From Alphaproteobacteria bacterium (GTDB taxonomy: Bacteria; Pseudomonadota; Alphaproteobacteria; Rhizobiales; Rhizobiaceae): a DNA stretch of 64,000 bases. Under the pieces are notes generated by a model. It was not told the DNA's origin. It saw nothing but the letters and a program-made list of their open reading frames with translations, and did not search any database. This document shows, one piece after another, positions 1 to 64,000 of the stretch. The stretch lies in NCBI GenBank assembly GCA_016861165.1, contig BOKV01000012.1, positions 21,401-85,400 on the forward strand, in the 5' to 3' direction. Each line of letters begins with the position of its first letter. Positions within the stretch are counted from its first letter, which is position 1. The position numbers were made by a program, and so were the translations under genes.

Positions 1-1
1 G

Positions 2-1537
2 GAAAGCCTCGCCGGCGCTTTGACCGCCGGCGCCTCGCGCCGGCCGACGCTGGTCATCGCCATGCTGCTCAGCGGCACGGTCGCCGCATCGGCCTTCATG
101 AACAACACCCCGGTGGTGCTCATCCTGATCCCGATCGTGATCCGGCTCGCTCGCTCCCTCGACATCGCCGCCACCCGGCTATTGATACCGATCTCCTACG
201 CGGCCATCCTCGGCGGCACCTGCACGCTGATCGGCACCTCGACCAACATCCTGGTCGACGGCGTGGCGCGCGGCGCCGGGCAGCCCGCTTTCACCATCTT
301 CGAGATGACGCCGATCGGCATCGTCGTGGCGCTGACCGGAACGCTGGTGATGCTGCTGCTTGGCCGCTACCTGCTGCCCGACCGGCGCAACGGCAATGAG
401 TCGCTGCTGTCGGGCGAGAGCGAGTTCCTCTCCGAGGTTACGGTGCGCGCCGAGGGCCGCCATACGCAGGCCAAGATCGGCGCGATCAGCGATTTCAAGC
501 GGCCCGGCCTCAAAATCCTCGGGCTGCGCAGCGGCACCGAGGTGATCCGCGACAACGTTGCCGAGCGGGTGATGAAGAAGGGCGATTCGCTGATCGTGCT
601 GGGCGCGGCCGCCGAGATACTGACCCTCAACGAGAAGCGCGGCCTGCATGTCGGCCTGCGCCGCAGCCAGGAGCGGGTTGGCGACAAGATCGTCGTCGAG
701 GCGGTGGTAGCGCCGCATCGGGCGACGGCGGGCGAGCGCATCGGCGACCTGATGCTCGGGCGGCGCTACGGCGTACGCATCCTCGGCGCCCATCGCCACC
801 GCCACATCCCCGGCTCCGACCTCGAAAGCGTCAAGCTTCGGCCAGCCGACAAGCTGCTGCTGGAGGGGCCGCCCGACAATCTCGATGTGCTGACCGAGCA
901 TGCCGACCTCGTGTCGGTGACCCGGCCGAGCGCGCGGCCCTATCGGCGCGACAAGGCGCCGGTCGCCGTCGGCGCGCTCGCCGCCGTGGTCGGGCTTGCC
1001 GCCTTCAACGTCATGGACATCGCCATTCTGGCGCTGCTCGCCGTCGCCGCCATACTGCTCCTGCGCTGCCTCGACAGCGACGAGGCCTGGGGCTCGATCG
1101 ACGGCTCGATCCTGGTGCTGATCTTCGCCATGCTGATCATCGGCGCCGGTCTGGAGCGATCGGGCGGGGTCCAGCTGATCGTCCAGACGATCGCGCCACA
1201 TCTGGCGACGCTGCCGCCACTGGTGACGCTGGTGGCGATCTACGCGATCTCCTCGGTGCTGACCGAACTTGTCACCAACAACGCCGTCGCCGTGCTGATG
1301 GCGCCGATCGCCCTCGGGCTCGCCGCCCAGATCGGCGTCGATCCGCGACCGTTCCTGATCGCCGTCATGATCGGGGCGAGCGCGAGCTTCGCCACGCCGA
1401 TCGGCTATCAGACCAACACGCTGGTCTATGGCGCCGGCAACTACCGCTTCACCGACTTCCTCAAGGTCGGCGTGCCGATGAATGTCGCGGTCGGCGTGGC
1501 GAGCTGCGCGGCGATCTGGTTCTGGTACGGGCTCTAG
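2..1537 (+). CDS. SLC13/DASS-family permease with internal TrkA-C (RCK_C) domains; 5' end lies outside the window
   Basis: The listed ORF 20..1537 stays open back to base 2. It has two membrane halves (FMNNTPVVLILIPI, GTSTNILV, TELVTNNAVAVLMAPIA) around two soluble RCK_C-like stretches. Codon third positions are GC-rich. Confidence 0.8.
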   Translation, partial: ESLAGALTAGASRRPTLVIAMLLSGTVAASAFMNNTPVVLILIPIVIRLARSLDIAATRLLIPISYAAILGGTCTLIGTSTNILVDGVARGAGQPAFTIFEMTPIGIVVALTGTLVMLLLGRYLLPDRRNGNESLLSGESEFLSEVTVRAEGRHTQAKIGAISDFKRPGLKILGLRSGTEVIRDNVAERVMKKGDSLIVLGAAAEILTLNEKRGLHVGLRRSQERVGDKIVVEAVVAPHRATAGERIGDLMLGRRYGVRILGAHRHRHIPGSDLESVKLRPADKLLLEGPPDNLDVLTEHADLVSVTRPSARPYRRDKAPVAVGALAAVVGLAAFNVMDIAILALLAVAAILLLRCLDSDEAWGSIDGSILVLIFAMLIIGAGLERSGGVQLIVQTIAPHLATLPPLVTLVAIYAISSVLTELVTNNAVAVLMAPIALGLAAQIGVDPRPFLIAVMIGASASFATPIGYQTNTLVYGAGNYRFTDFLKVGVPMNVAVGVASCAAIWFWYGL

Positions 1538-1578
1538 CGACCGGCGCCGGCCCGTTCCGACGCCCTTGCTCGGGAACA

Positions 1579-1602
1579 ATTATCTGACTAAAGTCAGATA
1601 AT
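1579..1602. promoter_or_regulatory. Perfect 11-bp-arm palindrome ATTATCTGACT-aa-AGTCAGATAAT overlapping the ATG of the MarR-GNAT gene; candidate autoregulatory operator
   Basis: Read directly at 1579..1602. It is an AT-rich island in GC-rich DNA and touches the start codon at 1601. Confidence 0.55.
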
Positions 1603-2476
1603 GCAACGGAACCAGATCGATCAGGTTCGCCGCTTCAACCGCCTGCTGACCAGGCGTGTCGGCGCGCTGCAGGACAGCTATCTCAAGCGTGGCCGGCCGC
1701 TGTCACAGGCACGGGTGATCTTCGAGGCCGGCGCGGCCGGCGGTATCGATCTGCGCGACCTGCGCGGCCGGCTCGGGCTCGACTCGGGCCATCTCAGCCG
1801 GCTCCTGCGCGCGCTCGAAGCCGACGGCTTCGTCGCGGTTGCCCGCAAGCCGGACGATGGCAGGGCCCGGCGGGTGGTGCTAACCGCCAGGGGTCGCGAG
1901 GAATTCGCTGCCTATGACAGGCTGTCGGACCGACTGGCCCGCTCGATGCTGGCGCCGCTCGGCGCCGCGCAGCGCGACCGGCTGGTTGCGGCGATGGGCG
2001 AGATCGAGCGGCTCATCCGCGCGGCGGAACTGACGGTCGCGATCGAGCCGGCCGACGGTGAGGCGGCGCGCTTCTGCCTGCGGCAATATTATGCGGAACT
2101 CGAGCAACGGTTCGAGACCGGCTTTTTCGCCGGCCCGGACGACGCCGCCGAACTGGCGCCGCCATCGGGCGCGTTCGTCGTCGCGCGCATTGGCGGCGAG
2201 CCGGTGGGCTGCGGCGGGCTCCGGCGGCTGGCGGCCGCAACGGGCGAGATCAAGCGGGTGTGGACGGCGCCGTCCATGCGCGGGCTGGGGGTGGCGAGCG
2301 CCATCCTGGCCAAGCTTGAGGCGATTGCGCGCGACCAGGGCCATGCGCGCCTGCGGCTCGACACCAACCGCACGCTGACCGAGGCGCACGCGCTCTACGC
2401 CGGGCGGGGCTATCGCGAGATCGCCCGCTACAACGACAACCCCTACGCGCACCACTGGTTCGAAAAGCGGCTGTAG
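1601..2476 (+). CDS. Bifunctional MarR-type HTH regulator / GNAT N-acetyltransferase fusion
   Basis: The N-terminus has a winged-helix MarR-like stretch (LRDLRGRLGLDSGHLSRLLRALEADGFV). The C-terminus has a GNAT acetyl-CoA motif ([21 protein letters not shown]). Confidence 0.8.
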   Translation: MQRNQIDQVRRFNRLLTRRVGALQDSYLKRGRPLSQARVIFEAGAAGGIDLRDLRGRLGLDSGHLSRLLRALEADGFVAVARKPDDGRARRVVLTARGREEFAAYDRLSDRLARSMLAPLGAAQRDRLVAAMGEIERLIRAAELTVAIEPADGEAARFCLRQYYAELEQRFETGFFAGPDDAAELAPPSGAFVVARIGGEPVGCGGLRRLAAATGEIKRVWTAPSMRGLGVASAILAKLEAIARDQGHARLRLDTNRTLTEAHALYAGRGYREIARYNDNPYAHHWFEKRL

Positions 2477-2491
2477 GCCGGGATGGCACGG

Positions 2492-3661
2492 TCAGCGCGC
2501 CAGGAAATCGCCGATCCGCTCGACCGCGCGGGCGATGTTGGCCTCCGAATTGGCATAGGACAGGCGGATGTAGCCCTCGCCGAGCACGCCGAAATCGGGC
2601 CCGCCAATGGTGGCGACGCCGGCCTCCTCCAGCAGCGCGGCGGCGAGCTTCTTTGCCTGCCAGCCGGTCGCCGAAATATTGGGAAAGGCATAGAAGGCGC
2701 CCTTCGGCACGCGGCAGGAGACGCCGGGCAGGGCGTTGACGGCATCGACGACCAGCCGGCGGCGCCGGTCGAAGGCGGCCATCATCGCGGCGGTGGCGTC
2801 CTGCGGGCCGTCGATCGCGGCGATGCCGGCATGCTGGGTGGGGGCGTTGACGCAGGACCAGCAATTGACGGCGAGCTTGCGGACCTTGTCGATCAGCCGG
2901 TCGGGCCAGACCGACCAGCCCATGCGCCAGCCGGTCATCGCCCAGGTCTTCGACCAGCCATTGAGCAGGATCAGGCGGTCGCGGATCTGCGGGAAAGTGA
3001 GCAGCGATACATGCTCTTCGCCGTCATAGGTCATCACGTCGTAGATCTCGTCGGAGAGGATGGCCAGGTCCGGCCTGTCGGCGAGGCCGGCCACCAGCCT
3101 CTCGATCTCGGCGCGCGGGGTAACGCCGCCGGTCGGGTTGGCCGGCGAATTGACGATGAGGAGGCGGGTGCGCCCGGTGACCAGCGTCAGGGTCTCCTCG
3201 GCCGAGAAGGCAAAGCCGTTCTCCTCGCGGATCGGCACCGGCACCGGCGTGGCGCCGGTGAACTCGATCATCGAGCGGTAGATCGGAAAGCCCGGATCGG
3301 GATAGAGGATTTCGGCGCCGGGCTCCCCGAACATCAGGATGGCGACGAACATCGTCACCTTGCCGCCGGGCACGATGACGACGCTGTCGGGCGACACCTC
3401 GACGCCGGTCGTCGCCAGCGTGCGCCGGGCGACCGCCTCGCGCAGGGCCAGGATGCCGGTCGCTGGCGTGTAGCCATGATGGCCGTCGCGCAGCGCCTTG
3501 ACGGCCGCCTCGACGATATGCGGCGGCGTCTGGAAGTCCGGCTGGCCGATGCCGAGATTGATGATGTCGCGGCCCCGCGCGGCAAGCGCGGTGGCCCGCG
3601 CGAGCACGGCGAAGGCGTTTTCCTCTCCGATGCGGTCGAAGGCGGCGATGGTGTGGAGCAT
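2492..3661 (-). CDS. Pyridoxal-phosphate-dependent aminotransferase (class I/II, aspartate/aromatic type)
   Basis: The homologous part of ORF 2492..4480 begins at MLHTIAAFDRIGEENAF (ATG at 3661). Motifs present: INLGIGQPDF, NSPANPTG, NGWSKTWAMTGWR. The upstream 270 codons have no coding character. Confidence 0.9.
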   Translation of the reverse strand: MLHTIAAFDRIGEENAFAVLARATALAARGRDIINLGIGQPDFQTPPHIVEAAVKALRDGHHGYTPATGILALREAVARRTLATTGVEVSPDSVVIVPGGKVTMFVAILMFGEPGAEILYPDPGFPIYRSMIEFTGATPVPVPIREENGFAFSAEETLTLVTGRTRLLIVNSPANPTGGVTPRAEIERLVAGLADRPDLAILSDEIYDVMTYDGEEHVSLLTFPQIRDRLILLNGWSKTWAMTGWRMGWSVWPDRLIDKVRKLAVNCWSCVNAPTQHAGIAAIDGPQDATAAMMAAFDRRRRLVVDAVNALPGVSCRVPKGAFYAFPNISATGWQAKKLAAALLEEAGVATIGGPDFGVLGEGYIRLSYANSEANIARAVERIGDFLAR

Positions 3662-3663
3662 GA

Positions 3664-3888
3664 TCAGGTTTCCGGCGCCAGTGCGGGCGTGATGTCGGTG
3701 TGGAAGAAATCGTTGCGGGCCAAGAGCAGCGGCAGATCGCGGTATTTGGCGACCGCGCAGACCAGGCAGTCGCCGAATTCGAGCTGCCCGGGATGACCGC
3801 GCGCGACCACGCTCATGCTTTCGCCGGTGCGGCGCCCGATCATTCGGATCAGCGCTTCGGTCTTCTTGTCGGGTATGGTAATCGCCAT
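3664..3888 (-). pseudogene. Collapsed vapBC remnant: VapB-like N-terminus fused in frame to a PIN (VapC) C-terminus
   Basis: The 74-aa ORF starts like VapB (MAITIPDKKTEALIRMIGRRTGESMS). It ends like VapC (FGDCLVCAVAKYRDLPLLLARNDFFHTDI). The middle of both genes is missing. Confidence 0.55.
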
Positions 3889-3958
3889 TGGTCCGGCCCA
3901 TGGGCTTCCTTGCTAGGAGGCACACATTGCCATGCAGCCATAAGACAAGAGTTGCGAC

Positions 3959-4651
3959 ATGTCGCCAGAAAACCTCTCCGGCTGGACGCCGCGTCCCCGG
4001 CCGCGACGCCGGGTCTTCGAAGGCCGCCGCGTGCGGCTGGAGCCGCTGGACGCGGATGCCCACGGCGACGCTCTCTACGCCGTTTCCACCATGGCCGATG
4101 CCGGCGAGCGCTTCCGCTGGCTGGCCGAGCAGCCGCCAGCGGACCGGCGGTCGTTCCAGCCATGGCTGGAACGGGTGCAGGCGAGCGACGATCCGCTCTA
4201 CTTCGCCGTCATCGATCTGGCCAGCGGGCGCGTGGCCGGCCGCCAGACACTGATGCGCATCGACGCGGGCAACGGCGTGATCGAGATCGGCGCCATCCTG
4301 TGGAGCGCGCTGATGGCGGGCCGGCCGGCGGCGACGGAAGCCTTCTTCCTGTTCGCCGCGCACGTCTTCGACGACCTCGGCTACCGCCGCCTCGAATGGA
4401 AATGCGATTACGACAATGCCCCGTCGAAGCGCGCGGCACTTCGCTTCGGCTTCACCTTCGAGGGCGTCTTCCGCCAGCACATGGTGGTCAAGGGGAAGAA
4501 TCGCGACACCGCTTGGTTCGCGATGATCGACCGCGACTGGCCGCTGGTCCGCGCCGCGCTGGCGGCCTGGCTCGATCCGGGCAATTTCGATGCCGAGGGA
4601 CGCCAGATCAGGCGGCTCGGCGACGTCCGCGCTTCTCTGGCCAGCCGCTGA
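3959..4651 (+). CDS. GNAT family N-acetyltransferase (RimJ/RimL-like)
   Basis: Motifs: VIEIGAILWSALMAGRPAATEA, RRLEWKCDYDNAPSKRAALRFGFTFEG. Confidence 0.8.
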   Translation: MSPENLSGWTPRPRPRRRVFEGRRVRLEPLDADAHGDALYAVSTMADAGERFRWLAEQPPADRRSFQPWLERVQASDDPLYFAVIDLASGRVAGRQTLMRIDAGNGVIEIGAILWSALMAGRPAATEAFFLFAAHVFDDLGYRRLEWKCDYDNAPSKRAALRFGFTFEGVFRQHMVVKGKNRDTAWFAMIDRDWPLVRAALAAWLDPGNFDAEGRQIRRLGDVRASLASR

Positions 4652-5677
4652 TCAGCCGGCCTCGGAAGGCGGCGGGCAGGTCGACTCGCGCACCCGCAAT
4701 TGCGGCGCGATCAGCACCTTGTCGCGCGCCACCGGCTGCCCGGCGAGGATCGCCAGCATGGCACGGGCGGCCCGCCGCCCCGCCTCCTGCTGGCCGTTCC
4801 ACACCGTGGTGAGCGCCGGCGAGGCGATCTCGGCCTCCGAAATGTCGTCATAGCCGGTGACGGCGACGTCGTGGCCCGGCACCAGTCCGAGCGAACGCAG
4901 CCCGCTCAGCACCCCGATCGCCACCAGATCGTTGAAGCAGACGATGCCGGTCGGGCGGATGCCTGCCTCGAACATGGCGCGTACGCTGTCATAGCCGGCC
5001 TTGCGCGTCGCCTGCGAGCCCATCTGCCAGGCCGGGTCAGGTTCGAGCCCGTGTTCGCGCATCGCGGTGAGGTAGCCCTCGCGCCGGTCGCGCCCGGTCG
5101 AGGTCTCGCGCCGGCCGCCGATGAAGGCGATGCGGCGATGGCCGAGCTCGATGAGATGGGTCGTGGCCATGCGGATGCCCTGCTTGTCGTCGCCGCGAAA
5201 CACCGGCGCGGTGGCGCCGGGCACCCAGCGGGCGATCATCACCACCGGCAGGCCGCTCTTCTCGATCTTGGCGATGTCGGCGGCCGTGGTGCCGATCGCC
5301 GGCGACAGGATGACGCCATCGGCGCCGAACTGCAGCAGGGTGTCGATGAAGTTGGTCTGGATCAGGATGTCGTCACGGTGGTTGCACAGCAGGAAGGTCT
5401 GCCGGTGGGCACCGAGTTCGTCCTCGATCGCCATCAGGATCTCGGCGAAGAACGGGTTCATGATGTCGTGGACGACGACGCCGATGATGCCGGAGCGCGA
5501 CGTGCGCAGGCTGGCGGCGCGGCGGTTGTAGATGTAGCCGAGCTCGACCGCGCTCCTCTTGATGCGCTCGCGCGTCGCCTCGGCGACCAGTGGGCTGTCG
5601 CGCAGGGCAAGCGACACCGTCGCCGTCGAGACCCCGAGATGTTCGGCTATGGTCGAAAGGGTGGTCTTGCTGCCCAC
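4652..5677 (-). CDS. LacI family transcriptional regulator
   Basis: N-terminal HTH (TLSTIAEHLGVSTATVSLALRD) followed by a periplasmic-binding-protein-like sugar-binding fold. Confidence 0.9.
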   Translation of the reverse strand: MGSKTTLSTIAEHLGVSTATVSLALRDSPLVAEATRERIKRSAVELGYIYNRRAASLRTSRSGIIGVVVHDIMNPFFAEILMAIEDELGAHRQTFLLCNHRDDILIQTNFIDTLLQFGADGVILSPAIGTTAADIAKIEKSGLPVVMIARWVPGATAPVFRGDDKQGIRMATTHLIELGHRRIAFIGGRRETSTGRDRREGYLTAMREHGLEPDPAWQMGSQATRKAGYDSVRAMFEAGIRPTGIVCFNDLVAIGVLSGLRSLGLVPGHDVAVTGYDDISEAEIASPALTTVWNGQQEAGRRAARAMLAILAGQPVARDKVLIAPQLRVRESTCPPPSEAG

Positions 5678-5759
5678 GCCCGGTCGCCCTCCTGTACGCT
5701 GCGATCCTTATGCCATCCAATGGCGGGGACGGGAAGCGCGGGGCGCGCGCGCGCCGCCG

Positions 5760-6218
5760 CTACGGGCCGGAGGCCGGCACGCTGTCGCCGCCGCGGCCGC
5801 CCGCGAGCCCGATCCTGACCTTTCTCAGGATCTTGCGCAGGCGCTTGAGCTCCTTGTCCGACAGGCGGCCGAACGCAACCGCCTCGGCCCTTGCCCAGGC
5901 CTGGTCGATCCGTTCGAGCAGGCCGGTGCCGGCCTCGGTCAGATGGACGTGGGCGCGCCGGCTGTCGCGCGGTGAACCCTGGCGGCGGACAAAGCCCTGC
6001 GCCTCCAGGCGCGCCACCATCTTGGAGACGGTTGGCGGGCGCACGCCGAGGGCCGCCGCCAGTTCGCTCATCGACTGGCCGTCCTGGCGGGCGAGCGTCT
6101 TCAGAAGGGTGTCCTGGCCGGAATAGATGCCGAGCTGCAGCAGGAGGTCGGCGCGCAGCGTCCGGCACAGCCGCGCCGCGTAGATCAGGCTGCCGGTCAG
6201 GTTGCCGTCCGCCTGCAA
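5760..6218 (-). CDS. MarR family transcriptional regulator
   Basis: Winged-helix motifs: MSELAAALGVRPPTVSKMVARLEAQGFVRR, DSRRAHVHLTEAG. Confidence 0.85.
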   Translation of the reverse strand: MQADGNLTGSLIYAARLCRTLRADLLLQLGIYSGQDTLLKTLARQDGQSMSELAAALGVRPPTVSKMVARLEAQGFVRRQGSPRDSRRAHVHLTEAGTGLLERIDQAWARAEAVAFGRLSDKELKRLRKILRKVRIGLAGGRGGDSVPASGP

Positions 6219-6437
6219 TGAGGGTCCTCCCGCGCCGGGTTCGGCCGCGCGAACCTACGGTGGATGGGTGAGCGATGTCAAAGCGGTGTCCTCGCTCAAG
6301 ATGAGACGCCGGGCGCTCCTTGGCTCGGCTGGCTTGGAGACGGTGGATCGGGGGCTTGCCGTCGAAGAGCGCCATGCTGCGGCGAATCCTCACGTCACTC
6401 CGTCGCATGTCTGTCCGAGACAGGTCAGCCGTGCGCG

Positions 6438-7418
6438 TCAGTCGACGGCAAGCACGATCTTGCCGATGTGGCGGCCTTCTTCCATGCGGGCATGGGCGGC
6501 GGCAGCCTCGGCCAGCGGGAAGGTGCTGTCCATGACCGGCCGCACGCGGCCGGCCTCGACGAGCGGCCAGACCCGGGCTTCCAGCTCGGCGGCGATCCCC
6601 GCCTTGAACTCGACCGGGCGCGGGCGCAGCGTCGAGCCGGTATGGGTGAGCCGCTTGGTCATCAGCTTGGCGAAATTGGCTTCCGCCCTCGGCCCGGCGA
6701 GGAAGGCGATCTGCACGATCCGCCCGTCAGGCGCGGCGGCGTCCCAGTTGCGCTCGATATAGGCACCGCCGACCATGTCGAGGATGAGGTCGACGCCGCG
6801 GCCGCCGGTGAAGTCGTGGCTGGCGGCAACGAAGTCCTCGGTCCGGTAGTTGATGGCCTGGTCGGCGCCGAGATCGAGGCAAGCCCGGCATTTGGCCGGC
6901 GAGCCGGCGGTGGCGATGACCGTGGCGCCGAACGCCTTGGCGAGCTGGATGGCGGTGGTGCCGATGCCGCTGGTGCCGCCGTGGACCAGGAACGTCTCGC
7001 CGGCCGTCAGGCGCCCGCGCTGGAAGACGTTGTGCCAGACCGTGAAGAAGGTCTCCGGTACCGCAGCCGCCTCCGCCATCGACAGTCCGGCGGGGATGGG
7101 CAGCGTGTTCGACAGGTGGGCGACGCACCACTGCGCGTAGCCGCCGCCCGGCACCAGCGCCATGACCCTGCGCCCGACCGCGGCCGCGTCGACGCCGGCG
7201 CCCGCCGCCGCGACCTCGCCGGCGATTTCCAGCCCCGGAATATCAGGGGCGCCGGGCGGCGGAGGATAGGCGCCCTGGCGCTGCAGGCAGTCGGGCCGGT
7301 TAACGCCCGCCGCCGCCACGCGAACGAGCACTTCGCCCTCGCGCGGCCGTGGCACCGGCCGCTCCTCGACGACCAGTACCTCCGGTCCGCCCGGTCGCGA
7401 TATGGCGATCGCCTCCAT
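6438..7418 (-). CDS. qor: NAD(P)H:quinone oxidoreductase (zeta-crystallin / medium-chain dehydrogenase family)
   Basis: Motifs: MEAIAISRPGGPEVL, LVHGGTSGIGTTAIQLAK. The ATG at 7418 has a GGAG upstream. An alternative ATG at 7436 would add 6 aa. Confidence 0.85.
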   Translation of the reverse strand: MEAIAISRPGGPEVLVVEERPVPRPREGEVLVRVAAAGVNRPDCLQRQGAYPPPPGAPDIPGLEIAGEVAAAGAGVDAAAVGRRVMALVPGGGYAQWCVAHLSNTLPIPAGLSMAEAAAVPETFFTVWHNVFQRGRLTAGETFLVHGGTSGIGTTAIQLAKAFGATVIATAGSPAKCRACLDLGADQAINYRTEDFVAASHDFTGGRGVDLILDMVGGAYIERNWDAAAPDGRIVQIAFLAGPRAEANFAKLMTKRLTHTGSTLRPRPVEFKAGIAAELEARVWPLVEAGRVRPVMDSTFPLAEAAAAHARMEEGRHIGKIVLAVD

Positions 7419-7518
7419 GGTCTCCGGCCGTTCCATGCTTCCCCCGAGTCCGCGCGCGGTTTTGGCCGCCGCTTCGATGGACTATAGTGATGCTTCGTTC
7501 GAATGGGAGGTTCAAGCC

Positions 7519-7710
7519 ATGTTCGACGAGGAAACCCCGCCGGCGCGCCAGCCTGGATACATGATCGGCCAGAAGCTCGATGCCATGTCGGTGGCCGAGA
7601 TCAACCAGACCATCGACCGGCTCAGGGCCGAGATCGAGCGGCTAGAGCGGGCCCGCGAGGCCAAGTCCGGCCACATGGCTGCCGCCGAGGCGCTTTTCTC
7701 GAAGAAATAG
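7519..7710 (+). CDS. DUF1192-family small coiled-coil protein
   Basis: MFDEETPP...MSVAEINQTIDRLRAEIERLERAREAK is typical of DUF1192. A GGGAGG Shine-Dalgarno lies 8 nt upstream of the ATG at 7519. Confidence 0.75.
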   Translation: MFDEETPPARQPGYMIGQKLDAMSVAEINQTIDRLRAEIERLERAREAKSGHMAAAEALFSKK

Positions 7711-7740
7711 CCCGGCAGCGCCGCCGAGCCCGCTTTGGCG

Positions 7741-7755
7741 TTAACCTTCGGTTAA
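7741..7755. promoter_or_regulatory. Full-consensus CtrA box TTAA-N7-TTAA (TTAACCTTCGGTTAA)
   Basis: Read directly. It lies in the DUF1192-rcdA intergenic region, about 25 nt upstream of a TATTAA -10-like hexamer at 7767..7772. Confidence 0.45.
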
Positions 7756-7779
7756 GCTTTATGGGGTATTAAGGAATCG

Positions 7780-7879
7780 ATCCAGTTTTGCTGGATTCAC
7801 TCCGGGTGGCCCCTGTCCACCCTGTTTGACGCCTCCCTGTTAACTCTTCAGAGCCGCGTTTCGCGGCTCTTTTTTTTTC
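7780..7879 (+). ncRNA. Candidate trans-acting sRNA of about 100 nt; the 5' end is inferred
   Basis: Hairpin ATCCAG/CTGGAT at 7780..7796. Hairpin GGGTGG/CCACCC at 7804..7822. Unpaired CCUCCC anti-Shine-Dalgarno motif at 7832..7837. Intrinsic terminator at 7851..7879. No coding potential. Confidence 0.5.
7851..7879 (+). terminator. Rho-independent terminator (GAGCCGCG-TTT-CGCGGCTC followed by a run of 9 T)
   Basis: An 8-bp GC-rich stem followed by a T-run, read directly. Confidence 0.85.
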
Positions 7880-8035
7880 CCCGCGCCTGGTCCGGGGCGG
7901 CGGCGGGGCTAACCATGTTGCCAGATTCCAGTGCCTTTCCGGCAGCTTCGCCGGTCAAAAGGCCGGTGCGGCCGCGCCCGGCACTTTACCGGATTGGCGG
8001 GCGGCGATAGAACAGGCGCGCGAGCAGGGACGAGC

Positions 8036-8596
8036 ATGAACAGCGAGCACAACAAGAGAGGCGGCAAGGCCATCCAGATACCGGAAGCAGGCCAGACCGT
8101 GAACCTTTCCGAGCGGTTCGCGCTGTCCGGGCGCTTCAAGCAGCTCTTCGCCGACGGCATGAGCCTGGTTGAGCAAAGCGCCAACTATCTCGACGGTCCG
8201 GGCCGCCAGGCGGCCAGGGAACTGTCGCGCCAGGCCGCGCTCATCTACGGCACCGAATCGATGCGGCTGACGACGCGACTGATGCAGCTCGCCTCATGGC
8301 TGCTGCTCCAGCGCGCCGCCAATGAGGGCGAACTGACCCGCGACCAGGTGATCGAGGAAAAGAAGAAGGTCAGACTCGAGACGCTGCCCCGGTCGGCGGA
8401 CGGCCAGGGCTGGGACGCGCTGCCACCGGCATTTGTCGAACTGGTCACGCGTTCGCTGACCCTGCAGAACCGCATCCTGACGCTCGACCAGGAAATCTAC
8501 GGCATCCGCGAGGCGGGGCCCGAGGCCAACGAAAACCCGGTCGACCAGCAGATCAACCTGCTGTCGACGGCGCTGGGCGCCATGCGCAAGGATTAG
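8036..8596 (+). CDS. rcdA: RcdA (regulator of CtrA degradation, DUF1465 family)
   Basis: Matching stretch: YLDGPGRQAARELSRQAALIYGTESMRLTTRLMQLASWLLLQRA. ATG at 8036; the listed ORF start at 7931 adds non-homologous residues. Confidence 0.75.
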   Translation: MNSEHNKRGGKAIQIPEAGQTVNLSERFALSGRFKQLFADGMSLVEQSANYLDGPGRQAARELSRQAALIYGTESMRLTTRLMQLASWLLLQRAANEGELTRDQVIEEKKKVRLETLPRSADGQGWDALPPAFVELVTRSLTLQNRILTLDQEIYGIREAGPEANENPVDQQINLLSTALGAMRKD

Positions 8597-8641
8597 CCGA
8601 CGGGCCCATGCGGCGCCGGGCCGGTCGATCGGCCGGCCGGG

Positions 8642-8863
8642 TCAGATGCCGAGGCCTTCGTACTTCTTCTTGAAGCGGGAGACGCGTCCGCCGCGGTCGA
8701 CGATCTGCTGGCTGCCGCCGGTCCAGGCCGGATGCGACTTCGAATCGATGTCGAGATGCAGCGTGTCGCCGTCCTTGCCCCAGGTCGAGCGCGTGACATA
8801 GTCGGTCCCGTCGGTCATGACGACGGTGATCTTGTGGTAGTCGGGATGGATGTCTTTCTTCAT
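8642..8863 (-). CDS. rpmE: 50S ribosomal protein L31 (no cysteines, non-zinc type)
   Basis: [22 protein letters not shown]...RFKKKY. ATG at 8863. Confidence 0.95.
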
Positions 8864-9031
8864 CGTGCTGTCCTGGATGAATGGCCCGGCACGGGCCGCG
8901 CGGCCGGCGCTGAGGCCGGCCACAAAAAAGCTGGCGGAGCCTATACATGACTGTTAAACGGGGCACAAGTCCGCGGCCCGCCGGCGTGCCCGTGCCCCCA
9001 CCAGTGCCCCGGTCAGACGCTCGGTTCGGCA

Positions 9032-10837
<1,806 letters not shown>

Positions 10838-10852
10838 GTCTTCCGCGTCGGT

Positions 10853-12499
10853 TCAGGCCGCGCGCCCCGCCGCCCGGCCAGAGAAGATGCAGCCGCCGAG
10901 GAAGGTGCCTTCGAGCGCGTTGTAGCCGTGATAGCCGCCGCCGCCAAAGCCGGCGACCTCGCCGGCCGCGTAGAGCCCGGCGACCGGCTCGCCGCCGGCG
11001 CGCAACACCTGCGAATCGAGATTGGTCTCGATGCCGCCCAGCGTCTTGCGGGTGAGGACATGCAGCCTCACCGCGATCAGCGGGCCGCTGGCCGGATCGA
11101 GGATTCGATGTGGTTTGGCCGTGCGGATCAGCCGGTCGCCGAGATAGGCGCGCGCGCCGCGGATGGCGGTCACCTGTGCGTCCTTGGAAAACGGGTTGTC
11201 GATCTCGCGGTCGCGCGCCTCGATCTGGGCGCGCAGATGGCCGGCGTCGATCAGCGGCCCGCCGGCGAGCGCGTTCATGCGTTCGACCATCTCTCCGAAA
11301 TCGGCGGTGACGATGAAGTCGGCGCCGTGGCGCTTGAACGCCTCGACCTGTGGGGTGGCCGCCGCGCCGCGGCGTGCCTTCAGCACCTGCAGCCAGCTCC
11401 CCGAGGTCAGGTCCGGGTTCTGCTCGGAACCGGAGAGCGCGAACTCCTTCTTGATGATCTTCTGCGTCAGCACGAACCAGGAATAGTCGTGGCCGGTCGC
11501 CAGGATGTGGCGGAGCGTCGCCATGGTGTCGAAGCCCGGCAGGCAGGGCGGCGGCAGCCGGTTGCCGCGCGCGTCGAACCACATCGACGACGGACCGGGC
11601 AGGATGCGGATGCCGTGGCCGGGCCAGATCGGGTCCCAGTTGCTGACGCCCTCGGTGTAGTGCCACATGCGGTCTTCGTTGATCAGCGAGGCGCCGGCCT
11701 CGCGGGCCACGTCCAGCATGCGGCCGTCGACATGATGCGGCACCCCGGCGACCATCGTCGCCGGCGCCGGCCCGAGCCGGTCGCGCGGCCAATTGCGGCG
11801 CACCAGGTCGAGGTCGCCGCCGATGCCGCCGGACGCGATGATCGTCGCCGGCGCCGCGAATTCGAAGGTGCCGACGACCTCGCGCGAACTCTGCTGGCCG
11901 CGCCCGACCGCCGACGGCGCCAGCACTTCGCCGGCCACGCCCGTCACCGCGCCATTGGTGGTGACGAGCCGCGACACGCGGTGGCGGAACTTCAGCGTCG
12001 CCAGCCCCCGGGCGGCAGACTCGCGCACGCGTGCCACGAACGGCTCCAGCACGCCCGGCCCGGTGCCCCAGGTGATATGGAAGCGCGGCACTGAATTGCC
12101 GTGCCCGTGCGCCAGGCCGCCGCCGCGCTCGGCCCAGCCGACGACCGGAAACCAGCGCAGGCCAAGGCCTGCGAGCCAGCCGCGCATCTCGCCGGCGGCG
12201 AAGTCGACATAGGCCTCGGCCCACAGGCGCGGCCAGTGGTCCACGGCGCGGTCGAAGCCGGCCGAGCCGAGCCAGTCCTGCCAGGCCAGATCGCGGCTGT
12301 CGCGGATCCTGAGGCGGCGCTGCTCGGGCGTGTCGACCATGAACAGCCCGCCGAGCGACCAGAACGCCTGGCCGCCGAGCGAGTTCTCGCCTTCCTGGTC
12401 GAGGATGAGGCACTTTCTGCCGCGGCGTGCCAGTTCGCAGGCGGCCACCAGCCCCGCCAGCCCGCCCCCAACGATGATCGCGTCGGCGTCGTCGGCCAT
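10853..12499 (-). CDS. FAD-binding dehydrogenase (COG3573-like predicted oxidoreductase)
   Basis: MADDADAIIVGGGLAGLVAACELARRG is a Rossmann FAD motif. C-terminus: GLYAAGEVAGFGGGGYHGYNALEG. ATG at 12499. Confidence 0.8.
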   Translation of the reverse strand: MADDADAIIVGGGLAGLVAACELARRGRKCLILDQEGENSLGGQAFWSLGGLFMVDTPEQRRLRIRDSRDLAWQDWLGSAGFDRAVDHWPRLWAEAYVDFAAGEMRGWLAGLGLRWFPVVGWAERGGGLAHGHGNSVPRFHITWGTGPGVLEPFVARVRESAARGLATLKFRHRVSRLVTTNGAVTGVAGEVLAPSAVGRGQQSSREVVGTFEFAAPATIIASGGIGGDLDLVRRNWPRDRLGPAPATMVAGVPHHVDGRMLDVAREAGASLINEDRMWHYTEGVSNWDPIWPGHGIRILPGPSSMWFDARGNRLPPPCLPGFDTMATLRHILATGHDYSWFVLTQKIIKKEFALSGSEQNPDLTSGSWLQVLKARRGAAATPQVEAFKRHGADFIVTADFGEMVERMNALAGGPLIDAGHLRAQIEARDREIDNPFSKDAQVTAIRGARAYLGDRLIRTAKPHRILDPASGPLIAVRLHVLTRKTLGGIETNLDSQVLRAGGEPVAGLYAAGEVAGFGGGGYHGYNALEGTFLGGCIFSGRAAGRAA

Positions 12500-12551
12500 T
12501 CCCCACCCCCCTTGAAGCCTCATCCCGCCTCGCGGTACCGCTCGGCGGGGC

Positions 12552-13583
12552 CTAGCGCTCGGTCAGCTTCAGCTCGATGCGGCGGTTCTTGGCCCGCGCC
12601 TCGTCGCTGTCGCCCTGCTCGATCGGCTGGAATTCGCCGAAACCGGCCGCCACCAGCCGGTCGGGCGGCACCCCCTGTTCGATGAAGAACTTGACCACGG
12701 CAAGCGCGCGACCCTGGCTCAGCTCCCAATTGTCCTTGTACTGGCCGGCGCCCGACAGCGGGATGTTGTCGGTGTGGCCGTCGACGCGCAGCACCCATTG
12801 GATGTCGTCGGGTATTTCGGCGGCGATCTGCAGCAGCGCCTGCGCCACCTTGGTCATCTCGTCGCGTCCGTCCGGGTTGAGCTCGGCCGAGCCGGAGCCG
12901 AACAGCACTTCCGACTGGAAGACGAAACGGTCGCCGACGATGCGGATGTCCGGACGCTCCGACAGGATTTCGCGCAGGCGGCCGAAGAAGTCGGAGCGGT
13001 AGCGGTTGAGCTCCTGCACGCGCTGCGCCAGCGCCACGTTAAGCCGCCGGCCGAGGTCGGCGATCTTGGTCTGGCTCTCGCGGTCGCGCGACTCGGAGGC
13101 GTCGAGCGCGTCCTCGAGCGCGGCGATCTGGCGGCGCAGGGCCGAAATCTGCTGGTTGAGCAGTTCGACCTGGCTGAGCGCGCGCTGCGACAGCTGCTGC
13201 TCCTCCTCGAGCCGGCCGGTCAGCGCGCCGATGCGTTCCTGGTGGGCGGCATCGTCGCCGCTGCCGGCTTCGAGCATCTGCTGGAGGCGCGAGCGCTCGC
13301 GTTCGGTCTCGACCAGTGAAGCCTGCAATGTCGCCAGATTGTCCTCGATGTCCTGCTTGGATGTGCGTTCGAGCGCCAGCAGGTTGGTCAGTTCGTCGAT
13401 CTGCGCGTTGAGCCGGTTGAGCACGGCGTCCTTGCCGGTGATCTCCTGGCTGAGCAGGAACTGCGCCAGCACGAACACCGACAGCAGGAACATGATCGCG
13501 AGCAGCAGCGTCGCCAGCGCGTCGACGAAGCCGGGCCAGTAGTCGACCCGCTCGCGAAAACGCCGCGTCCTGCCCAGCGCCAT
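12552..13583 (-). CDS. MotB/OmpA-like peptidoglycan-binding stator subunit with a coiled-coil linker of about 170 aa
   Basis: N-terminal TM carries the conserved Asp (YWPGFVDALATLLLAIMF). A long heptad-rich segment follows. C-terminal OmpA_C motifs: NWELSQGRALAVVKFFI, NRRIELKL. Confidence 0.8.
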   Translation of the reverse strand: MALGRTRRFRERVDYWPGFVDALATLLLAIMFLLSVFVLAQFLLSQEITGKDAVLNRLNAQIDELTNLLALERTSKQDIEDNLATLQASLVETERERSRLQQMLEAGSGDDAAHQERIGALTGRLEEEQQLSQRALSQVELLNQQISALRRQIAALEDALDASESRDRESQTKIADLGRRLNVALAQRVQELNRYRSDFFGRLREILSERPDIRIVGDRFVFQSEVLFGSGSAELNPDGRDEMTKVAQALLQIAAEIPDDIQWVLRVDGHTDNIPLSGAGQYKDNWELSQGRALAVVKFFIEQGVPPDRLVAAGFGEFQPIEQGDSDEARAKNRRIELKLTER

Positions 13584-13587
13584 GGCG

Positions 13588-14592
13588 CTAACCTTTCGCC
13601 GCCCGGTCGAAGAAGGCGTTGATCCGCTTCAGCAGCTCGGCCATCTGCGCCTGCTGCTCGTGCTGGCGGTTCATCTGCTCGCGCAGGATCTGCTGATCGT
13701 TGCGCATGTGCTGGACCAGGCCCTGGATGCCCTCGGCCAGCGTCGCCATGGCGGCGGTGGCCCGGCTGCTGCCGCCGGTGCTGCCCTCCTGCATGTTGCG
13801 GGTGAGCGATTCAAGATGGGCGCGGATTTCCTCGGCCGTGCTGCCGACGGCGCCCGAGGCCGCGGCGATCTCGACATTCATGTCGGTGACCGACGACAGC
13901 CAGTTCTCCAGTTCGGTGTAGAAGCGGTTCTGCGCGCGCCCGGCCTGCAGGTCGAGAAAGCCCAGCACCAGCGATCCGGCCAAGCCGAACAGCGATGACG
14001 AAAAGGCCGTGCCCATGCCGTCGAGCGGCGTCCTGAGGCCGCTCTTCAGCGCGTCGAGCACGTCGTTGGCATCGCCGGAGCGCGGGTCGAGCGACTGGAT
14101 GGTGGCACCGATCGACCCGATCGTCTGCAGCAGTCCCCAGAAGGTGCCCAGCAGGCCGAGAAAGACCAGAAGGCCGATCAGGTAGCGCGACAATTCGCGC
14201 GATTCGTCGAGCCTGGTGCCGATCGAATCGAGGATCGAGCGCATCGAGCCGGTGGTCAGCGACATGTCGCGTCCGCTCTGGCCGAGCAGGCCCTTCATCG
14301 GCGCGAGCAGCACCGGCTCGCGGCCGATCTCGATATCGGCATTGCCGGACCTGAACGAATTGACCCAGGCGACCTCTGGCATCAGCCTGATGACCTGGAC
14401 CAGCGCCAGCAGGATGCCGACGACGAGGACGAAGATGATGAGGCCGTTCAGGCCGGGATTGGTGATGAAGGCGGCGGCGATCTGCCGGTAGAGGATGGCG
14501 GCGACGAAGCCGACGATGATCAGGAAGATGACCATCGACAGCAGGAACACGCGCGGGCTGGAAAGCCTGTACGGATCGTAGCCTCTGGCCAA
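13588..14592 (-). CDS. MotA/TolQ/ExbB-family proton-channel protein with a C-terminal helical tail of about 100 aa
   Basis: Four TM segments. The TM3-4 region GLLGTFWGLLQTI ... AFSSSLFGLAGSLVLGF is typical of MotA_ExbB. Its stop lies 4 nt before the MotB-like ATG. Confidence 0.8.
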   Translation of the reverse strand: MARGYDPYRLSSPRVFLLSMVIFLIIVGFVAAILYRQIAAAFITNPGLNGLIIFVLVVGILLALVQVIRLMPEVAWVNSFRSGNADIEIGREPVLLAPMKGLLGQSGRDMSLTTGSMRSILDSIGTRLDESRELSRYLIGLLVFLGLLGTFWGLLQTIGSIGATIQSLDPRSGDANDVLDALKSGLRTPLDGMGTAFSSSLFGLAGSLVLGFLDLQAGRAQNRFYTELENWLSSVTDMNVEIAAASGAVGSTAEEIRAHLESLTRNMQEGSTGGSSRATAAMATLAEGIQGLVQHMRNDQQILREQMNRQHEQQAQMAELLKRINAFFDRAAKG

Positions 14593-14711
14593 GGACTGTC
14601 CTCCGGAACTTCAACTGGCCGCGTGGGTGGCATTGAAGGTATACGCGCCCGCGCGCGATTGGAACCGCCATTTGCGGCCGGCCGCGGCGCCGCGCGGGGT
14701 CCGGTCGGCCT

Positions 14712-15503
14712 TCAGCCTGCCTGCGACAGGATTTCGCGCAGGCGGCCGTGGACGAACTCGTTGCCGGCGCAGATTTCACCGCTTTCCAGCATTGTCGCGC
14801 CGCCGGCAAAGTCGCTGGCGAAACCGCCCGCCTCGCGCACCAGCAGGATGCCGGCGGCGACATCCCAGGCCGACAGGTCCTGTTCCCAGAAGCCGTCAAG
14901 GCGGCCGGCGGCGACATAGGCCAGGTCCATCGACGCGGCACCGATGCGGCGGATGCCCGACACCTCCAGCATCACCCGCCGCTGCTGCTCGAGGAAGCGG
15001 CGATGGTCGCCGCGTCCCAGATGCGGGATGCCGGTGCCGATGACGCATTGCGACAGATCACGCCGGCCGGCGACGCGCAGCCGGCGGTCGTTGAGATAGG
15101 CGCCCGCGCCGCGCTCGGCGGTGTAGAGCTCATCCATCGCCGGATTGTAGATGACGCCGGCAACGATCTGGCCTTCCCGCTCCAGTGCGATCGACACGGC
15201 GAACACCGGGATGCCGTGCAGGAAGTTGGTGGTGCCGTCGAGCGGGTCGACGATCCAGCGATGCTGGCGGTCACGGCCGGCGATCGCGCCGCTCTCCTCC
15301 ATCAGCAGACCGTAGTCCGGCCTGGCGCGCTGCAGTTCGGCGCGGATAACCGCCTCGGCCCGGTGGTCGGCGCTGGAGACGAAATCGCCCGGCCCCTTGA
15401 CCGAGACCTGCAGGTTCTGCACCTCGCCGAAATCCCGCGCCAGCCCGCGGCCGGCCTTCATGGCGGCGCCGACCATCACGTTGAGGAGCGCCGAGCGGGC
15501 CAT
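14712..15503 (-). CDS. suhB: Inositol monophosphatase family protein (SuhB-like)
   Basis: Motifs: WIVDPLDGTTNFLHGIP, WDVAAGILLVREAGG. Confidence 0.9.
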   Translation of the reverse strand: MARSALLNVMVGAAMKAGRGLARDFGEVQNLQVSVKGPGDFVSSADHRAEAVIRAELQRARPDYGLLMEESGAIAGRDRQHRWIVDPLDGTTNFLHGIPVFAVSIALEREGQIVAGVIYNPAMDELYTAERGAGAYLNDRRLRVAGRRDLSQCVIGTGIPHLGRGDHRRFLEQQRRVMLEVSGIRRIGAASMDLAYVAAGRLDGFWEQDLSAWDVAAGILLVREAGGFASDFAGGATMLESGEICAGNEFVHGRLREILSQAG

Positions 15504-15506
15504 GCG

Positions 15507-16070
15507 TCAGTCGGCGCGGCGCAGATAGGTGACTTCGTTGGTGTCGACGACGATGCGCTCGCCGGCGGCGACGAACGGCGGCACCATCACCCGCACGCCG
15601 TTTTCGAGGACCGCCGGCTTGTAGGAGGAGGCAGCCGTCTGGCCCTTGACCACCGGGTCTGCCTCGGCGACGGTCAGCGTCACCTGGTCGGGCAGGGCGA
15701 TGCCGATCGGCTTGTCCTCGTAGAGTTCGACGGTCACCGTCATCCCGTCCTGCAGGAAGGCGGCGCGCTCGCCGACGAAATCGCGATCGAGCTGCAGCTG
15801 CTCGTAGGTTTCCGTGTCCATGAACACCAGACTGTCGCCCTCGGCATAGAGAAACTGGAAGTCCTTCTGCTCGAGGCGCACCCGCTCGACCGACTCGCTG
15901 GCGCGGAAGCGCTCGTTGAGCTTGGTGCCGGTGACGAGGTTCTTCAGTTCGACCTGGTTGTAGGCGCCACCCTTGCCCGGCTTGACCGCGGCAGTCTTGA
16001 CCGCGACCCAGATGCCGCCCTGGTGCTCGATCACATTGCCGGGTCTGATTTCGTTGCCGTTGATCTTCAT
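15507..16070 (-). CDS. efp: Elongation factor P
   Basis: [44 protein letters not shown] at 16070. Confidence 0.95.
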
Positions 16071-16217
16071 GGAAACCGTCCGTCCGCGCGCCGCTCGACG
16101 TCGCCGGCCTGGGCGGCGGGGCGGGCGGCGCCTGTTGACCACAAATCAGGCGGCGAAACAAGTCCCGCCCCCATGGATGGCTCAGCGCGGCAGACGGGGC
16201 GTCGACGGGCGTTCGCG

Positions 16218-17192
16218 TCAGCCGGACGGCCAGTTCTGCGCGGCGGCGATCGCCTTCTGGCGGCTCGTTTCGTCGAGCTTGGCGAGGAACTCGTCGAGCC
16301 ACGGATCGGTCAGGCCGGACTGCCGGGCGAGGATGTGCCATTTGGCAGCCTCGACCACGTCGGGCGTGGTGCCGATGCCGAGGACCAGCATCTTGGCCAG
16401 CCGATTGCGGGCAATCGCGTTGCCGCCACGCGCCGCCTTGGCGATCCAGCCGAACGCCGCCTTCTCGTCCTTGTCGCCGCCGCGCCCGTTGGCAAGCCAG
16501 ATGCCGAGCTCGACCTCGGCGGTGTCGACGCCCGCCCGCGCCGCCTTCAGCATCCACTGGCGCGCGATCGCGTCGTCGGGCTCGACGCCCAGCCCCTGGG
16601 CGTAGATCTGCGCCATCGCATAGGCGGCGTCGGGGACGCCGCTCTCGGCCGCCGCGCGGTAGTGGGCCAGGGCCTTGGCGAGGCCGTCCGGGTCGGGCCG
16701 CTCCTCGACGATGAGCTGCGCCAGGTTGAAGCTGGCCAGTGCCAGGCCGTCGCCGGCCGCCAGTTCGAGCAGCCGGCGCGCCTCGTCCAGGTCGCGCTCG
16801 ACATCCTTGCCCTCGATCAGCTTGAGGGCATAGGCGAGCCGGCCCGGTCCGTCGCCGGCGTCGGCCGCCAGCCGGTACCAGGCGACCGCCTCCTTGCCGT
16901 CACGCGGAATGCCGAGCCCACGGTCGTAGATTTCGCCGATCAGGGTCTGCGCGGCCGCGTTTCCCGCCTCCGCCCGCTTCAGCGCCAGTTCGAGCGCCGT
17001 CAGGTAGTAGCCACGCTGGTAGGCACCATAGGCGGGGTCGGCGCGTGGATCGAACAGGGCGATCTCAGGCAGGCTGGGGCCGCGCGACAGCGGCTCGGCC
17101 GAGCCCTCCTCCTGGGCACGGGCAGCCGCCGCGACCAGTACGCCGGCGGCGATGCCGAGGAAGATGATCCATGCCGTGCGCCGGGCCGTCAC
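16218..17192 (-). CDS. Secreted SEL1-like (TPR-type) repeat protein
   Basis: Signal peptide AWIIFLGIAAGVLVAAAARA. Repeated motifs: AQ..LG..Y..G.G...D...A..W. The GTG at 17192 has a GGAG upstream and abuts the thiE-like stop. An alternative ATG lies at 17219. Confidence 0.75.
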   Translation of the reverse strand: MTARRTAWIIFLGIAAGVLVAAAARAQEEGSAEPLSRGPSLPEIALFDPRADPAYGAYQRGYYLTALELALKRAEAGNAAAQTLIGEIYDRGLGIPRDGKEAVAWYRLAADAGDGPGRLAYALKLIEGKDVERDLDEARRLLELAAGDGLALASFNLAQLIVEERPDPDGLAKALAHYRAAAESGVPDAAYAMAQIYAQGLGVEPDDAIARQWMLKAARAGVDTAEVELGIWLANGRGGDKDEKAAFGWIAKAARGGNAIARNRLAKMLVLGIGTTPDVVEAAKWHILARQSGLTDPWLDEFLAKLDETSRQKAIAAAQNWPSG

Positions 17193-17193
17193 C

Positions 17194-17853
17194 TCAGTTC
17201 TCCGCGAAGATCGGCGCATGCTCGTCGAGCAGCAGGTTAGCCTGGCGCACGGCCGCCTCCGGTCCATCGATGGCGGTGAACACCGCCAGGCCGAGCGCGA
17301 CGAATTCGGCGCCGCTGGCGGCGCATTCGACGACGCTGTCGACAGCGCTGCCGCCCATGACGACACAGGGGATTTCGATCATCGCCGACCACCACTGCGC
17401 CAGCGCGAGGTTCTTCGGGTGCGGCTGCGGGCGGATGTCGCCGTCGAGGCGGCCGAAAAACAAGAAATCCGGATCGCATTCGCCGATCTCCAGCGCACGG
17501 TGCCGATCGCGCGCACCCGCGCAGCCTACGATTCTGTTTGGCGAAAGCTGGGCGATGATGTCCTTCAGGTCGCTGCCCGGCTGGGTCAGCAGCACGCCGT
17601 CGGCGCCGCTGCGGCCCATGATACGGCTGTCGTCGCAGGCGAGTGCTGCGGCGCCATGGTGTTGGGCGATCGGGACTAGCCGCTCGCAGCTTTGCTGGTA
17701 GGCGGCGGCGTCGAGATCGCCGGGGGCGATGATGACGCTGGCGACGTCGCCGCCCGCGAGGGCGGCATCCAGGAGATGCTCGCCGCCCGCCACCGCCGGC
17801 GCGACCAGCACCAGCCGGCACCTGTTCCGCCTGCCTTGCGTCCGGTTCATCAT
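17194..17853 (-). CDS. Thiamine-phosphate synthase family (ThiE-like) protein
   Basis: TIM-barrel ThiE-like layout: VLVAPA..., ADGVLL, VVMGG...GAEFVALGLAVF. ATG at 17853. No TPP riboswitch was seen upstream. Confidence 0.65.
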   Translation of the reverse strand: MMNRTQGRRNRCRLVLVAPAVAGGEHLLDAALAGGDVASVIIAPGDLDAAAYQQSCERLVPIAQHHGAAALACDDSRIMGRSGADGVLLTQPGSDLKDIIAQLSPNRIVGCAGARDRHRALEIGECDPDFLFFGRLDGDIRPQPHPKNLALAQWWSAMIEIPCVVMGGSAVDSVVECAASGAEFVALGLAVFTAIDGPEAAVRQANLLLDEHAPIFAEN

Positions 17854-18104
17854 GGCCTCGCTGGAAACGCCAATCAGCCCATCTTGGCGCGGCCGCCCAC
17901 CCGGCGCAGGCATCGCCGCCCGGCCGGCGCCTGTCAAGTCGGCAGCCGGCCCTCGCATTCGCCGTCGCGATGCGCTAGGAGCACAATCCGATCCAACCGG
18001 ACCGGGATTCTGCTACATCCAGCGGTGTGTCGCACCATCCGGCCCGCCTAGCGATGCCGCCCGGCGGATGAATTCCAAGGGCACCAGCGCGAACGACCGG
18101 CCGA

Positions 18105-18854
18105 ATGTCTCCCGAATTCTATCTTGCCGCCATTCCCGCCGTGCTGATCGCCGGCCTCTCCAAGGGCGGCTTCGGCGGCGGCATCGGCATGGTCGCCACG
18201 CCGCTGCTGGCGCTCGCCGTGCCACCGGTGACGGCGGCCGCGATTCTCCTGCCGGTGCTGGTGGCGATGGACGCCATCGGCGTCTGGTCCTACCGCCGGC
18301 ACGTCAAATGGAGCGTCATCGCCCAGATGATGCCGGGAGCGCTCATCGGCATCGCGCTCGGCTGGGCGACGGCGGCTCACGTCAACGATGATTTCCTGCG
18401 CGTCGTGGTCGGCGCCATCGCCATCGGCTTTGCCATCCAGCAGTTCGCCGCCGACTGCCGGCAGCGCCAGGCGGCGGCCGAGAACCTCACGCGGGCAAGC
18501 TTCTGGGGAACCTTTGCCGGCTACACTTCCTTCGTGTCACACGCCGGCGGCCCGCCCTTCCAAGCCTACGCCCTGCCGCTGCGACTCGACAAGCTCATGT
18601 TCGCCGGCACCGGTGTCGTCTTCTTCGCCGCCGTCAACGCGGCCAAGCTGGTGCCCTACTTCGCCCTCGGCCAGTTCGACCGCGCCACTCTCTCCGCCGC
18701 GGCGACGCTGCTGCCGGTGGCCGTCATCGGCGTCCTGCTCGGCGTGTGGGCGGTGCGCAAGGTCTCGCAGGCGGCCTTCTACAACATCACCTATGCCGCC
18801 ATGATCCTGGTCGGATCGAAGCTGGTCCACGACGGGCTCGCCGCCCTCCTCTAG
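18105..18854 (+). CDS. TauE/SafE family sulfite/anion exporter
   Basis: Seven to eight TM segments. GLSKGGFGGGIGMVATPLL is typical of TauE. Confidence 0.8.
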   Translation: MSPEFYLAAIPAVLIAGLSKGGFGGGIGMVATPLLALAVPPVTAAAILLPVLVAMDAIGVWSYRRHVKWSVIAQMMPGALIGIALGWATAAHVNDDFLRVVVGAIAIGFAIQQFAADCRQRQAAAENLTRASFWGTFAGYTSFVSHAGGPPFQAYALPLRLDKLMFAGTGVVFFAAVNAAKLVPYFALGQFDRATLSAAATLLPVAVIGVLLGVWAVRKVSQAAFYNITYAAMILVGSKLVHDGLAALL

Positions 18855-18874
18855 GGCGGCGCCCGGGCCGGCCG

Positions 18875-19054
18875 TCAATGCAGCGATTCGGCGCGCTTGA
18901 GCTCGCTGATCCGATCCTTGATCATCAGCTTCTGACGTTTGATCTCCGCGATTTCCATATCGTCGGCGCTCGGATGGCTCATGATCTCGTCGAGCCGGGC
19001 CTCGAGCTCGCGATGGCGCTGTTCAAGCTGGGCGATATGGGAACCGACTGGCAT
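18875..19054 (-). CDS. DUF465 (YdcH-like) small protein
   Basis: MPVGSHIAQLEQRHRELEARLDEIMSHPS..EIAEIKRQKL. GGAGGA lies 5 nt upstream of the ATG at 19054. Confidence 0.75.
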   Translation of the reverse strand: MPVGSHIAQLEQRHRELEARLDEIMSHPSADDMEIAEIKRQKLMIKDRISELKRAESLH

Positions 19055-19349
19055 GATTTCCTCCATGATCAAGTTCGATGGTCGCACACCATGCACCCAA
19101 TATAGGAACACAGAACGGGCTTTGTGTCGAACCCCGCCCCGCCCCGATCGTTACCACTTGCCTATCTCGCGGGAATCGGGACGGTTTTTCCCGCTCCGCC
19201 TGTGGATGGCCGATTTGGCATGGGCTGCGGCGTTGCCGCGGCGGTCGGCGGCTTTGCACCGAATCGCACAATCGCGCTAAGATGGACGCCGCCAGCGGAC
19301 CGGCCGAGCGCGGCCCGGGCGGATGTTGCGGCGTGGATGCGGTGCCAGG

Positions 19350-19553
19350 ATGTCGGACCAGGACCAGGCGGAATTGAGGGTGCGGCTGGCGCGGCTGGAA
19401 ATCGAGCACGAGGATTATGACCACGCCATCGACGCCATGATCGCCCACGGTGTCGATGCGCTGCGCATCCAGCGCTTCAAGAAGAAGAAGCTGGCGCTCA
19501 AGGACCAGATCGTGCGCCTGCGCGCGCAGATCATTCCCGACATCATCGCCTGA
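19350..19553 (+). CDS. DUF465 (YdcH-like) small protein, paralogue divergent from the previous gene
   Basis: MSDQDQAELRVRLARLEIEHEDYDHAID....IQRFKKKKLALKDQI. Confidence 0.75.
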   Translation: MSDQDQAELRVRLARLEIEHEDYDHAIDAMIAHGVDALRIQRFKKKKLALKDQIVRLRAQIIPDIIA

Positions 19554-19619
19554 TGCGCGCTTGCGGCAGGTGGGCCGAGCCGCTAAGGAATGCGCCTTTT
19601 TCCAGCCTGATAGGACCCG

Positions 19620-20135
19620 ATGAACGCCAGCGCCGCCGACATCGCCATTATCATGGGCAGCCAGTCCGACTGGGCGACGATGAAGCACGCCGCCGGCCTG
19701 CTCGACGAACTCGGCATCGCCTATGAGGCGAGGATCGTTTCGGCCCACCGCACGCCGCAGCGCCTCTACGATTTCGCCCGCTCGGCCCGCTCGGCCGGCT
19801 TCAAGGTCATCATCGCCGGCGCCGGCGGCGCCGCCCATCTGCCCGGCATGACCGCGGCGATGACCACGCTGCCGGTCCTTGGCGTGCCGATCCGCTCCCA
19901 GGCCCTTTCCGGCCAGGACAGCCTGCTTTCGATCGTGCAGATGCCGGCCGGCGTGCCGGTCGGCACGCTGGCGATCGGCGAGGCGGGAGCCAAGAACGCG
20001 GCGCTGCTCGCCGCGGCCGTGCTGGCGCTGTCGGACCCGGCGCTGGAGGCCCGGCTCGAGGCATGGCGCGGCGCCCAGGCCGCGGCGGTGCCGCTCCGCC
20101 CGGCGGACAAGGTCGGCGGAGCCGGCGAGGAATGA
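19620..20135 (+). CDS. purE: 5-(carboxyamino)imidazole ribonucleotide mutase
   Basis: [17 protein letters not shown]...SAHRTP...[14 protein letters not shown]. Confidence 0.95.
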
Positions 20136-20139
20136 GCCG

Positions 20140-21249
20140 TTGAACGCGCCGCCGGCCCGCCCGCTTGCCGCCGGCGCGACGCTCGGCATCCTCGGCGGCG
20201 GCCAGCTCGGCCGGATGCTGGCGATGGCGGCTGCCAGGCTCGGCCTGCGGACGGCCATCTACGAGCCGGCGGCCGATTGCCCCGCCGCGGGCCTGGCCAG
20301 CCGTCATTTCGCCGCCGCCTATGACGACGCCGCCGCGCTCGGCGACTTCGCCCGGGCCTGCGACGTCGTCACCTACGAGTTCGAGAACGTGCCTGTTGCC
20401 GCCGCCGAGGCGATCGCCGCACTGACATCGGTGCGACCGGGCCCCAATGCGCTGGCCGTGAGCCAGGACCGGCTGGCCGAGAAGACCTTCCTGCGCGACC
20501 TCGGGATCGCCACCGTCCCGTTCTTCGCCGTCGATTCGGCCGCCGCGCTAGGCGCAGCGCTGGAGCGTTGCGGCGGCCGGGGCATCGTCAAGACGCGGCG
20601 TCTCGGCTATGACGGCAAGGGCCAGGTGGCGCTCGCATCGGCCGGCGAGGCCGACGCCGCCTGGCATGCGATCGGTCGGGCGCCCGCCATTCTCGAGGGC
20701 TTCGCCGATTTCGCCATCGAAGTCTCCGTCGTCGCCGCGCGCCACGCGGCGGGCAGGTTCGCCGCCTTTGACCCGGCCTGGAACGAGCATGAGGGCGGCA
20801 TGCTGCGGCGCTCACGCGTGCCGGCCCCGGTGAGCGAAAGGGTGAGCGAGGAGGCGACGGCGATCGCCCGCAGGATCCTCGACGCGCTCGACTATTGCGG
20901 CGTGATCGGCGTCGAGTTCTTTGTCACCGGAGAGGACCGGCTGCTGGTCAACGAGATCGCGCCGCGGGTGCACAATTCCGGCCACTGGACGGAGGCCGCC
21001 TGCCTGATCTCGCAGTTCGAGCAGCACGTTCGCGCCGTCGCCGGCTGGCCGCTCGGCTCGACGGGGCGCCACAGCGACTGCGTGATGGAGAACCTGATCG
21101 GCGCCGATGTCGACAGGGCGCCGGACCTGATCGGGCAGGGCGATTGCCTGGTGCACCTCTACGGCAAGGCGCAGACGCGGCCGGGCCGCAAGATGGGCCA
21201 TTTCACGCGCCTCATGGCGCTCGGCACCGCCGGCTGGCGGCACCGATGA
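20140..21249 (+). CDS. purK: N5-carboxyaminoimidazole ribonucleotide synthase
   Basis: LGILGGGQLGRMLA plus an ATP-grasp core (GYDGKGQ). There is no in-frame ATG after the purE stop, so the TTG at 20140 is the likely start. The listed ORF from 19879 overlaps purE. Confidence 0.9.
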   Translation: MNAPPARPLAAGATLGILGGGQLGRMLAMAAARLGLRTAIYEPAADCPAAGLASRHFAAAYDDAAALGDFARACDVVTYEFENVPVAAAEAIAALTSVRPGPNALAVSQDRLAEKTFLRDLGIATVPFFAVDSAAALGAALERCGGRGIVKTRRLGYDGKGQVALASAGEADAAWHAIGRAPAILEGFADFAIEVSVVAARHAAGRFAAFDPAWNEHEGGMLRRSRVPAPVSERVSEEATAIARRILDALDYCGVIGVEFFVTGEDRLLVNEIAPRVHNSGHWTEAACLISQFEQHVRAVAGWPLGSTGRHSDCVMENLIGADVDRAPDLIGQGDCLVHLYGKAQTRPGRKMGHFTRLMALGTAGWRHR

Positions 21250-21408
21250 AGCTGGCAACCCGCCCTCGCGTGATGCCGCAAGGGCGGAGTGCCGTTCGGC
21301 CGTCCCGGGTCCGCCGCGCCGCGCCGGCTTGACCTGAGTCAACGCCAGGGCACGGGCGGAGGCGGCAGGTGCACGGACCATCGAGGCCGGTCGACAAGGA
21401 TTGCGCTG

Positions 21409-22062
21409 ATGCCGTTCACCGTGGAAGACTTCCTTGCGGTCTTTGCCCGCTACAACGAGGCGATCTGGCCGCTCCAGATTCTCGCCTATCTGACAGGCGC
21501 GGGCATCGTCGCTTTGCTGGCGCGGCCCGGCCGGGGATCGGCCGCCGCAATCACGCTCGCGCTCGCCGGCCTGTGGGCCGTCAACGCCGTCGGCTATCAC
21601 TGGCACTTCTTCTCGGCGATCAATCCGCTGGCCAGGCTGTTCGGTGCCCTGTTCCTGATTCAGGCGGGGCTGCTCGCGGCTTGCGCCGTCTGGGCGAGGG
21701 ATCTGCGGTTTGCCTTCGTGGCCGACGCGCGCGGCATCGCCGGCGCGGCGCTGATCGCCTTCGCCGTTGTCGTCTATCCCCTGTGGGGCTGGGCGGCCGG
21801 CCATCACTACCCGGCGGTGCCGATGTTCGGCGTGGCTCCCTGTCCGACGACGATCTTCACCATCGGCGTATTGGTGATGGGGACCTGGCGCATCGTGAGG
21901 TTCCTGCTGGTGGTGCCGGTGCTGTGGTCGGCCGTCGGCGGATCGGCGGCGGTGCTGCTCGGCGTGCCGCAGGACCATGGTCTGGCCGTGAGCGGTCTGA
22001 TCGCGGTCGCGCTCGCCATCGGGCACTGGCTGGGCGTGCGCTTCGCCGTCCGTCTCAGGTGA
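21409..22062 (+). CDS. Integral membrane protein, DUF6064-like
   Basis: MPFTVEDFLAVFARYNEAIWPLQILAYL followed by 5-6 TM helices. ATG at 21409. Confidence 0.6.
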   Translation: MPFTVEDFLAVFARYNEAIWPLQILAYLTGAGIVALLARPGRGSAAAITLALAGLWAVNAVGYHWHFFSAINPLARLFGALFLIQAGLLAACAVWARDLRFAFVADARGIAGAALIAFAVVVYPLWGWAAGHHYPAVPMFGVAPCPTTIFTIGVLVMGTWRIVRFLLVVPVLWSAVGGSAAVLLGVPQDHGLAVSGLIAVALAIGHWLGVRFAVRLR

Positions 22063-22564
22063 GATCGCGGCGCATGAGCATGGCCGGGAAGGCCGTCCGT
22101 GCACCCATCGGGATATCGATGCGCGCGACCGTCGCAAAACCGAGCGCCTGGTAGAAGCCTTCGGCATTGAGGCTGGCATAGCATTCAAAACGGCTGACGC
22201 CGGCGGCGCGGGCATCCTCCTCGCAGCGGCGGTAGAGGGCGCGGCCGACGCCGCGGCCGATCCATTCGGGCCGGGTGGCGAAATGACGGACATGGCCGAG
22301 ACCCGGCACGACCTCGCCGGTGCCGGGGCGCTCGCGCGTCCAACCGCCGCAGCCGGCCAGTTCGCCGTCGTCCTGTTCAGCGACGTAGAAGGTGCCGGAA
22401 GACAGCAGCGCCGGGTTGGACCGCGTCATCGCCGGCAACGCGGCGCCGAGCACCGCCTCGTCATAGGCGGTCGCCATCAGTACCGGATAGGAAGCGGTCA
22501 GCAGCGCCGTCACCGCCTCGGCATCGGCGGGCGAGGTCACCCTGATGATAAAGGCCGACGGCAT
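22055..22564 (-). CDS. GNAT family N-acetyltransferase
   Basis: RGVGRALYRRCEEDARAAG, NAEGFYQALGF. ATG at 22564. It overlaps the convergent neighbour by 8 nt. Confidence 0.8.
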   Translation of the reverse strand: MPSAFIIRVTSPADAEAVTALLTASYPVLMATAYDEAVLGAALPAMTRSNPALLSSGTFYVAEQDDGELAGCGGWTRERPGTGEVVPGLGHVRHFATRPEWIGRGVGRALYRRCEEDARAAGVSRFECYASLNAEGFYQALGFATVARIDIPMGARTAFPAMLMRRDLT

Positions 22565-22590
22565 GGCCGGGCGATGAACGCCGTCCCTGC

Positions 22591-23625
22591 TCAGGCGGCC
22601 TGTTCGAGCTCGGTCCGCCAGGCACCGGTCGCGGCCAGGCCGTTCATGCGGGCGCGATGGGCGAAGGCACGCTGGGCAGCGGCGACGTTGTGCGGCTTGC
22701 CCTGCCAGGCGGCGAGCGCGGCGGCCTGCAACGCACGGCCATAGGAGAAGGTCAGCTTCCATGGCGGCGTGAACATCGCGTTCATGGCCGACAGGTGGGC
22801 GGTGGCGTCCGCGTCCGACTGGCCGCCGGAGAGGAAGGCGATGCCGGGCACCAGCGGCGGCACGGTCGATTTGAGGCAGCGCATGGTCTTCTCGGCCACC
22901 TCCTCGACGCTGACCTGCTGGCCCGACTTCTGGCCGGGCACGACCATGTTGGGCTTCAGGACCAGGCCCTCCAGGTTGACACCCGCGTCATAGAGCTCGG
23001 AAAACTGGGTCTTCAGCACCCATTCGGTGACCTCGTAGCAACGTTCGATCGAGTGGTGCGAATGCTCGCCGTCCATCAGCACCTCCGGTTCGACGATCGG
23101 CACGATGCCGGCCTCCTGACAGAGCGCGGCGTAACGGGCGAGCGCGTGGGCGTTGGCCTTGACGCAGTTCCACGACGGCGTGTCGGCGGTAATGGCGATC
23201 ACCGCCCGCCACTTGGCGAAGCGGGCGCCGGCCGCGTAGTAACGGATCAGCCGCTCGCGCAGACCGTCAAGCCCCTCGGTCACCGTCTCGACCTCGGAAC
23301 CGGGCATCAGCTTGGCACCCTTGTCGACCTTGATGCCGGGCACGGCGCCGGCGTCGCGGATCAGGTCGACGAGCGGGGTGCCGTCGGCCGCCTTCTGGAA
23401 CAGCGTCTCCTCGTAGAGGATGACGCCGGAAATGTGGTTCTTCATCGCCTCCCCGGCGCGGAACAACATCTCGCGATAGTCGCGCCGGCTGGCCTCCGTC
23501 GATTCGACGCCGATCGAATCAAAACGCTTCTTGATCGTTCCTGTCGATTCGTCGGCCGCCAGGATGCCCTTGCCCTCGGCGACCATGGCAATGGCAATGT
23601 CTTCGATTCGTTCGCTGGTCGTCAT
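22591..23625 (-). CDS. fba: Class I fructose-bisphosphate aldolase
   Basis: GKGILAADESTGTIKKRF, GVILYEETL, IVPIVEPEVL, LLKPNMV-like LVLKPNMVVPG. ATG at 23625. Confidence 0.9.
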   Translation of the reverse strand: MTTSERIEDIAIAMVAEGKGILAADESTGTIKKRFDSIGVESTEASRRDYREMLFRAGEAMKNHISGVILYEETLFQKAADGTPLVDLIRDAGAVPGIKVDKGAKLMPGSEVETVTEGLDGLRERLIRYYAAGARFAKWRAVIAITADTPSWNCVKANAHALARYAALCQEAGIVPIVEPEVLMDGEHSHHSIERCYEVTEWVLKTQFSELYDAGVNLEGLVLKPNMVVPGQKSGQQVSVEEVAEKTMRCLKSTVPPLVPGIAFLSGGQSDADATAHLSAMNAMFTPPWKLTFSYGRALQAAALAAWQGKPHNVAAAQRAFAHRARMNGLAATGAWRTELEQAA

Positions 23626-23789
23626 CGCAGGTCCTCCGCATGCGCTTGCTGGCGGCGGTGATAGCAGAGGGCGGCGGGGAGGGGAACCGGGCTCGTTGGC
23701 GCTCAATCGATTCGAATGAAGGAGCCCGCCGGGCGGGGTGCGGCCGCCGGCGGGCGTGTCGGTGGTCTGGGCTCGCGGAATGGCCGCGG

Positions 23790-23969
23790 TCAGCGGCCGA
23801 CGCGATGCAGGAAGGCCCTCGCCGCGGCCAGCATGCGCGGATCGGAGGGGTTCCAGCGGGCGGTGTTGTTGGCGTTCTCGCCCGTGAATTCAAAGCTGCC
23901 CTCGGCAGGCTTGAACTCGCCGTGATCGGCGCGACTGCGCGCCCGGCCACGGCCCATCATGCCGTACAT
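23790..23969 (-). CDS. Small protein of 59 aa and unknown function, below the 60-aa cutoff of the ORF track
   Basis: AAGGGAGAAG Shine-Dalgarno 4 nt upstream of the ATG at 23969. Host-like GC-rich third positions throughout. MYGMMGRGRARSRADHGEFKPAEGSFEFTGENANNTARWNPSDPRMLAAARAFLHRVGR. A GC hairpin follows the stop. Confidence 0.6.
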   Translation of the reverse strand: MYGMMGRGRARSRADHGEFKPAEGSFEFTGENANNTARWNPSDPRMLAAARAFLHRVGR

Positions 23970-24114
23970 TCTTCTTCTCCCTTGATTGGCCGACGAGCCT
24001 TATCGGCACTGCGGCACCGGCCATTCCTCGAGCCGGTGCCGCGGTCGGCATCATCTATACAGCGGGGCGCGGCGGCCGGTGTGCATTGGCGCACACCGCG
24101 CGCCGGCGGCCGGC

Positions 24115-25080
24115 CTAGGCCGCCCTGATCCCCGGGTGAGCCGCCACGCAGGCAAGCGCGATCGCCTCGATGTGGCGGTGGTCGGTGCCGCAGCAGCCGC
24201 CCAGCACCCGCAGGTTGGGCAGCAGCCGGCGCAGGCGGCGATAGTCCTGGCCGAGTTCGACCGGATCGCCGGCATCAAGCTCGGTCGCCTCGTCGAGCTC
24301 CTTGTGGCTGCGCCGCGAGGCATTGGCCCGCACCCCCCAGATGCGCTGCCGCCAGCCGCCGTCGCCGGCGAGCACGTGGCGAAAGTGGTCCGGGTGGGCG
24401 CAGTTGACCATGAAATAGCCGGCATAGCCGTCCGTGACCGTGTCGACCTCGGCGATCGCCTCGGCGAGCGTCTGGCCCGAAGGCAGGCGACCGTCGGTCT
24501 CGACCGTGAACGCGATCGCCACCGGCATGGCGGCCCGGCGCGCGGCGCGAACGATGCCGGTTGCCTCGTTGGCGTAGTTCATGGTCATGGCGCAGATCAT
24601 GTCGGCACCGGCCGCCTCGAAGCTCGCGATCTGGGCAGCGTGATAGGCCTCGGCCTCGTCGGCGCTCATGAAGCCGTCGGGACGATAGCCGTCACCGCGC
24701 GGGCCGACATTGCCCGAGACGACGATCGGGGCGCCGGGGCGCTCGAACTCGTCGCGCACGGCAAACAGCATCTCGACCGCCTCGCGGTTGACAGCGTCGA
24801 GCGCGGCCGCCGAATAGCCGAGCTTCGCTCCCCAGTCGGGGCTCGACCGCCAGGTCGCGCTCTCCAGGATGAAGCCGGCGCCGTGGCGGGCGGCCACGGT
24901 GGCATGACGGCGATAGTAGCCGAGCAGGGTCTGGCGTCCCGCGACCGTGCGCATGAGGTCGAAGGCGGCGAAGTGGGGCAGGTCGATTCCCTCGTGGAAC
25001 ACCATGGTCGTCTCCAGTCCGCCATCGGACAGAAAGATGCCGGACGAAAGCTGCGGCAGGTTGTTACGATACTTGCTCAT
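24115..25080 (-). CDS. Homocysteine S-methyltransferase family protein
   Basis: LSDGGLETTMVF, METNT-like AMTMNY, C-terminal GGCCGTDHRHI zinc site. ATG at 25080. Confidence 0.85.
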   Translation of the reverse strand: MSKYRNNLPQLSSGIFLSDGGLETTMVFHEGIDLPHFAAFDLMRTVAGRQTLLGYYRRHATVAARHGAGFILESATWRSSPDWGAKLGYSAAALDAVNREAVEMLFAVRDEFERPGAPIVVSGNVGPRGDGYRPDGFMSADEAEAYHAAQIASFEAAGADMICAMTMNYANEATGIVRAARRAAMPVAIAFTVETDGRLPSGQTLAEAIAEVDTVTDGYAGYFMVNCAHPDHFRHVLAGDGGWRQRIWGVRANASRRSHKELDEATELDAGDPVELGQDYRRLRRLLPNLRVLGGCCGTDHRHIEAIALACVAAHPGIRAA

Positions 25081-25368
25081 TGATCTATCGCTTCCCAAAA
25101 GTCGGCGTCCGCCGGCCGACACGGCCGGTGATGCCTGATCGAATGCCCCAGGGTGACGTCGCCGACGGCAACCAACCGCTGCGCGACTGCGCAACGCCCG
25201 TCCCGCTGCCATGCGGCCGACAGGCTCCTGAGATAGTGGCATCGGCGTCCGCGCGCCAGAGAACCCGTGGTGCGGATCGCAGGGAACCTTGAAAAAGCCG
25301 AGGAATCAGATAGTTGGGAACGCCACCGACGAAGGGGCCGGCCTCGCGCCAGGGAATTCGCGCAAATG

Positions 25369-25387
25369 ACTGTACCTCGGGTACAGT
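25369..25387. promoter_or_regulatory. Perfect palindrome ACTGTACC-TCG-GGTACAGT; candidate TetR operator
   Basis: Read directly. It lies 41 nt upstream of the TetR ATG, in the divergent intergenic region shared with the methyltransferase gene. Confidence 0.5.
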
Positions 25388-25427
25388 ATCGCGGTACCGC
25401 AGACGGGTTCCGGCAGGAGAGGCAGCA

Positions 25428-26051
25428 ATGGCGAGGGTCTCCGACACGCGCGAACGGATCATGGACATCGCCGAGAATGCGATCCTGGAGAAGGGGTTCT
25501 CGGCCACGTCGATCGACGAGATCATTGCCGCAGCCGGCATCACCAAGAGCGGCTTCTTCTACCATTTCGCCGACAAGACGGCGCTGGCCAAGGCCATACT
25601 CGTGCGCTACCTCGAGCGCGAGGACCGGATCATGGACGGCTTCTTCGAGCGCGGGCGCGAGCTGGCCGAGGACCCGCTGCAGGCCTTCCTGGTCGGGCTC
25701 AAGCTGTTCGCCGAGGCCATGTATGATCTGCCGGCAGCCCATCCGGGCTGCCTCGTGGCGACCTATTGCTATCAGGAGCGGCTGTTCGACCGCGACATCC
25801 GCGAGATGATGCGCGAGGGCGCGCTCAACTGGCGGCGGCGCTTTCTCGCCATGATCGACGAGATCGAGCAGCGCTATCCGCCCAACGACCAGGTCGATCG
25901 CGAGGCGCTCGCCGACATGATCAACGCGGTCGTCGAAGGTGGCATCGTGATGTCGAAGACGCTGAACGACCCGCGATCGCTGGGCGACCAGGTGATGCTG
26001 TTCCGCTCCTACGTCAAGCTGCTCTACGCGTCGCGGGAGGCTGCCGCCTGA
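25428..26051 (+). CDS. TetR/AcrR family transcriptional regulator
   Basis: RERIMDIAENAILEKGFSATSIDEIIAAAGITKSGFFYHFADK. AGGAGA Shine-Dalgarno upstream of the ATG at 25428. Confidence 0.9.
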   Translation: MARVSDTRERIMDIAENAILEKGFSATSIDEIIAAAGITKSGFFYHFADKTALAKAILVRYLEREDRIMDGFFERGRELAEDPLQAFLVGLKLFAEAMYDLPAAHPGCLVATYCYQERLFDRDIREMMREGALNWRRRFLAMIDEIEQRYPPNDQVDREALADMINAVVEGGIVMSKTLNDPRSLGDQVMLFRSYVKLLYASREAAA

Positions 26052-26301
26052 CCGCCGGTCCGGCGCGGCTGCCGACGCGCAGCAGGAAGGCCTGGGCGGC
26101 GGCGCGCAGCCGGGGATTGTCGTGCGCAGGCGTGCCGGCGGCGCAACCGGTGGTCCCGCCAGCGCGCGGGGCGGCGGCCGGCCAGGTCAGGCGCGGCGCC
26201 GCGCAGGCGGGGACCAGTCTGAAACTTTCGAGATCGTTGCGCATCTGGGCCGCTCCCGTGTCCGGTCGTGCAATCTTGATGAAACGCAGTATCGCACGGT
26301 C

Positions 26302-26325
26302 CTCCTGACAGCTGACTGTCAGGAG
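26302..26325. terminator. Perfect 10-bp hairpin CTCCTGACAG-ctga-CTGTCAGGAG between convergent TetR and pgk; possible bidirectional terminator
   Basis: Read directly. No T-run on either side, hence low confidence as a terminator. Confidence 0.35.
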
Positions 26326-26390
26326 CGTTCAGCAGGGCACGGAAATCGGGGCGTCAGTCTGCCGGCCGCCAGCCGCCCGACCCGCGCCGG

Positions 26391-27587
26391 TCAGCCCCTG
26401 GCGAGCGCCGCCACGCCCGGCAGCTCCTTGCCTTCCATCCATTCGAGGAAGGCGCCGCCGGCGGTCGAGACATAGGTGAAATCGCCCGCGACACCGGCCT
26501 GGTTCAAGGCGGCGACGGTGTCGCCGCCGCCGGCGACCGAGACCAGCTTGCCGTCGCCGGTCAGCCTGGCGGCCAGCTGCGCCGCGGCGACGGTCGCCTG
26601 GTCGAACGGCTTCAGCTCGAAGGCGCCAAGCGGGCCGTTCCAGACCAGCGTCGCGGCGTCCTCGATCGCCGCGCGGATGCGCTCCAACGATTGCGGGCCG
26701 GCGTCGAGGATCATGCCGTCCTCTGGGATGGCGTCGACGCCATAGATCTGGTGCGGGGCATCGGCCTCGAAATGCCAGGCGACAACGGCGTCGACCGGCA
26801 GGATGACGGCGCAGCTGGCGGTCTTGGCTTTCTCCATGATGCGCCGGGCGGTGTCGGCGAGGTCCTTCTCGCACAGCGACTTGCCGACGCCGAGGCCCTG
26901 GGCGAACAGGAAGGTGTTGGCCATGCCGCCGCCGATCACCAGCGCATCGACCCTGGCGACGAGGTTCTCCAGCAGGTCGATCTTGGTCGACACCTTGGCT
27001 CCGCCGACGATGGCGATGACCGGCCGCCTGGGGCTGCCGAGCCCCTTCTCCAGCGCCTCGAGTTCGGCCTGCATGGCGCGGCCGGCATAGGCGGGCAGCA
27101 GGCGGGCCAGCCCCTCGGTGGAGGCATGGGCACGGTGGGCGGCGGAGAAGGCGTCGTTGACATAGACATCGCCATTGGCCGCGAGCGCGCGGGCAAATTC
27201 CGGGTCGTTCTTTTCTTCGCCGGCGTGGAAGCGGGTGTTCTCCAGGAGCAGCACGTCGCCGTCGCCGAGCGCGGCAATGGCGGCGGCCGCGGTCTCGCCG
27301 ATGCAGTCGGCGGCGAAAGCGACGGGGCGCCCCAGCAGCCGCGACAGTGCCGCGCCGACCGGGCGCAGCGACATCTCCGGCACCGGCCGGCCCTTGGGCC
27401 GGTCGAAATGGGCGAGCAGGACCACCCTGCCACCCTTGCCGGCGATCTCGGTGATGGTCGGCAGCACGCGCTCGATACGGGTGGTATCGGCGACGGCGCC
27501 CTGCTCCATCGGCACGTTGAGATCGACGCGCAGCAGCACCCGCCTGCCGCGGGGATCGAGATCGTCGAGCGTGCTGAATTTGGGCAT
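26391..27587 (-). CDS. pgk: Phosphoglycerate kinase
   Basis: [55 protein letters not shown] Shine-Dalgarno upstream of the ATG at 27587. Confidence 0.95.
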
Positions 27588-29618
27588 GGCGGGGGTTCCT
27601 TCCTGGTCGCGACCGGACATTAAAGCAGAATGTGATTCAACGGGACCGGGATTTCGCCCCGCCTGCTTGTCTTGTCCCGCCATCTTGTCGGCCGCGCGTT
27701 GTCGCTCGGCGATATGAGGCTGTAGCGGAGGCGCCGGCGGATGCAAGGCAGACGGCGCGGTCGCGACATCTTGTGCTGGCGGCGGGTCGCCCAACGCGGC
27801 CTTGGCGGCACGGCGGGAGGCGGTGTAGCGGGCAAGCGCGGCGATGCGGCGGCGCATCTCGCCAGGCAGCAGCAGGCGCGGCAACTTCCGGCGCGTTGGG
27901 TCGGGTTCGATCGACAGGCCGACGGAGACGATCCTGCCCGCCTCATCGACATCGCGGGCGATCAGTTCAACCGGACCGAGCGGCACCCGATCGGCATATT
28001 CGGGCTTGCCGGCAAGGCGGCCGGCCATCAGCTCGGCAATGCTCAGCTCGCGTTCCTCGGGCCGGATCACAGCCCCGTAGGCGGCCTCGATTTCGGCGGC
28101 CGGCTGGTCTGGCGACAGCGAGAAGGTCCCGAAGAAGTCGGGGTCCTCGGGGTCGACCTCGGTGGGACTGGCGAACAGGCGGTCGAGCAGGCGCGGATAG
28201 CGGTCGGCGACGAAAATGTAGACGTGGTCACCGGCCAGCAGCCGGCCGGCGTCCTGGTACTTCATCGAGCGGCCGCCGCGTACCACCAGCGACGGCCGTG
28301 CCCAGCGTGGAATGCGCACGCCGCGCTCGACCGGGCTGCCGGCAACGACGGTATAGGCGAGCAGTTCGTGATGGGCGGCGCCCGGCAGCTCCAGCTCAAC
28401 CTTCTCCAGCGGGCCGATGCGGGCGGGAACCGCCAGGCCCAACCGGCGGGCGAGCGGGCCGATGGTCCAGCCCTGGACCAGCAGCGAGACCAGCACGATC
28501 AGGAAGGCGATGTTGAAGATGTCGCGGCCGTGGGCGAGCCCGCCCAATAGCGGCGTGATGGCGAGCAGGATCGAGACGGCGCCGCGCAGGCCGACCCAGG
28601 CAATGAAGGTGATCTCGGCCGGCTGGTAGCGGAAGGGCAGCAGGCACAGCCCCACGGCAACGGGGCGGGCGACGATGATCAGCGCCACGCCGAGGACAAT
28701 GGCGACCGGCAGCAGCTGGGCGAACTGGGAGGGCGTGGCGAACAGGCCGAGCACCAGGAACATGATGATCTGGGAGAGCCAGGAGACGCCGTTCTGGAAG
28801 CGAGTCAGCGCGGCGGCGCCACGCAGGCGCAGATTGCCGGCGACCAGCCCGGCGACATAGACGGCGAGGAAACCCGATCCGCCGACGGCGCCGGCGGCGG
28901 CGAAGACGAGCAGGGCGAGCGCCAGCACGAAGATCGGCATCAGGCCGGCATCGAGCGCCAGCACGCGCACGAAACGCGTGATCGCCAGCCCGCCGATCAG
29001 TCCGGCGGCGGCACCGAGCCCGAGCTGGACGAGAAAGCCGGCGATGATCTCGCCGAGCAGGGTTCCGGGGCCGGGCGTGGCGCCGAGCGACATCACGCTG
29101 ACCAGCGTCAGCGTCAGGAAGATGGCAATCGGGTCGTTGCTGCCCGATTCGATCTCGAGCGTGGAGCGGACTCGGTCGCGGATGTGCAGGTTGCCGGCGC
29201 GCAGCAGGAAGAAGACGGCGGCCGCATCGGTGGAGGCGAGCGCGGCGGCGAGCAGCAGCGATTCGAGCCAGGTGAAGCCGGTAACGAGCCAGGCGATTGC
29301 GGCAAGCACGACGGTGGTCAGCACGACGCCGACGGTGGCCAGCACCAGCGCCGGCGCCGCAGCCTGGCGAAACGAGGAAATCGGCGTGCCGAAGCCCGAC
29401 TCGAACAGGATGACGGCCAGCGCCAGTGAGCCGACGAAATAGGCGACAGGCGCGTTGTCGAACTGGATGCCGAGCCCATCTGTGCCGGTAACCAGCCCGA
29501 TGAGCAGGAACAGCAGCAGCAGCGGGGTGCCGACGCGCAGGGCGATCAGGCTCGAGAAGGCGGCAAGCAGCACCAATGCCGTCCCGACGAGCGTGATAAA
29601 GTAGACTTCCTGACCCAT
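27588..29618 (-). CDS. K+(Na+)/H+ antiporter of the CPA1 NhaP2/CvrA type with a C-terminal RCK_C domain; no in-frame stop before pgk
   Basis: 12-13 TM segments ([22 protein letters not shown]). RCK_C-like segment [29 protein letters not shown]. The frame stays open through a low-GC3 tail into the pgk ATG; see the finding. Confidence 0.8.
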
Positions 29619-29770
29619 ACCGACTGCCTGCCCCGCCTCGAACCGGCTTATGCCTTACTGGCGCGAAGCAATGCCGGCGACAAGACCATGCGCCGATTCG
29701 GCGGTGCGAACGTGGTCTTTGTGCGGCAGGGCGGCCGGCGGGGATGACGCCGTCCCCGTTGCGCGACCGG

Positions 29771-30349
29771 TCAGAGGGTCTTGACCATGAGGATCCACTC
29801 GCTGCCGCGGGTCACCCAGCCCTCCTTGACCATCGGCCGGCGCGCCCGCTCGCGATAGCCGGAGCGGGCGTAAAGGCGGCGGCCGCCCGCGTTGTTGTCG
29901 GCGACGATCAGGCTTAGTCCGGACAGCCGCTCAGCGGCGGCGATGCGCTCGGCGAGGGCGAGCAGGGCGGAGCCGAGGCCGCGGCCGCGATGGTGCGGCA
30001 AGGCGGCGAGCACGTTGACGTACCAGGTCGAGGGCGCCAGGTTCTCCAGTTCCTGCAGGGGGCGGAACAGCGCCGGCAGATCGTCGGCGATCGGCCCGGG
30101 TCGCGCGGCGATCGGATAGCCGGTCAGGCTGGCAACGGCACCGGTGCCCTCGTCGATGACGACGACCTCGCCGCGCTCGGCCCGTTGCGCCTGGCGCCGG
30201 CGGCCGAACTCCCATGGGTCCTCGCCGGGCCCGGCCAGCGTCGACCAGATGTATTCGGGCAGGCCCTCGCCGGCGTGGTTGACCAGTTCGGCCAGCACGG
30301 GCGCGTCGGCGGCAGTGGCGAGGCGGAACGGCGGTTCGAGGTCGATCAT
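29771..30349 (-). CDS. GNAT family N-acetyltransferase
   Basis: HHRGRGLGSALLALAERIAA, RRLYARSGY. Confidence 0.8.
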   Translation of the reverse strand: MIDLEPPFRLATAADAPVLAELVNHAGEGLPEYIWSTLAGPGEDPWEFGRRRQAQRAERGEVVVIDEGTGAVASLTGYPIAARPGPIADDLPALFRPLQELENLAPSTWYVNVLAALPHHRGRGLGSALLALAERIAAAERLSGLSLIVADNNAGGRRLYARSGYRERARRPMVKEGWVTRGSEWILMVKTL

Positions 30350-30400
30350 GACTCAGCTCACCCATCAGCGGCGGCCGCCGCGGCGGCGCAGCGCCCGCTG

Positions 30401-30586
30401 CTACTGGGGATGGTCGGCGTCGCCGGAGGCGCGGATGCCGATCCAGGTGGCGGAGGCGCGGCCGTCGGCCTGCGAGGCATTGAGATCATGCGGGTCGGGG
30501 CGTGGCCGGAACAGCCGCGTCAACACCACCGCCAGCACGATGATGGCGGCGGCGACGCCAAGCGCGATGAGGAGGCCGGGTTCCAT
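30401..30586 (-). CDS. Small single-pass membrane protein (61 aa), probably co-transcribed with gap
   Basis: GGGAGG lies 8 nt upstream of the ATG and 20 nt after the gap stop. TM LLIALGVAAAIIVLAVVL. Host-like GC3. Confidence 0.6.
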   Translation of the reverse strand: MEPGLLIALGVAAAIIVLAVVLTRLFRPRPDPHDLNASQADGRASATWIGIRASGDADHPQ

Positions 30587-30606
30587 TGCTCAGCCTCCCA
30601 CGGTCT

Positions 30607-31620
30607 TCAGATCAGCGCCCCGAAGGCGACCGCCGTGTCGGCCATCCGGTTGGAGAAGCCCCACTCGTTGTCATACCAAGACAGCACCGAAACGAAGGTG
30701 TCGTCCATGACCTTGGTCTGGTCCAGGTGGAAGATCGAGGAACGCGGGTCGTGGTTGAAGTCGAGCGACACGTTGGGATGGCTGGTGTAGCCGAGGATGC
30801 CTTTGAGCGGCCCGTCGGCGGCCTTCACGATCGCGGCGTTGACCGCCTCCTTCGTCGTGTTGCGCGCGGCGACGAACTTCAGGTCGACGACCGAGACGTT
30901 CGGCGTCGGTACGCGGATGGAGATGCCGTCGAGCTTGCCTTTCAGTTCCGGCATGACGAGACCGACGGCGCGCGCGGCGCCCGTCGATGTCGGGATCATG
31001 TTCAGCGCCGCGGCGCGGGCCCGGTAGAGGTCCTTGTGCATCTGGTCGAGCGTCGGCTGATCGTTGGTATAGGAATGGATGGTGGTCATCATGCCGTGCC
31101 TGATGCCGATTGCATCGTGCAGCACCTTGGCGACCGGGACCAGGCAGTTGGTCGTGCACGAGGCATTGGAGATGACCAGATGGTCCTTCGACAGCTTGTC
31201 GTGGTTGACGCCGTAGACGACCGTCAGGTCGGCGCCGTCGGACGGGGCCGAGACCATGACGCGCTTCGCCCCGGCGGCAAGGTGGGCGGCGGCCTTGTCG
31301 CGGGCGGTGAAAATGCCGGTGCACTCCATGGCGATGTCGATGTCCAGCTCCTTCCACGGCAGCTTCGCCGGGTCGCGTTCGGCCAGCACCTTGAATGAAT
31401 CGGAACCAATGCTGATCGAATCGCCATCGACCTCTACCGGGCGGGGGAAGCGCCCGTGTACCGAATCGTAGCGCAGCAGGTGGGCGTTGGTCTCGACCGG
31501 GCCGAGATCGTTGACGGCGACGATGTCGATGTCGGTGCGGCCCGATTCGTAGATGGCGCGAACGATGTTGCGGCCGATGCGGCCGAAGCCGTTGATGCCG
31601 ATCCTGACCTTTCTCGTCAT
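30607..31620 (-). CDS. gap: Type I glyceraldehyde-3-phosphate dehydrogenase
   Basis: [36 protein letters not shown] at 31620. Confidence 0.95.
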
Positions 31621-31666
31621 TGATGATGCCTCCCGATGCGACCGGCGCGCCTGAGCCGCCGCCGAA

Positions 31667-33685
31667 CTAGCTGAGCCTGGACCTTGCCGCCTTGACGATC
31701 GCGGCGGCGGTGATGGCGAAATGCTCATAGAGCGCCTCGCCCGGCGCCGAGGCGCCGAAGCCGTTCATGCCGACGAAGATGCCGTCCTCGCCGACGAAGC
31801 GCTCCCAGCCCTGGCCGATCGCCGCCTCGACCGCGATCCGCACCGGCGCCGTTCCGATCACCGACCGGCGATACTGGGTGCTTTGGGCGGCGAACAGCTC
31901 GAAACAGGGGACCGAGACCACGCGGGCGGGAACACCGGCCGACTGCAGCTCCTCGCGCGCCGCCAGCGCAAGCGCCACCTCCGAACCGGAGGCGAAAACG
32001 GAAACGTGCGCCTCGCCATCGGCCGGCGCCAGTTCGTAGGCGCCGCGCGCGCACAGGTTCTCGGCCGAATATTCGGTGCGCACGGCGGCGAGGTTCTGGC
32101 GGGTCAGCGCCAGCACCGACGGCGTGGTCGCGTGCTCGAGCGCGATCTGCCAGCATTCGGCCGTCTCCATCGTGTCGGCCGGGCGCAGCACCAGGAGGTT
32201 GGGGATGGCGCGCAGCGCCGCCAGATGTTCGACGGGCTGGTGCGTCGGCCCGTCCTCGCCGAGGCCGATCGAATCATGCGTCAGCACATGGATGACGCGG
32301 ATGCCCATCAGAGCCGCCAGCCGGATCGCCGGTCGCGCATAGTCGGAGAAAACGAGGAAGGTGCCGCCATAGGGCACCAGGCCGCGATGCAGCGCGATGC
32401 CGTTCATCGCCGCCGCCATGCCGTGCTCGCGCACGCCATAGTGGATATAGCGGCCGGCAAAGTCGCTCGGCGTGATCGGCGCCGTCTGGCTGGTCTTGGT
32501 GTTGTTGGAACCGGTCAGGTCGGCGGAGCCGCCGAGGGTCTCGGCGACGACGCCGTTGATCACCTCAAGGACGGTTTCCGACGATTTGCGGGTGGCCATG
32601 GTCGGCCTGTCGTCGGCCAGCTTGCGCTTGAAGGCATCCATCGCCTCGGCAAGATTCGCCGGCATGTCGCCGCGCATGCGCCGGTCGAATTCGCCGCGCA
32701 CCTCCGGGTCGAGGGCGGCGAAGCGCTTTTCCCATTCCCGGTATTTCTGGGCCGAGCGCAGGCCGGCGATGCGCCAGGCGTCGAGGGTTTCCGACGGCAC
32801 CTTGAACGGCGGGCAGGTCCAGCCAAGCTTGTCGCGGGTGGCCTCGATCTCCTTGGTGCCGAGCGGCGAGCCGTGCGCCTTGGCGGTGCCGGCCTTGGTC
32901 GGTGCGCCATAGCCGATGGTGGTCTTGCAGGCGATGAAAGTGGGTCGGTCGGAGGCCTGCGCCTGCGTCAGTGCCGCGGCGATCTCGGCCGGCTTGTGGC
33001 CGTCGACGCGCAGCACGCTCCAGCCCGACGCCTTGAAGCGGGCCATCTGGTCGGTCGAGTCGGCCAGCGAGACCGGTCCGTCGATCGAGATGCTGTTGTC
33101 GTCCCAGAGGACGATCAGCTTGGCCAGCCGCAGATGGCCGGCGAGCGCGATCGCCTCCTGGCTGATGCCTTCCATCAGACAGCCGTCGCCAACCAGGCAA
33201 AAGGTGCGGTGGTCGACGATGCCGGGTCCGAATTGGGCGGCGAGCTTGCGCTCGGCGATTGCCATGCCGACGGCGTTGGCAAGGCCCTGGCCGAGCGGGC
33301 CGGTGGTGGTCTCGATGCCGGCGGCGTGGCCGTATTCGGGGTGACCGGCGGTGCGCGAGCCGAGCTGGCGGAACTGGCGGATCTGGTCGAGGTCGATGTC
33401 CTCGTAGCCGAGCAGGTAGAGCACCGAATAGAGCAGCATCGAGCCGTGGCCGGCCGACAGCACGAAACGGTCGCGGTCCGGCCAGTCGGGGTGCTGCGGA
33501 TCGAAATCCATGAACTGGGTGAACAGCACGGTGGCGATGTCGGCGGCGCCCATCGGCAGGCCGGGATGGCCGGAATTGGCCTGCTCGACGGCATCCATCG
33601 ACAGGAACCGGATGGCGTTGGCCATGTCGTTGAGTTGGTCGGGGTGCGTCATCGGATTCAGCGTGGGGTCCTGGCCCTGCGGCAT
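31667..33685 (-). CDS. tkt: Transketolase
   Basis: [32 protein letters not shown]. An alternative start lies at 33652. Confidence 0.95.
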
Positions 33686-33994
33686 CGGTCAGGCCGCGCA
33701 CCGGGGTCTGGCCCGCGCCGCGGCGGCCTGTGCGGGCGCGGCACTCATACCAGTTGAAATGGCCGAGTCAATGCGCCGCCGCCGCCGCGTCGGGGCCGCC
33801 GCGGACGACCAAAGGGCCGCAAGTGTTCAAAACTGGGATCGCCTTGTTGACGCCGATTTCGCGCAAGTTCTAATGTTTTTCCGGTAACCGCTTGCCGAAA
33901 CGCCGGATTGGCGGCGGCAACGGGGCCCAAGGCCCAAAGGCCATCGGCGGTCGGCGCCGGAGCGGGCGGGCAGGCGTGGCAGGTCGGTGCGGCA

Positions 33995-34309
33995 ATGAAC
34001 GCTTCCTCCAGTTCCCCCGGGATGGGCGAAGGCAGCCTCGCGGCAGCGCTGGCGCGGCTTGGCCGCGCCCTCGACCGGCTCGAGGAGGCGGTCGACGGCC
34101 GGCTGGAGCGCGAGGCGCAGCTCGCCGACACCGAGGCCGAGGTCCAGCGCATCGGCGCCGACCGTACGCGGCTGGCCGAATCGCTCGACAGCGCCGAGGC
34201 GCGCGCCATGCGGCTCGAAGCGGCCAATCGCGAGGTGTCGCGGCGGCTGGTCGACGCCATGGAGGCAATACGGGCGGTGCTCGACCGCCCGGCTGCCGCA
34301 CAATCCTAG
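33995..34309 (+). CDS. DUF4164 coiled-coil protein in the position of Caulobacter ZauP (ZapA-associated upstream protein)
   Basis: Heptad-rich LARLGRALDRLEEAVDGRLEREAQLADTEAEVQRI, directly upstream of zapA. The start is uncertain (33995 or 34022). Confidence 0.65.
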   Translation: MNASSSSPGMGEGSLAAALARLGRALDRLEEAVDGRLEREAQLADTEAEVQRIGADRTRLAESLDSAEARAMRLEAANREVSRRLVDAMEAIRAVLDRPAAAQS

Positions 34310-34363
34310 CAACGCGGCCCTAGCAACGCGGGCCTGGCAATACGGGCAGGAACGGGGGGAGCG

Positions 34364-34741
34364 ATGGCGCATGTGACCGTCACCATCAACGGCAGGACAT
34401 ACCGAATGGCCTGCGAGGAAGGGCAGGAGGAACATCTGCACGGCTTGGCCGACCGGCTGAATGACTATGTCGGGCAGCTGCGCGGCGCCTTCGGCGAGAT
34501 CGGCGATCAGCGCCTGACCGTGATGGCCGGCATCACCGTCATCGACGAGCTGGAGGAGGCGCGCCGGCGCATCCGCAGCCTGCAGGCCGACATCGAGACG
34601 CTGCGCGCCAGCCGCGACGAGGCGCTCGGCAAGGCGTTCTCGGCCGAAGGCGAGCTGGCGCGCCAGATTTCGGCGGTGGCCGAGCGCATCGAGGCGATCG
34701 GCGACCGGCTGGGGGCGCCCAAGCCGGCCGCCCGGCCCTGA
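34364..34741 (+). CDS. zapA: Cell division protein ZapA
   Basis: VTVTINGRTYRMACEEGQEEHLHGLADRLN...QRLTVMAGITVIDEL. Confidence 0.9.
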   Translation: MAHVTVTINGRTYRMACEEGQEEHLHGLADRLNDYVGQLRGAFGEIGDQRLTVMAGITVIDELEEARRRIRSLQADIETLRASRDEALGKAFSAEGELARQISAVAERIEAIGDRLGAPKPAARP

Positions 34742-34809
34742 CGGCGGGTCGCCTGCAAGCGCAGACGCCACGGGTACTGGCGCGGCGCGGCCGGCCAGCC
34801 TATATGTTG

Positions 34810-34972
34810 CAGCGCGGGCTGCGTGGTGCGTCGGACCATCTATCCCCGGGGCCTTATCGATCCTGAAGGGAGCTGTCCCTGACCGGGCCCGTGGGTCCGG
34901 ACATATGGCGCCCACCTACCTCGTAGGTTCCCGGGATCGTCAGCGTCTGACGGCCAAGGCGGCTCGCATCCG
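34810..34972 (+). ncRNA. ssrS: 6S RNA (boundaries +/- 10 nt)
   Basis: Canonical zapA-ssrS-ygfA synteny. Closing stems GCGGGCTGC (34814..34822) with GCGGCTCGC (34959..34967), and GCGTCGGAC (34828..) with GTCTGACGG (34945..). TATATG -10-like hexamer at 34801. T-run at 34972. Confidence 0.7.
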
Positions 34973-35011
34973 TTTTTCGTCCGGTCGGTGGCGCCGCCAC
35001 GGGGGCTAGCG

Positions 35012-35617
35012 ATGAGCGCAAGGCAACAGAAGGCGGCGCTGAGGGAAAGCGCGCTCGCCCGTCGCGACCGCCTCCATCCTGGCAGGCGGGCAGAGGCGAG
35101 CCGCCTGGTCGCCGACCATGCCGAACCGGAGATCGCCTTTGAGCCCGGCACGGTGGTCGCCGGCTTCCTGCCGATCCGCTCCGAGATCGACCTGCGACCG
35201 CTGATGCAGCGCCTGGCGGCGCGCGGCGCACGGCTGTGCCTGCCGGCGGTGGTCGACCGGATGACCATCGCCTTTCGCGAATACGTGCCCGGCGAAGTGC
35301 TGGTCGCAACCGGCTTCGGGACCGTGGGGCCGGGCCCCGAGGCCGCCGTGCTGGACCCCGCGATCCTGCTCATGCCGCTTGCCGCCTTCGACGCCGCGGG
35401 CAATCGGATCGGCTACGGCGCCGGCCACTATGACCGGGCCATCGACCGGCTGCTCGCCAAGGGGATCGAGCCGATGCGCATCGGCTTCGCCTTCTCGGTG
35501 CAGGAAGTCGACCACGTCCCGGCGCAACCCCACGACCGGCGGCTCGACGCCGTGGTGACCGAAGCCGGCTTCCGGTGGCTGCGCCGCGACAGTGGCAAGC
35601 GGGCGAAGGCGGGCTGA
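35012..35617 (+). CDS. ygfA: 5-formyltetrahydrofolate cyclo-ligase
   Basis: KAALRESALARR, GFLPIRSEID, NRIGYGAGHYDR. Confidence 0.85.
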   Translation: MSARQQKAALRESALARRDRLHPGRRAEASRLVADHAEPEIAFEPGTVVAGFLPIRSEIDLRPLMQRLAARGARLCLPAVVDRMTIAFREYVPGEVLVATGFGTVGPGPEAAVLDPAILLMPLAAFDAAGNRIGYGAGHYDRAIDRLLAKGIEPMRIGFAFSVQEVDHVPAQPHDRRLDAVVTEAGFRWLRRDSGKRAKAG

Positions 35618-36432
35618 TGCGGCTGCTGTTCCTGGGCGACATGGTCGGGCGCAGCGGCCGCGAGGCCGTCTACGCGCAGCTTCCCGGCATGATCGCCGAC
35701 TGGAAGACCGACTTCGTCATCGTCAACGGCGAGAACGCCGCCGGCGGCTTCGGCATCACCGAGGCGATCCTCAACGAGACACTGGCCGCCGGTGCCGACG
35801 TGGTGACGACGGGCAACCACGTCTGGGATCAGCGCGAGGCGCTGATCTTCGCCGACCGCTACGATCGCTTCCTGCGGCCGGCCAACTTCCCGCCGGGCAC
35901 GCCGGGTCGCGGCGCCAACCTCTACGAGGCGCGCAACGGCGCGCGCGTCCTCGTCGCCAACATCATGGGCAACGTGTTCATGGGAGCGCCGCTCGACGAC
36001 CCGTTCCAGTGCGGCGAGAGGCTGCTCGGCGAGGTGGCGCTCGGCCGCGACGCCGATGTGATCGTCGTCGATTTCCACGCCGAGGCGACGTCGGAAAAGG
36101 TCTGCTTCGCGCTGTTCGTCGACGGCCGGGCATCGGCGGTGATCGGCACCCACACACACACGCCGACCGCCGACCATCAGATCCTGCCGGGTGGTACCGG
36201 CTACATCTCGGACGCCGGCATGTGCGGCTCCTTCGATTCCTCGCTCGGCATGGACAAGGAAGAGCCGCTCAACCGCTTCCTCACCAAGATTCCAAAAGGC
36301 CGCTTCGACGCGGCGACGGGCGAGGCGACGCTTTGCGGCGTCGGCATCGAGATCGACGATGCGACCGGACTGACCACCCGCATCGCCCCGCTCAGGATCG
36401 GACCGAGGCTCGAAAATGTGAGGCCATGGTAG
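35617..36432 (+). CDS. YmdB-like (TIGR00282-type) metallophosphoesterase
   Basis: MRLLFLGDMVGRSGR, VIVNGENAAGGFGIT, DFHAEATSEK, GTHTHTPTAD. The ATG shares one base with the ygfA stop. Confidence 0.85.
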   Translation: MRLLFLGDMVGRSGREAVYAQLPGMIADWKTDFVIVNGENAAGGFGITEAILNETLAAGADVVTTGNHVWDQREALIFADRYDRFLRPANFPPGTPGRGANLYEARNGARVLVANIMGNVFMGAPLDDPFQCGERLLGEVALGRDADVIVVDFHAEATSEKVCFALFVDGRASAVIGTHTHTPTADHQILPGGTGYISDAGMCGSFDSSLGMDKEEPLNRFLTKIPKGRFDAATGEATLCGVGIEIDDATGLTTRIAPLRIGPRLENVRPW

Positions 36433-36439
36433 GTCCTTA

Positions 36440-36756
36440 TCAGCTTCCCGCCGGCAGCGCGTGGCGCCATGCCGCTGCGAGCGCGTCGGCCAGCTCGGCG
36501 GCATCGATACGGTCGAGGGCAATGGTGGTCCAGCCCTGGCGACCCCAGGCATTGGCCACCGGGCTGAAGGCGGCTGGGTTCATAGTGCAGCGGAATGCCT
36601 GCTCGTCCGGCAGCAGCTTCAGGTTGGCGGTCGCGCCGTCGGCGGCGAGCGTGGCGTAGATGCGCTTTACGCGGAAGGCGCGACGGTCGAAATGGGGCGC
36701 CTCGCGGGTTCCATCGAGCGCCAGTGCGAGGGCGGCGAACCGGTCGGCGGCTACCA

Positions 36757-36757
<1 letters not shown>
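36440..36757 (-). CDS. MmcQ/YjbR family protein
   Basis: REAPHFDRRAFRVKRIYATL. The ATG at 36757 overlaps the upstream stop (ATGA). Confidence 0.7.
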
Positions 36758-37626
<869 letters not shown>

Positions 37627-37767
37627 CACTTCCTCCTCCTCGTCGACGGTGCCCGGGGACGCCTTGCCGGCGATCGGCCGAGGCGCATCATCTGGACGAA
37701 ACGGCGCGCCTTTGTCTATAAGCGCCCCAACTTTCCGACAGGACGAGACCGTTTTCGAGGGTGGGCC

Positions 37768-38514
37768 ATGGCAGGCCATTCACAATTCAAGAACATCATG
37801 CACCGCAAGGGCCGCCAGGATGCGGCCCGCTCCAAGGTATTCTCCAAGCTGTCGCGCGAGATCACCGTGGCGGCAAAGCTCGGCGTGCCCGATCCGGACA
37901 TGAACCCGCGCCTGCGCCTGGCCATCCAGGCGGCCAAGGCGCAGTCGATGCCGAAGGACAACATCCAGCGGGCGATCAACAAGGCGGCGGGCAACGACGC
38001 GGAAAACTACGAGGAGGTGCGCTACGAGGGCTACGGGCCGGGAGGCGCGGCGGTGATCGTCGAGGCGCTGACCGACAACCGCAACCGCACCGCCTCCAGT
38101 GTCCGCGCCGCATTCACCAAGGCCGGCGGGGCGCTCGGCGAGACCGGCTCGGTCGGCTTCATGTTCGATCGCGTCGGCGAGATCGTCTATGCGGCTTCGG
38201 CCGGCAGCGAGGAGACGGTCATGGAGGCGGCGATCGAGGCCGGTGCCCAGGATGTGCAGTCGGACGCCGACAGCCACGTGATCCTGTGTGCCTTCGAAGA
38301 CATCGGCGAGGTTTCGAAGGCGCTTGAGGCAAGGCTCGGAGAGGCGGCGTCGGTCAAGACCATCTGGCGACCGCAGACCATGGCGCCGCTCGACGAGGAC
38401 AAGGCCCAGTCGATGCTGCGGCTGATCGGCGTGCTCGAGGACGACGATGACGTGCAGAACGTCTATTCGAACTTCGAGGTCTCCGACGAAGTGATGCAGA
38501 AGCTGTCGGCCTGA
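37768..38514 (+). CDS. yebC: YebC/PmpR family transcriptional regulator
   Basis: [30 protein letters not shown]. Confidence 0.95.
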
Positions 38515-38591
38515 GCTCGCGATTCGGCCGGGCGTGATTGGGCGTGATCCCGGCGATGGCCGAATCAGCGCCGCCGGGCTACCATCGCGCC

Positions 38592-39113
38592 ATGACGGCG
38601 CGGCCCATCCGCATCATCGGCATCGATCCCGGGCTCCAGCGAACCGGCTGGGGGGTGGTGGAGGCGCGGGGCAACGCCTTCGCCTTCGTGGCCTCCGGCA
38701 CCGTGCGGTCGCAGCCGGCCGATGCGCTTGCCGTCCGGCTGTGCGCGCTGCATGACGGGCTGATGGCGGTGATCGAGGCGCTCGGGCCGGCCGAGGCGGC
38801 GGTCGAATCGACCTTCGTCAACCGCGACGGCGCGGCGACCCTGAAGCTTGGCCAGGCGCGTGGCGTGGCGGTGCTGGCGGCGGCCCGCTCCGGCCTCGGC
38901 GTGGCCGAATACGCGCCGAACGCGGTCAAGAAGGCCGTGACGGGTGTCGGCCATGCCGACAAGGTCCAGATCCGGGCGATGGTGGGCATGCTGCTGCCGA
39001 AGGCCGAGTTCGATTCCGACGATGCCGCCGACGCGCTCGCCATCGCCATCTGCCATGCCCACCACCGCGGCCGGGCCGAACTGGCGGCGCGGATAGCCAG
39101 TGCCGCGAAGTGA
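38592..39113 (+). CDS. ruvC: Crossover junction endodeoxyribonuclease RuvC
   Basis: [46 protein letters not shown]. Confidence 0.95.
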
Positions 39114-39156
39114 GGATGCGGTGAGATGTTCTTGACTTGTTCTGGTCCTCGTGCAA

Positions 39157-39179
39157 GGTAATACGCTGGAGGTATTACC
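39157..39179. promoter_or_regulatory. Perfect 8-bp inverted repeat GGTAATAC-gctggag-GTATTACC enclosing the vapB1 Shine-Dalgarno; candidate antitoxin operator. TTGACT -35-like hexamer at 39132..39137
   Basis: Read directly. It ends 1 nt before the vapB1 ATG. Confidence 0.5.
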
Positions 39180-39458
39180 ATGCGGGTAACCGTCAAGGGC
39201 CAGGTAACCATTCCCAAGCCCATCCGCGACCGATTGGGCATCGGTCCCGGCAGCGAGGTGGCGTTTGTGCCGAGCGGCGACCGTGTCGAGATGGTCAGGG
39301 TCGGCAAGGGCGATGGCCAGCGGTCGCGCAGAGCCATTCTTGCGGATTCGCTGCGGCGTCTTGCGGGTCTGCCTGGCGCAGATATGGCCGGCGCGCTCGA
39401 CGGCAAGCAATATACGGACTGGTTGCGTGGGCCGCGCGACGATGCCGATTCTGGTTGA
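39180..39458 (+). CDS. vapB: AbrB/MazE/SpoVT-type antitoxin (VapB-like), module 1
   Basis: MRVTVKGQVTIPKPIRDRLGIGPGSEVAF is a swapped-hairpin SpoVT_AbrB motif. It overlaps the downstream PIN gene by 17 nt. Confidence 0.85.
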   Translation: MRVTVKGQVTIPKPIRDRLGIGPGSEVAFVPSGDRVEMVRVGKGDGQRSRRAILADSLRRLAGLPGADMAGALDGKQYTDWLRGPRDDADSG

Positions 39459-39855
39459 TACCAATGTCATCATCGATGCGCTCCTCCCGGCGTCGCTCTT
39501 TCACCGCGCCGCCCGCGACGCCATGCTCGACCTGGTGGAAGACGAGCGGCTCGTGATCAACGAGGTGATCTGGTCGGAGTTGGCGCCAATGGCCGGCGAT
39601 GAAGAGGAACTGGCTGCCGTCTGCCGGCGTTTGCTGCTGGAACGCGAGGAGATCGGTTGGAAGGCGGCTTACCTGGCGGGCGAGGCGCACGCCCGTTACC
39701 GGCGGTCCGGCGGAATGCGCGAACGAACATTGCCCGACTTCTACATCGGCGCCCACGCGCTGGTCGCCGGCCACCGCCTGCTGACGCGCGACGCGGGGCG
39801 CTACCGAGCCTTTTTCCCGTCACTCGAAATCGTCGCGCCGGACAGCCATCCGTGA
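39442..39855 (+). CDS. vapC: PIN-domain ribonuclease toxin (VapC-like), module 1
   Basis: [12 protein letters not shown] (Asp1), SELAP (Glu), [19 protein letters not shown] (C-terminal Asp). ATG at 39442. Confidence 0.85.
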
Positions 39856-39865
39856 GAACCGAGGC

Positions 39866-40483
39866 GTGATCGGCAAGCTGAAGGGAATCGTGGACGCGAT
39901 CGGCGAGGATCACCTCATCCTCGATGTCGGCGGCGTCGGCTATCAGGTGCACTGCTCGACGCGCACACTGGCGAACCTGCCCGGTCCCGGCGAGGCGCTC
40001 ACCCTGTGGATCGACACGCATGTGCGCGACGATGCGATCCGCCTGTACGGTTTCCAGAGCGAACTGGAACGCGACTGGTTCCGTCTGTTGCAGACGGTCC
40101 AGGGCGTCGGCGCGCGCGTCGCGCTCGCCGTGCAGTCAACGCTGTCGCCGGGCGACCTCGCCTCGGCCATTGCATTGCAGGACAGGGGCATGGTGGCGCG
40201 CGCGCCCGGCGTCGGCCCGAAAGTGGCGAGCCGCATCGTCGCCGAACTGCGCGACAAGGCGCCGGCCTATTCGGGCGCGGCCGCGGCCGAGATCGGCCTG
40301 CAGCGGGCCATCGGGGCCGGGCTCGCCGCCACACCGGTCACCGACGCCGTGTCGGCGCTCGCCAATCTCGGCTATTCGTCGCAGCAGGCCTCCGGCGCCG
40401 TGGCGCGCGCGCTGAAGCAGGCCGGAGAGACGGCCGACAGCGCCCGCCTGATCCGCCTGGCACTGAAGGAACTGGCGGGGTGA
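39866..40483 (+). CDS. ruvA: Holliday junction branch migration protein RuvA
   Basis: [27 protein letters not shown], two HhH motifs ([24 protein letters not shown]). GTG start at 39866. Confidence 0.95.
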
Positions 40484-40505
40484 ATCCTTGCGCAAAGGAT
40501 GATTT

Positions 40506-40527
40506 CTTACTATTCTTGCATAGTAAG
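40506..40527. promoter_or_regulatory. Perfect 8-bp inverted repeat CTTACTAT-tcttgc-ATAGTAAG, plus direct repeat GTAAGGAA at 40523 and 40541; candidate vapB2 operator/promoter
   Basis: Read directly in the AT-rich 65-nt spacer between the ruvA stop and the vapB2 ATG. Confidence 0.5.
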
Positions 40528-40548
40528 GAATTGAACGAGGGTAAGGAA

Positions 40549-40836
40549 ATGGGAGCGTTGGCAAAGATCACCGCAAAAGGACAGATCACCCTTCCCAAGG
40601 AGGTGCGCGAACGCCACGGCCTGAAGCCGGGCGACCGGGTCGAGTTCGTCGAGGAGGGCGGCAAGACCTGGGTGAAGCCGCGGAACCTTAGAGCGGTTGA
40701 CCTGATGGGCATTCTCGGGCGGCCTCCATCCGGGAAGGCGCCATCCGTGAGAGAGATGGACGAGGCCATCATGAAAGCAGTGGCGGAGGATGACGAGCGT
40801 ATAGAGCGCGAGTGGCGTGAAGGTATCGATGAGTGA
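40549..40836 (+). CDS. vapB: AbrB/MazE/SpoVT-type antitoxin (VapB-like), module 2
   Basis: MGALAKITAKGQITLPKEVRERHGLKPGDRVEF. ATG at 40549 behind an AAGGAA Shine-Dalgarno. Confidence 0.85.
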   Translation: MGALAKITAKGQITLPKEVRERHGLKPGDRVEFVEEGGKTWVKPRNLRAVDLMGILGRPPSGKAPSVREMDEAIMKAVAEDDERIEREWREGIDE

Positions 40837-41234
40837 TCGGCGTCGACACCAACGTCGTCGTCCGCATCCTCAGCGAGGACGATTCTGCGCAGGTGAGGGC
40901 GGCGGTCGCACGCTTCCTCTCGGCGCGTACCGCGGACGATCCGGCCTATATCAGCGCTGTAGTCTTGACCGAGGCGGTCTGGGTGCTGCGGAGCAAAATG
41001 GGGTATTCGCGGCATTCAATCAGTTCGGCATTGGCGGTGCTGCTCGACAGCGGGGAATTGCGGTTCGAACATGCCGACCGGCTTCGCGCCCTGCTCGAGA
41101 AGCCCATGCCGGCGAAAGTGGAGCTCACCGACTATCTGATCGCGTGGTGCGCGGAATCTGCCGGCTGCTCACGGACCGTCACCTTCGACAGGCGCGCCGC
41201 CAAATCCGTCCCCGGCATGGAACTGCTCGCATGA
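40833..41234 (+). CDS. vapC: PIN-domain ribonuclease toxin (VapC-like), module 2
   Basis: IGVDTNVVVRIL (Asp), LTEAVWVL (Glu), TDYLIAWCAESAGCSRTVTFD. The GTG start overlaps the vapB2 stop (GTGA). Confidence 0.85.
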   Translation: MIGVDTNVVVRILSEDDSAQVRAAVARFLSARTADDPAYISAVVLTEAVWVLRSKMGYSRHSISSALAVLLDSGELRFEHADRLRALLEKPMPAKVELTDYLIAWCAESAGCSRTVTFDRRAAKSVPGMELLA

Positions 41235-41241
41235 GGGAGCA

Positions 41242-41862
41242 ATGGGACTGAAAATCACAACGCTTGCACGGCTACCGGAAAAGACTGACCGTGCCTTTTT
41301 TGTCTATTTTCTCGATTACGGCTGGGACGACGACCTCACACGGGCGATGTATGAAAACTTCGATATGCTTGCGGAAGTGGCGGCTGAAAATCGTGGTCTG
41401 CTAGTTGCCGGCCTTGATCGGACGGAGTTTGCCAACGAGGTGCTGAGTTGGCACCACGTTAACAACGATCCCGCCGATGACCTCCTGCCAGCCATCATGG
41501 TAACTGACGTCGAGCCACGCCTGCTGGCAGATGCCAGTGGGTTTGACTTCGGCGAGGTCCGGCAACGCCCAAGTTCACGTACGGCTTACCCCGAAAGGTT
41601 CGTTCTTATACCTCTAAGAGATATCTGCAACAGCGCTGCTGACGTTACCGAGTTATTGCAGAAGCTTGTCACGGATTTGCGCTCCGGACGCTCTCTTCCC
41701 GACTTCGAAATTTGCCGGGTGAAGGCCAAAGGGCCTGATGCTGCGGCAAACATGGTAATCCTTCAGCCAAACGTGGGCGGTATTGGTGTTGATTTGAAAG
41801 AGATTTATCGCTGGTCCAAAGAGAAATGGCAGTCGCTGTCGGCTGGTGGCGAGAAGTTGTGA
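41242..41862 (+). CDS. Hypothetical protein of 206 aa, no recognisable family; foreign composition
   Basis: GAGGGAG Shine-Dalgarno 4 nt upstream of the ATG, which lies 8 nt after the vapC2 stop. The first 60 nt are 48% GC and GC3 is about 50% by eye, against roughly 90% GC3 in flanking core genes. The stop overlaps the ruvB GTG. Confidence 0.7.
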
Positions 41863-42896
41863 GCAACCCGCCCCGCCTGGTCTCGGCCGATGAGCGCGGC
41901 GACGATCTCGATGCGTCGCTGAGACCGCAGTCGCTCGCCGATTTCGTCGGGCAGGCGCAGGCACGCGAGAACCTCAAGGTGTTCATCGAGGCGGCCAAGA
42001 AGCGCGGCGAGGCGCTCGATCATGTGCTGTTCGTCGGCCCGCCGGGGCTCGGCAAGACGACGCTCGCCCAGATCATGGCGCGCGAGCTCGGCGTCAATTT
42101 CCGCGCCACTTCCGGACCGGTGATCGCCAAGGCCGGCGACCTCGCCGCGCTGCTCACCAATCTCGACGAGAACGATGTGCTGTTCATCGACGAGGTGCAC
42201 CGGCTCAACCCCGCGGTCGAGGAGATCCTCTATCCGGCGATGGAGGACTTCCAGCTCGACCTCATCATCGGCGAGGGGCCGGCGGCGCGCTCGGTCAAGA
42301 TCGACCTGGCGCGGTTCACCCTGATCGCGGCGACGACGCGGCTCGGGCTGCTGACGACGCCGCTGCGCGACCGCTTCGGAATTCCCGTCCGGCTGAATTT
42401 CTACACGGCCGAGGAACTGGAACTGATCGTGCGGCGCGGCGCCCGCATCATGGGGCTCGCCCTGTCGGACGACGGCGCCAGGGAAATCGCCCGGCGCGCC
42501 CGCGGCACGCCGCGCATCGCCGGCCGGCTGCTGCGCCGGGTGCGCGATTTCGCCGAGGTCGCCGCCGTTCCGGTCGTCGACGCCGGGATCGCCGACGCGG
42601 CGCTGACGCGGCTCGAGGTCGACGAGAAGGGGCTCGACCAGCTCGACCGGCGCTATCTGGACCAGATCGCCCACAATTTCGGCGGCGGGCCGGTCGGCAT
42701 CGAGACGATCGCGGCCGCCCTTTCCGAGCCGCGCGACGCCATCGAGGACATCATCGAGCCGTTCCTGATCCAGCAGGGGCTGATCCAGCGCACTCCGCGC
42801 GGGCGCATCCTCACCGCCAATGCCTGGAAGCACCTCGGACTCGAGGCGCCGGCCGATCTCGCGGCGGCGCAGATGCGGCTGTTCGAGGAGGAGTGA
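41859..42896 (+). CDS. ruvB: Holliday junction branch migration DNA helicase RuvB
   Basis: [26 protein letters not shown] matches the usual RuvB N-terminus. Walker [19 protein letters not shown] at 41859 is preferred over the listed ATG at 41826. Confidence 0.95.
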
Positions 42897-42900
42897 GCGA

Positions 42901-43290
42901 ATTGCGAGACTGCCGCTCGACGCACCTATCCTGCTCGCGGCGATGCGGGCGGATGTGCACAGGCTGCAAACGGCCATCGCATCCATGTTGACCGAGCGGA
43001 GCGATCCGGTATTCGTCGGTGTCGCGAGCCTCGGGGAAATCGCGGTCAGGACGCGCCCTGGCAAGCCCGACAGCCCGGTCCCGCCGGCGGAGTTCGGTGG
43101 TTGCCTGGCAAATGCGGGCTGTCAGCTCCCGCCGATCAAGGCTACGGACGTCGTGACGGAGGTGCCGCCGGCTCCCGCAAGCCGATACCCCTTCGACCGG
43201 CTGCTGCTTGCCCAGTGCGCGGCCGAGGGCATGCGGCTGATCACGCTCGACCGGTCGCTCGCCGGCCATCCGCTTTGCGCCACGAGGTAA
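42901..43290 (+). pseudogene. Orphan, probably degenerate PIN-domain (COG3744-type VapC) gene with no canonical start and no antitoxin
   Basis: (I)ARLPLDAPILL...VGVASLGEIAV...YPFDRLLLAQC...LITLD aligns to the LLLDTH / SxWEIAIK / DPFDR / TxD pattern. The DPFDR Asp is replaced by Tyr. The only in-frame ATG (42820) lies 77 nt inside ruvB. GC3 is relaxed. Confidence 0.5.
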
Positions 43291-43294
43291 ACCC

Positions 43295-43750
43295 ATGTCG
43301 CGAGACAAGACCGTTCTCGCCAATCGGCTCATTCCCGACGGCCACGAGATGGAGGTGCGCGTCTACTACGAGGACACCGACTTCTCCGGCGTCGTCTACC
43401 ACTCCAACTATCTCAAATACATGGAGCGTTCGCGCACCGAGTGGCTGCGCCACCTGAAGATATTCCACACCGATTTGGAGAAGGACGACAGCGCCTTCGC
43501 CATCCACCGCATGAGCCTCAAATACGGGCCGCCGGCCAGGATCGACGACCTGCTCACCGTGCGCACCACGCTGCAGAAGCTGACCGGCGCCCGGTCGTTC
43601 CTGCGCCAGGAAGTATGGCGCACCGAGCCCGATGGTTCGCAGACGTTGTTGTGCGGCGCCGATGTCGAGGTCGCCTTCATCAACCATGGCGGCGGCGCCA
43701 AGCGCTTTCCCGACGACCTGCGCGCCCGGCTCACCGGGGAGGGCGGATGA
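43295..43750 (+). CDS. ybgC: Tol-Pal-associated acyl-CoA thioesterase YbgC
   Basis: VRVYYEDTDFSGVVYHSNYLKYMERSRTEWL is a 4HBT hotdog motif. Confidence 0.9.
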   Translation: MSRDKTVLANRLIPDGHEMEVRVYYEDTDFSGVVYHSNYLKYMERSRTEWLRHLKIFHTDLEKDDSAFAIHRMSLKYGPPARIDDLLTVRTTLQKLTGARSFLRQEVWRTEPDGSQTLLCGADVEVAFINHGGGAKRFPDDLRARLTGEGG

Positions 43751-43985
43751 CCGCCAACGGAACGGCAGCAACGCTTTCTTAACCCTAACGAGGCTCTAAT
43801 GGCGCCGGGCCGGCCGGCAGGCGGCCCCGCACGTCATGCTTTGGACAAGATTGTCCGGTCTTGACGAGCGCCAGGGACGGGAACGGGCTGGATGGTGCGG
43901 GCAGGACGCTGGACGTGCCGGCCCGGATGTTGCCGCCCCGCCAGGCTTTCCGCGCATCGTCGGTTCTTCGAAGGGGCCCGCATCC

Positions 43986-44750
43986 ATGACCGGGATGGAA
44001 ATATTCGGTATCGCCCCGGCCTATGCCCAGGAGGTGGCGACGGGGACGCTGGCCACGGCCGGCGAGCGCGTCACGCTGCTCGCCTTGTTCTGGCAGGCCG
44101 GCCTGGTGGTCAAGATCGTCATGATCGGGCTGCTGCTCGCCTCGATCTGGACCTGGGCAATCATCTTCGACAAGATGCTGGCCTTCGCGCGCGCCCGGCG
44201 CCAGCTCGACCGCTTCGAGAAGGTGTTCTGGTCGGGCCAGAGCCTGGAGGAGCTCTACCGCTCGCTCGCCGACCGCAACCCCACCGGCATGGGCGCCATC
44301 TTCGTCGCCGCCATGCGCGAATGGAAGAAGAGCTTCGAGCGCGGCGCCTCTTCGCCGATCGGCCTGCAGATGCGCATCGAGAAGGCCATGGACGTGGCCC
44401 TGGCGCGCGAGAGCGAGCGGCTCGAAGGGCGGCTGATGTTCCTGGCCACCGTCGGCTCCTCGTCACCCTTCATCGGCCTGTTCGGAACGGTTGTCGGCAT
44501 CATGACATCGTTCCAGGCGATCGCCGGCTCCAAATCGACCAATCTGGCGGTGGTGGCGCCCGGCATCGCCGAGGCGCTGCTGGCGACGGCGCTCGGGCTG
44601 CTGGCGGCCATTCCGGCGGTCGTCGCCTACAACAAGTTCTCGACCGACGCGGCCAAGATAACCGCGCGTATGGAGGGCTTTGCCGACGAGTTTGCCGCCA
44701 TACTTTCGCGACAGATCGATGAGAAAACGCGGGCGCGTGCTGCCGAGTGA
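43986..44750 (+). CDS. tolQ: Tol-Pal system protein TolQ
   Basis: MotA/TolQ/ExbB core: LATVGSSSPFIGLFGTVVGIM, APGIAEALLATALGL. ATG at 43986 (alternative 43995). Confidence 0.9.
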   Translation: MTGMEIFGIAPAYAQEVATGTLATAGERVTLLALFWQAGLVVKIVMIGLLLASIWTWAIIFDKMLAFARARRQLDRFEKVFWSGQSLEELYRSLADRNPTGMGAIFVAAMREWKKSFERGASSPIGLQMRIEKAMDVALARESERLEGRLMFLATVGSSSPFIGLFGTVVGIMTSFQAIAGSKSTNLAVVAPGIAEALLATALGLLAAIPAVVAYNKFSTDAAKITARMEGFADEFAAILSRQIDEKTRARAAE

Positions 44751-44791
44751 GGCCACAGCCCGGCCGGGACGACAGGAAGGCCTGACCAGCA

Positions 44792-45244
44792 ATGGCGATT
44801 TCAGCAGCAAGCCAGTCGACGGCAGGCGGACGCAGGCGGCGCTCCCGGCGCTACCGGCCGATGAGCGAGATCAACGTCACGCCCTTCGTCGACGTCATGC
44901 TGGTGCTGCTCATCATCTTCATGGTTGCCGCGCCGCTGTTGACCGTCGGCGTGCCGATCGACCTGCCCGAGACCCAGGCCAACGCGCTCAACTCGGAGAC
45001 CCAGCCGATCACGATCTCGGTCAACGAACAAGGCCAGGTCTTCCTGCAGGAGACCGAGGTGCCGATCGACGAGGTGGTGGCCAAGCTGGAGGCGATCGCG
45101 CGCAGCGGCTACGACGAGCGCATCTATGTGCGCGGCGACCGCTCGGCCGATTACGGCACGGTGATGCGGGTGATGGCGCGCATCTCGGCGGCCGGCTACC
45201 GCAGGATCGGGCTGGTGACGCTGCAGGAGCAGACCGAGCGATGA
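44792..45244 (+). CDS. tolR: Tol-Pal system protein TolR (ExbD/TolR family)
   Basis: [21 protein letters not shown] with the conserved Asp. Confidence 0.9.
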
Positions 45245-45276
45245 GTGTCGCCGGAGCGATCGCGGACTGAAGAGGG

Positions 45277-46329
45277 ATGAAGGGATCGGTCACCGTCTCC
45301 AGCCTGGCGCATGTCGCCATCCTCGCCTGGGGCATGATCTCCCTGTCGGGGCCCAGGCCGCTGGTGGTCGCCGATGTCGAGGCGCTCCCGATCGACATCA
45401 TCCCGATCGAGGAAATGACCCATTCCGTCCAGGGCGAGAAGAAGGCGGCGCTCGCCGAGAAGCCGGCGCCGCGGCCGACCGAACGCACCGACGTGATCCC
45501 CGAGGCCCGCAATGTCGGCGAGGCCAGGGCCGATACCCCGTCGCAGCAATCGGAAGCCGAAAAGCCGGTGCCCGTCGAGACAAACCGCGCCGAGGCGCCG
45601 CCTCCGGCGCCCGAGCCGCTGCCGGCGCCCGACATCAGGCCCGAACCGGTGACCGAGCGGGCGGCCGACCAGCCGACCCCGACGACCGAACTGGCGGCGC
45701 TCAACCAGCCGCCGGTGCCGGTCGCCGAGGAACCGTCGCCGGAAGCGCCGCCGCTCGACGCGGCCAGCACCGAGGAATTCGCCAGGCTGCCCGAGACGGC
45801 GCCCGTTCCGGTGCAGCGGCCGAAGCCGCGCTCGGCCGAGACCCAGGAGCGCCGGCAGCCCAGGGACCAGCCCAGGCCGCAGCCGACGGCGAGTTCGCCG
45901 AGCCAGGACAAGTCCACGCAGGACAAGATCGCGGCCCTGCTCAACAAGGAACAGCCGACGACCGGTGGCGCCAGGCGTTCGGCCGAGCCGGAATCGATCG
46001 GCACCAGGCGACCAAGCAACGCGGTCAAGCTCAGCCAGAGCGAAATGGACGCGCTGCGCTCCAAGATCCAGGGCTGCTGGTCGGTGCCGATCGGCCTGGC
46101 CGGCGCCGAGGAGATGCGCGTGACGATCACGATGCGGCTCACCCGCGACGGCCAGATCGACGGCAGTCCGACGGTCGAGGCAACGGGCGGCGAGGACAGC
46201 ACGCGGCGCAGCTTCGCCGAGAGCGCGCAGCGCGCGGTGCTGCGCTGCCAGCCTTACGAACTGCCCGCCGAAAAATACGAGACCTGGGCCGACGTGGTCG
46301 TCAATTTCGACCCGAGCCAGATGTTCTGA
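45277..46329 (+). CDS. tolA: Cell envelope integrity protein TolA
   Basis: N-terminal TM, long Pro/Ala/Glu-rich linker, C-terminal TolA III-like domain (IQGCWSVP...VVNFDP). Confidence 0.85.
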
Positions 46330-46352
46330 CCGTTCAGGAGAGAATCGCCGAC

Positions 46353-47685
46353 ATGCCGATTGCCAGAGCGCTTGCGTTTGTCCGTCGCCTGCCCGGCCTG
46401 CCGGGGCGGCCCGCCCCGCTGCTTGGCCTGCTGTGCGCCCTGATGGCCGCCTCGCCGGCCGCAGCGCTGGTCGAGATCGACATCACCAAGGGCAATGTCG
46501 AGCCGCTGCCGATCGCCATCACCGATTTCGCCGGCGACCAGGTCGCGCGCGACATCGCCGGTGTGGTCGAGGCCGATCTGAGGAATTCCGGCCTGTTCCG
46601 GCCGATCGAGAAGGCGGCGTTCATCGACCGCATCAGCGGCGTTGACGGCGTGCCGCGCTTCCAGGACTGGAAGGTGATCAACGCCCAGGCACTGGTGACC
46701 GGCAGGGTCAGCCAGGAGCCGGACGGCCGGCTGAAAGCCGAGTTCCGGCTGTGGGACGTCTTCGCCGCCCAGCAGATGGTTGGCCAGCAGTTCTTCACCA
46801 ATCCGCAGAACTGGCGCCGCGTCGCCCACATCATCGCCGACGCCATCTACGAGCGCCTGACGGGCGAGAAGGGCTATTTCGACACCCGCATCGTCTTTGT
46901 CGACGAGACCGGGCCGAAGGAGAAGCGCGTCAAGCGGCTGGCGATCATGGACCAGGACGGCGACAATGTGCGCATCCTGACGACCGGCAGCGAACTGGTG
47001 CTGACGCCGCGCTTCTCGCCGACCCGGCAGGAAATCACCTACATGTCCTATGCCGGCGGCAACCCCCGGGTCTATCTGCTGCAGATCGAGACAGGCCAGC
47101 GCGAACTGGTCACCAATTTCCCCAACATGACGTTCAGCCCGCGCTTCTCGCCCGACGGCCAGAAGATCATCATGAGCCTGCAGCAGAACGAGAACTCCAA
47201 CATCTATGTGATGGACCTGCGCTCGCGGGCGATGACGCGGCTCACCAATACGGCGGCAATCGACACCGCGCCGTCCTATTCGCCCGACGGCAACCGGATC
47301 GTGTTCGAGTCGGACCGCGGCGGCCGCCAGCAGCTCTATGTGATGAACGCCGATGGCTCCAACCAGCAGCGCATCTCCTTCGGCGACGGCACCTACGACG
47401 CCGGTGTGGTCGCCGCGCGGCGACCTGATCGCCTTCACCAAGCGCTCCGGCGGCCAGTTCTCCATCGGCGTCATGCGGCCCGACGGCTCGGCCGAGCGCA
47501 TCCTGACGGAGGGCTATCACAACGAGGGGCCGACCTGGGCGCCGAACGGCCGGGTGCTGATGTTCTTCCGCGACGTGGCGGGTGGACCGCAGATCTATTC
47601 CATTGATCTGACCGGCTACAACGAGCGGCGCGTGCCGACGCCCAACCACGCCTCCGATCCGGCCTGGTCGCCGCTGCTCGACTGA
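46353..47685 (+). pseudogene. tolB: tolB interrupted by a +1 frame break near 47397 (real pseudogene or assembly indel)
   Basis: ORF 46353..47606 is TolB up to ..[10 protein letters not shown]. The conserved continuation [15 protein letters not shown]...[10 protein letters not shown] is in ORF 47353..47685, one frame over. DNA reads tac-g-acg-ccg-gtg-tgg. Confidence 0.85.
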
Positions 47686-47877
47686 AGAAGGCGAGCCTGA
47701 GACGCGCCGCTTTTTGGCCAAATTGAAATGATGAAAGCGCGCGTCGGCGGGGGCAGCCGGATTTCTTCAGCTAATCGCGACCGACAATTGCCAGCGATTA
47801 ACCGTGTTTCTTGAGTTGCCATTAACCGGAACATGGTTATTGAGCGGTTTCGAAATTCCCTCAAGGAGTAGAAGCAG

Positions 47878-48375
47878 ATGCCAGCAGCCGTGGCGCAACC
47901 GATGCTCAAACTTCCCGCCATCGCGCTGATCGTGGCAGGACTTGCGCTGGCCGGCTGCGCCAAGCAGCAGCTTCCCGACAACGCCAGCCAGCTCGGTCTG
48001 GCAACGCCCGGCTCGCAGCAGGACTTCACCGTGAATGTCGGCGACCGCGTTTTCTTCGAGACCGATTCTTCCGCGCTGACCCAGCAGGCGCGCGCCACGC
48101 TCGACAAGCAGGCGCAGTGGCTGGCGCGCTACACCAACCACCCGATCACCATCGAGGGGCATGCCGACGAGCGCGGCACACGCGAGTACAACCTGGCGCT
48201 TGGCGCCCGCCGGGCGGCGGCCACGCGCGACTATCTGGCCGCCCGCGGCGTACCGGCGAACCGGATGCGGACCATCTCCTACGGCAAGGAGCGGCCGGTG
48301 GCCGTCTGCAACGACATCTCGTGCTGGTCGCAGAACCGCCGCGCCGTCACGGTGCTGGCGGCGCCGACCGGCTGA
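47878..48375 (+). CDS. pal: Peptidoglycan-associated lipoprotein Pal
   Basis: Lipobox LALAGC. OmpA_C motifs GHADERGTREYNLALGARRA, NRRAV. AAGGAG Shine-Dalgarno. Confidence 0.95.
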   Translation: MPAAVAQPMLKLPAIALIVAGLALAGCAKQQLPDNASQLGLATPGSQQDFTVNVGDRVFFETDSSALTQQARATLDKQAQWLARYTNHPITIEGHADERGTREYNLALGARRAAATRDYLAARGVPANRMRTISYGKERPVAVCNDISCWSQNRRAVTVLAAPTG

Positions 48376-48463
48376 CCGGCAGGCAAGCCGCCCAGTGAGC
48401 ACACGGGCGGCAGCGTGCCGGTTCGGGCGCATTTCGCCGGAAGCAGCCCGATGAACGATCCCG

Positions 48464-48904
48464 ATGAGCGATAGGCCGGAACCGGACCAGGCGGTGCGCG
48501 ACAGCTTCGCGCGGCAGAGCTTCATGACGACGCTCGGCGCCGCGCTGGTCGAGGCCGGCGCCGGCAACGTCCTGATCGCCTATGGCCGCAATGAGGCGTT
48601 CTGCCAGCAGCACGGCTATCTTCACGCCGGCGTGGCCACGGCGATCGCCGACTCGGCCTGCGGCTATGCGGCGCTGTCGATGGCGCCGCCCGGGGCCGAT
48701 GTGCTGACCATCGAGTTCAAGGTCAACTTCCTGCGCCCGGCCTCGGGCGAGCGGTTCGAGGCCCGCGGCCGCGTCGTCAAGCCGGGCGCGCAGATCAGCG
48801 TCTGCGCGGCGGAGGTCTGGGAGACGGCACCGCGGCGCCGCTTGATCGTGACGATGAGCGCCACCATGTTCATCGCCAAGGGCGGGGCGGAGACGCCGGC
48901 ATGA
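48464..48904 (+). CDS. PaaI-family (hotdog) thioesterase
   Basis: YLHAGVATAIADSACGYAA, TIEFKVNFLRPA. Confidence 0.8.
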   Translation: MSDRPEPDQAVRDSFARQSFMTTLGAALVEAGAGNVLIAYGRNEAFCQQHGYLHAGVATAIADSACGYAALSMAPPGADVLTIEFKVNFLRPASGERFEARGRVVKPGAQISVCAAEVWETAPRRRLIVTMSATMFIAKGGAETPA

Positions 48905-49046
48905 ACGCCTGGCGCGGGCATCACCAAAATTTGGCCGAACTGTTGTTGCTCATGGTCGCGATTGCGCTAGATGTGGCGAGACCGTCGACATGTCTGACCC
49001 GACTGCGAGGCGGGTTCGGCGATCGACCAGACGAGACCAGTGACCC

Positions 49047-50084
49047 ATGCGAACAGTTTGCATCCTGCCGGCGCTGCTGATGAGCGCGGCAATGGCGATC
49101 GCGGCCAGCGGGCCGGCGATGGCGGCCGCGCCCTCCCGGGCGGGGTTGGCGACCGTACCGGCGGCCGAGCGGGGGCCGGTCCATCTGGCCCAGGCGGCCG
49201 ACGCCGCCTTCCGCGTGCAGCAGCTCGAGGAGGAGGTGCGCCAGCTCAACGGCCAGATCGAGGAACTGAACTTCCAGCTCCTGCAGGTGCAGGAGCAGAT
49301 GCGCAAGATGCAGGAAGACAACGAGTTCCGCTTCCAGCAGATCGAAGGTGGCAGCAAGCGCGTGCGCAAGGGCGAAACCGCGGCGCCGCCGCAGCCGGCA
49401 CAGCCGCCGCAGCAGGTGACGGCCGCGCCGCAGCCGGCCGACGACCAGATCGCGCGCGTGCTCGAACAGGATTCCTCGGCGGGCCGCAATCCGCCACCCA
49501 CGATCGACGGGGTGGAAATCTACCAGGGCACCGGGAAGGATGACGGGCTGCGGCCGGAGACGCTGGGCAGGCTGGTGTTCGACAGCAGGGGCAATGTCGT
49601 CGATTCCCAGATTGAGAAGCCGATCGACCTGACCGGCAACGCCAACCGGCCGGACAGCAACCCGAACAGCGTCGCCTCGCTCGAACTGCCGGGTGATCCC
49701 GAGGAGCTTTACGAACTGGGTTACAGTTATGTCCAGTCTGGCGACTATGCATTGGCCGAGGATGCGTTCGAAGCCTTTTCGGAGCGCTTCCCCGACCATC
49801 CCAAGGTCGCCGAGGCGCGCTTCTGGGTCGGCGAGAGCCTGTTGTCGCGCGGCATGTACGAGGCGGCCGCCAAGGTGCTGCTCGACGCCCACAAGAAATA
49901 TCCCAACAGCCGCATGGGGCCGCAGACGCTGCTCAAGCTCGGCGTTTCGCTGTCGGGGATGAACCAGCGCGAACTCGCCTGCGCCACCTTCGCCGAGGTC
50001 GGCAAGCAGTACCCGCAGATTTCCGGCGCGATCCGGGCCAAGGTCGAAGCCGAGCAGAGCGCGGCCAGCTGCAAGGCCGGATGA
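49047..50084 (+). CDS. cpoB: Tol-Pal system protein CpoB/YbgF
   Basis: Signal peptide, coiled coil (VQQLEEEVRQLNGQIEELNFQL), C-terminal TPR (YELGYSYVQSGDYALAEDAFEAF). Confidence 0.85.
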   Translation: MRTVCILPALLMSAAMAIAASGPAMAAAPSRAGLATVPAAERGPVHLAQAADAAFRVQQLEEEVRQLNGQIEELNFQLLQVQEQMRKMQEDNEFRFQQIEGGSKRVRKGETAAPPQPAQPPQQVTAAPQPADDQIARVLEQDSSAGRNPPPTIDGVEIYQGTGKDDGLRPETLGRLVFDSRGNVVDSQIEKPIDLTGNANRPDSNPNSVASLELPGDPEELYELGYSYVQSGDYALAEDAFEAFSERFPDHPKVAEARFWVGESLLSRGMYEAAAKVLLDAHKKYPNSRMGPQTLLKLGVSLSGMNQRELACATFAEVGKQYPQISGAIRAKVEAEQSAASCKAG

Positions 50085-51436
50085 CCGTCCTGCCTTCTCC
50101 CGAAAGCCTGTTCAGCGGGCTGGCGCCGCGCGGCATCGTCACCGTTGCCGTGTCGGGCGGCGGCGATTCGCTGGCGCTGCTGCTGCTCGCCCATGCCTGG
50201 GCGCAGACGAGCGGCGCGACGCTGCACGCAGTCACGGTCGACCACGGCCTCCGGCCGGAGGCCGCCGCCGAGGCCGCTTTCGTCGCCGGCATGAGCGAGG
50301 GGCTCGACATCGACCACACGACGCTCGGCTGGGAAGGGATCAAGCCATTCTCGGGGATCGCCGATGCGGCCAGGCGGGCCCGCTACCAGCTCATCGAGGA
50401 ATTCGCCCAGGCGATCGGTTCCGACCTGATCCTGACCGGACACACCGCCGACGACCAGGCCGAGACGGTCTACATGCGGCTGATGCGCGAGGCGCCGGGC
50501 GACCACGGGTCGGCAACGAGCCTTGGCCGCGGCCTCGCCGGCATTGCGCGCACCAGCCTGCTGCCGGGTGGCACGATGCTGGCGCGGCCGCTGATCGGCG
50601 TCTCGCGCCGGCAGCTGCGCGCCTATTTGCGGTCGCTGCCGCAGAGCTGGATCGAGGATCCGACCAACGAGGACACCACCTATGAGCGGGTCAGGGTGCG
50701 GGCGATCATTGCCGCCGGCCCGCAACTGCGCGCGCGCCTGATCGGCCTTGCCGGCGTGATGGCGCGGATGCGCGCGCAACTGTCACGCGAGGCGGCAGCA
50801 CTGCTGTCGCGGGCGACGACGGTGCGGCCGGGACCGGTGTTTCTGTTCGACGCCGGCTGGGCGCGGCAGCGGCCGGAGCCGGTCTATCATTTCGCGCTGC
50901 AGGTCCTGATCGCGCTCGCCGGCGGCGAGGAGCACCTGGTGGCGCGGTCGCGCATCGCGGCGCTGGCGGCGCGTCTTGCCGGGCCGGCGACAGCGAAAAT
51001 GACGCTGGGCGGCGCGGTGATCGAGAAGGCCGGCAAGAGCGCGCGCATCTATCGCGAGATGCGCAACATGCGATCGGCCCAGGTCGAGCCCGGCGAGAAA
51101 TACGTCTGGGACGGCCGGCTGGAGATCGTCAACCGGGGCCGGGAGACGGTCCATGTCGGGCCGCTGTCGGTGGTCGGCCTCGACCGGCTGGAGAAGCAGC
51201 GGGCGCGGCCGATCGTCGCCAGGCCGCGCGCGGCGCTCCATTCCACCGCCATGGTGCGGGCCGGCCGGCAGGTGTTCCTGCCGCAGGTCGAAAGCGATGA
51301 CGGGCGCGGCCCGGTCGCGGCGCGGATCACCGCCCGCGCGATCGAGCACTACTGCGCCGACAGCGACTTCCCCATCCTCGAATGGATCCGGGCACTCGAC
51401 ATCGAACGCAAGGCCTTCCTGCTGCCGCGGCCGTGA
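50081..51436 (+). CDS. tilS: tRNA(Ile)-lysidine synthetase
   Basis: PP-loop VAVSGGGDSLALLLL. The ATG overlaps the cpoB stop (ATGA). Confidence 0.9.
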   Translation: MTVLPSPESLFSGLAPRGIVTVAVSGGGDSLALLLLAHAWAQTSGATLHAVTVDHGLRPEAAAEAAFVAGMSEGLDIDHTTLGWEGIKPFSGIADAARRARYQLIEEFAQAIGSDLILTGHTADDQAETVYMRLMREAPGDHGSATSLGRGLAGIARTSLLPGGTMLARPLIGVSRRQLRAYLRSLPQSWIEDPTNEDTTYERVRVRAIIAAGPQLRARLIGLAGVMARMRAQLSREAAALLSRATTVRPGPVFLFDAGWARQRPEPVYHFALQVLIALAGGEEHLVARSRIAALAARLAGPATAKMTLGGAVIEKAGKSARIYREMRNMRSAQVEPGEKYVWDGRLEIVNRGRETVHVGPLSVVGLDRLEKQRARPIVARPRAALHSTAMVRAGRQVFLPQVESDDGRGPVAARITARAIEHYCADSDFPILEWIRALDIERKAFLLPRP

Positions 51437-51461
51437 GGCGGGTGAGCGCCCGCGCGGGCGC

Positions 51462-52121
51462 TCACCCGCCAGGCTGCGCCGTCTTGCGCAGATAGGGCAG
51501 CACGCGGTCGAACTTGCCGAACCGCCGGATCGCGTCCTCGTCGGACACCGCCGCTGTGATGATCACGTCCTCGCCCTGCTTCCACTGGGCCGGTGTCGCC
51601 ACCTGGTACTCGGCGGTCAATCTGATGGAATCGAGGGCGCGCAGTATTTCGTCGAAATTGCGCCCGGTGGTCATCGGATAGGTCAGCGTCAGCTTGATGC
51701 GCCTGTCGGGGCCGATGACGAAGACCGAGCGCACGGTCTGGTTGTCGGCGGGGGTGCGGCCCTCGGAGGAGGCGCCGGCGCTGGCCGGCAGCATGTCGTA
51801 GAGCTTGGCGATCTTCAGGTCGGGGTCGCCGATCAGCGGATAGTCGACCTTGTGGCCGGTCGCCTTCTCGATGTCGGCCTTCCACTTGTGATGGCTGTCG
51901 ACCGGATCGACGGAGATGCCGATGATCTTGGCGCCGCGCCTGGCGAACTCGCCGACGAGGCCGCCCATGTAGCCGAGCTCTGTCGTGCAGACTGGCGTGA
52001 AGTCCTTGGGATGGCTGAACAGGACGGCATAGCCGTCGCCGATCCATTCATGAAAACGGATCGGCCCGTGAGTGGTGTCGGCAGTGAAGTCGGGGGCGAT
52101 ATCGTTGATGCGCAAGGTCAT
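51462..52121 (-). CDS. 1-Cys peroxiredoxin (Prx6-like)
   Basis: VLFSHPKDFTPVCTTEL active site. About 219 aa with the Prx6 C-terminal extension. Confidence 0.9.
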   Translation of the reverse strand: MTLRINDIAPDFTADTTHGPIRFHEWIGDGYAVLFSHPKDFTPVCTTELGYMGGLVGEFARRGAKIIGISVDPVDSHHKWKADIEKATGHKVDYPLIGDPDLKIAKLYDMLPASAGASSEGRTPADNQTVRSVFVIGPDRRIKLTLTYPMTTGRNFDEILRALDSIRLTAEYQVATPAQWKQGEDVIITAAVSDEDAIRRFGKFDRVLPYLRKTAQPGG

Positions 52122-52440
52122 GGTGCATTCTCCTCAACGCGTGGACAGGGGCAGGTCGGCCTGCCGGCAGGGCAACGATCAGATCACAGTCGGGGTGGCT
52201 GCGAAAGCAAGCGCGTGCTCCTTTCGGCCGGTGCGGCGCCATCGGCCTGCGGCCCGGTTCATGCTTAAGCAACATTTTGCCGCAACATTGGAGCAAAATG
52301 CGGTCTCGCGCTTGGCAGGGACCGCGACGGAACCTATCTTGTCAGGCAAGATGCACATGTGTTCGCGACGCCTTGACCCAGTCCGAGCGACGACAAGTCA
52401 GGGATCCCAACTGGGGCGGGCTTCGCCCCGAGGCTAGCCG

Positions 52441-54375
<1,935 letters not shown>

Positions 54376-54414
54376 GCCGCTGCCCGGCGCAAGCCGGTGC
54401 GGTCGGGGGGCCGC

Positions 54415-54753
54415 CTACTCGACCATCTCCTGAATGATGCGCGCGGACGCGTGGATGCAGACGAGCTTCAGGCGCCGCGTGCCGACATTCTCGAAACGGT
54501 GCGGCGTTTGGGCCGGACCGACCACGATGTCGCCGGCGGTCGCGCGCAGCTTGCGGTCACCGACGGTGAATTCCGCCTCGCCGGCGCGCACCACCCAGGT
54601 CTCGGCATAGGGATGGACGTGCAGGCGCGAGCCCTCGCCGGGCTCGTTGTCGACCAGGAACATCGACACCGGCGAACCGTGGTCGGCGCCTTCGAAGCGC
54701 ACGGTGCGGTTGGGGAAGCGCCGCTGCTCGGCGCTGCGAATGAGGAGTTCCAT
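54415..54753 (-). CDS. Cupin domain protein
   Basis: GSRLHVHPYAETWVVRAGEAEF...GDIVVGPAQTPHRFEN. GGGAGGAAAGG Shine-Dalgarno upstream of the ATG at 54753. Confidence 0.8.
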   Translation of the reverse strand: MELLIRSAEQRRFPNRTVRFEGADHGSPVSMFLVDNEPGEGSRLHVHPYAETWVVRAGEAEFTVGDRKLRATAGDIVVGPAQTPHRFENVGTRRLKLVCIHASARIIQEMVE

Positions 54754-54807
54754 CCTTTCCTCCCGTTGGTCCGGCGGGCATCGATTGCCATGCACGCCCG
54801 GCGAAGG

Positions 54808-54857
54808 TATCTTCACATCGAGATATCTATGGGAGCGATATCTTCATGTCAAGATAT
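54808..54857. promoter_or_regulatory. Two tandem palindromic boxes, TATCTTCACATCGAGATA and ATATCTTCATGTCAAGATAT; candidate MarR operators between divergent cupin and MarR genes
   Basis: Read directly. The second box has perfect 7-bp arms (ATATCTT/AAGATAT) and a 6-nt spacer. The boxes are 30 nt apart centre to centre. Confidence 0.55.
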
Positions 54858-54880
54858 ATCGGCTGGAAGGAAGCAGTCGC

Positions 54881-55429
54881 ATGAACGGCTCGGCGCCGCG
54901 CGACCATGTCGACCGCCTGCGCGAGCAGTGGGCGCGGGAACTGCCGGACCTCGACACCACGCCGATGGGCGTGCTCGGCCGCATCCACCGGCTGGCCAAT
55001 CTGGTTCGGCCCGGCATCGAGGCGACATTCGCCGGCTTCGGCCTCGACCGCGGCGAGTTCGACGTCATCGCGACGTTGCGCCGCTCGGGGCCGCCCTACC
55101 GGCTGACGCCGACCGAGCTCTACCGGTCGCTGATGATCTCCTCGGGCGGGCTAACCCACCGGCTGGACCGGCTGGAGCGAGCCGGGCTGATCCGGCGCGA
55201 GCGTTCGCCGTCGGACGGTCGCAGCTTCCATATCGCGTTGACGCCACGGGGGCGCGACCGCGCGGAGGCGGCATTCCGCGCCGACATGGCGGCCGAGGCG
55301 CGAGTGCTGGCGGCGATGGCGCCGCAACAGCGCGCCGCGCTGGCCGAATTGCTACGGGAGCTGCTCCTGATCCGCGAGGCGGCGGCGCCGGCCGATACGG
55401 GCGAGGACCGAGCCGGCCTCAGCCGCTGA
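54881..55429 (+). CDS. MarR family transcriptional regulator
   Basis: FDVIATLRRSGPPYRLTPTELYRSLMISSGGLTHRLDRLERAGLIRR. ATG at 54881. Confidence 0.85.
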   Translation: MNGSAPRDHVDRLREQWARELPDLDTTPMGVLGRIHRLANLVRPGIEATFAGFGLDRGEFDVIATLRRSGPPYRLTPTELYRSLMISSGGLTHRLDRLERAGLIRRERSPSDGRSFHIALTPRGRDRAEAAFRADMAAEARVLAAMAPQQRAALAELLRELLLIREAAAPADTGEDRAGLSR

Positions 55430-56042
55430 GCCGCGCCAGCGCGAATAGCGCGTGGGCTTCCAGCTCGGCGCGGATGTTGGCGCGCATGTCGTCATCCTCG
55501 CTGACCAGATACAGATCGACCAGCGTCGACAGCAGCGCGTAGATGACTTCAAGGCGGCCCGGCGCGGCGGCGCCCGCGCCGAGTCCGTAGCGGGCGACAA
55601 GCGGCAGGATGATCTCGGCCTGGATGCGCTCGTTGGCGTCGGCCGCCTGCGGGCGCAGCCGCCGCATCTCGCGCAGCAGCGCGAAATGAGCGGGGATCGC
55701 CTCGGCCGTGGCCAGGTAGGTGCCGAGCAGTCCGGTTACCGCCTCGCGCGCCGCCTGGCCCGGCTCCAGCGTCGCCAGGCGCGCCGCGCAGGCGGAGACG
55801 ATGCGGTCGACCGTGGCGTCATAGGCGGCGAGCAGCAGCGCCTCGCGGTTTGGGTAGTACCGGTAGATGGTGCCGACGGCGACGCCGGTGAGCGCGGCGA
55901 TGCGCGTCGTCGTCACCGCCTCGGGCCCCTCGGTGGCGACCAGGGCCTCGGTCGCCGCCAGCAATTCGCCATGGGTGCGCCGTGCCCGCTGCTGTCGCGG
56001 CTGGATCGGCGGTCTGGATGGAACGGCGGTCAGGCGGTTCAT
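55419..56042 (-). CDS. TetR/AcrR family transcriptional regulator
   Basis: LLAATEALVATEGPEAVTTTRIAALTGVAVGTIYRYYPNREAL. ATG at 56042. Confidence 0.85.
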   Translation of the reverse strand: MNRLTAVPSRPPIQPRQQRARRTHGELLAATEALVATEGPEAVTTTRIAALTGVAVGTIYRYYPNREALLLAAYDATVDRIVSACAARLATLEPGQAAREAVTGLLGTYLATAEAIPAHFALLREMRRLRPQAADANERIQAEIILPLVARYGLGAGAAAPGRLEVIYALLSTLVDLYLVSEDDDMRANIRAELEAHALFALARLSG

Positions 56043-56044
56043 GG

Positions 56045-56065
56045 AAAATGAAACTATTTCATTTT
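56045..56065. promoter_or_regulatory. Perfect 9-bp inverted repeat AAAATGAAA-cta-TTTCATTTT followed immediately by TTGACA (56068..56073); candidate TetR operator on the beta-helix operon promoter
   Basis: Read directly in the 85-nt divergent intergenic region. Confidence 0.5.
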
Positions 56066-56127
56066 TCTTGACAGGGCCAGTGGCGCGGACGCATCTTCCC
56101 GGCCGGATGGTGACCGGGAGCAGATCA

Positions 56128-57363
56128 ATGGAAAAGAACATCGTTGCGGCCGTCCTGTTGGCGGCGGCGCTGACGGTCGCCGAGGCGGCGGCGGCCAGGG
56201 ACATCGCCGTGCGGCCCGGGCCCAACGCGGCCGAAGAACTCGCCGAGGCGCTGATCACGGCCGAGCCGGGCGACACGGTCTGGCTCGGCATCGGCCGCTA
56301 TGAGCTTGCCGACGGACTTACCCTGGACGTCGACGGCGTCTCCATCCGCGGCATCGGCCCGGATGTCAGCATCCTGTCCTTCACCAACCAGCAGGGCAGC
56401 GGGGAAGGGCTGCTCATCACCTCCGGGCGTGTCGTGCTGGACGGATTCGCGGTCGAGAACCCCAAGGGCGACGGCATCAAGTCGAAGGGATCGAGCGAGA
56501 TAACCTTCTCCAACCTGCGGGTGGAATGGACGAACGGGCCGGACGAGAAGAACGGCGCCTACGGCATCTACCCGGTTTCCTCCAAGAACGTGCTGATCGA
56601 CGGCGTCACCGTGCGCGGCGCCTCCGACGCCGGCATCTATGTCGGCCAGAGCGAGCGCATCGTCGTGCGCAACAGTCTCGCCGAATTCAACGTCGCCGGC
56701 ATCGAGATCGAGAACTCGTTCAACGCCGATGTCCACGGCAACACCACCCGCCACAACACCGGCGGTATCCTGGTCTTCGACCTGCCCAACCTGCCGCAGC
56801 AGGGCGGCCGGGACATCCGCGTCTTCGACAACGACGTGCTTGACAACGACACGGCCAATTTCGCGCCCAAGGGCAATACGGTCGCCATGGTGCCGAAGGG
56901 CATGGGCATCATGGTGATGGCCAACCGCAACGTCCATGTCTTCGGCAACCGGCTGTCCGGCAACGCCACCACGCATGTGCTGATCGCCGCCTATCCGCAG
57001 GACTATGACGACGACAACTACATGTTCGTGCCGCGCGGCGTCTATGTTCACGACAACGAGTATGGCGAGGGCGGCGGCGAACCGGACGGCGAGGTCGGCC
57101 AGACCATCGCCAAGCACTCCGGCACGCCGGTGCCCGACATCGTCTGGGACGGCGTCACCCGCATTCCCGAATGGCTGACCTGGGTGGCGCCGGAAGACCG
57201 CATCTATGTCAGCGAGAAGCCCGGTACCCGCTTCGTCAATCTGAAGATGCTGTCGCAGCTCATCCTGCCGTGGCGGACGGCGCCCGACACCGACCTGTCC
57301 AACTATGCCGGCAGCCTGCCGGAGCCGGCTCCGGTGGAGCTGCCGCAGGACAGCCGGTCATGA
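56128..57363 (+). CDS. Secreted parallel beta-helix repeat protein (NosD-like fold)
   Basis: Signal peptide AAVLLAAALTVAEAAAA. Repeated beta-helix rungs (GIKSKGSSEITFSN, GIYVGQSERIVVRNS, GIEIENSFNADVHGN, GILVFDLPN..). Confidence 0.8.
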   Translation: MEKNIVAAVLLAAALTVAEAAAARDIAVRPGPNAAEELAEALITAEPGDTVWLGIGRYELADGLTLDVDGVSIRGIGPDVSILSFTNQQGSGEGLLITSGRVVLDGFAVENPKGDGIKSKGSSEITFSNLRVEWTNGPDEKNGAYGIYPVSSKNVLIDGVTVRGASDAGIYVGQSERIVVRNSLAEFNVAGIEIENSFNADVHGNTTRHNTGGILVFDLPNLPQQGGRDIRVFDNDVLDNDTANFAPKGNTVAMVPKGMGIMVMANRNVHVFGNRLSGNATTHVLIAAYPQDYDDDNYMFVPRGVYVHDNEYGEGGGEPDGEVGQTIAKHSGTPVPDIVWDGVTRIPEWLTWVAPEDRIYVSEKPGTRFVNLKMLSQLILPWRTAPDTDLSNYAGSLPEPAPVELPQDSRS

Positions 57364-58427
57364 CGAGACATGCCCGCCTCGCCGCCGTTGCGGCCGGCCT
57401 CGGCTGGCTTGCCGCTGTCGCGGGCGCGGGCGCAGAGGGCGGGCATTTCCCCGCCATCCTCGCCGACCAGCCGCCGCGGCTCTTGAGCGGCTTTGGCTTT
57501 TTCGACGGTCCCGGCATCGGCAAGCCGGCGCCAGGCGTCGTCGGCTATGACCTCGTCACGCCGCTGTTTTCCGATTTCGCCCTCAAATATCGGGCCGTAC
57601 ACGTGCCGGAGGGGCAGTCTGCCCGCTATCACGGTACGGAAGCCTTCGACTTCCCGGTCGGCTCGGCGCTGATCAAGACATTCGCCTTTCCGGCCGATTT
57701 CCGCGCGCCGGACAGGGACATCCGCCTGATCGAAACGCGCGTGCTGTTGCGACAGGCGGATGGCTGGCAGGCCTATGCCTATCTGTGGAACGAGGACGGG
57801 ACCGAGGCCGAACTGAAGCTCGCCGGCAAGCGCCTGGCGCTGTCCTTCATCGACGGCAATGGCGCAGCCGTCGCCTTCTCCTATGCCGTGCCGAGCAGGA
57901 ACCAGTGCAAGTCCTGCCATTCACTGAATGGCGAGGTGGCGCCGATCGGGCCGACGGTGCGCAACCTGAACCGGGACTTCGACCATGGCGACGGGCGGCC
58001 GCGCAACCAGCTCACCGACTGGGCCGAGCGCGGCCTGCTCGCCGGACTGCCGGCATTCGACACGGTGCCGAAGGCGGCCGACTGGCGGGACGAGACCCTT
58101 GCGATCGACGAGCGCGCGCGCACCTGGCTCGACGTCAACTGCGCTCACTGCCACCGGCGCGAGGGTTCGGCCAGCAATTCCGGACTGTTCCTGACGGCGG
58201 ACGAGAGGAGCCGTACCGCGCTCGGCATCGGCAAGCGGCCGGTCGCCGCCGGGCGTGGCGCCGGTGACAACGAATTCGACATCGTGCCGGGCCGGCCCGA
58301 CCAATCGATTCTGCTCGCCCGCGTCGAAAGCGTCGAACCCGGCGTCATGATGCCGGAACTGGGCCGTTCGCTCGCCGACCCGGCGGCGGTCGAACTGCTG
58401 CGCCAGTGGATATTGACGTTGCGTTAA
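57360..58427 (+). CDS. SO_2930-family diheme c-type cytochrome
   Basis: Signal peptide. Two CxxCH sites (CKSCH, CAHCH). The ATG overlaps the upstream stop (ATGA). Confidence 0.8.
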   Translation: MTRHARLAAVAAGLGWLAAVAGAGAEGGHFPAILADQPPRLLSGFGFFDGPGIGKPAPGVVGYDLVTPLFSDFALKYRAVHVPEGQSARYHGTEAFDFPVGSALIKTFAFPADFRAPDRDIRLIETRVLLRQADGWQAYAYLWNEDGTEAELKLAGKRLALSFIDGNGAAVAFSYAVPSRNQCKSCHSLNGEVAPIGPTVRNLNRDFDHGDGRPRNQLTDWAERGLLAGLPAFDTVPKAADWRDETLAIDERARTWLDVNCAHCHRREGSASNSGLFLTADERSRTALGIGKRPVAAGRGAGDNEFDIVPGRPDQSILLARVESVEPGVMMPELGRSLADPAAVELLRQWILTLR

Positions 58428-58586
58428 GCATCGGTGGCGGAAATCAGGTGCCGGCGGCCCCGCTGTTGCCCGTCACTCAAGGTTTCTGTAACACACGCAA
58501 ACATAATTTGACCCATCGCCGGCCGCGTTGTGTGGCAATCAGGAAACGGGCGGATCGGATCGGCCGGGCCGGGGGATCTTCGAAAA

Positions 58587-59942
58587 ATGGACAAGGTGGC
58601 GAGGCGGTTTTTCGGGACCGACGGCATTCGCGGCCAGGCGAACCGGTCGCCGATGACCGCCGAAATCGCGATGAAGGTCGGCATGGCGGCCGGGCTGGCG
58701 TTTCGCCGCGGCAACGACCGCCACCGCGTCATCATCGGCAAGGACACCCGCCTCTCCGGCTACATGATCGAAAATGCGCTGGTCGCGGGGTTCACGGCGT
58801 CGGGCATGGACGTCTTCCAGCTCGGCCCGGTGCCGACGCCGGCCGTCGCCATGCTGACGCGCTCGATGCGCGCCGATATCGGCGTGATGATCTCGGCCTC
58901 GCACAACCCCTACCAGGATAACGGCATCAAGCTGTTCGGCCCCGACGGCTACAAGCTCTCCGACGAGATCGAGCTGGAAATCGAGAGGCTGATGGCGGGC
59001 GACCTGTCGCGCGACCTGGCACCCTCGGCCGAGATCGGCCGGGCGACGCGCGTCGACGGCGTGCGCGACCGCTACATCGAGTTCGTCAAGCGCACGCTGG
59101 CGCGTGAATTCTCGCTTGAAGGGCTGCGCGTCGTCGTCGATTGCGCCAACGGCGCCGCCTACAAGGTGGCGCCCGAATCGCTGTGGGAGCTGGGTGCGGA
59201 AGTGATCGCCATCGGCGATGAACCCAACGGATTCAACATCAATCTCGAATGCGGCTCGACGGACACCACGCAGCTGCGCCGCAAGGTGCACGAGACGCGC
59301 GCCGATATCGGCATCGCGCTCGACGGCGACGGCGACCGGGTGATCATCGTCGATGAGAGCGCCCGCGAGGTCGACGGCGACCAGATCATGGCGGTGATCG
59401 CCGAATACTGGCAGTCGATGGGCAGGCTCGCCGGCGGCGGCATCGTCGCCACCGTGATGTCCAATCTGGGGCTGGAGCGCTTCCTGGGATCGAAGGGGCT
59501 GGCGTTGGCGCGCACCAGGGTCGGCGACCGCTACGTCGTCGAGCACATGCGCGAGCATGGCTACAATATCGGCGGCGAGCAGTCCGGCCATGTCGTGCTC
59601 TCCGACTTCTCGACCACCGGCGACGGCCTCGTCGCCGCGCTGCAGGTGCTGGCGGTGGTCTGTTCGAGCGGGCTGCCGGTCAGCGAGGTCTGCCGCAAGT
59701 TCGAGCCGGTGCCGCAGGTGCTCCGGAACGTGCGCTATGCCAACGGCATGCCGCTCGACAACCAGGCCGTCAAGGCGGCGATCAGCGACGGCCAGAGCCG
59801 GCTCGGCAAGGCCGGGCGGCTCGTCATCCGCCCGTCCGGCACCGAACCGCTGATCCGCATCATGGCCGAGGGCGACGACCAGCACCTGATCGCGGCGATC
59901 GTCGACGACATCGCCGGCGCCGTCTCGCGCCACGCCGCCTGA
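58587..59942 (+). CDS. glmM: Phosphoglucosamine mutase
   Basis: FFGTDGIRG, active site [23 protein letters not shown] at 58587. Confidence 0.95.
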
Positions 59943-60054
59943 CCTGAACCCCCGACGCAGGGCAGATCCCGACTGCCGCGGGACGTCGTAACGGCGCGCC
60001 CGCGCGTCGGCGCAACTGTTCGTTTACCAATTTTGTTAGCCTTAACAAACACGG

Positions 60055-60070
60055 TTAAGCCACCCTTAAC
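60055..60070. promoter_or_regulatory. Full-consensus CtrA box TTAAGCCACCCTTAAC (TTAA-N7-TTAAC)
   Basis: Read directly, 74 nt upstream of the first porin-family ATG. A third TTAA lies 9 nt further upstream. Confidence 0.45.
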
Positions 60071-60143
60071 CTTTGGCCGGCACTATTCCAGGCAACCGAT
60101 TCCGAACAACGCCCAGTCGGGATGCAATAGGAAGGAAGTTGTC

Positions 60144-60932
60144 ATGGGACATTTCAGGCGGGTTTCCATAGCCGTCGCGCTCGTCGCCTTGTCGGCGCCG
60201 GCGGCGCTTGGCGCCGATATCATCGAATACCAGCCGCCCGAGGTCGTGCCGCAGTCCTATGGCGGCTGGTACCTGCGCGGCGATATCGGCATGAGCAACC
60301 AGCAGCTCCATGGCGGGCTGGAGAACGCGCTGTTTCCGACCGTGGACAATCTCGAGTTCCTCGATTCGGGGTCGTTTTCCAGCGCGCCGACCTTCCGCGC
60401 CGGCATCGGCTACCAGTTCAACAACTGGTTCCGCGCCGACGTGACGGCGGAGCTGCGCGGCAAGTCCGACTTCGCGGCGCTCGACCGCTACGAGGGCGTC
60501 GATGACGGCAACCCGCTGACCTGGGACGGCTCCAACGACTACTCGGCCAAGAAGAAGGAATGGCTGTTCATGGCCAACGGCTATGTCGACCTCGGCACCT
60601 ATGGCGGGGTCACGCCCTATGTCGGCGCCGGCATCGGCATGAGCCAGAACAAGATCTACAGCTTCCGCGACGTCAACGTGCCCAATCTTGGCGTGGCCTA
60701 CGCGCCGACCGGCACGAAATGGAACATGGCCTGGGCGCTGCATGCCGGCCTCGGCTTCGACGTGACCGACCGGCTGACGCTCGACCTCGGCTACTCCTAT
60801 GTCGACCTGGGCGATGCGCAGAGCGGCGACATCGTCACCTTCAACGGCACCAACAATGTCAACAATCCGATGATCTTCAAGGACATCGTCTCGCACGACC
60901 TCAAGTTCGGCCTGCGCTACAGGTTCAACTAG
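60144..60932 (+). CDS. Outer-membrane beta-barrel protein, Omp25/Omp31/RopB family
   Basis: Signal peptide ending ALGA. GWYLRGDIGMS, NWFRADVTAELRG, C-terminal [19 protein letters not shown] Shine-Dalgarno. Confidence 0.9.
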   Translation: MGHFRRVSIAVALVALSAPAALGADIIEYQPPEVVPQSYGGWYLRGDIGMSNQQLHGGLENALFPTVDNLEFLDSGSFSSAPTFRAGIGYQFNNWFRADVTAELRGKSDFAALDRYEGVDDGNPLTWDGSNDYSAKKKEWLFMANGYVDLGTYGGVTPYVGAGIGMSQNKIYSFRDVNVPNLGVAYAPTGTKWNMAWALHAGLGFDVTDRLTLDLGYSYVDLGDAQSGDIVTFNGTNNVNNPMIFKDIVSHDLKFGLRYRFN

Positions 60933-60962
60933 GCGCTGCATGTCTGTCGGGAGTGAGCCAAG

Positions 60963-61805
60963 GTGAAGAAGGCAGCCTGGAACATGGTCATCGCGGCGCT
61001 GGTGCTGGCGCCGGTCGCGGGGCCGGCGCGCGGCGCCGACCTCGACGCCGAAATCCTGCAGCAGGCCGGGATCACCCCGGTCGAATATGGCAGCGGCTGG
61101 TATCTGCGCGGCGACATCGGCTGGAACCATGCCGTCGACGGCAACCTGACCTTCTATTCGGACGCCCGCTACGACTACGACAACCAGAAATTCGGTGAGG
61201 GCGTCTCCTACAGCCTCGGCGTCGGCCACATCTTCAACGACTGGTTCCGCGCCGACGTGACGCTCGACTACAGCGGCAACAATGAGTGGTCGGGTTCGAC
61301 CACCGGCACGGGGTGCGGCGTCGGCTTCGACGCCGACTGCTACTCGGTCGACAGCGCCACCTACGACCGCTACTCGCTGCACGCCAATGCCTATCTCAAC
61401 CTCGCCAACTGGTACGGCATCTCGCCTTATGTCGGCGCCGGCGTCGGGCTCAGCCACGTCACCTGGAACGACTACGCCTCGGTCGCCACCTGCGCGGTCG
61501 ACCCGACCGAGACGTGCCCCTATGGCGTTCATTCGGGCAGCTCGGCCACGGAATATTTCTCAGGGCCGACCACCAGCTATCCCTCGGCCGACTCCACCGT
61601 GCTGTCCTATTCGCTGATGGCCGGCGTCGACTACCGCATCGACGAGCGCTGGAAGCTCGACTTCGGCTACAAATGGACGCACCTGCACGGCGGCAAGGTG
61701 GTCGCCGCCAACGTCAACGGGCCGGGCGCGCCGCAGGGCGATTCGCTGGTCGACCGGCTGGCCATCCACGAGTTCCGCGTCGGCCTGCGCTACGAGATCT
61801 GGTAG
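60963..61805 (+). CDS. Outer-membrane beta-barrel protein, Omp25/Omp31 family paralogue with four cysteines in predicted loops
   Basis: GWYLRGDIGWN, DWFRADVTLDYSG, C-terminal FRVGLRYEIW. Two Cys pairs: GCGVGFDADC and TCAVDPTETC. GTG start. Confidence 0.85.
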   Translation: MKKAAWNMVIAALVLAPVAGPARGADLDAEILQQAGITPVEYGSGWYLRGDIGWNHAVDGNLTFYSDARYDYDNQKFGEGVSYSLGVGHIFNDWFRADVTLDYSGNNEWSGSTTGTGCGVGFDADCYSVDSATYDRYSLHANAYLNLANWYGISPYVGAGVGLSHVTWNDYASVATCAVDPTETCPYGVHSGSSATEYFSGPTTSYPSADSTVLSYSLMAGVDYRIDERWKLDFGYKWTHLHGGKVVAANVNGPGAPQGDSLVDRLAIHEFRVGLRYEIW

Positions 61806-61993
61806 CGTCCCGTTCCTTCCTTCCAGCAGCAACCGGCGAGAGGCCGCGGCCCGCCCGCCGGCGGCGCGTCGTCGGCGGGACAGTTTCCGTCGCTGCGGCG
61901 CAACATCGCGCTTGACTGGGGCCGCGGCCGGGCGTAAGGCCGCCGGCGGGACACCCCTCCCCAACGAGGGGCAACTATCTGGAAGGGTAGACG

Positions 61994-63169
61994 ATGACAG
62001 ACGCCCCGCGGCCGGCCGTGCGCCCGGCCAATCCCCGCTTTTCCTCCGGCCCCTGCGCGAAACGACCCGGTTGGTCGCCGCAAGCGCTCGAACTCGCCAT
62101 GCTCGGCCGTTCGCATCGGGCCAAGCCCGCCAAGGAACGCCTGGTCCGCGCCATTGAATTGACGCGCGAGGTGCTGCAGGTGCCGGCCGACTACCGCATC
62201 GCCATCGTGCCGGCCTCCGACACCGGCGCCGTCGAGATGGCGCTGTGGTCGCTGCTCGGGGCGCGCGGCGTCGACGTCGTCGCCTGGGAGAGCTTCGGCG
62301 CCGGCTGGGTGACCGATGTGGTCAAGCAGCTGAAACTGAAGGACGTTCGCCAGTTCACGGCCGACTATGGCGACCTGCCCGACCTCGGTCAGCTCGATTT
62401 CGCCCGCGACGTGGTCTTCACCTGGAACGGCACCACTTCGGGAGTGCGCGTGCCCGATGGCGATTTCATCGCCGCCGACCGGCGGGGACTGACGATCTGC
62501 GACGCCACCTCGGCCGCCTTTGCCCAGCCGCTCGCTTTTGACAAGCTCGATGTCACCACCTTCTCATGGCAGAAGGTGCTGGGCGGCGAGGCCGCGCACG
62601 GCATGCTGATCCTGTCACCCAGGGCGGTCGAGCGGCTCGAAAGCCATGCGCCGGCCTGGCCGCTGCCCAAGATCTTCCGCCTGACCAAGGGCGGCAAGCT
62701 GATCGAAGGCATCTTCAAGGGCGAGACCATCAACACGCCGTCGATGCTGTGCGTCGAGGATTATGTCGACGCGCTGGAATGGGCCCACTCGATCGGCGGC
62801 CTCGACGCGCTGATCGGCCGGGCCGACGCCAATTTCGCCGTCATCGACGCCTTCGTGCGCCAAACGCTGTGGATCGACTTCCTGGCGCGCGAGCCGCGGA
62901 CGCGGTCCAACACCTCGGTCTGCCTGACCATCAGCGACCCCGACATCGCCGGCCTGCCGGCCGACGGACAGGCCGGCTTCGCCAAGGGCATGGTCGCCGC
63001 GCTCGAGCGCGAGGGCGTCGCCTTCGACATCGGCCACTACCGCGACGCGCCGCCCGGCCTCAGGATCTGGACCGGCGCCACGGTCCAGAAGTCCGACCTG
63101 GAGGCGCTGATGCCCTGGCTCGACTGGGCCTGGCGCACGCAGAAGGCGGCGCTCAAGTCCGCCGCCTGA
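61994..63169 (+). CDS. serC: Phosphoserine aminotransferase (long alphaproteobacterial type)
   Basis: [38 protein letters not shown]. Confidence 0.9.
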
Positions 63170-63220
63170 ACACTCCGCCCGAAATACCGCACCAGCAGAA
63201 CAGGTTCGAGGAGGCCAGTC

Positions 63221-64000
63221 ATGGCACCACGCGTACTCGTATCCGACGCGCTTTCGGAAACCGCCGTCGCCATCTTCAAGCGCAACGGCGTCGACGTCGA
63301 CTACCGGCCGGAGATCGGCAGGGACAAGGACAAGCTCCAGCAGATCATCGGCGATTATGACGGGCTCGCCATCCGCTCGGCGACGAAGGTCACCGACAAG
63401 CTGATCGGTGCCGCCCATCGGCTGAGGGTGATCGGCCGCGCCGGCATCGGCGTCGACAATGTCGATATCGCCGCCGCCTCGCGCAAGGGCATCATCGTGA
63501 TGAACACGCCGTTCGGCAATTCGATCACCACGGCCGAGCATGCCATCGCGCTCCTGTTGGCGGTCGCCCGCCAGATCCCGGCGGCGGATGCCTCGACCCA
63601 GGCCGGCAAATGGGAGAAATCGAAGTTCATGGGTGTTGAGGTCACCGGCAAGGTGCTCGGCGTCATCGGTTGCGGCAATATCGGCTCCAACGTCGCCACG
63701 CGCGGCCGCGGCCTGAGGATGAAGGTGATCTGCTATGACCCCTTCCTCGGCCAGGAGCGGGCCGATGAGCTGGGCGTCGAGAAGGTCGAACTCGACGCGC
63801 TGCTGGCGCGCTCGGACTTCATCACGCTGCACGTGCCACTGACCGACAAGACGCGCAACATCATCGACGCGAAGGCCATCGCCAGGATGAAGGACGGCGT
63901 GCGCATCATCAACTGCGCCCGCGGCGGGCTGGTTGTCGAAGACGACCTCGCCGAAGCGATCCGGGCCGGCAAGGTCGCCGGCGCCGGCTTCGACGTGTTC
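63221..64000 (+). CDS. serA: D-3-phosphoglycerate dehydrogenase, 3' end outside the window
   Basis: MAPRVLVSDALSE..., GRAGIGVDNVD, GVIGCGNIGS, FITLHVPLT. It is absent from the ORF track because it runs off the window with no stop. Confidence 0.9.
   Translation, partial: MAPRVLVSDALSETAVAIFKRNGVDVDYRPEIGRDKDKLQQIIGDYDGLAIRSATKVTDKLIGAAHRLRVIGRAGIGVDNVDIAAASRKGIIVMNTPFGNSITTAEHAIALLLAVARQIPAADASTQAGKWEKSKFMGVEVTGKVLGVIGCGNIGSNVATRGRGLRMKVICYDPFLGQERADELGVEKVELDALLARSDFITLHVPLTDKTRNIIDAKAIARMKDGVRIINCARGGLVVEDDLAEAIRAGKVAGAGFDVF

Follow-up and report, generated by a model that had tools for sequence, protein, structure and literature searches.

A known alphaproteobacterial small RNA encoded upstream of rcdA and its conserved, putatively CtrA-dependent promoter

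Between a DUF1192 gene and rcdA, the 64-kb window (the whole stretch of DNA analyzed here) encodes a new member of a small RNA (sRNA) family that is itself already known, as BjrC1505, as SmelC671 or sm84 in S. meliloti, and as ReC71 in R. etli, and the best explanation of our observations, one that we hold to be probable, is that this RNA, encoded at 7779-7878 of the plus strand, acts in trans and is transcribed under the control of CtrA. CtrA acts as master regulator of the cell cycle in alphaproteobacteria and is turned off in rhizobia as they become bacteroids, and the product of rcdA, a CtrA-proteolysis adaptor, governs its breakdown. In the mechanism we propose, phosphorylated CtrA would bind a box at 7741-7755 and recruit RNA polymerase, taking the place of a -35 element, in conjunction with a TATTAA -10 hexamer; transcription would begin near 7780, a start that we infer, and would stop at an intrinsic terminator, yielding an RNA of approximately 100 nt; the invariant single strand of this RNA, UGUUUGACGCCUCCCUGUUAAC, would most likely pair with the ribosome-binding regions of target mRNAs, an anti-Shine-Dalgarno mode suggested by the invariant and unpaired CCUCCC strand; and the level of the RNA would track CtrA activity, which is high toward the end of the cell cycle and low upon CtrA degradation. 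The RNA having been described before, the promoter is possibly the new part of the finding, and with the sRNA the cell-cycle circuit would probably have an RNA output that has so far been overlooked. The features of the locus are as follows.

7519..7710, plus strand: DUF1192 gene, the upstream neighbor (Pfam PF06698, 61.5 bits)
7741..7755, plus strand: putative CtrA-type box TTAACCTTCGGTTAA (TTAA-N7-TTAA), read from the sequence, overlapping the -35 position of the sRNA promoter
7767..7772, plus strand: -10-like hexamer TATTAA, 11 nt past the box, part of a TATTA(A/C) column block kept in alignments
7779..7878, plus strand: predicted sRNA of the BjrC1505/SmelC671 family, about 100 nt, its start predicted and its end set by the T-run
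7780..7796, plus strand: hairpin 1, ATCCAG (7780-7785) with CTGGAT (7791-7796), from sequence, fold and covariation
7804..7822, plus strand: hairpin 2, GGGTGG (7804-7809) with CCACCC (7817-7822), loop CCCCTGT, from sequence, fold and covariation
7823..7849, plus strand: single-stranded seed TGTTTGACGCCTCCCTGTTAACTCTTC, nearly invariant across the family
7832-7837, plus strand: anti-Shine-Dalgarno motif CCTCCC within the seed, unpaired in both the minimum free energy (MFE) and the centroid folds
7850..7878, plus strand: intrinsic terminator, AGAGCCGCG (7850-7858) with CGCGGCTCT (7862-7870), loop TTT, followed by 9 T, from a terminator scan
7984..8013, plus strand: likely promoter of rcdA itself, CTTTAC, about 16 nt, then GATAGAAC, a motif pair recurrent in same-genus loci
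8036..8596, plus strand: rcdA (DUF1465 family), the downstream neighbor (Pfam PF07323, 179.6 bits)

The DUF1192 gene and the sRNA are co-oriented, with 30 nt between the stop of the former (7710) and the box; farther out lie a quinone oxidoreductase gene in the opposite orientation, upstream, and a convergent rpmE (L31), downstream. The initial annotation, made from the letters of the DNA, had reported the perfect CtrA box with the TATTAA hexamer at 7767, two hairpins, an unpaired CCUCCC motif, a strong terminator, and a stretch devoid of coding potential. All of these are indeed present, and the sRNA stretch contains neither an ATG nor a conserved reading frame; one detail needs to be corrected, as the GC-rich stem of the terminator, followed by nine T that end at 7878, counts nine pairs, seven of them G-C, and not eight. 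Words of the GANTC type (CcrM methylation) flank hairpin 1 on both sides (GAATC at 7774-7778 and GATTC at 7794-7798); GANTC was considered as a conserved site and rejected, being found at the base of hairpin 1, on its 3' side, in only about one quarter of 139 loci, mostly those of a single clade. Between the terminator and rcdA, CTAACCAT (7908-7915) differs by one base from the CtrA half-site word TTAACCAT, and it is not kept in the same-genus loci.

As to the identity of the RNA, family membership is established by a scan against Rfam, a check that the initial annotation had proposed. Positions 7734-7876 of the plus strand match RF02356 (BjrC1505, “Alphaproteobacterial sRNA BjrC1505”) with 89.9 bits (E 1.2e-17), the cut-off for the family being 50 bits, over the full length of the model (positions 1-140), and no other sRNA family scores above threshold in the scan of this locus. 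The reading of the architecture as that of an sRNA was thus correct, while the family had gone unrecognized. The family is represented by a single copy per genome in 33 of the 41 relatives inspected, and its 19-nt core, UGUUUGACGCCUCCCUGUU, which is exact at 7823-7841, recurs letter for letter in at least 120 species, the named genomes among the matches listed ranging from Bradyrhizobium, Nitrobacter, Mesorhizobium, Brucella, Devosia, Hyphomicrobium, and Microvirga to Parvibaculum and Sneathiella. The best identity to the RcdA of the window, for the named loci among the matches listed, is 61%. Previous work has characterized several members of the family, with Northern blots showing the RNA in several species. 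In S. meliloti, SmelC671 (the same as Sm84) is a 100-nt trans-encoded RNA as determined by sequencing (2986421-2986520, plus strand), and sm84, located between SMc03988 and SMc03989 (the latter is rcdA), produced a Northern band of about 80 nt, its promoter being annotated as sigma-70 type. ReC71 is the relative in R. etli, and the family extends to Bradyrhizobiaceae and Methylobacteriaceae, with an RNA of the BjrC1505 family detected by Northern blot in M. extorquens. A 2020 review names nodule zone II as the sole site of SmelC671 expression and gives no promoter motif.

The structure of the RNA is established by folding and by covariation. The RNA from 7780 to 7878 folds into the two hairpins and the terminator with an MFE of -35.7 kcal/mol (z = -5.2; none of 200 shuffles folded as well), in which CGCCUCCCUGUUAACUCUUC is unpaired, as is the 3' part of the core, from 7830 on. 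Covariation of the hairpins in orthologous loci, another check proposed at the outset, was followed in an alignment of 55 non-redundant family members, where 95.5% of the cells in the hairpins and the terminator are paired, and compensatory, both-side changes occur in 16 of the 21 pairs; these values were reached by none of 500 shuffles, and controls slid along the alignment had no more than 63% of cells paired. Taken separately, hairpin 1 has both-side changes in five of its six pairs (95.7% of cells paired), hairpin 2 also in five of six (95.1%), and the terminator in six of nine. The helices that the Rfam model places at its 5' end (positions 1 to approximately 45, corresponding to 7734-7778 of the window) did not withstand the same analysis, with 44.6% of cells paired versus 44.8% in shuffles. 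Since this 5' third of the model lacks covariation and covers both the box and the -10 hexamer, it appears to be conserved as DNA. Judged by these patterns, about 45 nt of promoter DNA is included in the RF02356 model as if it were RNA, and hairpin 1 most likely marks the beginning of the transcript.

The box is rare by chance and strongly conserved in place. Its rarity, already pointed out in the initial annotation, is borne out by shuffles, with two occurrences of TTAA-N7-TTAA in the window versus 0.02 expected, and in the 3.49-Mb assembly 15 are observed versus approximately 1.4 expected. Its conservation and position are established by the comparison of loci. In 30 loci from relatives, the box occupies the same place, being perfect in 22 and carrying one mismatch in the rest. 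In the 114 named loci with enough upstream DNA, drawn from the at least 120 core-bearing genomes, a box with one mismatch at most is found in 110 (51 perfect, 59 with one mismatch), and all of these boxes but two are located 74-84 nt ahead of the core, against an expectation of 0.0023 per locus, these numbers referring to the matches listed. The one-mismatch variants are clade-specific, TTTAC-N6-TTAA in Bradyrhizobium and Stappia, and TTAAC-N6-TTAG in Hyphomicrobium-like lineages. A class-wide sample of 300 genomes produced 40 matches, 19 of them above the cut-off, and in these, which reach into other alphaproteobacterial orders, the hairpins have diverged, while box, core, and terminator are kept. 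Overall, the box is found at a constant distance ahead of the RNA in over 140 genomes. The TATTAA -10 was not called by a consensus promoter scan, as is expected for a promoter that lacks a TTGACA -35.

The geometry predicted for the promoter would point in the same direction. With a transcription start (+1) near 7780, which is placed by the distance of about 7 nt past TATTAA and by the 100 nt that separate it from the end of the T-run, as in the S. meliloti RNA, the box would start at -39. In the CtrA-activated promoters of Caulobacter, the full CtrA motif lies near -35, and at -39 in ctrA P2, and CtrA motifs have also been noted at six non-coding RNAs in this organism (Zhou et al., 2015). 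On the basis of motif conservation and geometry, the sRNA would depend on CtrA, and both binding and activation by CtrA are predicted.

The other 14 boxes in the assembly are essentially all intergenic, and the genes behind them include ftsK, a gene for a long PAS-HisKA kinase adjoining a phasin gene, an outer-membrane beta-barrel gene, two paralogous genes for FeeM-like acyltransferases (N-acyl amino acid synthases), and a DUF937 gene, a set in keeping with a CtrA regulon. The second box of the window (TTAAGCCACCCTTAA, 60055-60069) is located approximately 75 nt upstream of a gene for an Omp25/RopB-like beta-barrel (60144-60932, plus strand), with more TTAA words just ahead, and it is plausible, judging by the motif and its placement, that this gene is a second CtrA target. 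As to CtrA itself, no close ctrA homolog was found in the 37 contigs of the assembly, which is 88% complete, the best response-regulator match being 37% identical. The gene is present in all 12 near-complete relatives inspected, including those of the same genus, at about 84% identity to a Caulobacter probe sequence, so its absence here most likely reflects an assembly gap.

One alternative accepts the RNA as real and ascribes the TTAA-N7-TTAA element not to CtrA but to the A/T-rich sequence of a promoter for a housekeeping sigma factor, or to a site of the MucR or SciP type that shares CtrA promoters. The sigma-70 label that the S. meliloti promoter carries fits such a reading, as do the entire clades with TTTA or TTAG in one of the half-sites, and the second half-site reads TTAAG versus the canonical TTAAC. 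Against it, the N7 spacing is constant at virtually every locus, with conservation of the two half-sites as strong as that of the seed; the 20 nt that separate TTAACC from TATTAA are too long for a normal -35/-10 pair; the other boxes of this genome precede genes typical of a CtrA regulon; and in S. meliloti a CtrA ChIP peak falls into the equivalent intergenic region. We consider this alternative unlikely. In the literature we searched, there is no paper tying the BjrC1505/SmelC671 RNA to CtrA, the promoter being called sigma-70 type or left blank, and both the conserved CtrA-type promoter and the class-wide link to rcdA appear to be unreported.

Synteny with rcdA is established across the family. 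The gene is located downstream of the sRNA, in the same orientation, in 28 of 30 relatives and in 101 of 104 named loci among the matches listed, its start being a median of about 190 nt beyond the T-run. A different explanation would take advantage of precisely this arrangement: the promoter with the CtrA box would serve rcdA, the transcript would mainly be a cis-acting rcdA leader, the terminator would be an attenuator, with the degree of read-through determining how much rcdA is expressed, and the short RNA would be a by-product, which could coexist with a role in trans. The control of the Caulobacter rcdA by CtrA, from multiple promoters, agrees with this explanation as well. The terminator is strong, however (a 9-bp stem with seven G-C pairs and nine U), and no alternative antiterminator pairing is seen. 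The spacer between the terminator and rcdA is also poorly conserved and carries promoter-like elements of its own or a second CtrA box. The CTTTAC...GATAGAAC pair recurs in the same-genus loci and is likely, by its resemblance to a -35/-10 pair, the promoter of rcdA itself in this genus, and a second perfect CtrA box is present in the spacer in 18 of 135 loci, all of the Rhizobiaceae, Phyllobacteriaceae, and Brucella group. Given the separate promoter pair in this genus and the second box in a minority of loci, the predicted CtrA input into rcdA appears to vary by lineage, while that predicted for the sRNA does not. (Loci at which these spacer elements, the separate promoter pair or the second box, were noted include L028, L036, L041, L069, L074, and others.) Moreover, an invariant single strand of 19-22 nt is left unexplained by attenuation.

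Data from S. meliloti are also at odds with the leader explanation. In this species, the second CtrA motif is at 2986559-2986573, and rcdA has separate start sites, from 2986607 on, downstream of the sRNA. A CtrA ChIP-seq peak has been reported there for the “rcdA promoter,” with rcdA expression unchanged on CtrA depletion (Pini et al., 2015). As two boxes are present in this intergenic region, some 170 bp from each other, the published peak is not assignable to the box of the sRNA, and a CtrA-driven sRNA would be one way to read the result. Overall, we regard the leader explanation as improbable. The claim of the initial annotation that the box more likely drives a short, terminated transcript than rcdA gains support, from the family match, from covariation, from the fixed distance of the box, and from the promoter-like element that rcdA has for itself.

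A third possibility, that the RNA is a processed 3'-UTR fragment of the DUF1192 mRNA with no promoter of its own, draws on the shared orientation and the short distance between the two and on the lack of any plus-strand terminator between the DUF1192 stop and the sRNA, or anywhere before 7850, and is nevertheless very improbable. No more than 61 of 107 named loci among the matches listed have DUF1192 ahead of the sRNA, the box, the RNA, and the near-constant rcdA persisting in the others, which argues against a 3'-UTR origin, and the conserved box and -10 hexamer are positioned exactly upstream of hairpin 1.

The prediction of targets with the CCUCCC strand, as suggested in the initial annotation, has not delivered: no conserved mRNA target was found through pairing with start regions, through complements in the genome, or through a check of orthologs. 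When the 19-nt core was paired with the rcdA start regions of 128 loci, rcdA did not emerge as a specific target, the median of -15.0 kcal/mol corresponding to the 44th percentile of the 3144 start regions in the genome of the window. The neighboring DUF1192 gene gives the same pairing value as rcdA, and the rcdA of the window ranks 515 out of 3144. We therefore reject rcdA as a base-pairing target, its pairing being like that of DUF1192 and in the middle of the genome distribution; of the circuit with rcdA that the initial annotation had suggested, the near-universal synteny stands, and a specific pairing to the rcdA start region does not. The candidacy of ctrA was likewise rejected: its start regions, taken from three relatives, pair with the core at -9.9 to -11.5 kcal/mol, whereas the median for the genome is stronger, at -14.4. 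The best mRNA-like match in the genome is a perfect 12-nt complement in a class II aldolase-like gene, where it spans the ribosome-binding site; this complement is not kept in eight orthologs and is thus probably due to chance.

The longest perfect complement of the seed in the assembly measures 15 nt (GTTAACAGGGAGGCG) and is intergenic, on another contig (C1), where it belongs to the following candidate.

Contig C1, about 208181-208044 (locus L154:882-745), minus strand: candidate partner RNA unit of about 138 nt, in the interval that separates a PAS-like gene from a rhomboid-family (rhomboid-protease) gene, upstream of the latter

This unit is unannotated and has no match in Rfam, and it possesses a sigma-70-like promoter and a terminator of its own. 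The site complementary to the seed is largely unpaired in its predicted fold. The unit is found across the genus, and in the two nearest species the body of the RNA cannot be aligned except for CGTTAACAGGG, an 11-column island of identity that is lengthened by differing complementary flanks, GAAGA and CGTC; in one species whose seed reads GUAUAAC, the unit has the exact complement, GUUAUAC. The expectation for a 15-mer seed complement by chance is about 0.1, GTTAAC is a palindrome similar to a CtrA half-site, and most members of the genus keep the hexamer only. By complementarity, the unit may be a partner or a sponge RNA, which we offer as a lead and not as a finding.

How does this locus compare with known systems? 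With regard to BjrC1505, SmelC671, and ReC71, it shares with them both hairpins, the invariant CCUCCC single strand, the terminator, and the site upstream of rcdA, and no structural difference is seen, the locus in the window being a member from an uncultured lineage. MmgR/suhB (RF00519, alpha-r8) is similar in its 3' half, with a CCUCCCU motif ahead of a comparable terminator, but it differs in the 5' hairpins and in the genomic context, and membership in that family was rejected (28 bits versus a cut-off of 41). The promoter, in its predicted geometry, is like those activated by CtrA in Caulobacter, such as ctrA P2, having the full TTAA-N7-TTAA motif with the 5' base near -39/-35; unlike in that class, the product here is an sRNA, the host is a Rhizobiales-type bacterium, and both the start and the CtrA site are predicted.

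The most suggestive comparison is with CcnA of Caulobacter crescentus. We tentatively put forward the idea, more doubtful than probable as it stands, that the BjrC1505 family may be the Rhizobiales counterpart of CcnA, that is, a CtrA-activated riboregulator spread across several orders and tied to rcdA, which would feed CtrA activity into the circuit of the cell cycle and proteolysis, and which in this genus may have a dedicated RNA partner in the 138-nt unit. No sequence relationship between the sRNA of the window and CcnA was detected. The CcnA gene is located at the replication origin, in contrast to the position between DUF1192 and rcdA, and CcnA pairs with the 5' UTRs of ctrA and gcrA, whereas pairing of the core described here with ctrA is below the background in the three relatives. 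If CtrA does drive this sRNA, from Sneathiella and Parvibaculum to Bradyrhizobium, Brucella, and Mesorhizobium, then the sRNA would constitute a post-transcriptional arm of the circuit, the presence of CtrA on the “rcdA promoter” of S. meliloti with no regulation of rcdA could be accounted for, and the RF02356 model would be shown to contain promoter DNA. The authors of the CcnA work did not clearly detect a CcnA-like RNA in S. meliloti, and for such a CcnA-like function, which they did not locate in Rhizobiales, the family would then offer a concrete candidate. What the two RNAs have in common is that both are non-coding, both are presumably activated by CtrA, and both carry a C-rich motif, which acts on ribosome-binding regions in the case of CcnA and would do so here.

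Follow-up and report, generated by a model that had tools for sequence, protein, structure and literature searches.

A probable SOS-type ruvAB operon with two slot-specific VapBC modules and a decayed PIN remnant in an alphaproteobacterium

Genes and signals between ruvC and ybgC

The block from ruvC to ybgC lies in a window of 64,000 nucleotides of alphaproteobacterial DNA (GCA_016861165.1, BOKV01000012.1:21401-85400), from whose first letter all positions are counted. ORF calls and Pfam domains reproduced exactly the gene order given by a first-pass annotation, in which a PIN-domain element occupies every junction of the block, and the sequence likewise bears out its three spacings: vapC1 stops 10 nt short of the ruvA GTG, orf206 overlaps ruvB by 4 nt (GTGA), and the third PIN element stops 4 nt before the ybgC ATG. 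The two palindromes that it placed near 39157 and 40506 are also present.

38538..39113, + strand: ruvC (Pfam RuvC, 149 bits)
39128..39142, + strand: GTTCTTGACTTGTTC, 15-nt direct repeat of the alphaproteobacterial LexA type, GTTC-N7-GTTC (motif search and conservation)
39153..39183, strand not applicable: inverted repeat GCAAGGTAATAC-N7-GTATTACCATGC, predicted VapB1 operator (palindrome scan and cross-lineage core)
39180..39458, + strand: vapB1, AbrB/SpoVT-type antitoxin (Pfam MazE_antitoxin, 34 bits; NCBIfam AbrB domain, 45 bits)
39442..39855, + strand: vapC1, PIN-domain toxin (Pfam PIN, 45.9 bits; cut-off 23.6)
39866..40483, + strand: ruvA, GTG start (Pfam RuvA_N, HHH_5, RuvA_C)
40502..40531, strand not applicable: inverted repeat ATTTCTTACTAT-N6-ATAGTAAGGAAT, predicted VapB2 operator (palindrome scan)
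40549..40836, + strand: vapB2, AbrB/SpoVT-type antitoxin (Pfam MazE_antitoxin, 49 bits; NCBIfam AbrB domain, 51 bits)
40833..41234, + strand: vapC2, PIN-domain toxin (Pfam PIN, 40.9 bits; cut-off 23.6)
41242..41862, + strand: orf206, low GC (54%), adjoining ruvB (ORF call)
41859..42896, + strand: ruvB, GTG start overlapping the orf206 stop (Pfam RuvB_N, 267 bits)
42898..43290, + strand: remnant of a PIN toxin gene of the Phd/VapC type (Pfam PIN, 17.4 bits; cut-off 23.6)
43295..43750, + strand: ybgC thioesterase, first gene of the tol-pal cluster (Pfam 4HBT)

The domain sets of RuvC, RuvA (N, HhH and C) and RuvB (N, lid and C) are complete and all score far above the Pfam cut-offs; the actual start of ruvC is probably further in, near 38595. 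Downstream of ybgC, the window's ORFs continue on the + strand with tolQRAB-pal. No terminator-like site was found between ruvC and ybgC, the single match of the scanned stretch falling inside yebC, and no Rfam RNA was found in the block. A simple scan, ill-suited to high-GC alphaproteobacteria, returned no sigma-70 promoter there.

Cassettes 1 and 2 are type II VapBC modules, each with a PIN toxin bearing four acidic residues and, upstream of it, a small overlapping gene for a DNA-binding antitoxin. The overlap is 17 nt for vapB1/vapC1 and 4 nt for vapB2/vapC2, and the D/E/D/D residues never vary among the 12 homologues compared for VapC1, whose family comprises 455 homologues, or among the 14 compared for VapC2. 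Both palindromes have 12-nt arms that are 92% complementary. The arms of the first (39153-39164 and 39172-39183) overlap the vapB1 Shine-Dalgarno sequence and ATG, and its GTAATAC/GTATTAC core is kept 5' of vapB1 homologues in distant lineages; if the CTTGAC discussed below is a -35 hexamer, the predicted VapB1 operator would by our reading lie approximately at the -10 region and transcription start. The arms of the second occupy 40502-40513 and 40520-40531, CTTAC...GTAAG half-sites are kept 5' of most vapB2 homologues, and the region of this palindrome may possibly contain an internal promoter too.

The element before ybgC, listed by the first-pass annotation as an orphan PIN, lacks the complete PIN domain, start codon and cognate antitoxin of an intact VapC locus. 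Its sub-threshold Pfam match is confined to the C-terminal 28 residues, other residues stand at the conserved T, W, H and D positions, and no antitoxin gene lies beside it. From the ruvB stop up to the codon of the first catalytic Asp, the sequence contains no ATG, GTG or TTG; the first ATG (42943) falls 3' of that codon. A homologue on metagenome contig L081 (56% identical) is intact, has a Phd antitoxin partner and abuts ybgC; its ATG corresponds to ATTGCG in the window. Relative to the closely related contig L084, the window's copy carries four nonsynonymous and no synonymous changes. The element is a decaying relic, not an intact toxin gene.

orf206 has no Pfam, NCBIfam or PADLOC match. 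In L084, which is 99.8% identical to the window, a 263-nt remnant stands in place of orf206, and the closest orf206 homologues, with at least 44% identity, are repeatedly located between ruvA and ruvB; orf206 is strain-variable cargo of the slot between vapC2 and ruvB. It is predicted to be translationally coupled to ruvB.

The LexA motif was defined after PMC3323433 and PMC9578287; LexA sites have been predicted at alphaproteobacterial ruvCAB promoters (PMC3323433), and for Caulobacter both the SOS box and the induction of ruvCAB have been described (PMC9578287). In the window, the GTTCTTGACTTGTTC box lies 37 nt before the vapB1 ATG and contains a -35-like CTTGAC hexamer. The window has two GTTC-N7-GTTC sites where chance alone predicts 1.35, so the significance of the box derives wholly from its conservation across species: the same 14 specified bases recur at the equivalent position in about 30 related loci. 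The box is always 5' of vapB1 where cassette 1 is present, about 730 nt from ruvA, and directly 5' of ruvA where the cassette is absent, at a distance of about 56-200 nt. This shift, from roughly -60 to roughly -730 nt relative to ruvA, coincides exactly with the presence of vapBC1, which therefore lies 3' of the predicted SOS promoter and 5' of ruvA. We predict that the box is the SOS promoter element of a vapBC1-ruvA operon.

Distribution of the cassettes and turnover of their alleles

Synteny was sampled by tblastn on 80 related species-level loci. VapBC1 lies between ruvC and ruvA in 10 of the 80 and VapBC2 between ruvA and ruvB in 12, and either cassette is present in about 19, a minority of the sampled species. 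Contiguity of ruvC, ruvA and ruvB, which the first-pass annotation had taken as the alphaproteobacterial norm, holds for only about half of these species. RuvAB is clearly functional without the cassettes, as most sampled species carry neither.

Where the cassettes occur, their positions are fixed. Cassette 1 was found between ruvC and ruvA in at least 15 other lineages, among them Rhizobium leguminosarum, Neorhizobium, Aminobacter, Aurantimonas and Fulvimarina, and cassette 2 between ruvA and ruvB in at least 14; the two types are never swapped between slots, and each has its own conserved operator. All four sampled VapC1 homologues of cultured genomes (Aminobacter, Neorhizobium, Sinorhizobium sp. 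RAC02 and Propylenella) lie at the ruvC-ruvA junction, N. galegae has a VapC2-type cassette between ruvA and ruvB as well, and on metagenome contig L081 each of the three PIN elements occupies the junction that it has in the window. Elsewhere the ruv junctions are occupied by genes for HODM-like proteins, PEP mutase, MFS proteins, Uma2, RNA ligase, small membrane proteins, ParDE and BrnTA.

Within the slots, the alleles turn over. Two loci of near-identical species, with 96% identical RuvA, 98% identical RuvB and 95% identical VapC1 (L015 and L018) share only 37% identity in VapC2, while L018 and a further locus, L026, are 92% identical in VapC2 and 51% in VapC1. The VapC and RuvA trees are congruent in part only, and the C-termini of toxins and antitoxins are extremely divergent, against conserved operators. 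Each junction behaves as a fixed slot that admits a single cassette type and in which alleles are replaced between close relatives, and cassettes 1 and 2 are probably old residents of slots common to many genera of Rhizobiales/Hyphomicrobiales. The preferred site suggested by the first-pass annotation survives in the form of fixed slots, allele replacement and the gathering of other small genes.

Comparison with known systems

In Rhizobium leguminosarum bv. viciae 3841, RL3987 (vapB), RL3988 (vapC), RL3989 (ruvA) and RL3990 (ruvB) lie in this order, and transposon insertions (INSeq) in all four genes gave the same attachment phenotype (PMC11406972), which fits polarity within one operon, other causes being possible. 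As in the window, an AbrB antitoxin gene and an overlapping PIN toxin gene lie directly 5' of ruvAB; unlike the window, strain 3841 is annotated with ruvB right after ruvA and no cassette 2. PMC11406972 mentions the VapBC pair in passing, as mutants sharing the ruvAB phenotype, and is silent on the LexA box, the operator, the order-wide conservation, the second cassette or the allele turnover.

The Escherichia coli dinB-yafN-yafO-yafP operon contains an SOS-regulated type II toxin-antitoxin pair among DNA-damage-tolerance genes (Singletary 2009, as cited in PMC9578287). The window resembles it in having a type II pair within, and co-transcribed with, a LexA-controlled repair or tolerance operon, both the control and the co-transcription being predicted here, and differs from it in several respects: the pair in the dinB operon is 3' of the repair gene, whereas vapBC1 lies between promoter and ruvA, so that antitoxin autoregulation would reach the repair genes too; the toxin YafO is a ribosome-dependent RNase and those here are PIN-domain proteins; and the window has two stacked cassettes and a relic. 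Caulobacter crescentus higBA and a plasmid higBA combine a promoter LexA box with antitoxin autoregulation (Kirkpatrick 2016, as cited in PMC9578287 and PMC8230891). Common to higBA and the window is a GTTC-N7-GTTC LexA box on the promoter of a type II toxin-antitoxin pair, dual control being a prediction for the window, together with a toxin RNase that holds back growth once DNA is damaged, a role that is likewise only predicted for VapC1. However, higBA is a stand-alone locus with a toxin of the HigB/RelE family, and vapBC1 is a VapC/PIN pair inside a repair operon. Vibrionaceae ruvCAB operons are broken up by the insertion of one or two genes (PMC3323433) and share with the window foreign genes between ruvC and ruvA and retained LexA control of ruvAB (predicted here), in a different bacterial class and with a different LexA motif; in PMC3323433 the inserts are not reported as toxin-antitoxin modules, and occupancy between ruvA and ruvB is not described.

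Origin of the cassettes and a possible link to RuvAB synthesis

Taken together, the block is probably an SOS-type ruvAB operon with two long-resident, slot-specific type II VapBC modules, a decayed Phd-PIN remnant before ybgC and orf206 as cargo before ruvB. On an alternative model, which builds on the three independent PIN loci of the first-pass annotation, mobile PIN toxin loci would have entered this genome in three separate and fairly recent insertions, drawn to the ruv junctions as favoured landing sites. The junctions are indeed permissive, accommodating many unrelated genes in other species, the three PIN proteins are mutually only 25-29% identical and not paralogues of one another, and orf206 differs between two nearly identical strains. 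Against this, the same cassettes and operators sit at the same junctions in many genera whose RuvA proteins are only 53-87% identical, one metagenome contig carries all three elements, vapB1C1, ruvA and vapB2C2 show zero differences from L084 and hence no sign of recent arrival, and the ORF lists and a short junction-repeat scan contain no integrase, transposase or repeat boundary. The annotation had itself named the presence of the same elements at the same sites in most related genomes as refuting its view, and for cassettes 1 and 2 this objection largely applies, as homologous cassettes occupy the same junctions in many related genera. Recent insertion, which we consider very improbable overall, is largely refuted for these two cassettes; the arrangement is far from chance, as the annotation held, with shared ancestry and slot conservation, not coincident insertions, as the cause.

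Neutral or selfish addiction hitch-hikers, transcribed with ruvAB, without a role in Holliday-junction processing and barely affecting RuvAB levels, are the least implausible of the alternatives, and still an unlikely one. Most sampled relatives live without the cassettes, the fast allele turnover and the decay of the third PIN resemble the dynamics of selfish elements, and unrelated cargo occupies the same slots. Yet the architecture of box, operator and vapB1 is strictly conserved across genera, the invariant catalytic residues argue for purifying selection on toxins that would be active, and with a promoter 5' of vapB1 and an operator over the predicted -10/+1 region some effect on ruvA transcription is hard to avoid. 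The divergent C-termini beside conserved operators could also reflect abortive-infection or anti-phage modules for which the SOS promoter serves as a sensor of damage or infection, phage counter-defences drive allele replacement and the ruv site matters for inducibility only, and remote members of the orf206 family do adjoin DNA methylases and an LmuA-like protein. PADLOC, however, matched none of the three PINs, and the block holds no further defence genes; we consider a defensive role very improbable.

Co-transcription of the long-resident modules with ruvAB and their coupling to RuvAB expression, the former asserted and the latter suggested as one possibility by the annotation, are inferred from the box position, the tiny spacers and the lack of a terminator. 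Transcription would begin at the LexA-box promoter, with the CTTGAC -35 inside the box, and continue across vapB1-vapC1 to ruvA; as no terminator intervenes and the starts are coupled, the transcript probably extends via vapB2-vapC2-orf206 to ruvB. The VapB1-VapC1 complex may bind the palindrome, which spans -10/+1 as well as the ribosome-binding site of vapB1, in which case two repressors, LexA and the toxin-antitoxin complex, would gate RuvA and RuvB synthesis. DNA damage would then co-induce the PIN RNases together with the branch-migration motor, and a brief translational pause during recombinational repair may follow. VapB2 plausibly governs a second, internal promoter ahead of ruvB, and internal promoters could still decouple ruvA or ruvB from the cassettes.

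The cassettes might persist because they are addictive and because imprecise loss of vapBC1 would cut ruvA off from its promoter, and alleles could be exchanged by homologous recombination in the ruv flanks, which are highly conserved. We tentatively propose, as an idea that may well prove wrong, that VapBC modules dedicated to particular slots give the Hyphomicrobiales ruvAB operon a regulatory layer of its own, in which Holliday-junction helicase expression would be set by LexA cleavage and the toxin:antitoxin ratio, damage-induced PIN RNases would pause translation, and the toxin and neutralisation parts would be exchanged between species via the ruv flanks. If true, this would provide a natural, genetically tractable case of chromosomal toxin-antitoxin genes whose physiological partner is defined, in a system found in two model organisms, R. 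leguminosarum and N. galegae.

Layout of the ruvC-ybgC block

ORF listing, Pfam scans and direct reading of the sequence agree on the plus-strand gene order from ruvC to ybgC that the first-pass annotation had proposed.

Features of the ruv block in the window
37768-38514, plus strand: yebC (ORF list)
ending at 39113, plus strand: ruvC (Pfam RuvC)
39180-39458, plus strand: vapB1, antitoxin of cassette 1 (AbrB/MazE fold, 34 bits)
39442-39855, plus strand: vapC1, toxin of cassette 1 (PIN, 46 bits)
39866-40483, plus strand: ruvA, GTG start (RuvA_N, HHH_5, RuvA_C)
40549-40836, plus strand: vapB2, antitoxin of cassette 2 (AbrB/MazE fold, 49 bits)
40833-41234, plus strand: vapC2, toxin of cassette 2 (PIN, 41 bits)
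41242-41862, plus strand: orf206, without family match
41859-42896, plus strand: ruvB, GTG start (RuvB_N, 267 bits)
42898-43290, plus strand: third PIN frame (PIN, 17.4 bits against a cut-off of 23.6)
43295-43750, plus strand: ybgC (4HBT), with tolQRAB-pal next

Direct reading likewise reproduced the claimed spacers exactly (10 nt from vapC1 to ruvA, a 4-nt overlap of orf206 with ruvB, and 4 nt from the third PIN frame to ybgC), and both palindromes are present (39153-39164/39172-39183 and 40502-40513/40520-40531), each with 12-nt arms of 92% complementarity. No terminator-like site was found between ruvC and ybgC, and a structured RNA search of the block returned no Rfam family at E <= 0.1; a sigma-70 consensus scan, which is uninformative for a GC-rich alphaproteobacterium, found no promoter. 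The window comes from the MAG "Alphaproteobacteria bacterium BroJett030", and orf206 is 100% identical to BroJett030_18540. We note that tolB (46353-47685) is split by a single-base frameshift at ~47390-47400, where the reading 'SFGDGTY' carries on in another frame; either the MAG is misassembled here or tolB is a true pseudogene.

The cassette architecture is conserved by slot and its alleles turn over

Eighty species-level loci from GTDB genomes, fetched with RuvA, formed the comparison set, in which the best RuvA match is a Salaquimonas MAG (87% identical) and which also includes Nitratireductor, Aurantimonas, Jiella, Fulvimarina, Labrys, Methylocystis and Beijerinckiaceae. By tblastn against these 80 loci, VapB1/VapC1 homologues occupy the ruvC-ruvA junction in 10 and VapB2/VapC2 homologues the ruvA-ruvB junction in 12, and neither cassette type was ever found in the opposite slot. 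All three PIN elements are in place in L081, a JGI metagenome contig with 76-86% nucleotide identity to the window over aligned segments, in the order ruvC, MazE-PIN, ruvA, MazE-PIN, ruvB, further genes, Phd-PIN, ybgC. VapC1 has 455 database homologues at E <= 1e-5; the four sampled from cultured genomes (Aminobacter aganoensis, Neorhizobium galegae, Sinorhizobium sp. RAC02 and Propylenella binzhouense) all lie at ruvC-ruvA, and N. galegae has a VapC2-type cassette at ruvA-ruvB as well. The order in Rhizobium leguminosarum 3841 is RL3987 vapB, RL3988 vapC, RL3989 ruvA, RL3990 ruvB, where an insertion in any of the four leads to one and the same attachment phenotype (PMC11406972).

In both VapC families the four acidic residues of the PIN domain are invariant, and the toxins and antitoxin C-termini diverge far faster than neighbouring genes in a manner that is not clock-like. 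Between two Aurantimonas loci (L015 and L018) identity is 96% for RuvA, 98% for RuvB, 95% for VapC1 and 37% for VapC2; between the second of these and another Aurantimonas locus (L026) the corresponding values are 94%, 99%, 51% and 92%. Congruence between the VapC and RuvA trees is only partial (Spearman 0.30 for VapC2, 0.54 for VapC1) and, given the clear allele replacements, strictly vertical inheritance of the cassettes is rejected. Alleles were probably replaced in situ through recombination between the conserved ruv flanks. The three PIN proteins of the window share 25-29% identity with one another and are therefore not local duplicates.

Predicted SOS control of the block

Ahead of vapB1, GTTCTTGACTTGTTC (39128-39142) fits GTTC-N7-GTTC, the alphaproteobacterial LexA motif (PMC3323433, PMC9578287). 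The first of these papers also predicts LexA sites at ruvCAB promoters of alphaproteobacteria. Within the window the motif shows no enrichment (2 matches versus 1.35 expected by chance), and the weight of the LexA-type box lies in its conservation across loci, not in its frequency in the window. The other match, GTTCAAGCCATGTTC (7510-7524), overlaps a possible ATG start (MFDEETPP...) inside a longer 102-aa ORF at 7402-7710 and, with 1.35 matches expected, may be due to chance. Twelve loci that lack vapBC1 have the box, GTTCTTGAC-N-TGTTC, 56-202 nt ahead of ruvA; in all vapBC1-bearing loci with available upstream sequence, it stands 714-738 nt ahead of ruvA and ~36-63 nt ahead of vapB1. With the box upstream of vapB1 in these loci, cassette 1 separates ruvA from the predicted SOS promoter. 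The A. aganoensis locus (L176, 2842-3523) has a duplicated box, at 2842 and 3202, and an extra orphan MazE/AbrB-like ORF (2900-3151) between ruvC and vapB1-vapC1.

A CTTGAC -35-like hexamer lies inside the box, and directly downstream is a core palindrome, GTAATAC-N-GTATTAC, which is kept where RuvA is only 53-87% identical and in several lineages also lies over the vapB1 ribosome-binding site. If CTTGAC is the -35 element, the palindrome would, on our reading of the sequence, cover the predicted -10/transcription start region. A different half-site pair, CTTAC(T)...GTAAG, is conserved upstream of most vapB2 homologues. The putative mechanism begins with a LexA-repressed promoter that would drive vapB1-vapC1-ruvA, and probably also the remaining genes of the block, with VapB1C1 binding over the -10/+1 region and so adding toxin-antitoxin (TA) autoregulation to ruvAB control. 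The PIN RNases would then be co-induced with RuvAB by DNA damage, and an internal promoter in front of ruvB may be under VapB2 control.

The block had initially been read as three independent insertions in this genome. Homologous cassettes stand at the same junctions in relatives, so this reading largely falls for cassettes 1 and 2; a recent triple insertion is very unlikely and was rejected, as many genera have the cassettes in synteny, and the window and the near-identical contig L084 carry identical copies. That the cassettes are inert hitch-hikers is the less improbable alternative to predicted SOS co-regulation, though we consider it unlikely; if they are such passengers, the locus would still be a well-documented case of permissive junctions in a core operon. 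A role as SOS-triggered defence modules has the slimmest probability of all.

The closest precedents are the SOS-regulated dinB-yafNOP operon of Escherichia coli (cited in PMC9578287) and Caulobacter higBA, controlled by LexA together with its antitoxin (PMC9578287, PMC8230891). Three features set the present locus apart: the wedging of a TA pair between the predicted promoter and the genes for repair, the stacking of two slot-specific VapBC lineages in a single operon, and the conservation of this layout throughout an order, along with the swapping of alleles. Taken singly, the loci are ordinary members of the VapBC family, and public genomes already annotate them; the searchable literature gives a vapBC-ruvAB or LexA-vapBC link in Rhizobiales only a passing mention (PMC11406972). 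The purpose of chromosomal type II TA modules is a long-running dispute, and throughout an entire order this block links two VapBC lineages to a single defined operon and to a single predicted signal, that of the SOS response. That order includes culturable, genetically tractable rhizobia, so the architecture is directly testable there: does antitoxin autoregulation gate RuvAB, are the PIN toxins activated by damage, and is survival of UV or mitomycin C affected? The fixed-slot, swapped-allele pattern also offers a clean system for following how TA specificity diversifies against a constant operator and DNA-binding domain.

Junction occupants, the third PIN frame and orf206

The premise that ruvC, ruvA and ruvB are contiguous in alphaproteobacteria held only in part: contiguity was found in only about half of the assessable junctions across the 80 loci, with gaps of 5 to 5240 nt at ruvC-ruvA, 2 to 4531 nt at ruvA-ruvB and 4 to 6582 nt at ruvB-ybgC. 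In vibrios, gene insertions that split ruvCAB have been noted (PMC3323433). A HODM_asu-like gene (PF11927, ~300 aa) occupies ruvC-ruvA in the closest genera, Salaquimonas and Nitratireductor MAGs (L001-L010, L016), upstream of the LexA-type box wherever the box is detectable, and in L005 together with vapBC1. The junctions are permissive in general, and their other occupants include PEP mutase, MFS, DAO, Uma2 and RNA ligase genes, small multi-pass membrane proteins, an isoprenylcysteine-methyltransferase-like family, ParDE and BrnTA. The membrane proteins (147-190 aa), none with a Pfam match, directly follow ruvA in several Hyphomicrobiales (L009, L012, L036, L040, L052, L055, L071, L079), with very low GC3 (0.35-0.39) in some and two tandem copies in L012. 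A Beijerinckiaceae MAG (L043, 12582-13099) has ParD-ParE at the ruvB-ybgC junction, and BrnT-BrnA lies on the opposite strand between an orf206 homologue and ruvB in Phreatobacter (L092, 5604-6063).

The third PIN frame is a relic. Only three homologues were found; that of L081 is 56% identical and intact (128 aa), follows a Phd-family antitoxin and abuts ybgC. There a stretch at 4708-8004 holds, after ruvB, Metallophos, YkuD, Rhodanese and MarR genes and then the Phd-PIN module. A Metallophos phosphoesterase gene also directly follows ruvB in L046, L047, L177 and L178. In the window nothing is left of the sequence that runs from the ruvB stop to the PIN body in L081, which dates the loss of the module's antitoxin to a deletion. 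The ATG has become ATTGCG. The first in-frame ATG (42943) is past the first catalytic Asp codon, and conserved positions are substituted (DTH to DAP, WEI to GEI, RDPFD to RYPFD). Compared with L084 (99% identical), the frame has 4 nonsynonymous differences and no synonymous one; yebC, in contrast, has 1 nonsynonymous and 7 synonymous. The reading of the frame as an intact orphan toxin is rejected on its sub-threshold Pfam score, missing start codon, lost antitoxin and exclusively nonsynonymous changes.

Two Logan assemblies, L084 and L085, are 99.8% identical to window positions 33437-41232 and 99.3% to 41874-44573, and the orf206-bearing 641 nt between (41233-41873) are replaced by 263 nt (7797-8059 in L084). 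In L084 this stretch is an internally deleted remnant of another gene type, a 157-aa ORF found at ruvA-ruvB in L011, of which 25 residues at the N terminus and the NWGxFEPxW motif at the C terminus survive. The exchanged segment runs from the stop codon of vapC2 to roughly codon 5 of ruvB, and the ruvB start is overlapped in both versions.

The orf206 family (about 190-206 aa) lacks any known domain, and orf206 itself has no match in Pfam, NCBIfam or PADLOC. The AlphaFold model of orf206 (pLDDT 75) gave only weak, thioredoxin-like matches (best E 0.04 in PDB and 0.004 in a viral library, TM ~0.28), and the protein has no CxxC motif. Homologues with at least 44% identity and readable flanks all lie at ruvA-ruvB (L006, L090/L096, L091, L092, L094 of Maricaulaceae, L097), spanning alphaproteobacterial orders (Hyphomicrobiales, Maricaulaceae), with or without vapBC2 and usually overlapping the ruvB start. 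A third VapBC2 component is rejected as the identity of orf206, for L006, L092, L094 and L097 carry homologues at this junction without any VapBC. A general RuvAB partner is not supported either: ~70 remoter members (at most 42% identity) are not near ruv genes, some lying beside DNA methylases or an LmuA-like protein. In all six ruv-linked lineages measured, the window included, orf206 GC is ~15-25 points below that of the flanking ruvA and ruvB.

Follow-up and report, generated by a model that had tools for sequence, protein, structure and literature searches.

A predicted thioredoxin-like protein of an undescribed family, encoded between ruvA and ruvB in an alphaproteobacterium and tentatively interpreted as a module for binding or sensing that belongs to the conflict gene pool of bacteria

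Tripartite TAC and other three-gene toxin-antitoxin (TA) systems are composed of an antitoxin gene, a toxin gene and a third small gene, co-oriented and tightly spaced, and the same order is displayed by the window (the whole stretch of 64,000 nucleotides of alphaproteobacterial DNA that was analysed), in which vapB2 and vapC2 are followed by the gene studied here, ORF206 (Table 1). However, unlike the third gene of TAC systems, ORF206 is not SecB-like and is unlinked to the TA pair in relatives. In the ruv cluster of Rhizobium leguminosarum, the VapBC pair RL3987/RL3988 precedes ruvA and ruvB (RL3989/RL3990), which follow each other directly with no gene between them (PMC11406972). This pair occupies the same slot between ruvC and ruvA as the first TA pair of the window, which makes the ruv cluster a recurrent landing place for TA modules, whereas no counterpart of ORF206 is present between the Rhizobium ruvA and ruvB genes (PMC11406972). 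With regard to fold, the closest described proteins are the redox-inactive thioredoxin-fold domains of PDI (b'), ERp44 (b) and Dim1/U5-15kD, which share with ORF206 a predicted alpha/beta core topology and the absence of CxxC. Finally, modular single-chain anti-phage proteins, in which a constant sensor is combined with exchangeable effectors (CBASS effectors such as Cap4, Cap5 and PNP-type, bSEFIR, Lamassu LmuA and Avs), have an effector palette that is also found fused to (PNP, TIR/SEFIR, LmuA-like REase, HEPN) or neighbouring (HNH) homologues of ORF206. Unlike those anti-phage systems, no conserved cyclase, NTPase or SMC partner is encoded near the homologues, and ORF206 itself carries no effector, in contrast to modular anti-phage proteins.

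Table 1. Positions in the window of ORF206, its junctions and conserved motifs, and neighbouring genes.
Feature	Position	Strand	Description and basis
First TA pair of the window	39180-39855		Slot between ruvC and ruvA, as in Rhizobium
ruvA	39866..40483	+	Conserved upstream partner of ORF206 in the clade; synteny
vapB2 (AbrB/MazE-type)	40549-40836	+	Pfam match; TA module between ruvA and ORF206
vapC2 (PIN)	40833-41234	+	Pfam match; the vapB2-vapC2 pair spans 40549..41234
GAGGGAG Shine-Dalgarno-like motif	41233..41239	+	Overlaps the vapC2 stop, 2 nt before the ORF206 ATG; sequence
ORF206	41242..41862	+	206-aa acidic cytoplasmic protein, solo member of an undescribed, putatively thioredoxin-like family; ORF call, homologues, no family match, AF2 model
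LDYGW motif (codons L24-D25-Y26-G27-W28)	41311..41325	+	Invariant or near-invariant columns; AF2 secondary structure
E66-V-L-S-W70-H71..N74 and invariant L82-P83-A84 (codons)	41437..41493	+	Alignment and AF2; cis-Pro loop position inferred from thioredoxin-fold topology
Variable linker (aa 101-117)	41542..41592	+	pLDDT <50; length-variable in the alignment
IPL..C motif (P124-L125-R-D-I-C129 codons)	41611..41628	+	Near-invariant Cys; alignment
C-terminal sub-domain (beta-hairpin, L174-x-P176-N-x-G-G180-x-G182 loop, two helices)	41689..41859	+	Alignment and AF2
GTGA overlap	41859..41862	+	Stop codon of ORF206 and GTG start of ruvB share these bases; sequence
ruvB	41859..42896	+	Conserved downstream partner of ORF206; RuvB_N E=5.6e-80, synteny

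ORF206 starts with an ATG, ends in TTG TGA and encodes an acidic, soluble protein of ~23 kDa (pI 4.8) with no transmembrane segment, as an earlier note on this DNA had stated (maximum 19-residue Kyte-Doolittle mean of 1.04). The description of the upstream junction given in that note was reproduced, the ATG beginning 8 nt past the last base of the vapC2 TGA (41232-41234) and being preceded by GAGGGAG; however, the spacing of this motif to the ATG is only 2 nt, which is short for a Shine-Dalgarno sequence, and in relatives a GGAG is located 5-10 nt upstream of the start codon. The end of the gene was also correctly described as supplying the ruvB start, with a GTG at 41859-41861 that is in frame with ruvB and yields a typical RuvB N-terminus (Pfam RuvB_N match from residue 21). 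The first 60 nt have a GC content of 48.3% (48% claimed), and the whole gene has a GC of 0.536 and a third-position GC (GC3) of 0.575, as compared to a GC3 of 0.875-0.914 in the neighbouring core genes yebC, ruvC, ruvA, ruvB, ybgC and tolQRA, so that the atypical third-position composition noticed earlier (about 50% versus about 90%) was borne out; the TA genes of the window have GC3 values of 0.72-0.81. An Rfam scan of positions 38400-43400 identified no RNA, a repeat search identified no flanking repeats around ORF206 suggestive of a cassette or transposon, and a promoter and terminator scan returned nothing useful. On the sequence evidence ORF206 is a real gene under purifying selection and no chance ORF, since 84 clusters of full-length homologues were found and two close homologues display a dN/dS of ~0.10 (0.10/1.08).

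The family to which ORF206 belongs was defined by sequence searches, which returned 84 (full-length), 184 or at least 919 clusters of homologues depending on the search, the at least 919 clusters being all annotated as "hypothetical". Family members were detected in 85 of ~186,000 species representatives, ~90% of them, ORF206 included, are solo proteins, and their alignment contains nine invariant columns. One candidate homologue, P0160 (2303 aa, 21 matched stretches), was dropped as a Gly-rich repeat artefact. Scans of ORF206 against Pfam, NCBIfam, PADLOC and PHROGs returned no model, even with cut-offs relaxed to E<=1-10 (E<=10 for the PADLOC 2.0 models), and phmmer and profile searches of PDB sequences returned chance matches only, such as Stu2p and PylRS. 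The literature yielded no description of a thioredoxin-like domain in conflict systems. Judged by these searches the family is undescribed, and the function of ORF206 as a solo protein is one that we infer; the HMM scans agree with the earlier impression that no domain is recognisable, and ORF206 is a good candidate for an undescribed function, as had been proposed.

Homologues of ORF206 are located between ruvA and ruvB, in the same orientation, in at least 10 alphaproteobacterial lineages including the window, and these ruv-resident sequences fall into a single clade of 29 sequences (NJ bootstrap 40/40). The genomic context is known for 13 lineages of this clade, encompassing the 10 ruvA-ORF-ruvB lineages and three non-ruv contexts. 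Where no TA module intervenes, the ORF begins 11-33 nt past ruvA, and its stop overlaps the start of ruvB by 4-8 nt in five of the 10 lineages (4 nt also in L001, L005 and L169, 8 nt in L171). Two further lineages have a gap between the genes, of 2 nt in one and 20 nt in the other. Because of this tight spacing after ruvA and the usual overlap with the ruvB start, ORF206 is expected to be transcribed as one unit with ruvA and ruvB and its translation to be coupled to that of ruvB, a coupling that had already been suggested. SOS control of this unit is not claimed, a perfect alpha-type LexA box at 39128-39142 being not conserved upstream of ruvA in relatives.

The placement of ORF206 directly after an AbrB/PIN pair had led to the proposal that it is the third component of the vapBC2 module, as part of a tripartite TA system or as a chaperone or accessory. 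The gap of 7-13 nt that separates the ORF from such a pair in both the window and lineage L001 is what speaks for this reading, which is nevertheless extremely improbable and is refuted by synteny. The neighbourhood survey that had been suggested was carried out, and instead of a constant linkage it identified the AbrB/PIN pair in these two clade contexts only, the pair being missing in the other 11 of 13. Moreover, identity between the TA pair of the window and that of L001 is only 43-47%, whereas the two ORFs share 68%. In two further lineages (Phreatobacter-like genomes), an unrelated BrnT/BrnA pair is located on the opposite strand and on the other side of the ORF. TA genes thus adjoin the ORF in four of 13 contexts, belonging to two unrelated families on different sides, and in the remaining nine, namely six of the 10 ruvA-ORF-ruvB lineages and all three non-ruv contexts, no TA gene adjoins it. 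Among the neighbours of the family as a whole, no recurrent PIN or AbrB genes were found, and assignment of ORF206 to a known class of TA accessory proteins (SecB-like chaperone, regulator or kinase) was not obtained with Pfam, NCBIfam or PADLOC, its predicted fold being thioredoxin-like. The ruv cluster of Rhizobium, for its part, has VapBC insertions without an ORF206-type gene (PMC11406972). As judged by gene order, vapBC2 is not part of the ORF206 unit, and the AbrB/PIN and BrnTA modules are independent insertions beside a pre-existing ruvA-ORF-ruvB unit.

The same comparison does not bear out the idea of a recent acquisition, which the atypical composition had prompted. In lineages that share just 36-68% ORF identity, the ruvA-ORF-ruvB site, the GTGA overlap and the GC3 deficit recur, with ORF GC3 lying under that of the flanking ruv genes in 10 of 10 lineages, and pairwise ORF identity tracks that of RuvA (rho 0.71) and RuvB (rho 0.54). 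A recent horizontal gain was rejected on these grounds. The divergence that follows RuvA and RuvB, together with the strong purifying selection and the tight, co-oriented arrangement with start/stop overlap in 10 lineages, is consistent with an alternative in which ORF206 is a lineage-specific accessory factor of branched-DNA processing, which binds RuvB/RuvA, or DNA-repair motors in general, and modulates either the branch migration of Holliday junctions or the rescue of stalled forks. Such a role would explain the retention of the gene inside ruvAB; one deep-branching relative is encoded directly downstream of priA, a fork-processing helicase, and thioredoxin-fold proteins are known as cofactors of DNA enzymes, E. 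coli thioredoxin with T7 DNA polymerase being the established case of a protein-binding cofactor of this fold. However, we regard this alternative as unlikely: ruvA is directly followed by ruvB in the great majority of alphaproteobacteria, as in R. leguminosarum RL3989/RL3990 (PMC11406972), two clade members have an enoyl-CoA hydratase gene on one side and a Na+/H+ exchanger gene on the other, no repair linkage is seen in the remainder of the family, the persistent GC3 deficit is typical of accessory and not of core genes, and the conserved residues of the ORF206 clade are the same as in the effector-fused homologues described below.

An AlphaFold2 (AF2) model of ORF206 was obtained with a pLDDT of 79 and a pTM of 0.79, and its comparison to the PDB and BFVD using Foldseek yielded weak matches that are almost all thioredoxin-fold proteins (Trx, PDI b', ERp44 and Dim1), with non-significant scores (E of 0.05-0.5 and target-normalised TM mostly 0.3-0.54). 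Alignment of the family profile to E. coli TrxA using hhalign gave a probability of <1% and aligned another segment. ORF206 is predicted to adopt a thioredoxin-like alpha/beta core without CxxC, followed by a small C-terminal beta-hairpin/helix sub-domain. In this model LDYGW would occupy the strand-to-helix junction that corresponds to the thioredoxin CxxC site, with no Cys there, the only conserved Cys (C129) being located elsewhere; a redox-type CxxC or CxxS is absent from the N-terminus of the first long helix, where LDYGWDDDL is found instead. The invariant L82-P83-A84 precede a strand in the alignment and the model. As in redox-inactive thioredoxin-fold domains, the conserved residues are predicted to lie at the substrate-groove site, one of them being a Pro in the place of the cis-Pro loop. 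Weak as they are, the matches to PDI b', the ERp44 b domains and Dim1/U5-15kD rank with the best that Foldseek returned. ORF206 departs from these proteins by a variable insert of 30 residues, by an additional beta-hairpin/helix sub-domain at the C-terminus, by an N-terminal MGL that is strictly conserved and by its setting in the bacterial cytoplasm, and no sequence homology to them is detectable.

The near-invariant polar residues D25, E66, S69, H71, N74 and C129 would be compatible with a small enzyme whose active site is built around the predicted groove by Cys129, His71 and Asp25/Glu66. One example would be a thiol-dependent hydrolase or transferase with a nucleotide or peptide as its substrate; the fused effectors would then be add-ons, and many thioredoxin-fold families are indeed single-Cys enzymes. 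Such an enzyme is quite unlikely, as Cys129, the only conserved Cys, is not invariant (Ser in P0007), no enzyme family was matched in Pfam, NCBIfam, PADLOC, PHROGs or PDB sequences, and non-catalytic proteins, namely the PDI b' domain, the b-type domains of ERp44 and Dim1, figure among the best structural neighbours.

In other phyla, the same ~190-aa domain was identified as a constant N-terminal module joined to PNP (PNP_UDP_1, E ~1e-17 in Pfam; CBASS PN effector, 5.7e-22 in PADLOC), TIR_2/SEFIR (bSEFIR, 1.2e-38), LmuA-like nuclease (3.8e-7) or HEPN domains, the HEPN extension being recognised by its conserved Rx4H motif and by structural matches to HEPN. The PADLOC matches are confined to the fused effector part, and the constant domain itself matches no model. 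Several fusions carry a further domain after the effector, in some genomes the domain is a separate gene beside nuclease genes, with split operons in acidobacteria (one of them REase-X/TrxL/TM, TrxL denoting the thioredoxin-like domain), and an HNH gene (Cap5-like effector) is located three positions upstream of one homologue. Mucilaginibacter polytrichastri and Mucilaginibacter sp. FT3.2 encode TrxL-REase-domain X proteins. The earlier note had made linkage of homologues to TA or defence genes its measure; linkage to TA genes was not found, whereas linkage to defence was, in the form of the domain fused or adjacent to immune effector domains in these other phyla. In raw counts over 135 immediate neighbours, PtuA/B, HamA, LmuA-like, AriA or methyltransferase genes account for a few, and most are unrelated or housekeeping genes; outside the alpha clade the immediate neighbours are likewise mostly housekeeping, with few defence genes. 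None of the partner effectors (domain X, REase, PNP, TIR or HEPN extension) was found in the window, and a homologue search with domain X returned close acidobacterial relatives only. A polymorphic-toxin delivery domain was set aside, ~90% of the family being solo, secretion genes not being recurrent, and a further domain following the effector in several fusions. The effector fusions may tell little of the solo function, because the solo members have no recurrent neighbour.

Several features of the family recall mobile DNA: in gut Bacteroidales the commonest homologue is encoded immediately behind the relaxase of a mobilisable element that has integrated, recombinases and relaxases are found near several loci, and the GC content is below that of the flanks in 75 of 85 loci. 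Together with the acidic, small and effector-less nature of ORF206, they would be in keeping with a counter-defence or sponge protein brought in by mobile DNA, a lone ligand-binding domain that became stranded in the chromosome and soaks up an immune signal or mimics a target. We consider this very unlikely, as no homologue is present in 50,697 phage records and only one, an unannotated copy on a chromid, in 72,556 plasmid records, and the members of the alpha clade reside stably in the chromosome and have no mobility genes.

The reading that we prefer, although tentatively and at somewhat less than even probability, is that ORF206 is a module for binding or sensing, without a redox role, that stems from the conflict gene pool of bacteria, here present as a solo protein and embedded in the ruvAB operon. 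According to this proposal, the domain would be non-catalytic, and LDYGW, LPA and IPL..C would fill the three loops by which proteins of the thioredoxin fold build their substrate groove. The groove probably binds a protein segment or a small ligand, because the most conserved motifs occupy its three loops. In the fused forms the domain would gate the attached effector, whereas the solo form, including ORF206, would have binding as its only activity: it could sequester or report a ligand, or it could regulate a partner whose gene lies elsewhere. ORF206 would then be a conflict-related accessory gene that persists as a passenger of the ruvAB operon. The near-invariant Cys129, His71 and Asp25 leave room for catalysis.

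A more specific and distinctly improbable extension is that the ~190-aa domain is a new immune sensor and that the alphaproteobacterial solo copies are guards placed in the operon of the machinery that they monitor. Their binding partner would be RuvB (in one relative, PriA) or a phage factor directed against the processing of branched DNA. In a related variant, the protein would mimic thioredoxin and so serve as bait for phage proteins that recruit the thioredoxin of the host. If the guard reading is true, infection or DNA damage would be coupled to a response without a dedicated effector.

The analysis removes a tempting mis-annotation of the ORF206 locus as a tripartite TA system and defines a family that is widespread but rare and had no annotation. 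Its domain architectures place this family in the bacterial immune/conflict gene pool, and the fused TrxL-PNP, TrxL-TIR, TrxL-nuclease and TrxL-HEPN proteins, together with the split acidobacterial operons, provide an entry point for phage-defence tests. For the alphaproteobacteria, ORF206 represents an accessory-looking gene that is kept inside a core DNA-repair operon across lineages with a large GC3 deficit, a case that bears on the persistence of accessory genes in core operons and on the failure of their composition to ameliorate.

ORF206, the 206-aa gene lying 5' of ruvB, belongs to an undescribed, widely scattered domain family outside every annotated family. No match to the protein was found in Pfam, NCBIfam, PADLOC or PHROGs, and no relative among PDB sequences with either the single sequence or the profile, in agreement with the earlier note, which had recognised no domain or function. 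Its open reading frame, GTGA coupling junction and low-GC composition were likewise confirmed by the coordinates, by the Pfam scan (RuvB_N, E=5.6e-80, matching from ruvB residue 21) and by GC3. The 3' end of ORF206 reads TTG TGA and, because it holds a GTG at 41859 in the ruvB frame, stop and start overlap as GTGA. The GAGGGAG motif is a Shine-Dalgarno with poor spacing, since just 2 nt separate it from the ATG. GC is 48.3% over the first 60 nt, and GC3 is 0.575 against 0.875-0.914 in yebC, ruvC, ruvA, ruvB, ybgC and tolQRA, with 0.72-0.81 in the toxin-antitoxin (TA) genes of the window. The protein (23.1 kDa, pI 4.8, two Cys) has no hydrophobic segment.

Features of the ruv cluster in the window
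Feature	Position	Strand	Remark
ruvC	38538-39113		follows yebC, precedes AbrB/PIN pair 1
LexA-type direct repeat GTTCTTGACTTGTTC	39128-39142		ruvC/abrB1 spacer; perfect, alphaproteobacterial type
AbrB-type antitoxin and PIN toxin, pair 1	39180-39855		ruvC/ruvA slot
ruvA	39866-40483		between AbrB/PIN pairs 1 and 2
Inverted repeat CTTACTAT-N6-ATAGTAAG	40506-40527		ruvA/vapB2 spacer; perfect, 8 bp
AbrB/PIN pair 2 (vapB2/vapC2)	40549-41234		ruvA/ORF206 slot
vapC2 stop	41232-41234	+	ORF206 ATG starts 8 nt beyond
GAGGGAG, Shine-Dalgarno-like	41233-41239	+	5' of ORF206 ATG
ORF206	41242-41862	+	ATG to TGA, 206 aa
ruvB	41859-42896		directly 3' of ORF206
Orphan PIN-like ORF	about 42901-43290		no antitoxin; weak Pfam PIN match (E=0.007); then ybgC, tolQRA

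Homologues were collected as 84 clusters from a 5.8-billion-protein set, as 184 representatives by exhaustive HMMER scanning (E<=1e-3) and as 919 clusters using a profile made from distant members; all are annotated as hypothetical and most are 186-206 aa long. Nine columns of the family alignment are invariant (L24, W28, N39, F63, W70, L82, P83, A84 and P92), and the recurring motifs are an N-terminal MGL, LDYGW, EVLSWH.xN, LLPA, IPL..C and L.PN.GG.G. The dN/dS between two close homologues is 0.10/1.08, so that the encoded protein is under constraint. Met-Gly-Leu at residues 1-3 is nearly invariant across phyla in all members, the first beta-strand starting at residue 2; members that seem longer at this end probably have a mis-called start. 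When one genome per species was scanned for the pattern, the family turned up in 85 of 185,579 species, distributed in scattered fashion across Bacteroidota, Acidobacteriota, Planctomycetota, Verrucomicrobiota, Firmicutes, Chloroflexota, Gemmatimonadota and Proteobacteria. Homologues were absent from all phage records and present in 1 of 72,556 plasmid records, a chromid; that ORF206 came from mobile DNA as a sponge or an anti-defence protein is considered very unlikely.

An AlphaFold2 model computed with the family alignment as input (pLDDT 79, pTM 0.79) contains a disordered linker at aa 101-117. Foldseek searches against PDB and BFVD gave no significant match; the hits that did appear were weak (E 0.05-0.5, target-normalised TM mostly 0.3-0.54) and nearly all thioredoxin-fold, among them thioredoxins themselves and the PDI b', ERp44 and Dim1 domains, which are non-catalytic. 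An hhalign comparison of the family profile with E. coli TrxA was insignificant. The core is accordingly described, at these weak Foldseek scores, as a predicted thioredoxin-like domain without CxxC, to which a C-terminal beta-hairpin and helices (aa 150-206) are added. Following strand and helix order, LDYGW occupies the thioredoxin CxxC position, L82-P83-A84 the cis-Pro loop and IPL..C the loop preceding the last core helix, which would be the three loops making the thioredoxin substrate groove. The absence of the redox motif excludes ORF206 from the redox thioredoxins, and its predicted structural resemblance is to non-catalytic thioredoxin-fold binding domains; a small Cys/His enzyme appears quite unlikely.

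Fusions were surveyed among 50%-identity representatives spanning the whole domain, 12 of which far exceed 200 aa. In fused proteins the thioredoxin-like domain of about 190 aa (TrxL) is joined to PNP, TIR/SEFIR, nuclease or HEPN-like modules, and together with the split loci described below this identifies TrxL as the constant part, the variable part being drawn from the standard immune effector repertoire. The AF2 model of the P0092-type extension matches HEPN structures (1o3u, probability 1.0, TM 0.65; 2hsb, 7ae6 and 5yep).

Homologues in ruv clusters and homologues fused to effectors
Locus or protein	Identity to ORF206	Arrangement
L001	68%	ruvA, MazE/PIN, ORF, ruvB
L009 (Salaquimonas)	63%	ruvA, 33 nt, ORF
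L169	61%	ruvC, ruvA, ORF, ruvB; 4-nt overlap
L090	52%	ruvA, 22 nt, ORF, 20 nt, ruvB
L003 (Phreatobacter), L010	about 51%	ruvA, ORF, opposite-strand BrnA/BrnT, ruvB
L005 (Maricaulaceae)	44%	ruvC, ruvA, ORF, ruvB; 4-nt overlap
L170 (Roseicyclus)	44%	ORF, 2 nt, ruvB
L171	42%	ruvC, ruvA, ORF, ruvB
P0098, P0102, P0103, P0107, L064		TrxL + PNP_UDP_1 (Pfam E 1e-14 to 1e-17; PADLOC CBASS PN-superfamily effector 5.7e-22)
P0096		TrxL + TIR/SEFIR (bSEFIR 1.2e-38)
P0104, L053, L071		TrxL + restriction-type nuclease (weakly PDC-M58A-like, 3.2e-7, P0104) + domain X
L072, P0116		TrxL + nuclease only
P0092 and relatives		TrxL + about 120-aa helical extension, conserved ERNPVLHG (Rx4H)

In Acidobacteriota the nuclease and domain X form a gene of their own immediately 5' of a solo (unfused) TrxL gene (L028, L029, L035, L047, L052, L058, L156, L167 and L168); this nuclease is weakly LmuA-like (3.8e-7), and a gene for a 205-aa membrane protein follows in L028, L029, L034 and L058. 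The three genes constitute a candidate system (L028/L029, 6997-9193), with further nuclease-like and helicase-like genes close by. The Cys-rich domain X (FDRPAF..ITDTI..LGTG...C.C..P.C) is unmatched in Pfam and in other phyla is also found behind HNH or PNP modules; Selenomonadales encode, three genes 5' of TrxL, an HNH-domain X protein with a Cap5-like HNH (PDC-M68A, 1.9e-23). Large serine recombinase genes bracket the Mucilaginibacter fusions of L053 (8001-9503) and L072, which suggests a mobile cassette, and in L071, also Mucilaginibacter, the C-terminal part is detached as a 90-aa ORF, possibly by frameshift or decay. Solo members make up about 90% of the family. No recurrent partner emerged when neighbours were clustered all against all and 135 immediate neighbours were scanned with Pfam and PADLOC: a few were defence genes (PtuA/B, HamA, LmuA-like, AriA, MTases), some were recombinases and many had housekeeping functions. 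The commonest homologue of all, a gut Bacteroidales gene, lies just 3' of a relaxase gene in an integrated mobilisable element; this human-gut member (L172/L173, 4186-9739) was seen on at least 69 contigs, after NikA-like and relaxase genes, in an integrase-bearing element beside groES/groEL that includes a large helicase-PLD nuclease gene. P0031 (JGI contig, genes 2648-6195), 41% identical and outside the ruv clade, lies within a formate-dehydrogenase-like operon, where its insertion may have cut a gene in two, as it overlaps an upstream 48-aa Fer2_4 fragment and ends 4 nt 5' of the large catalytic subunit gene.

Neighbour-joining groups all ruv-embedded genes in a single clade of 29 sequences (40/40 bootstrap), from which the fusion proteins and the members outside Alphaproteobacteria are all excluded. 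AbrB/PIN genes lie upstream in just 2 of the 10 ruv-embedded lineages, window included, and between the window and L001 the TA pairs are 43-47% identical as against 68% for the ORFs, 68% for RuvA and 80% for RuvB. ORF206 is thus independent of the TA module and is conserved between ruvA and ruvB, translationally coupled; the earlier proposal of a TA third component fails on these counts and is most improbable. Among membership of the redox thioredoxins, PADLOC systems (no model matched), TA third genes and the ruvAB operon, the last alone was found. The clade has three non-ruv contexts, with an enoyl-CoA hydratase gene 5' of the ORF in L013 and L177 (the latter with a Na+/H+ exchanger gene 3') and, in L175/L176, priA, 229 nt, the ORF and a comF-like gene. 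With this deep-branching member (L175, 2354-5458) the clade is linked a second time to a branched-DNA helicase, which may be coincidental or a hint at function. Stable synteny and the priA neighbour speak for a genuine RuvAB or fork-processing cofactor, but the rarity of the gene, its non-repair contexts and the identical motifs of effector-fused relatives make this unlikely.

The suggestion of a recent acquisition was not sustained. From pair to pair, ORF identity rises and falls with that of RuvA (Spearman 0.71, 28 pairs) and of RuvB (0.54, 36 pairs), with L005-L170 closer than expected and L171 more distant, and for L003-L010 the ORF dS (1.08) is no lower than that of ruvB (0.48), which argues against later transfer. 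In all ten lineages the ORF has a lower GC3 than either ruv neighbour, by 0.07-0.42, and across the family gene GC is below the flanks in 75 of 85 loci. Work on biased gene conversion and AT-biased mutation gives grounds for reading low GC3 as an accessory-gene trait. The lasting deficit would fit a patchily present accessory gene, rather than a recent import, that escapes the recombination-linked or selective forces keeping core genes GC-rich.

Each intergenic slot of the ruvC-ruvA-ruvB-ybgC cluster holds a TA-type insertion of its own, three in all. Similarity between the two antitoxins is confined to the AbrB fold region and the DTNV motif is the sole element shared by the toxins; judged from their sequences, the pairs are not recent duplicates of each other. 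The cluster looks like a hotspot of TA insertion because related genomes have BrnT/BrnA in the ORF/ruvB slot. A VapBC pair (RL3987/RL3988) is already known from the ruvC/ruvA slot of Rhizobium leguminosarum, where ruvB directly follows ruvA (PMC11406972). The inverted repeat 5' of vapB2 is likely an operator for autoregulation by the AbrB-type antitoxin, in which case the TA promoter would drive transcription of ORF206 and ruvB. Besides the LexA-type repeat, the 64 kb contain just one other perfect match; related loci do not conserve such a repeat 5' of ruvA, though in L003 one lies just 5' of ruvB, at 7054.

Functionally, the family comes closest to the sensor part of modular single-chain defence proteins, with which it shares a constant module and swappable effectors, plus solo copies. 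We tentatively favour, as plausible though short of probable, a binding or sensor module acting through the conserved groove: TrxL would gate the attached effector in fused proteins, and the solo form would act through binding alone, persisting as an accessory gene linked to conflict that relies on ruvAB for its expression. The constant-module, swappable-effector logic is known, whereas the domain family is new, and one clade of this family of immune-type architecture has been captured within the core DNA-repair operon ruvAB.
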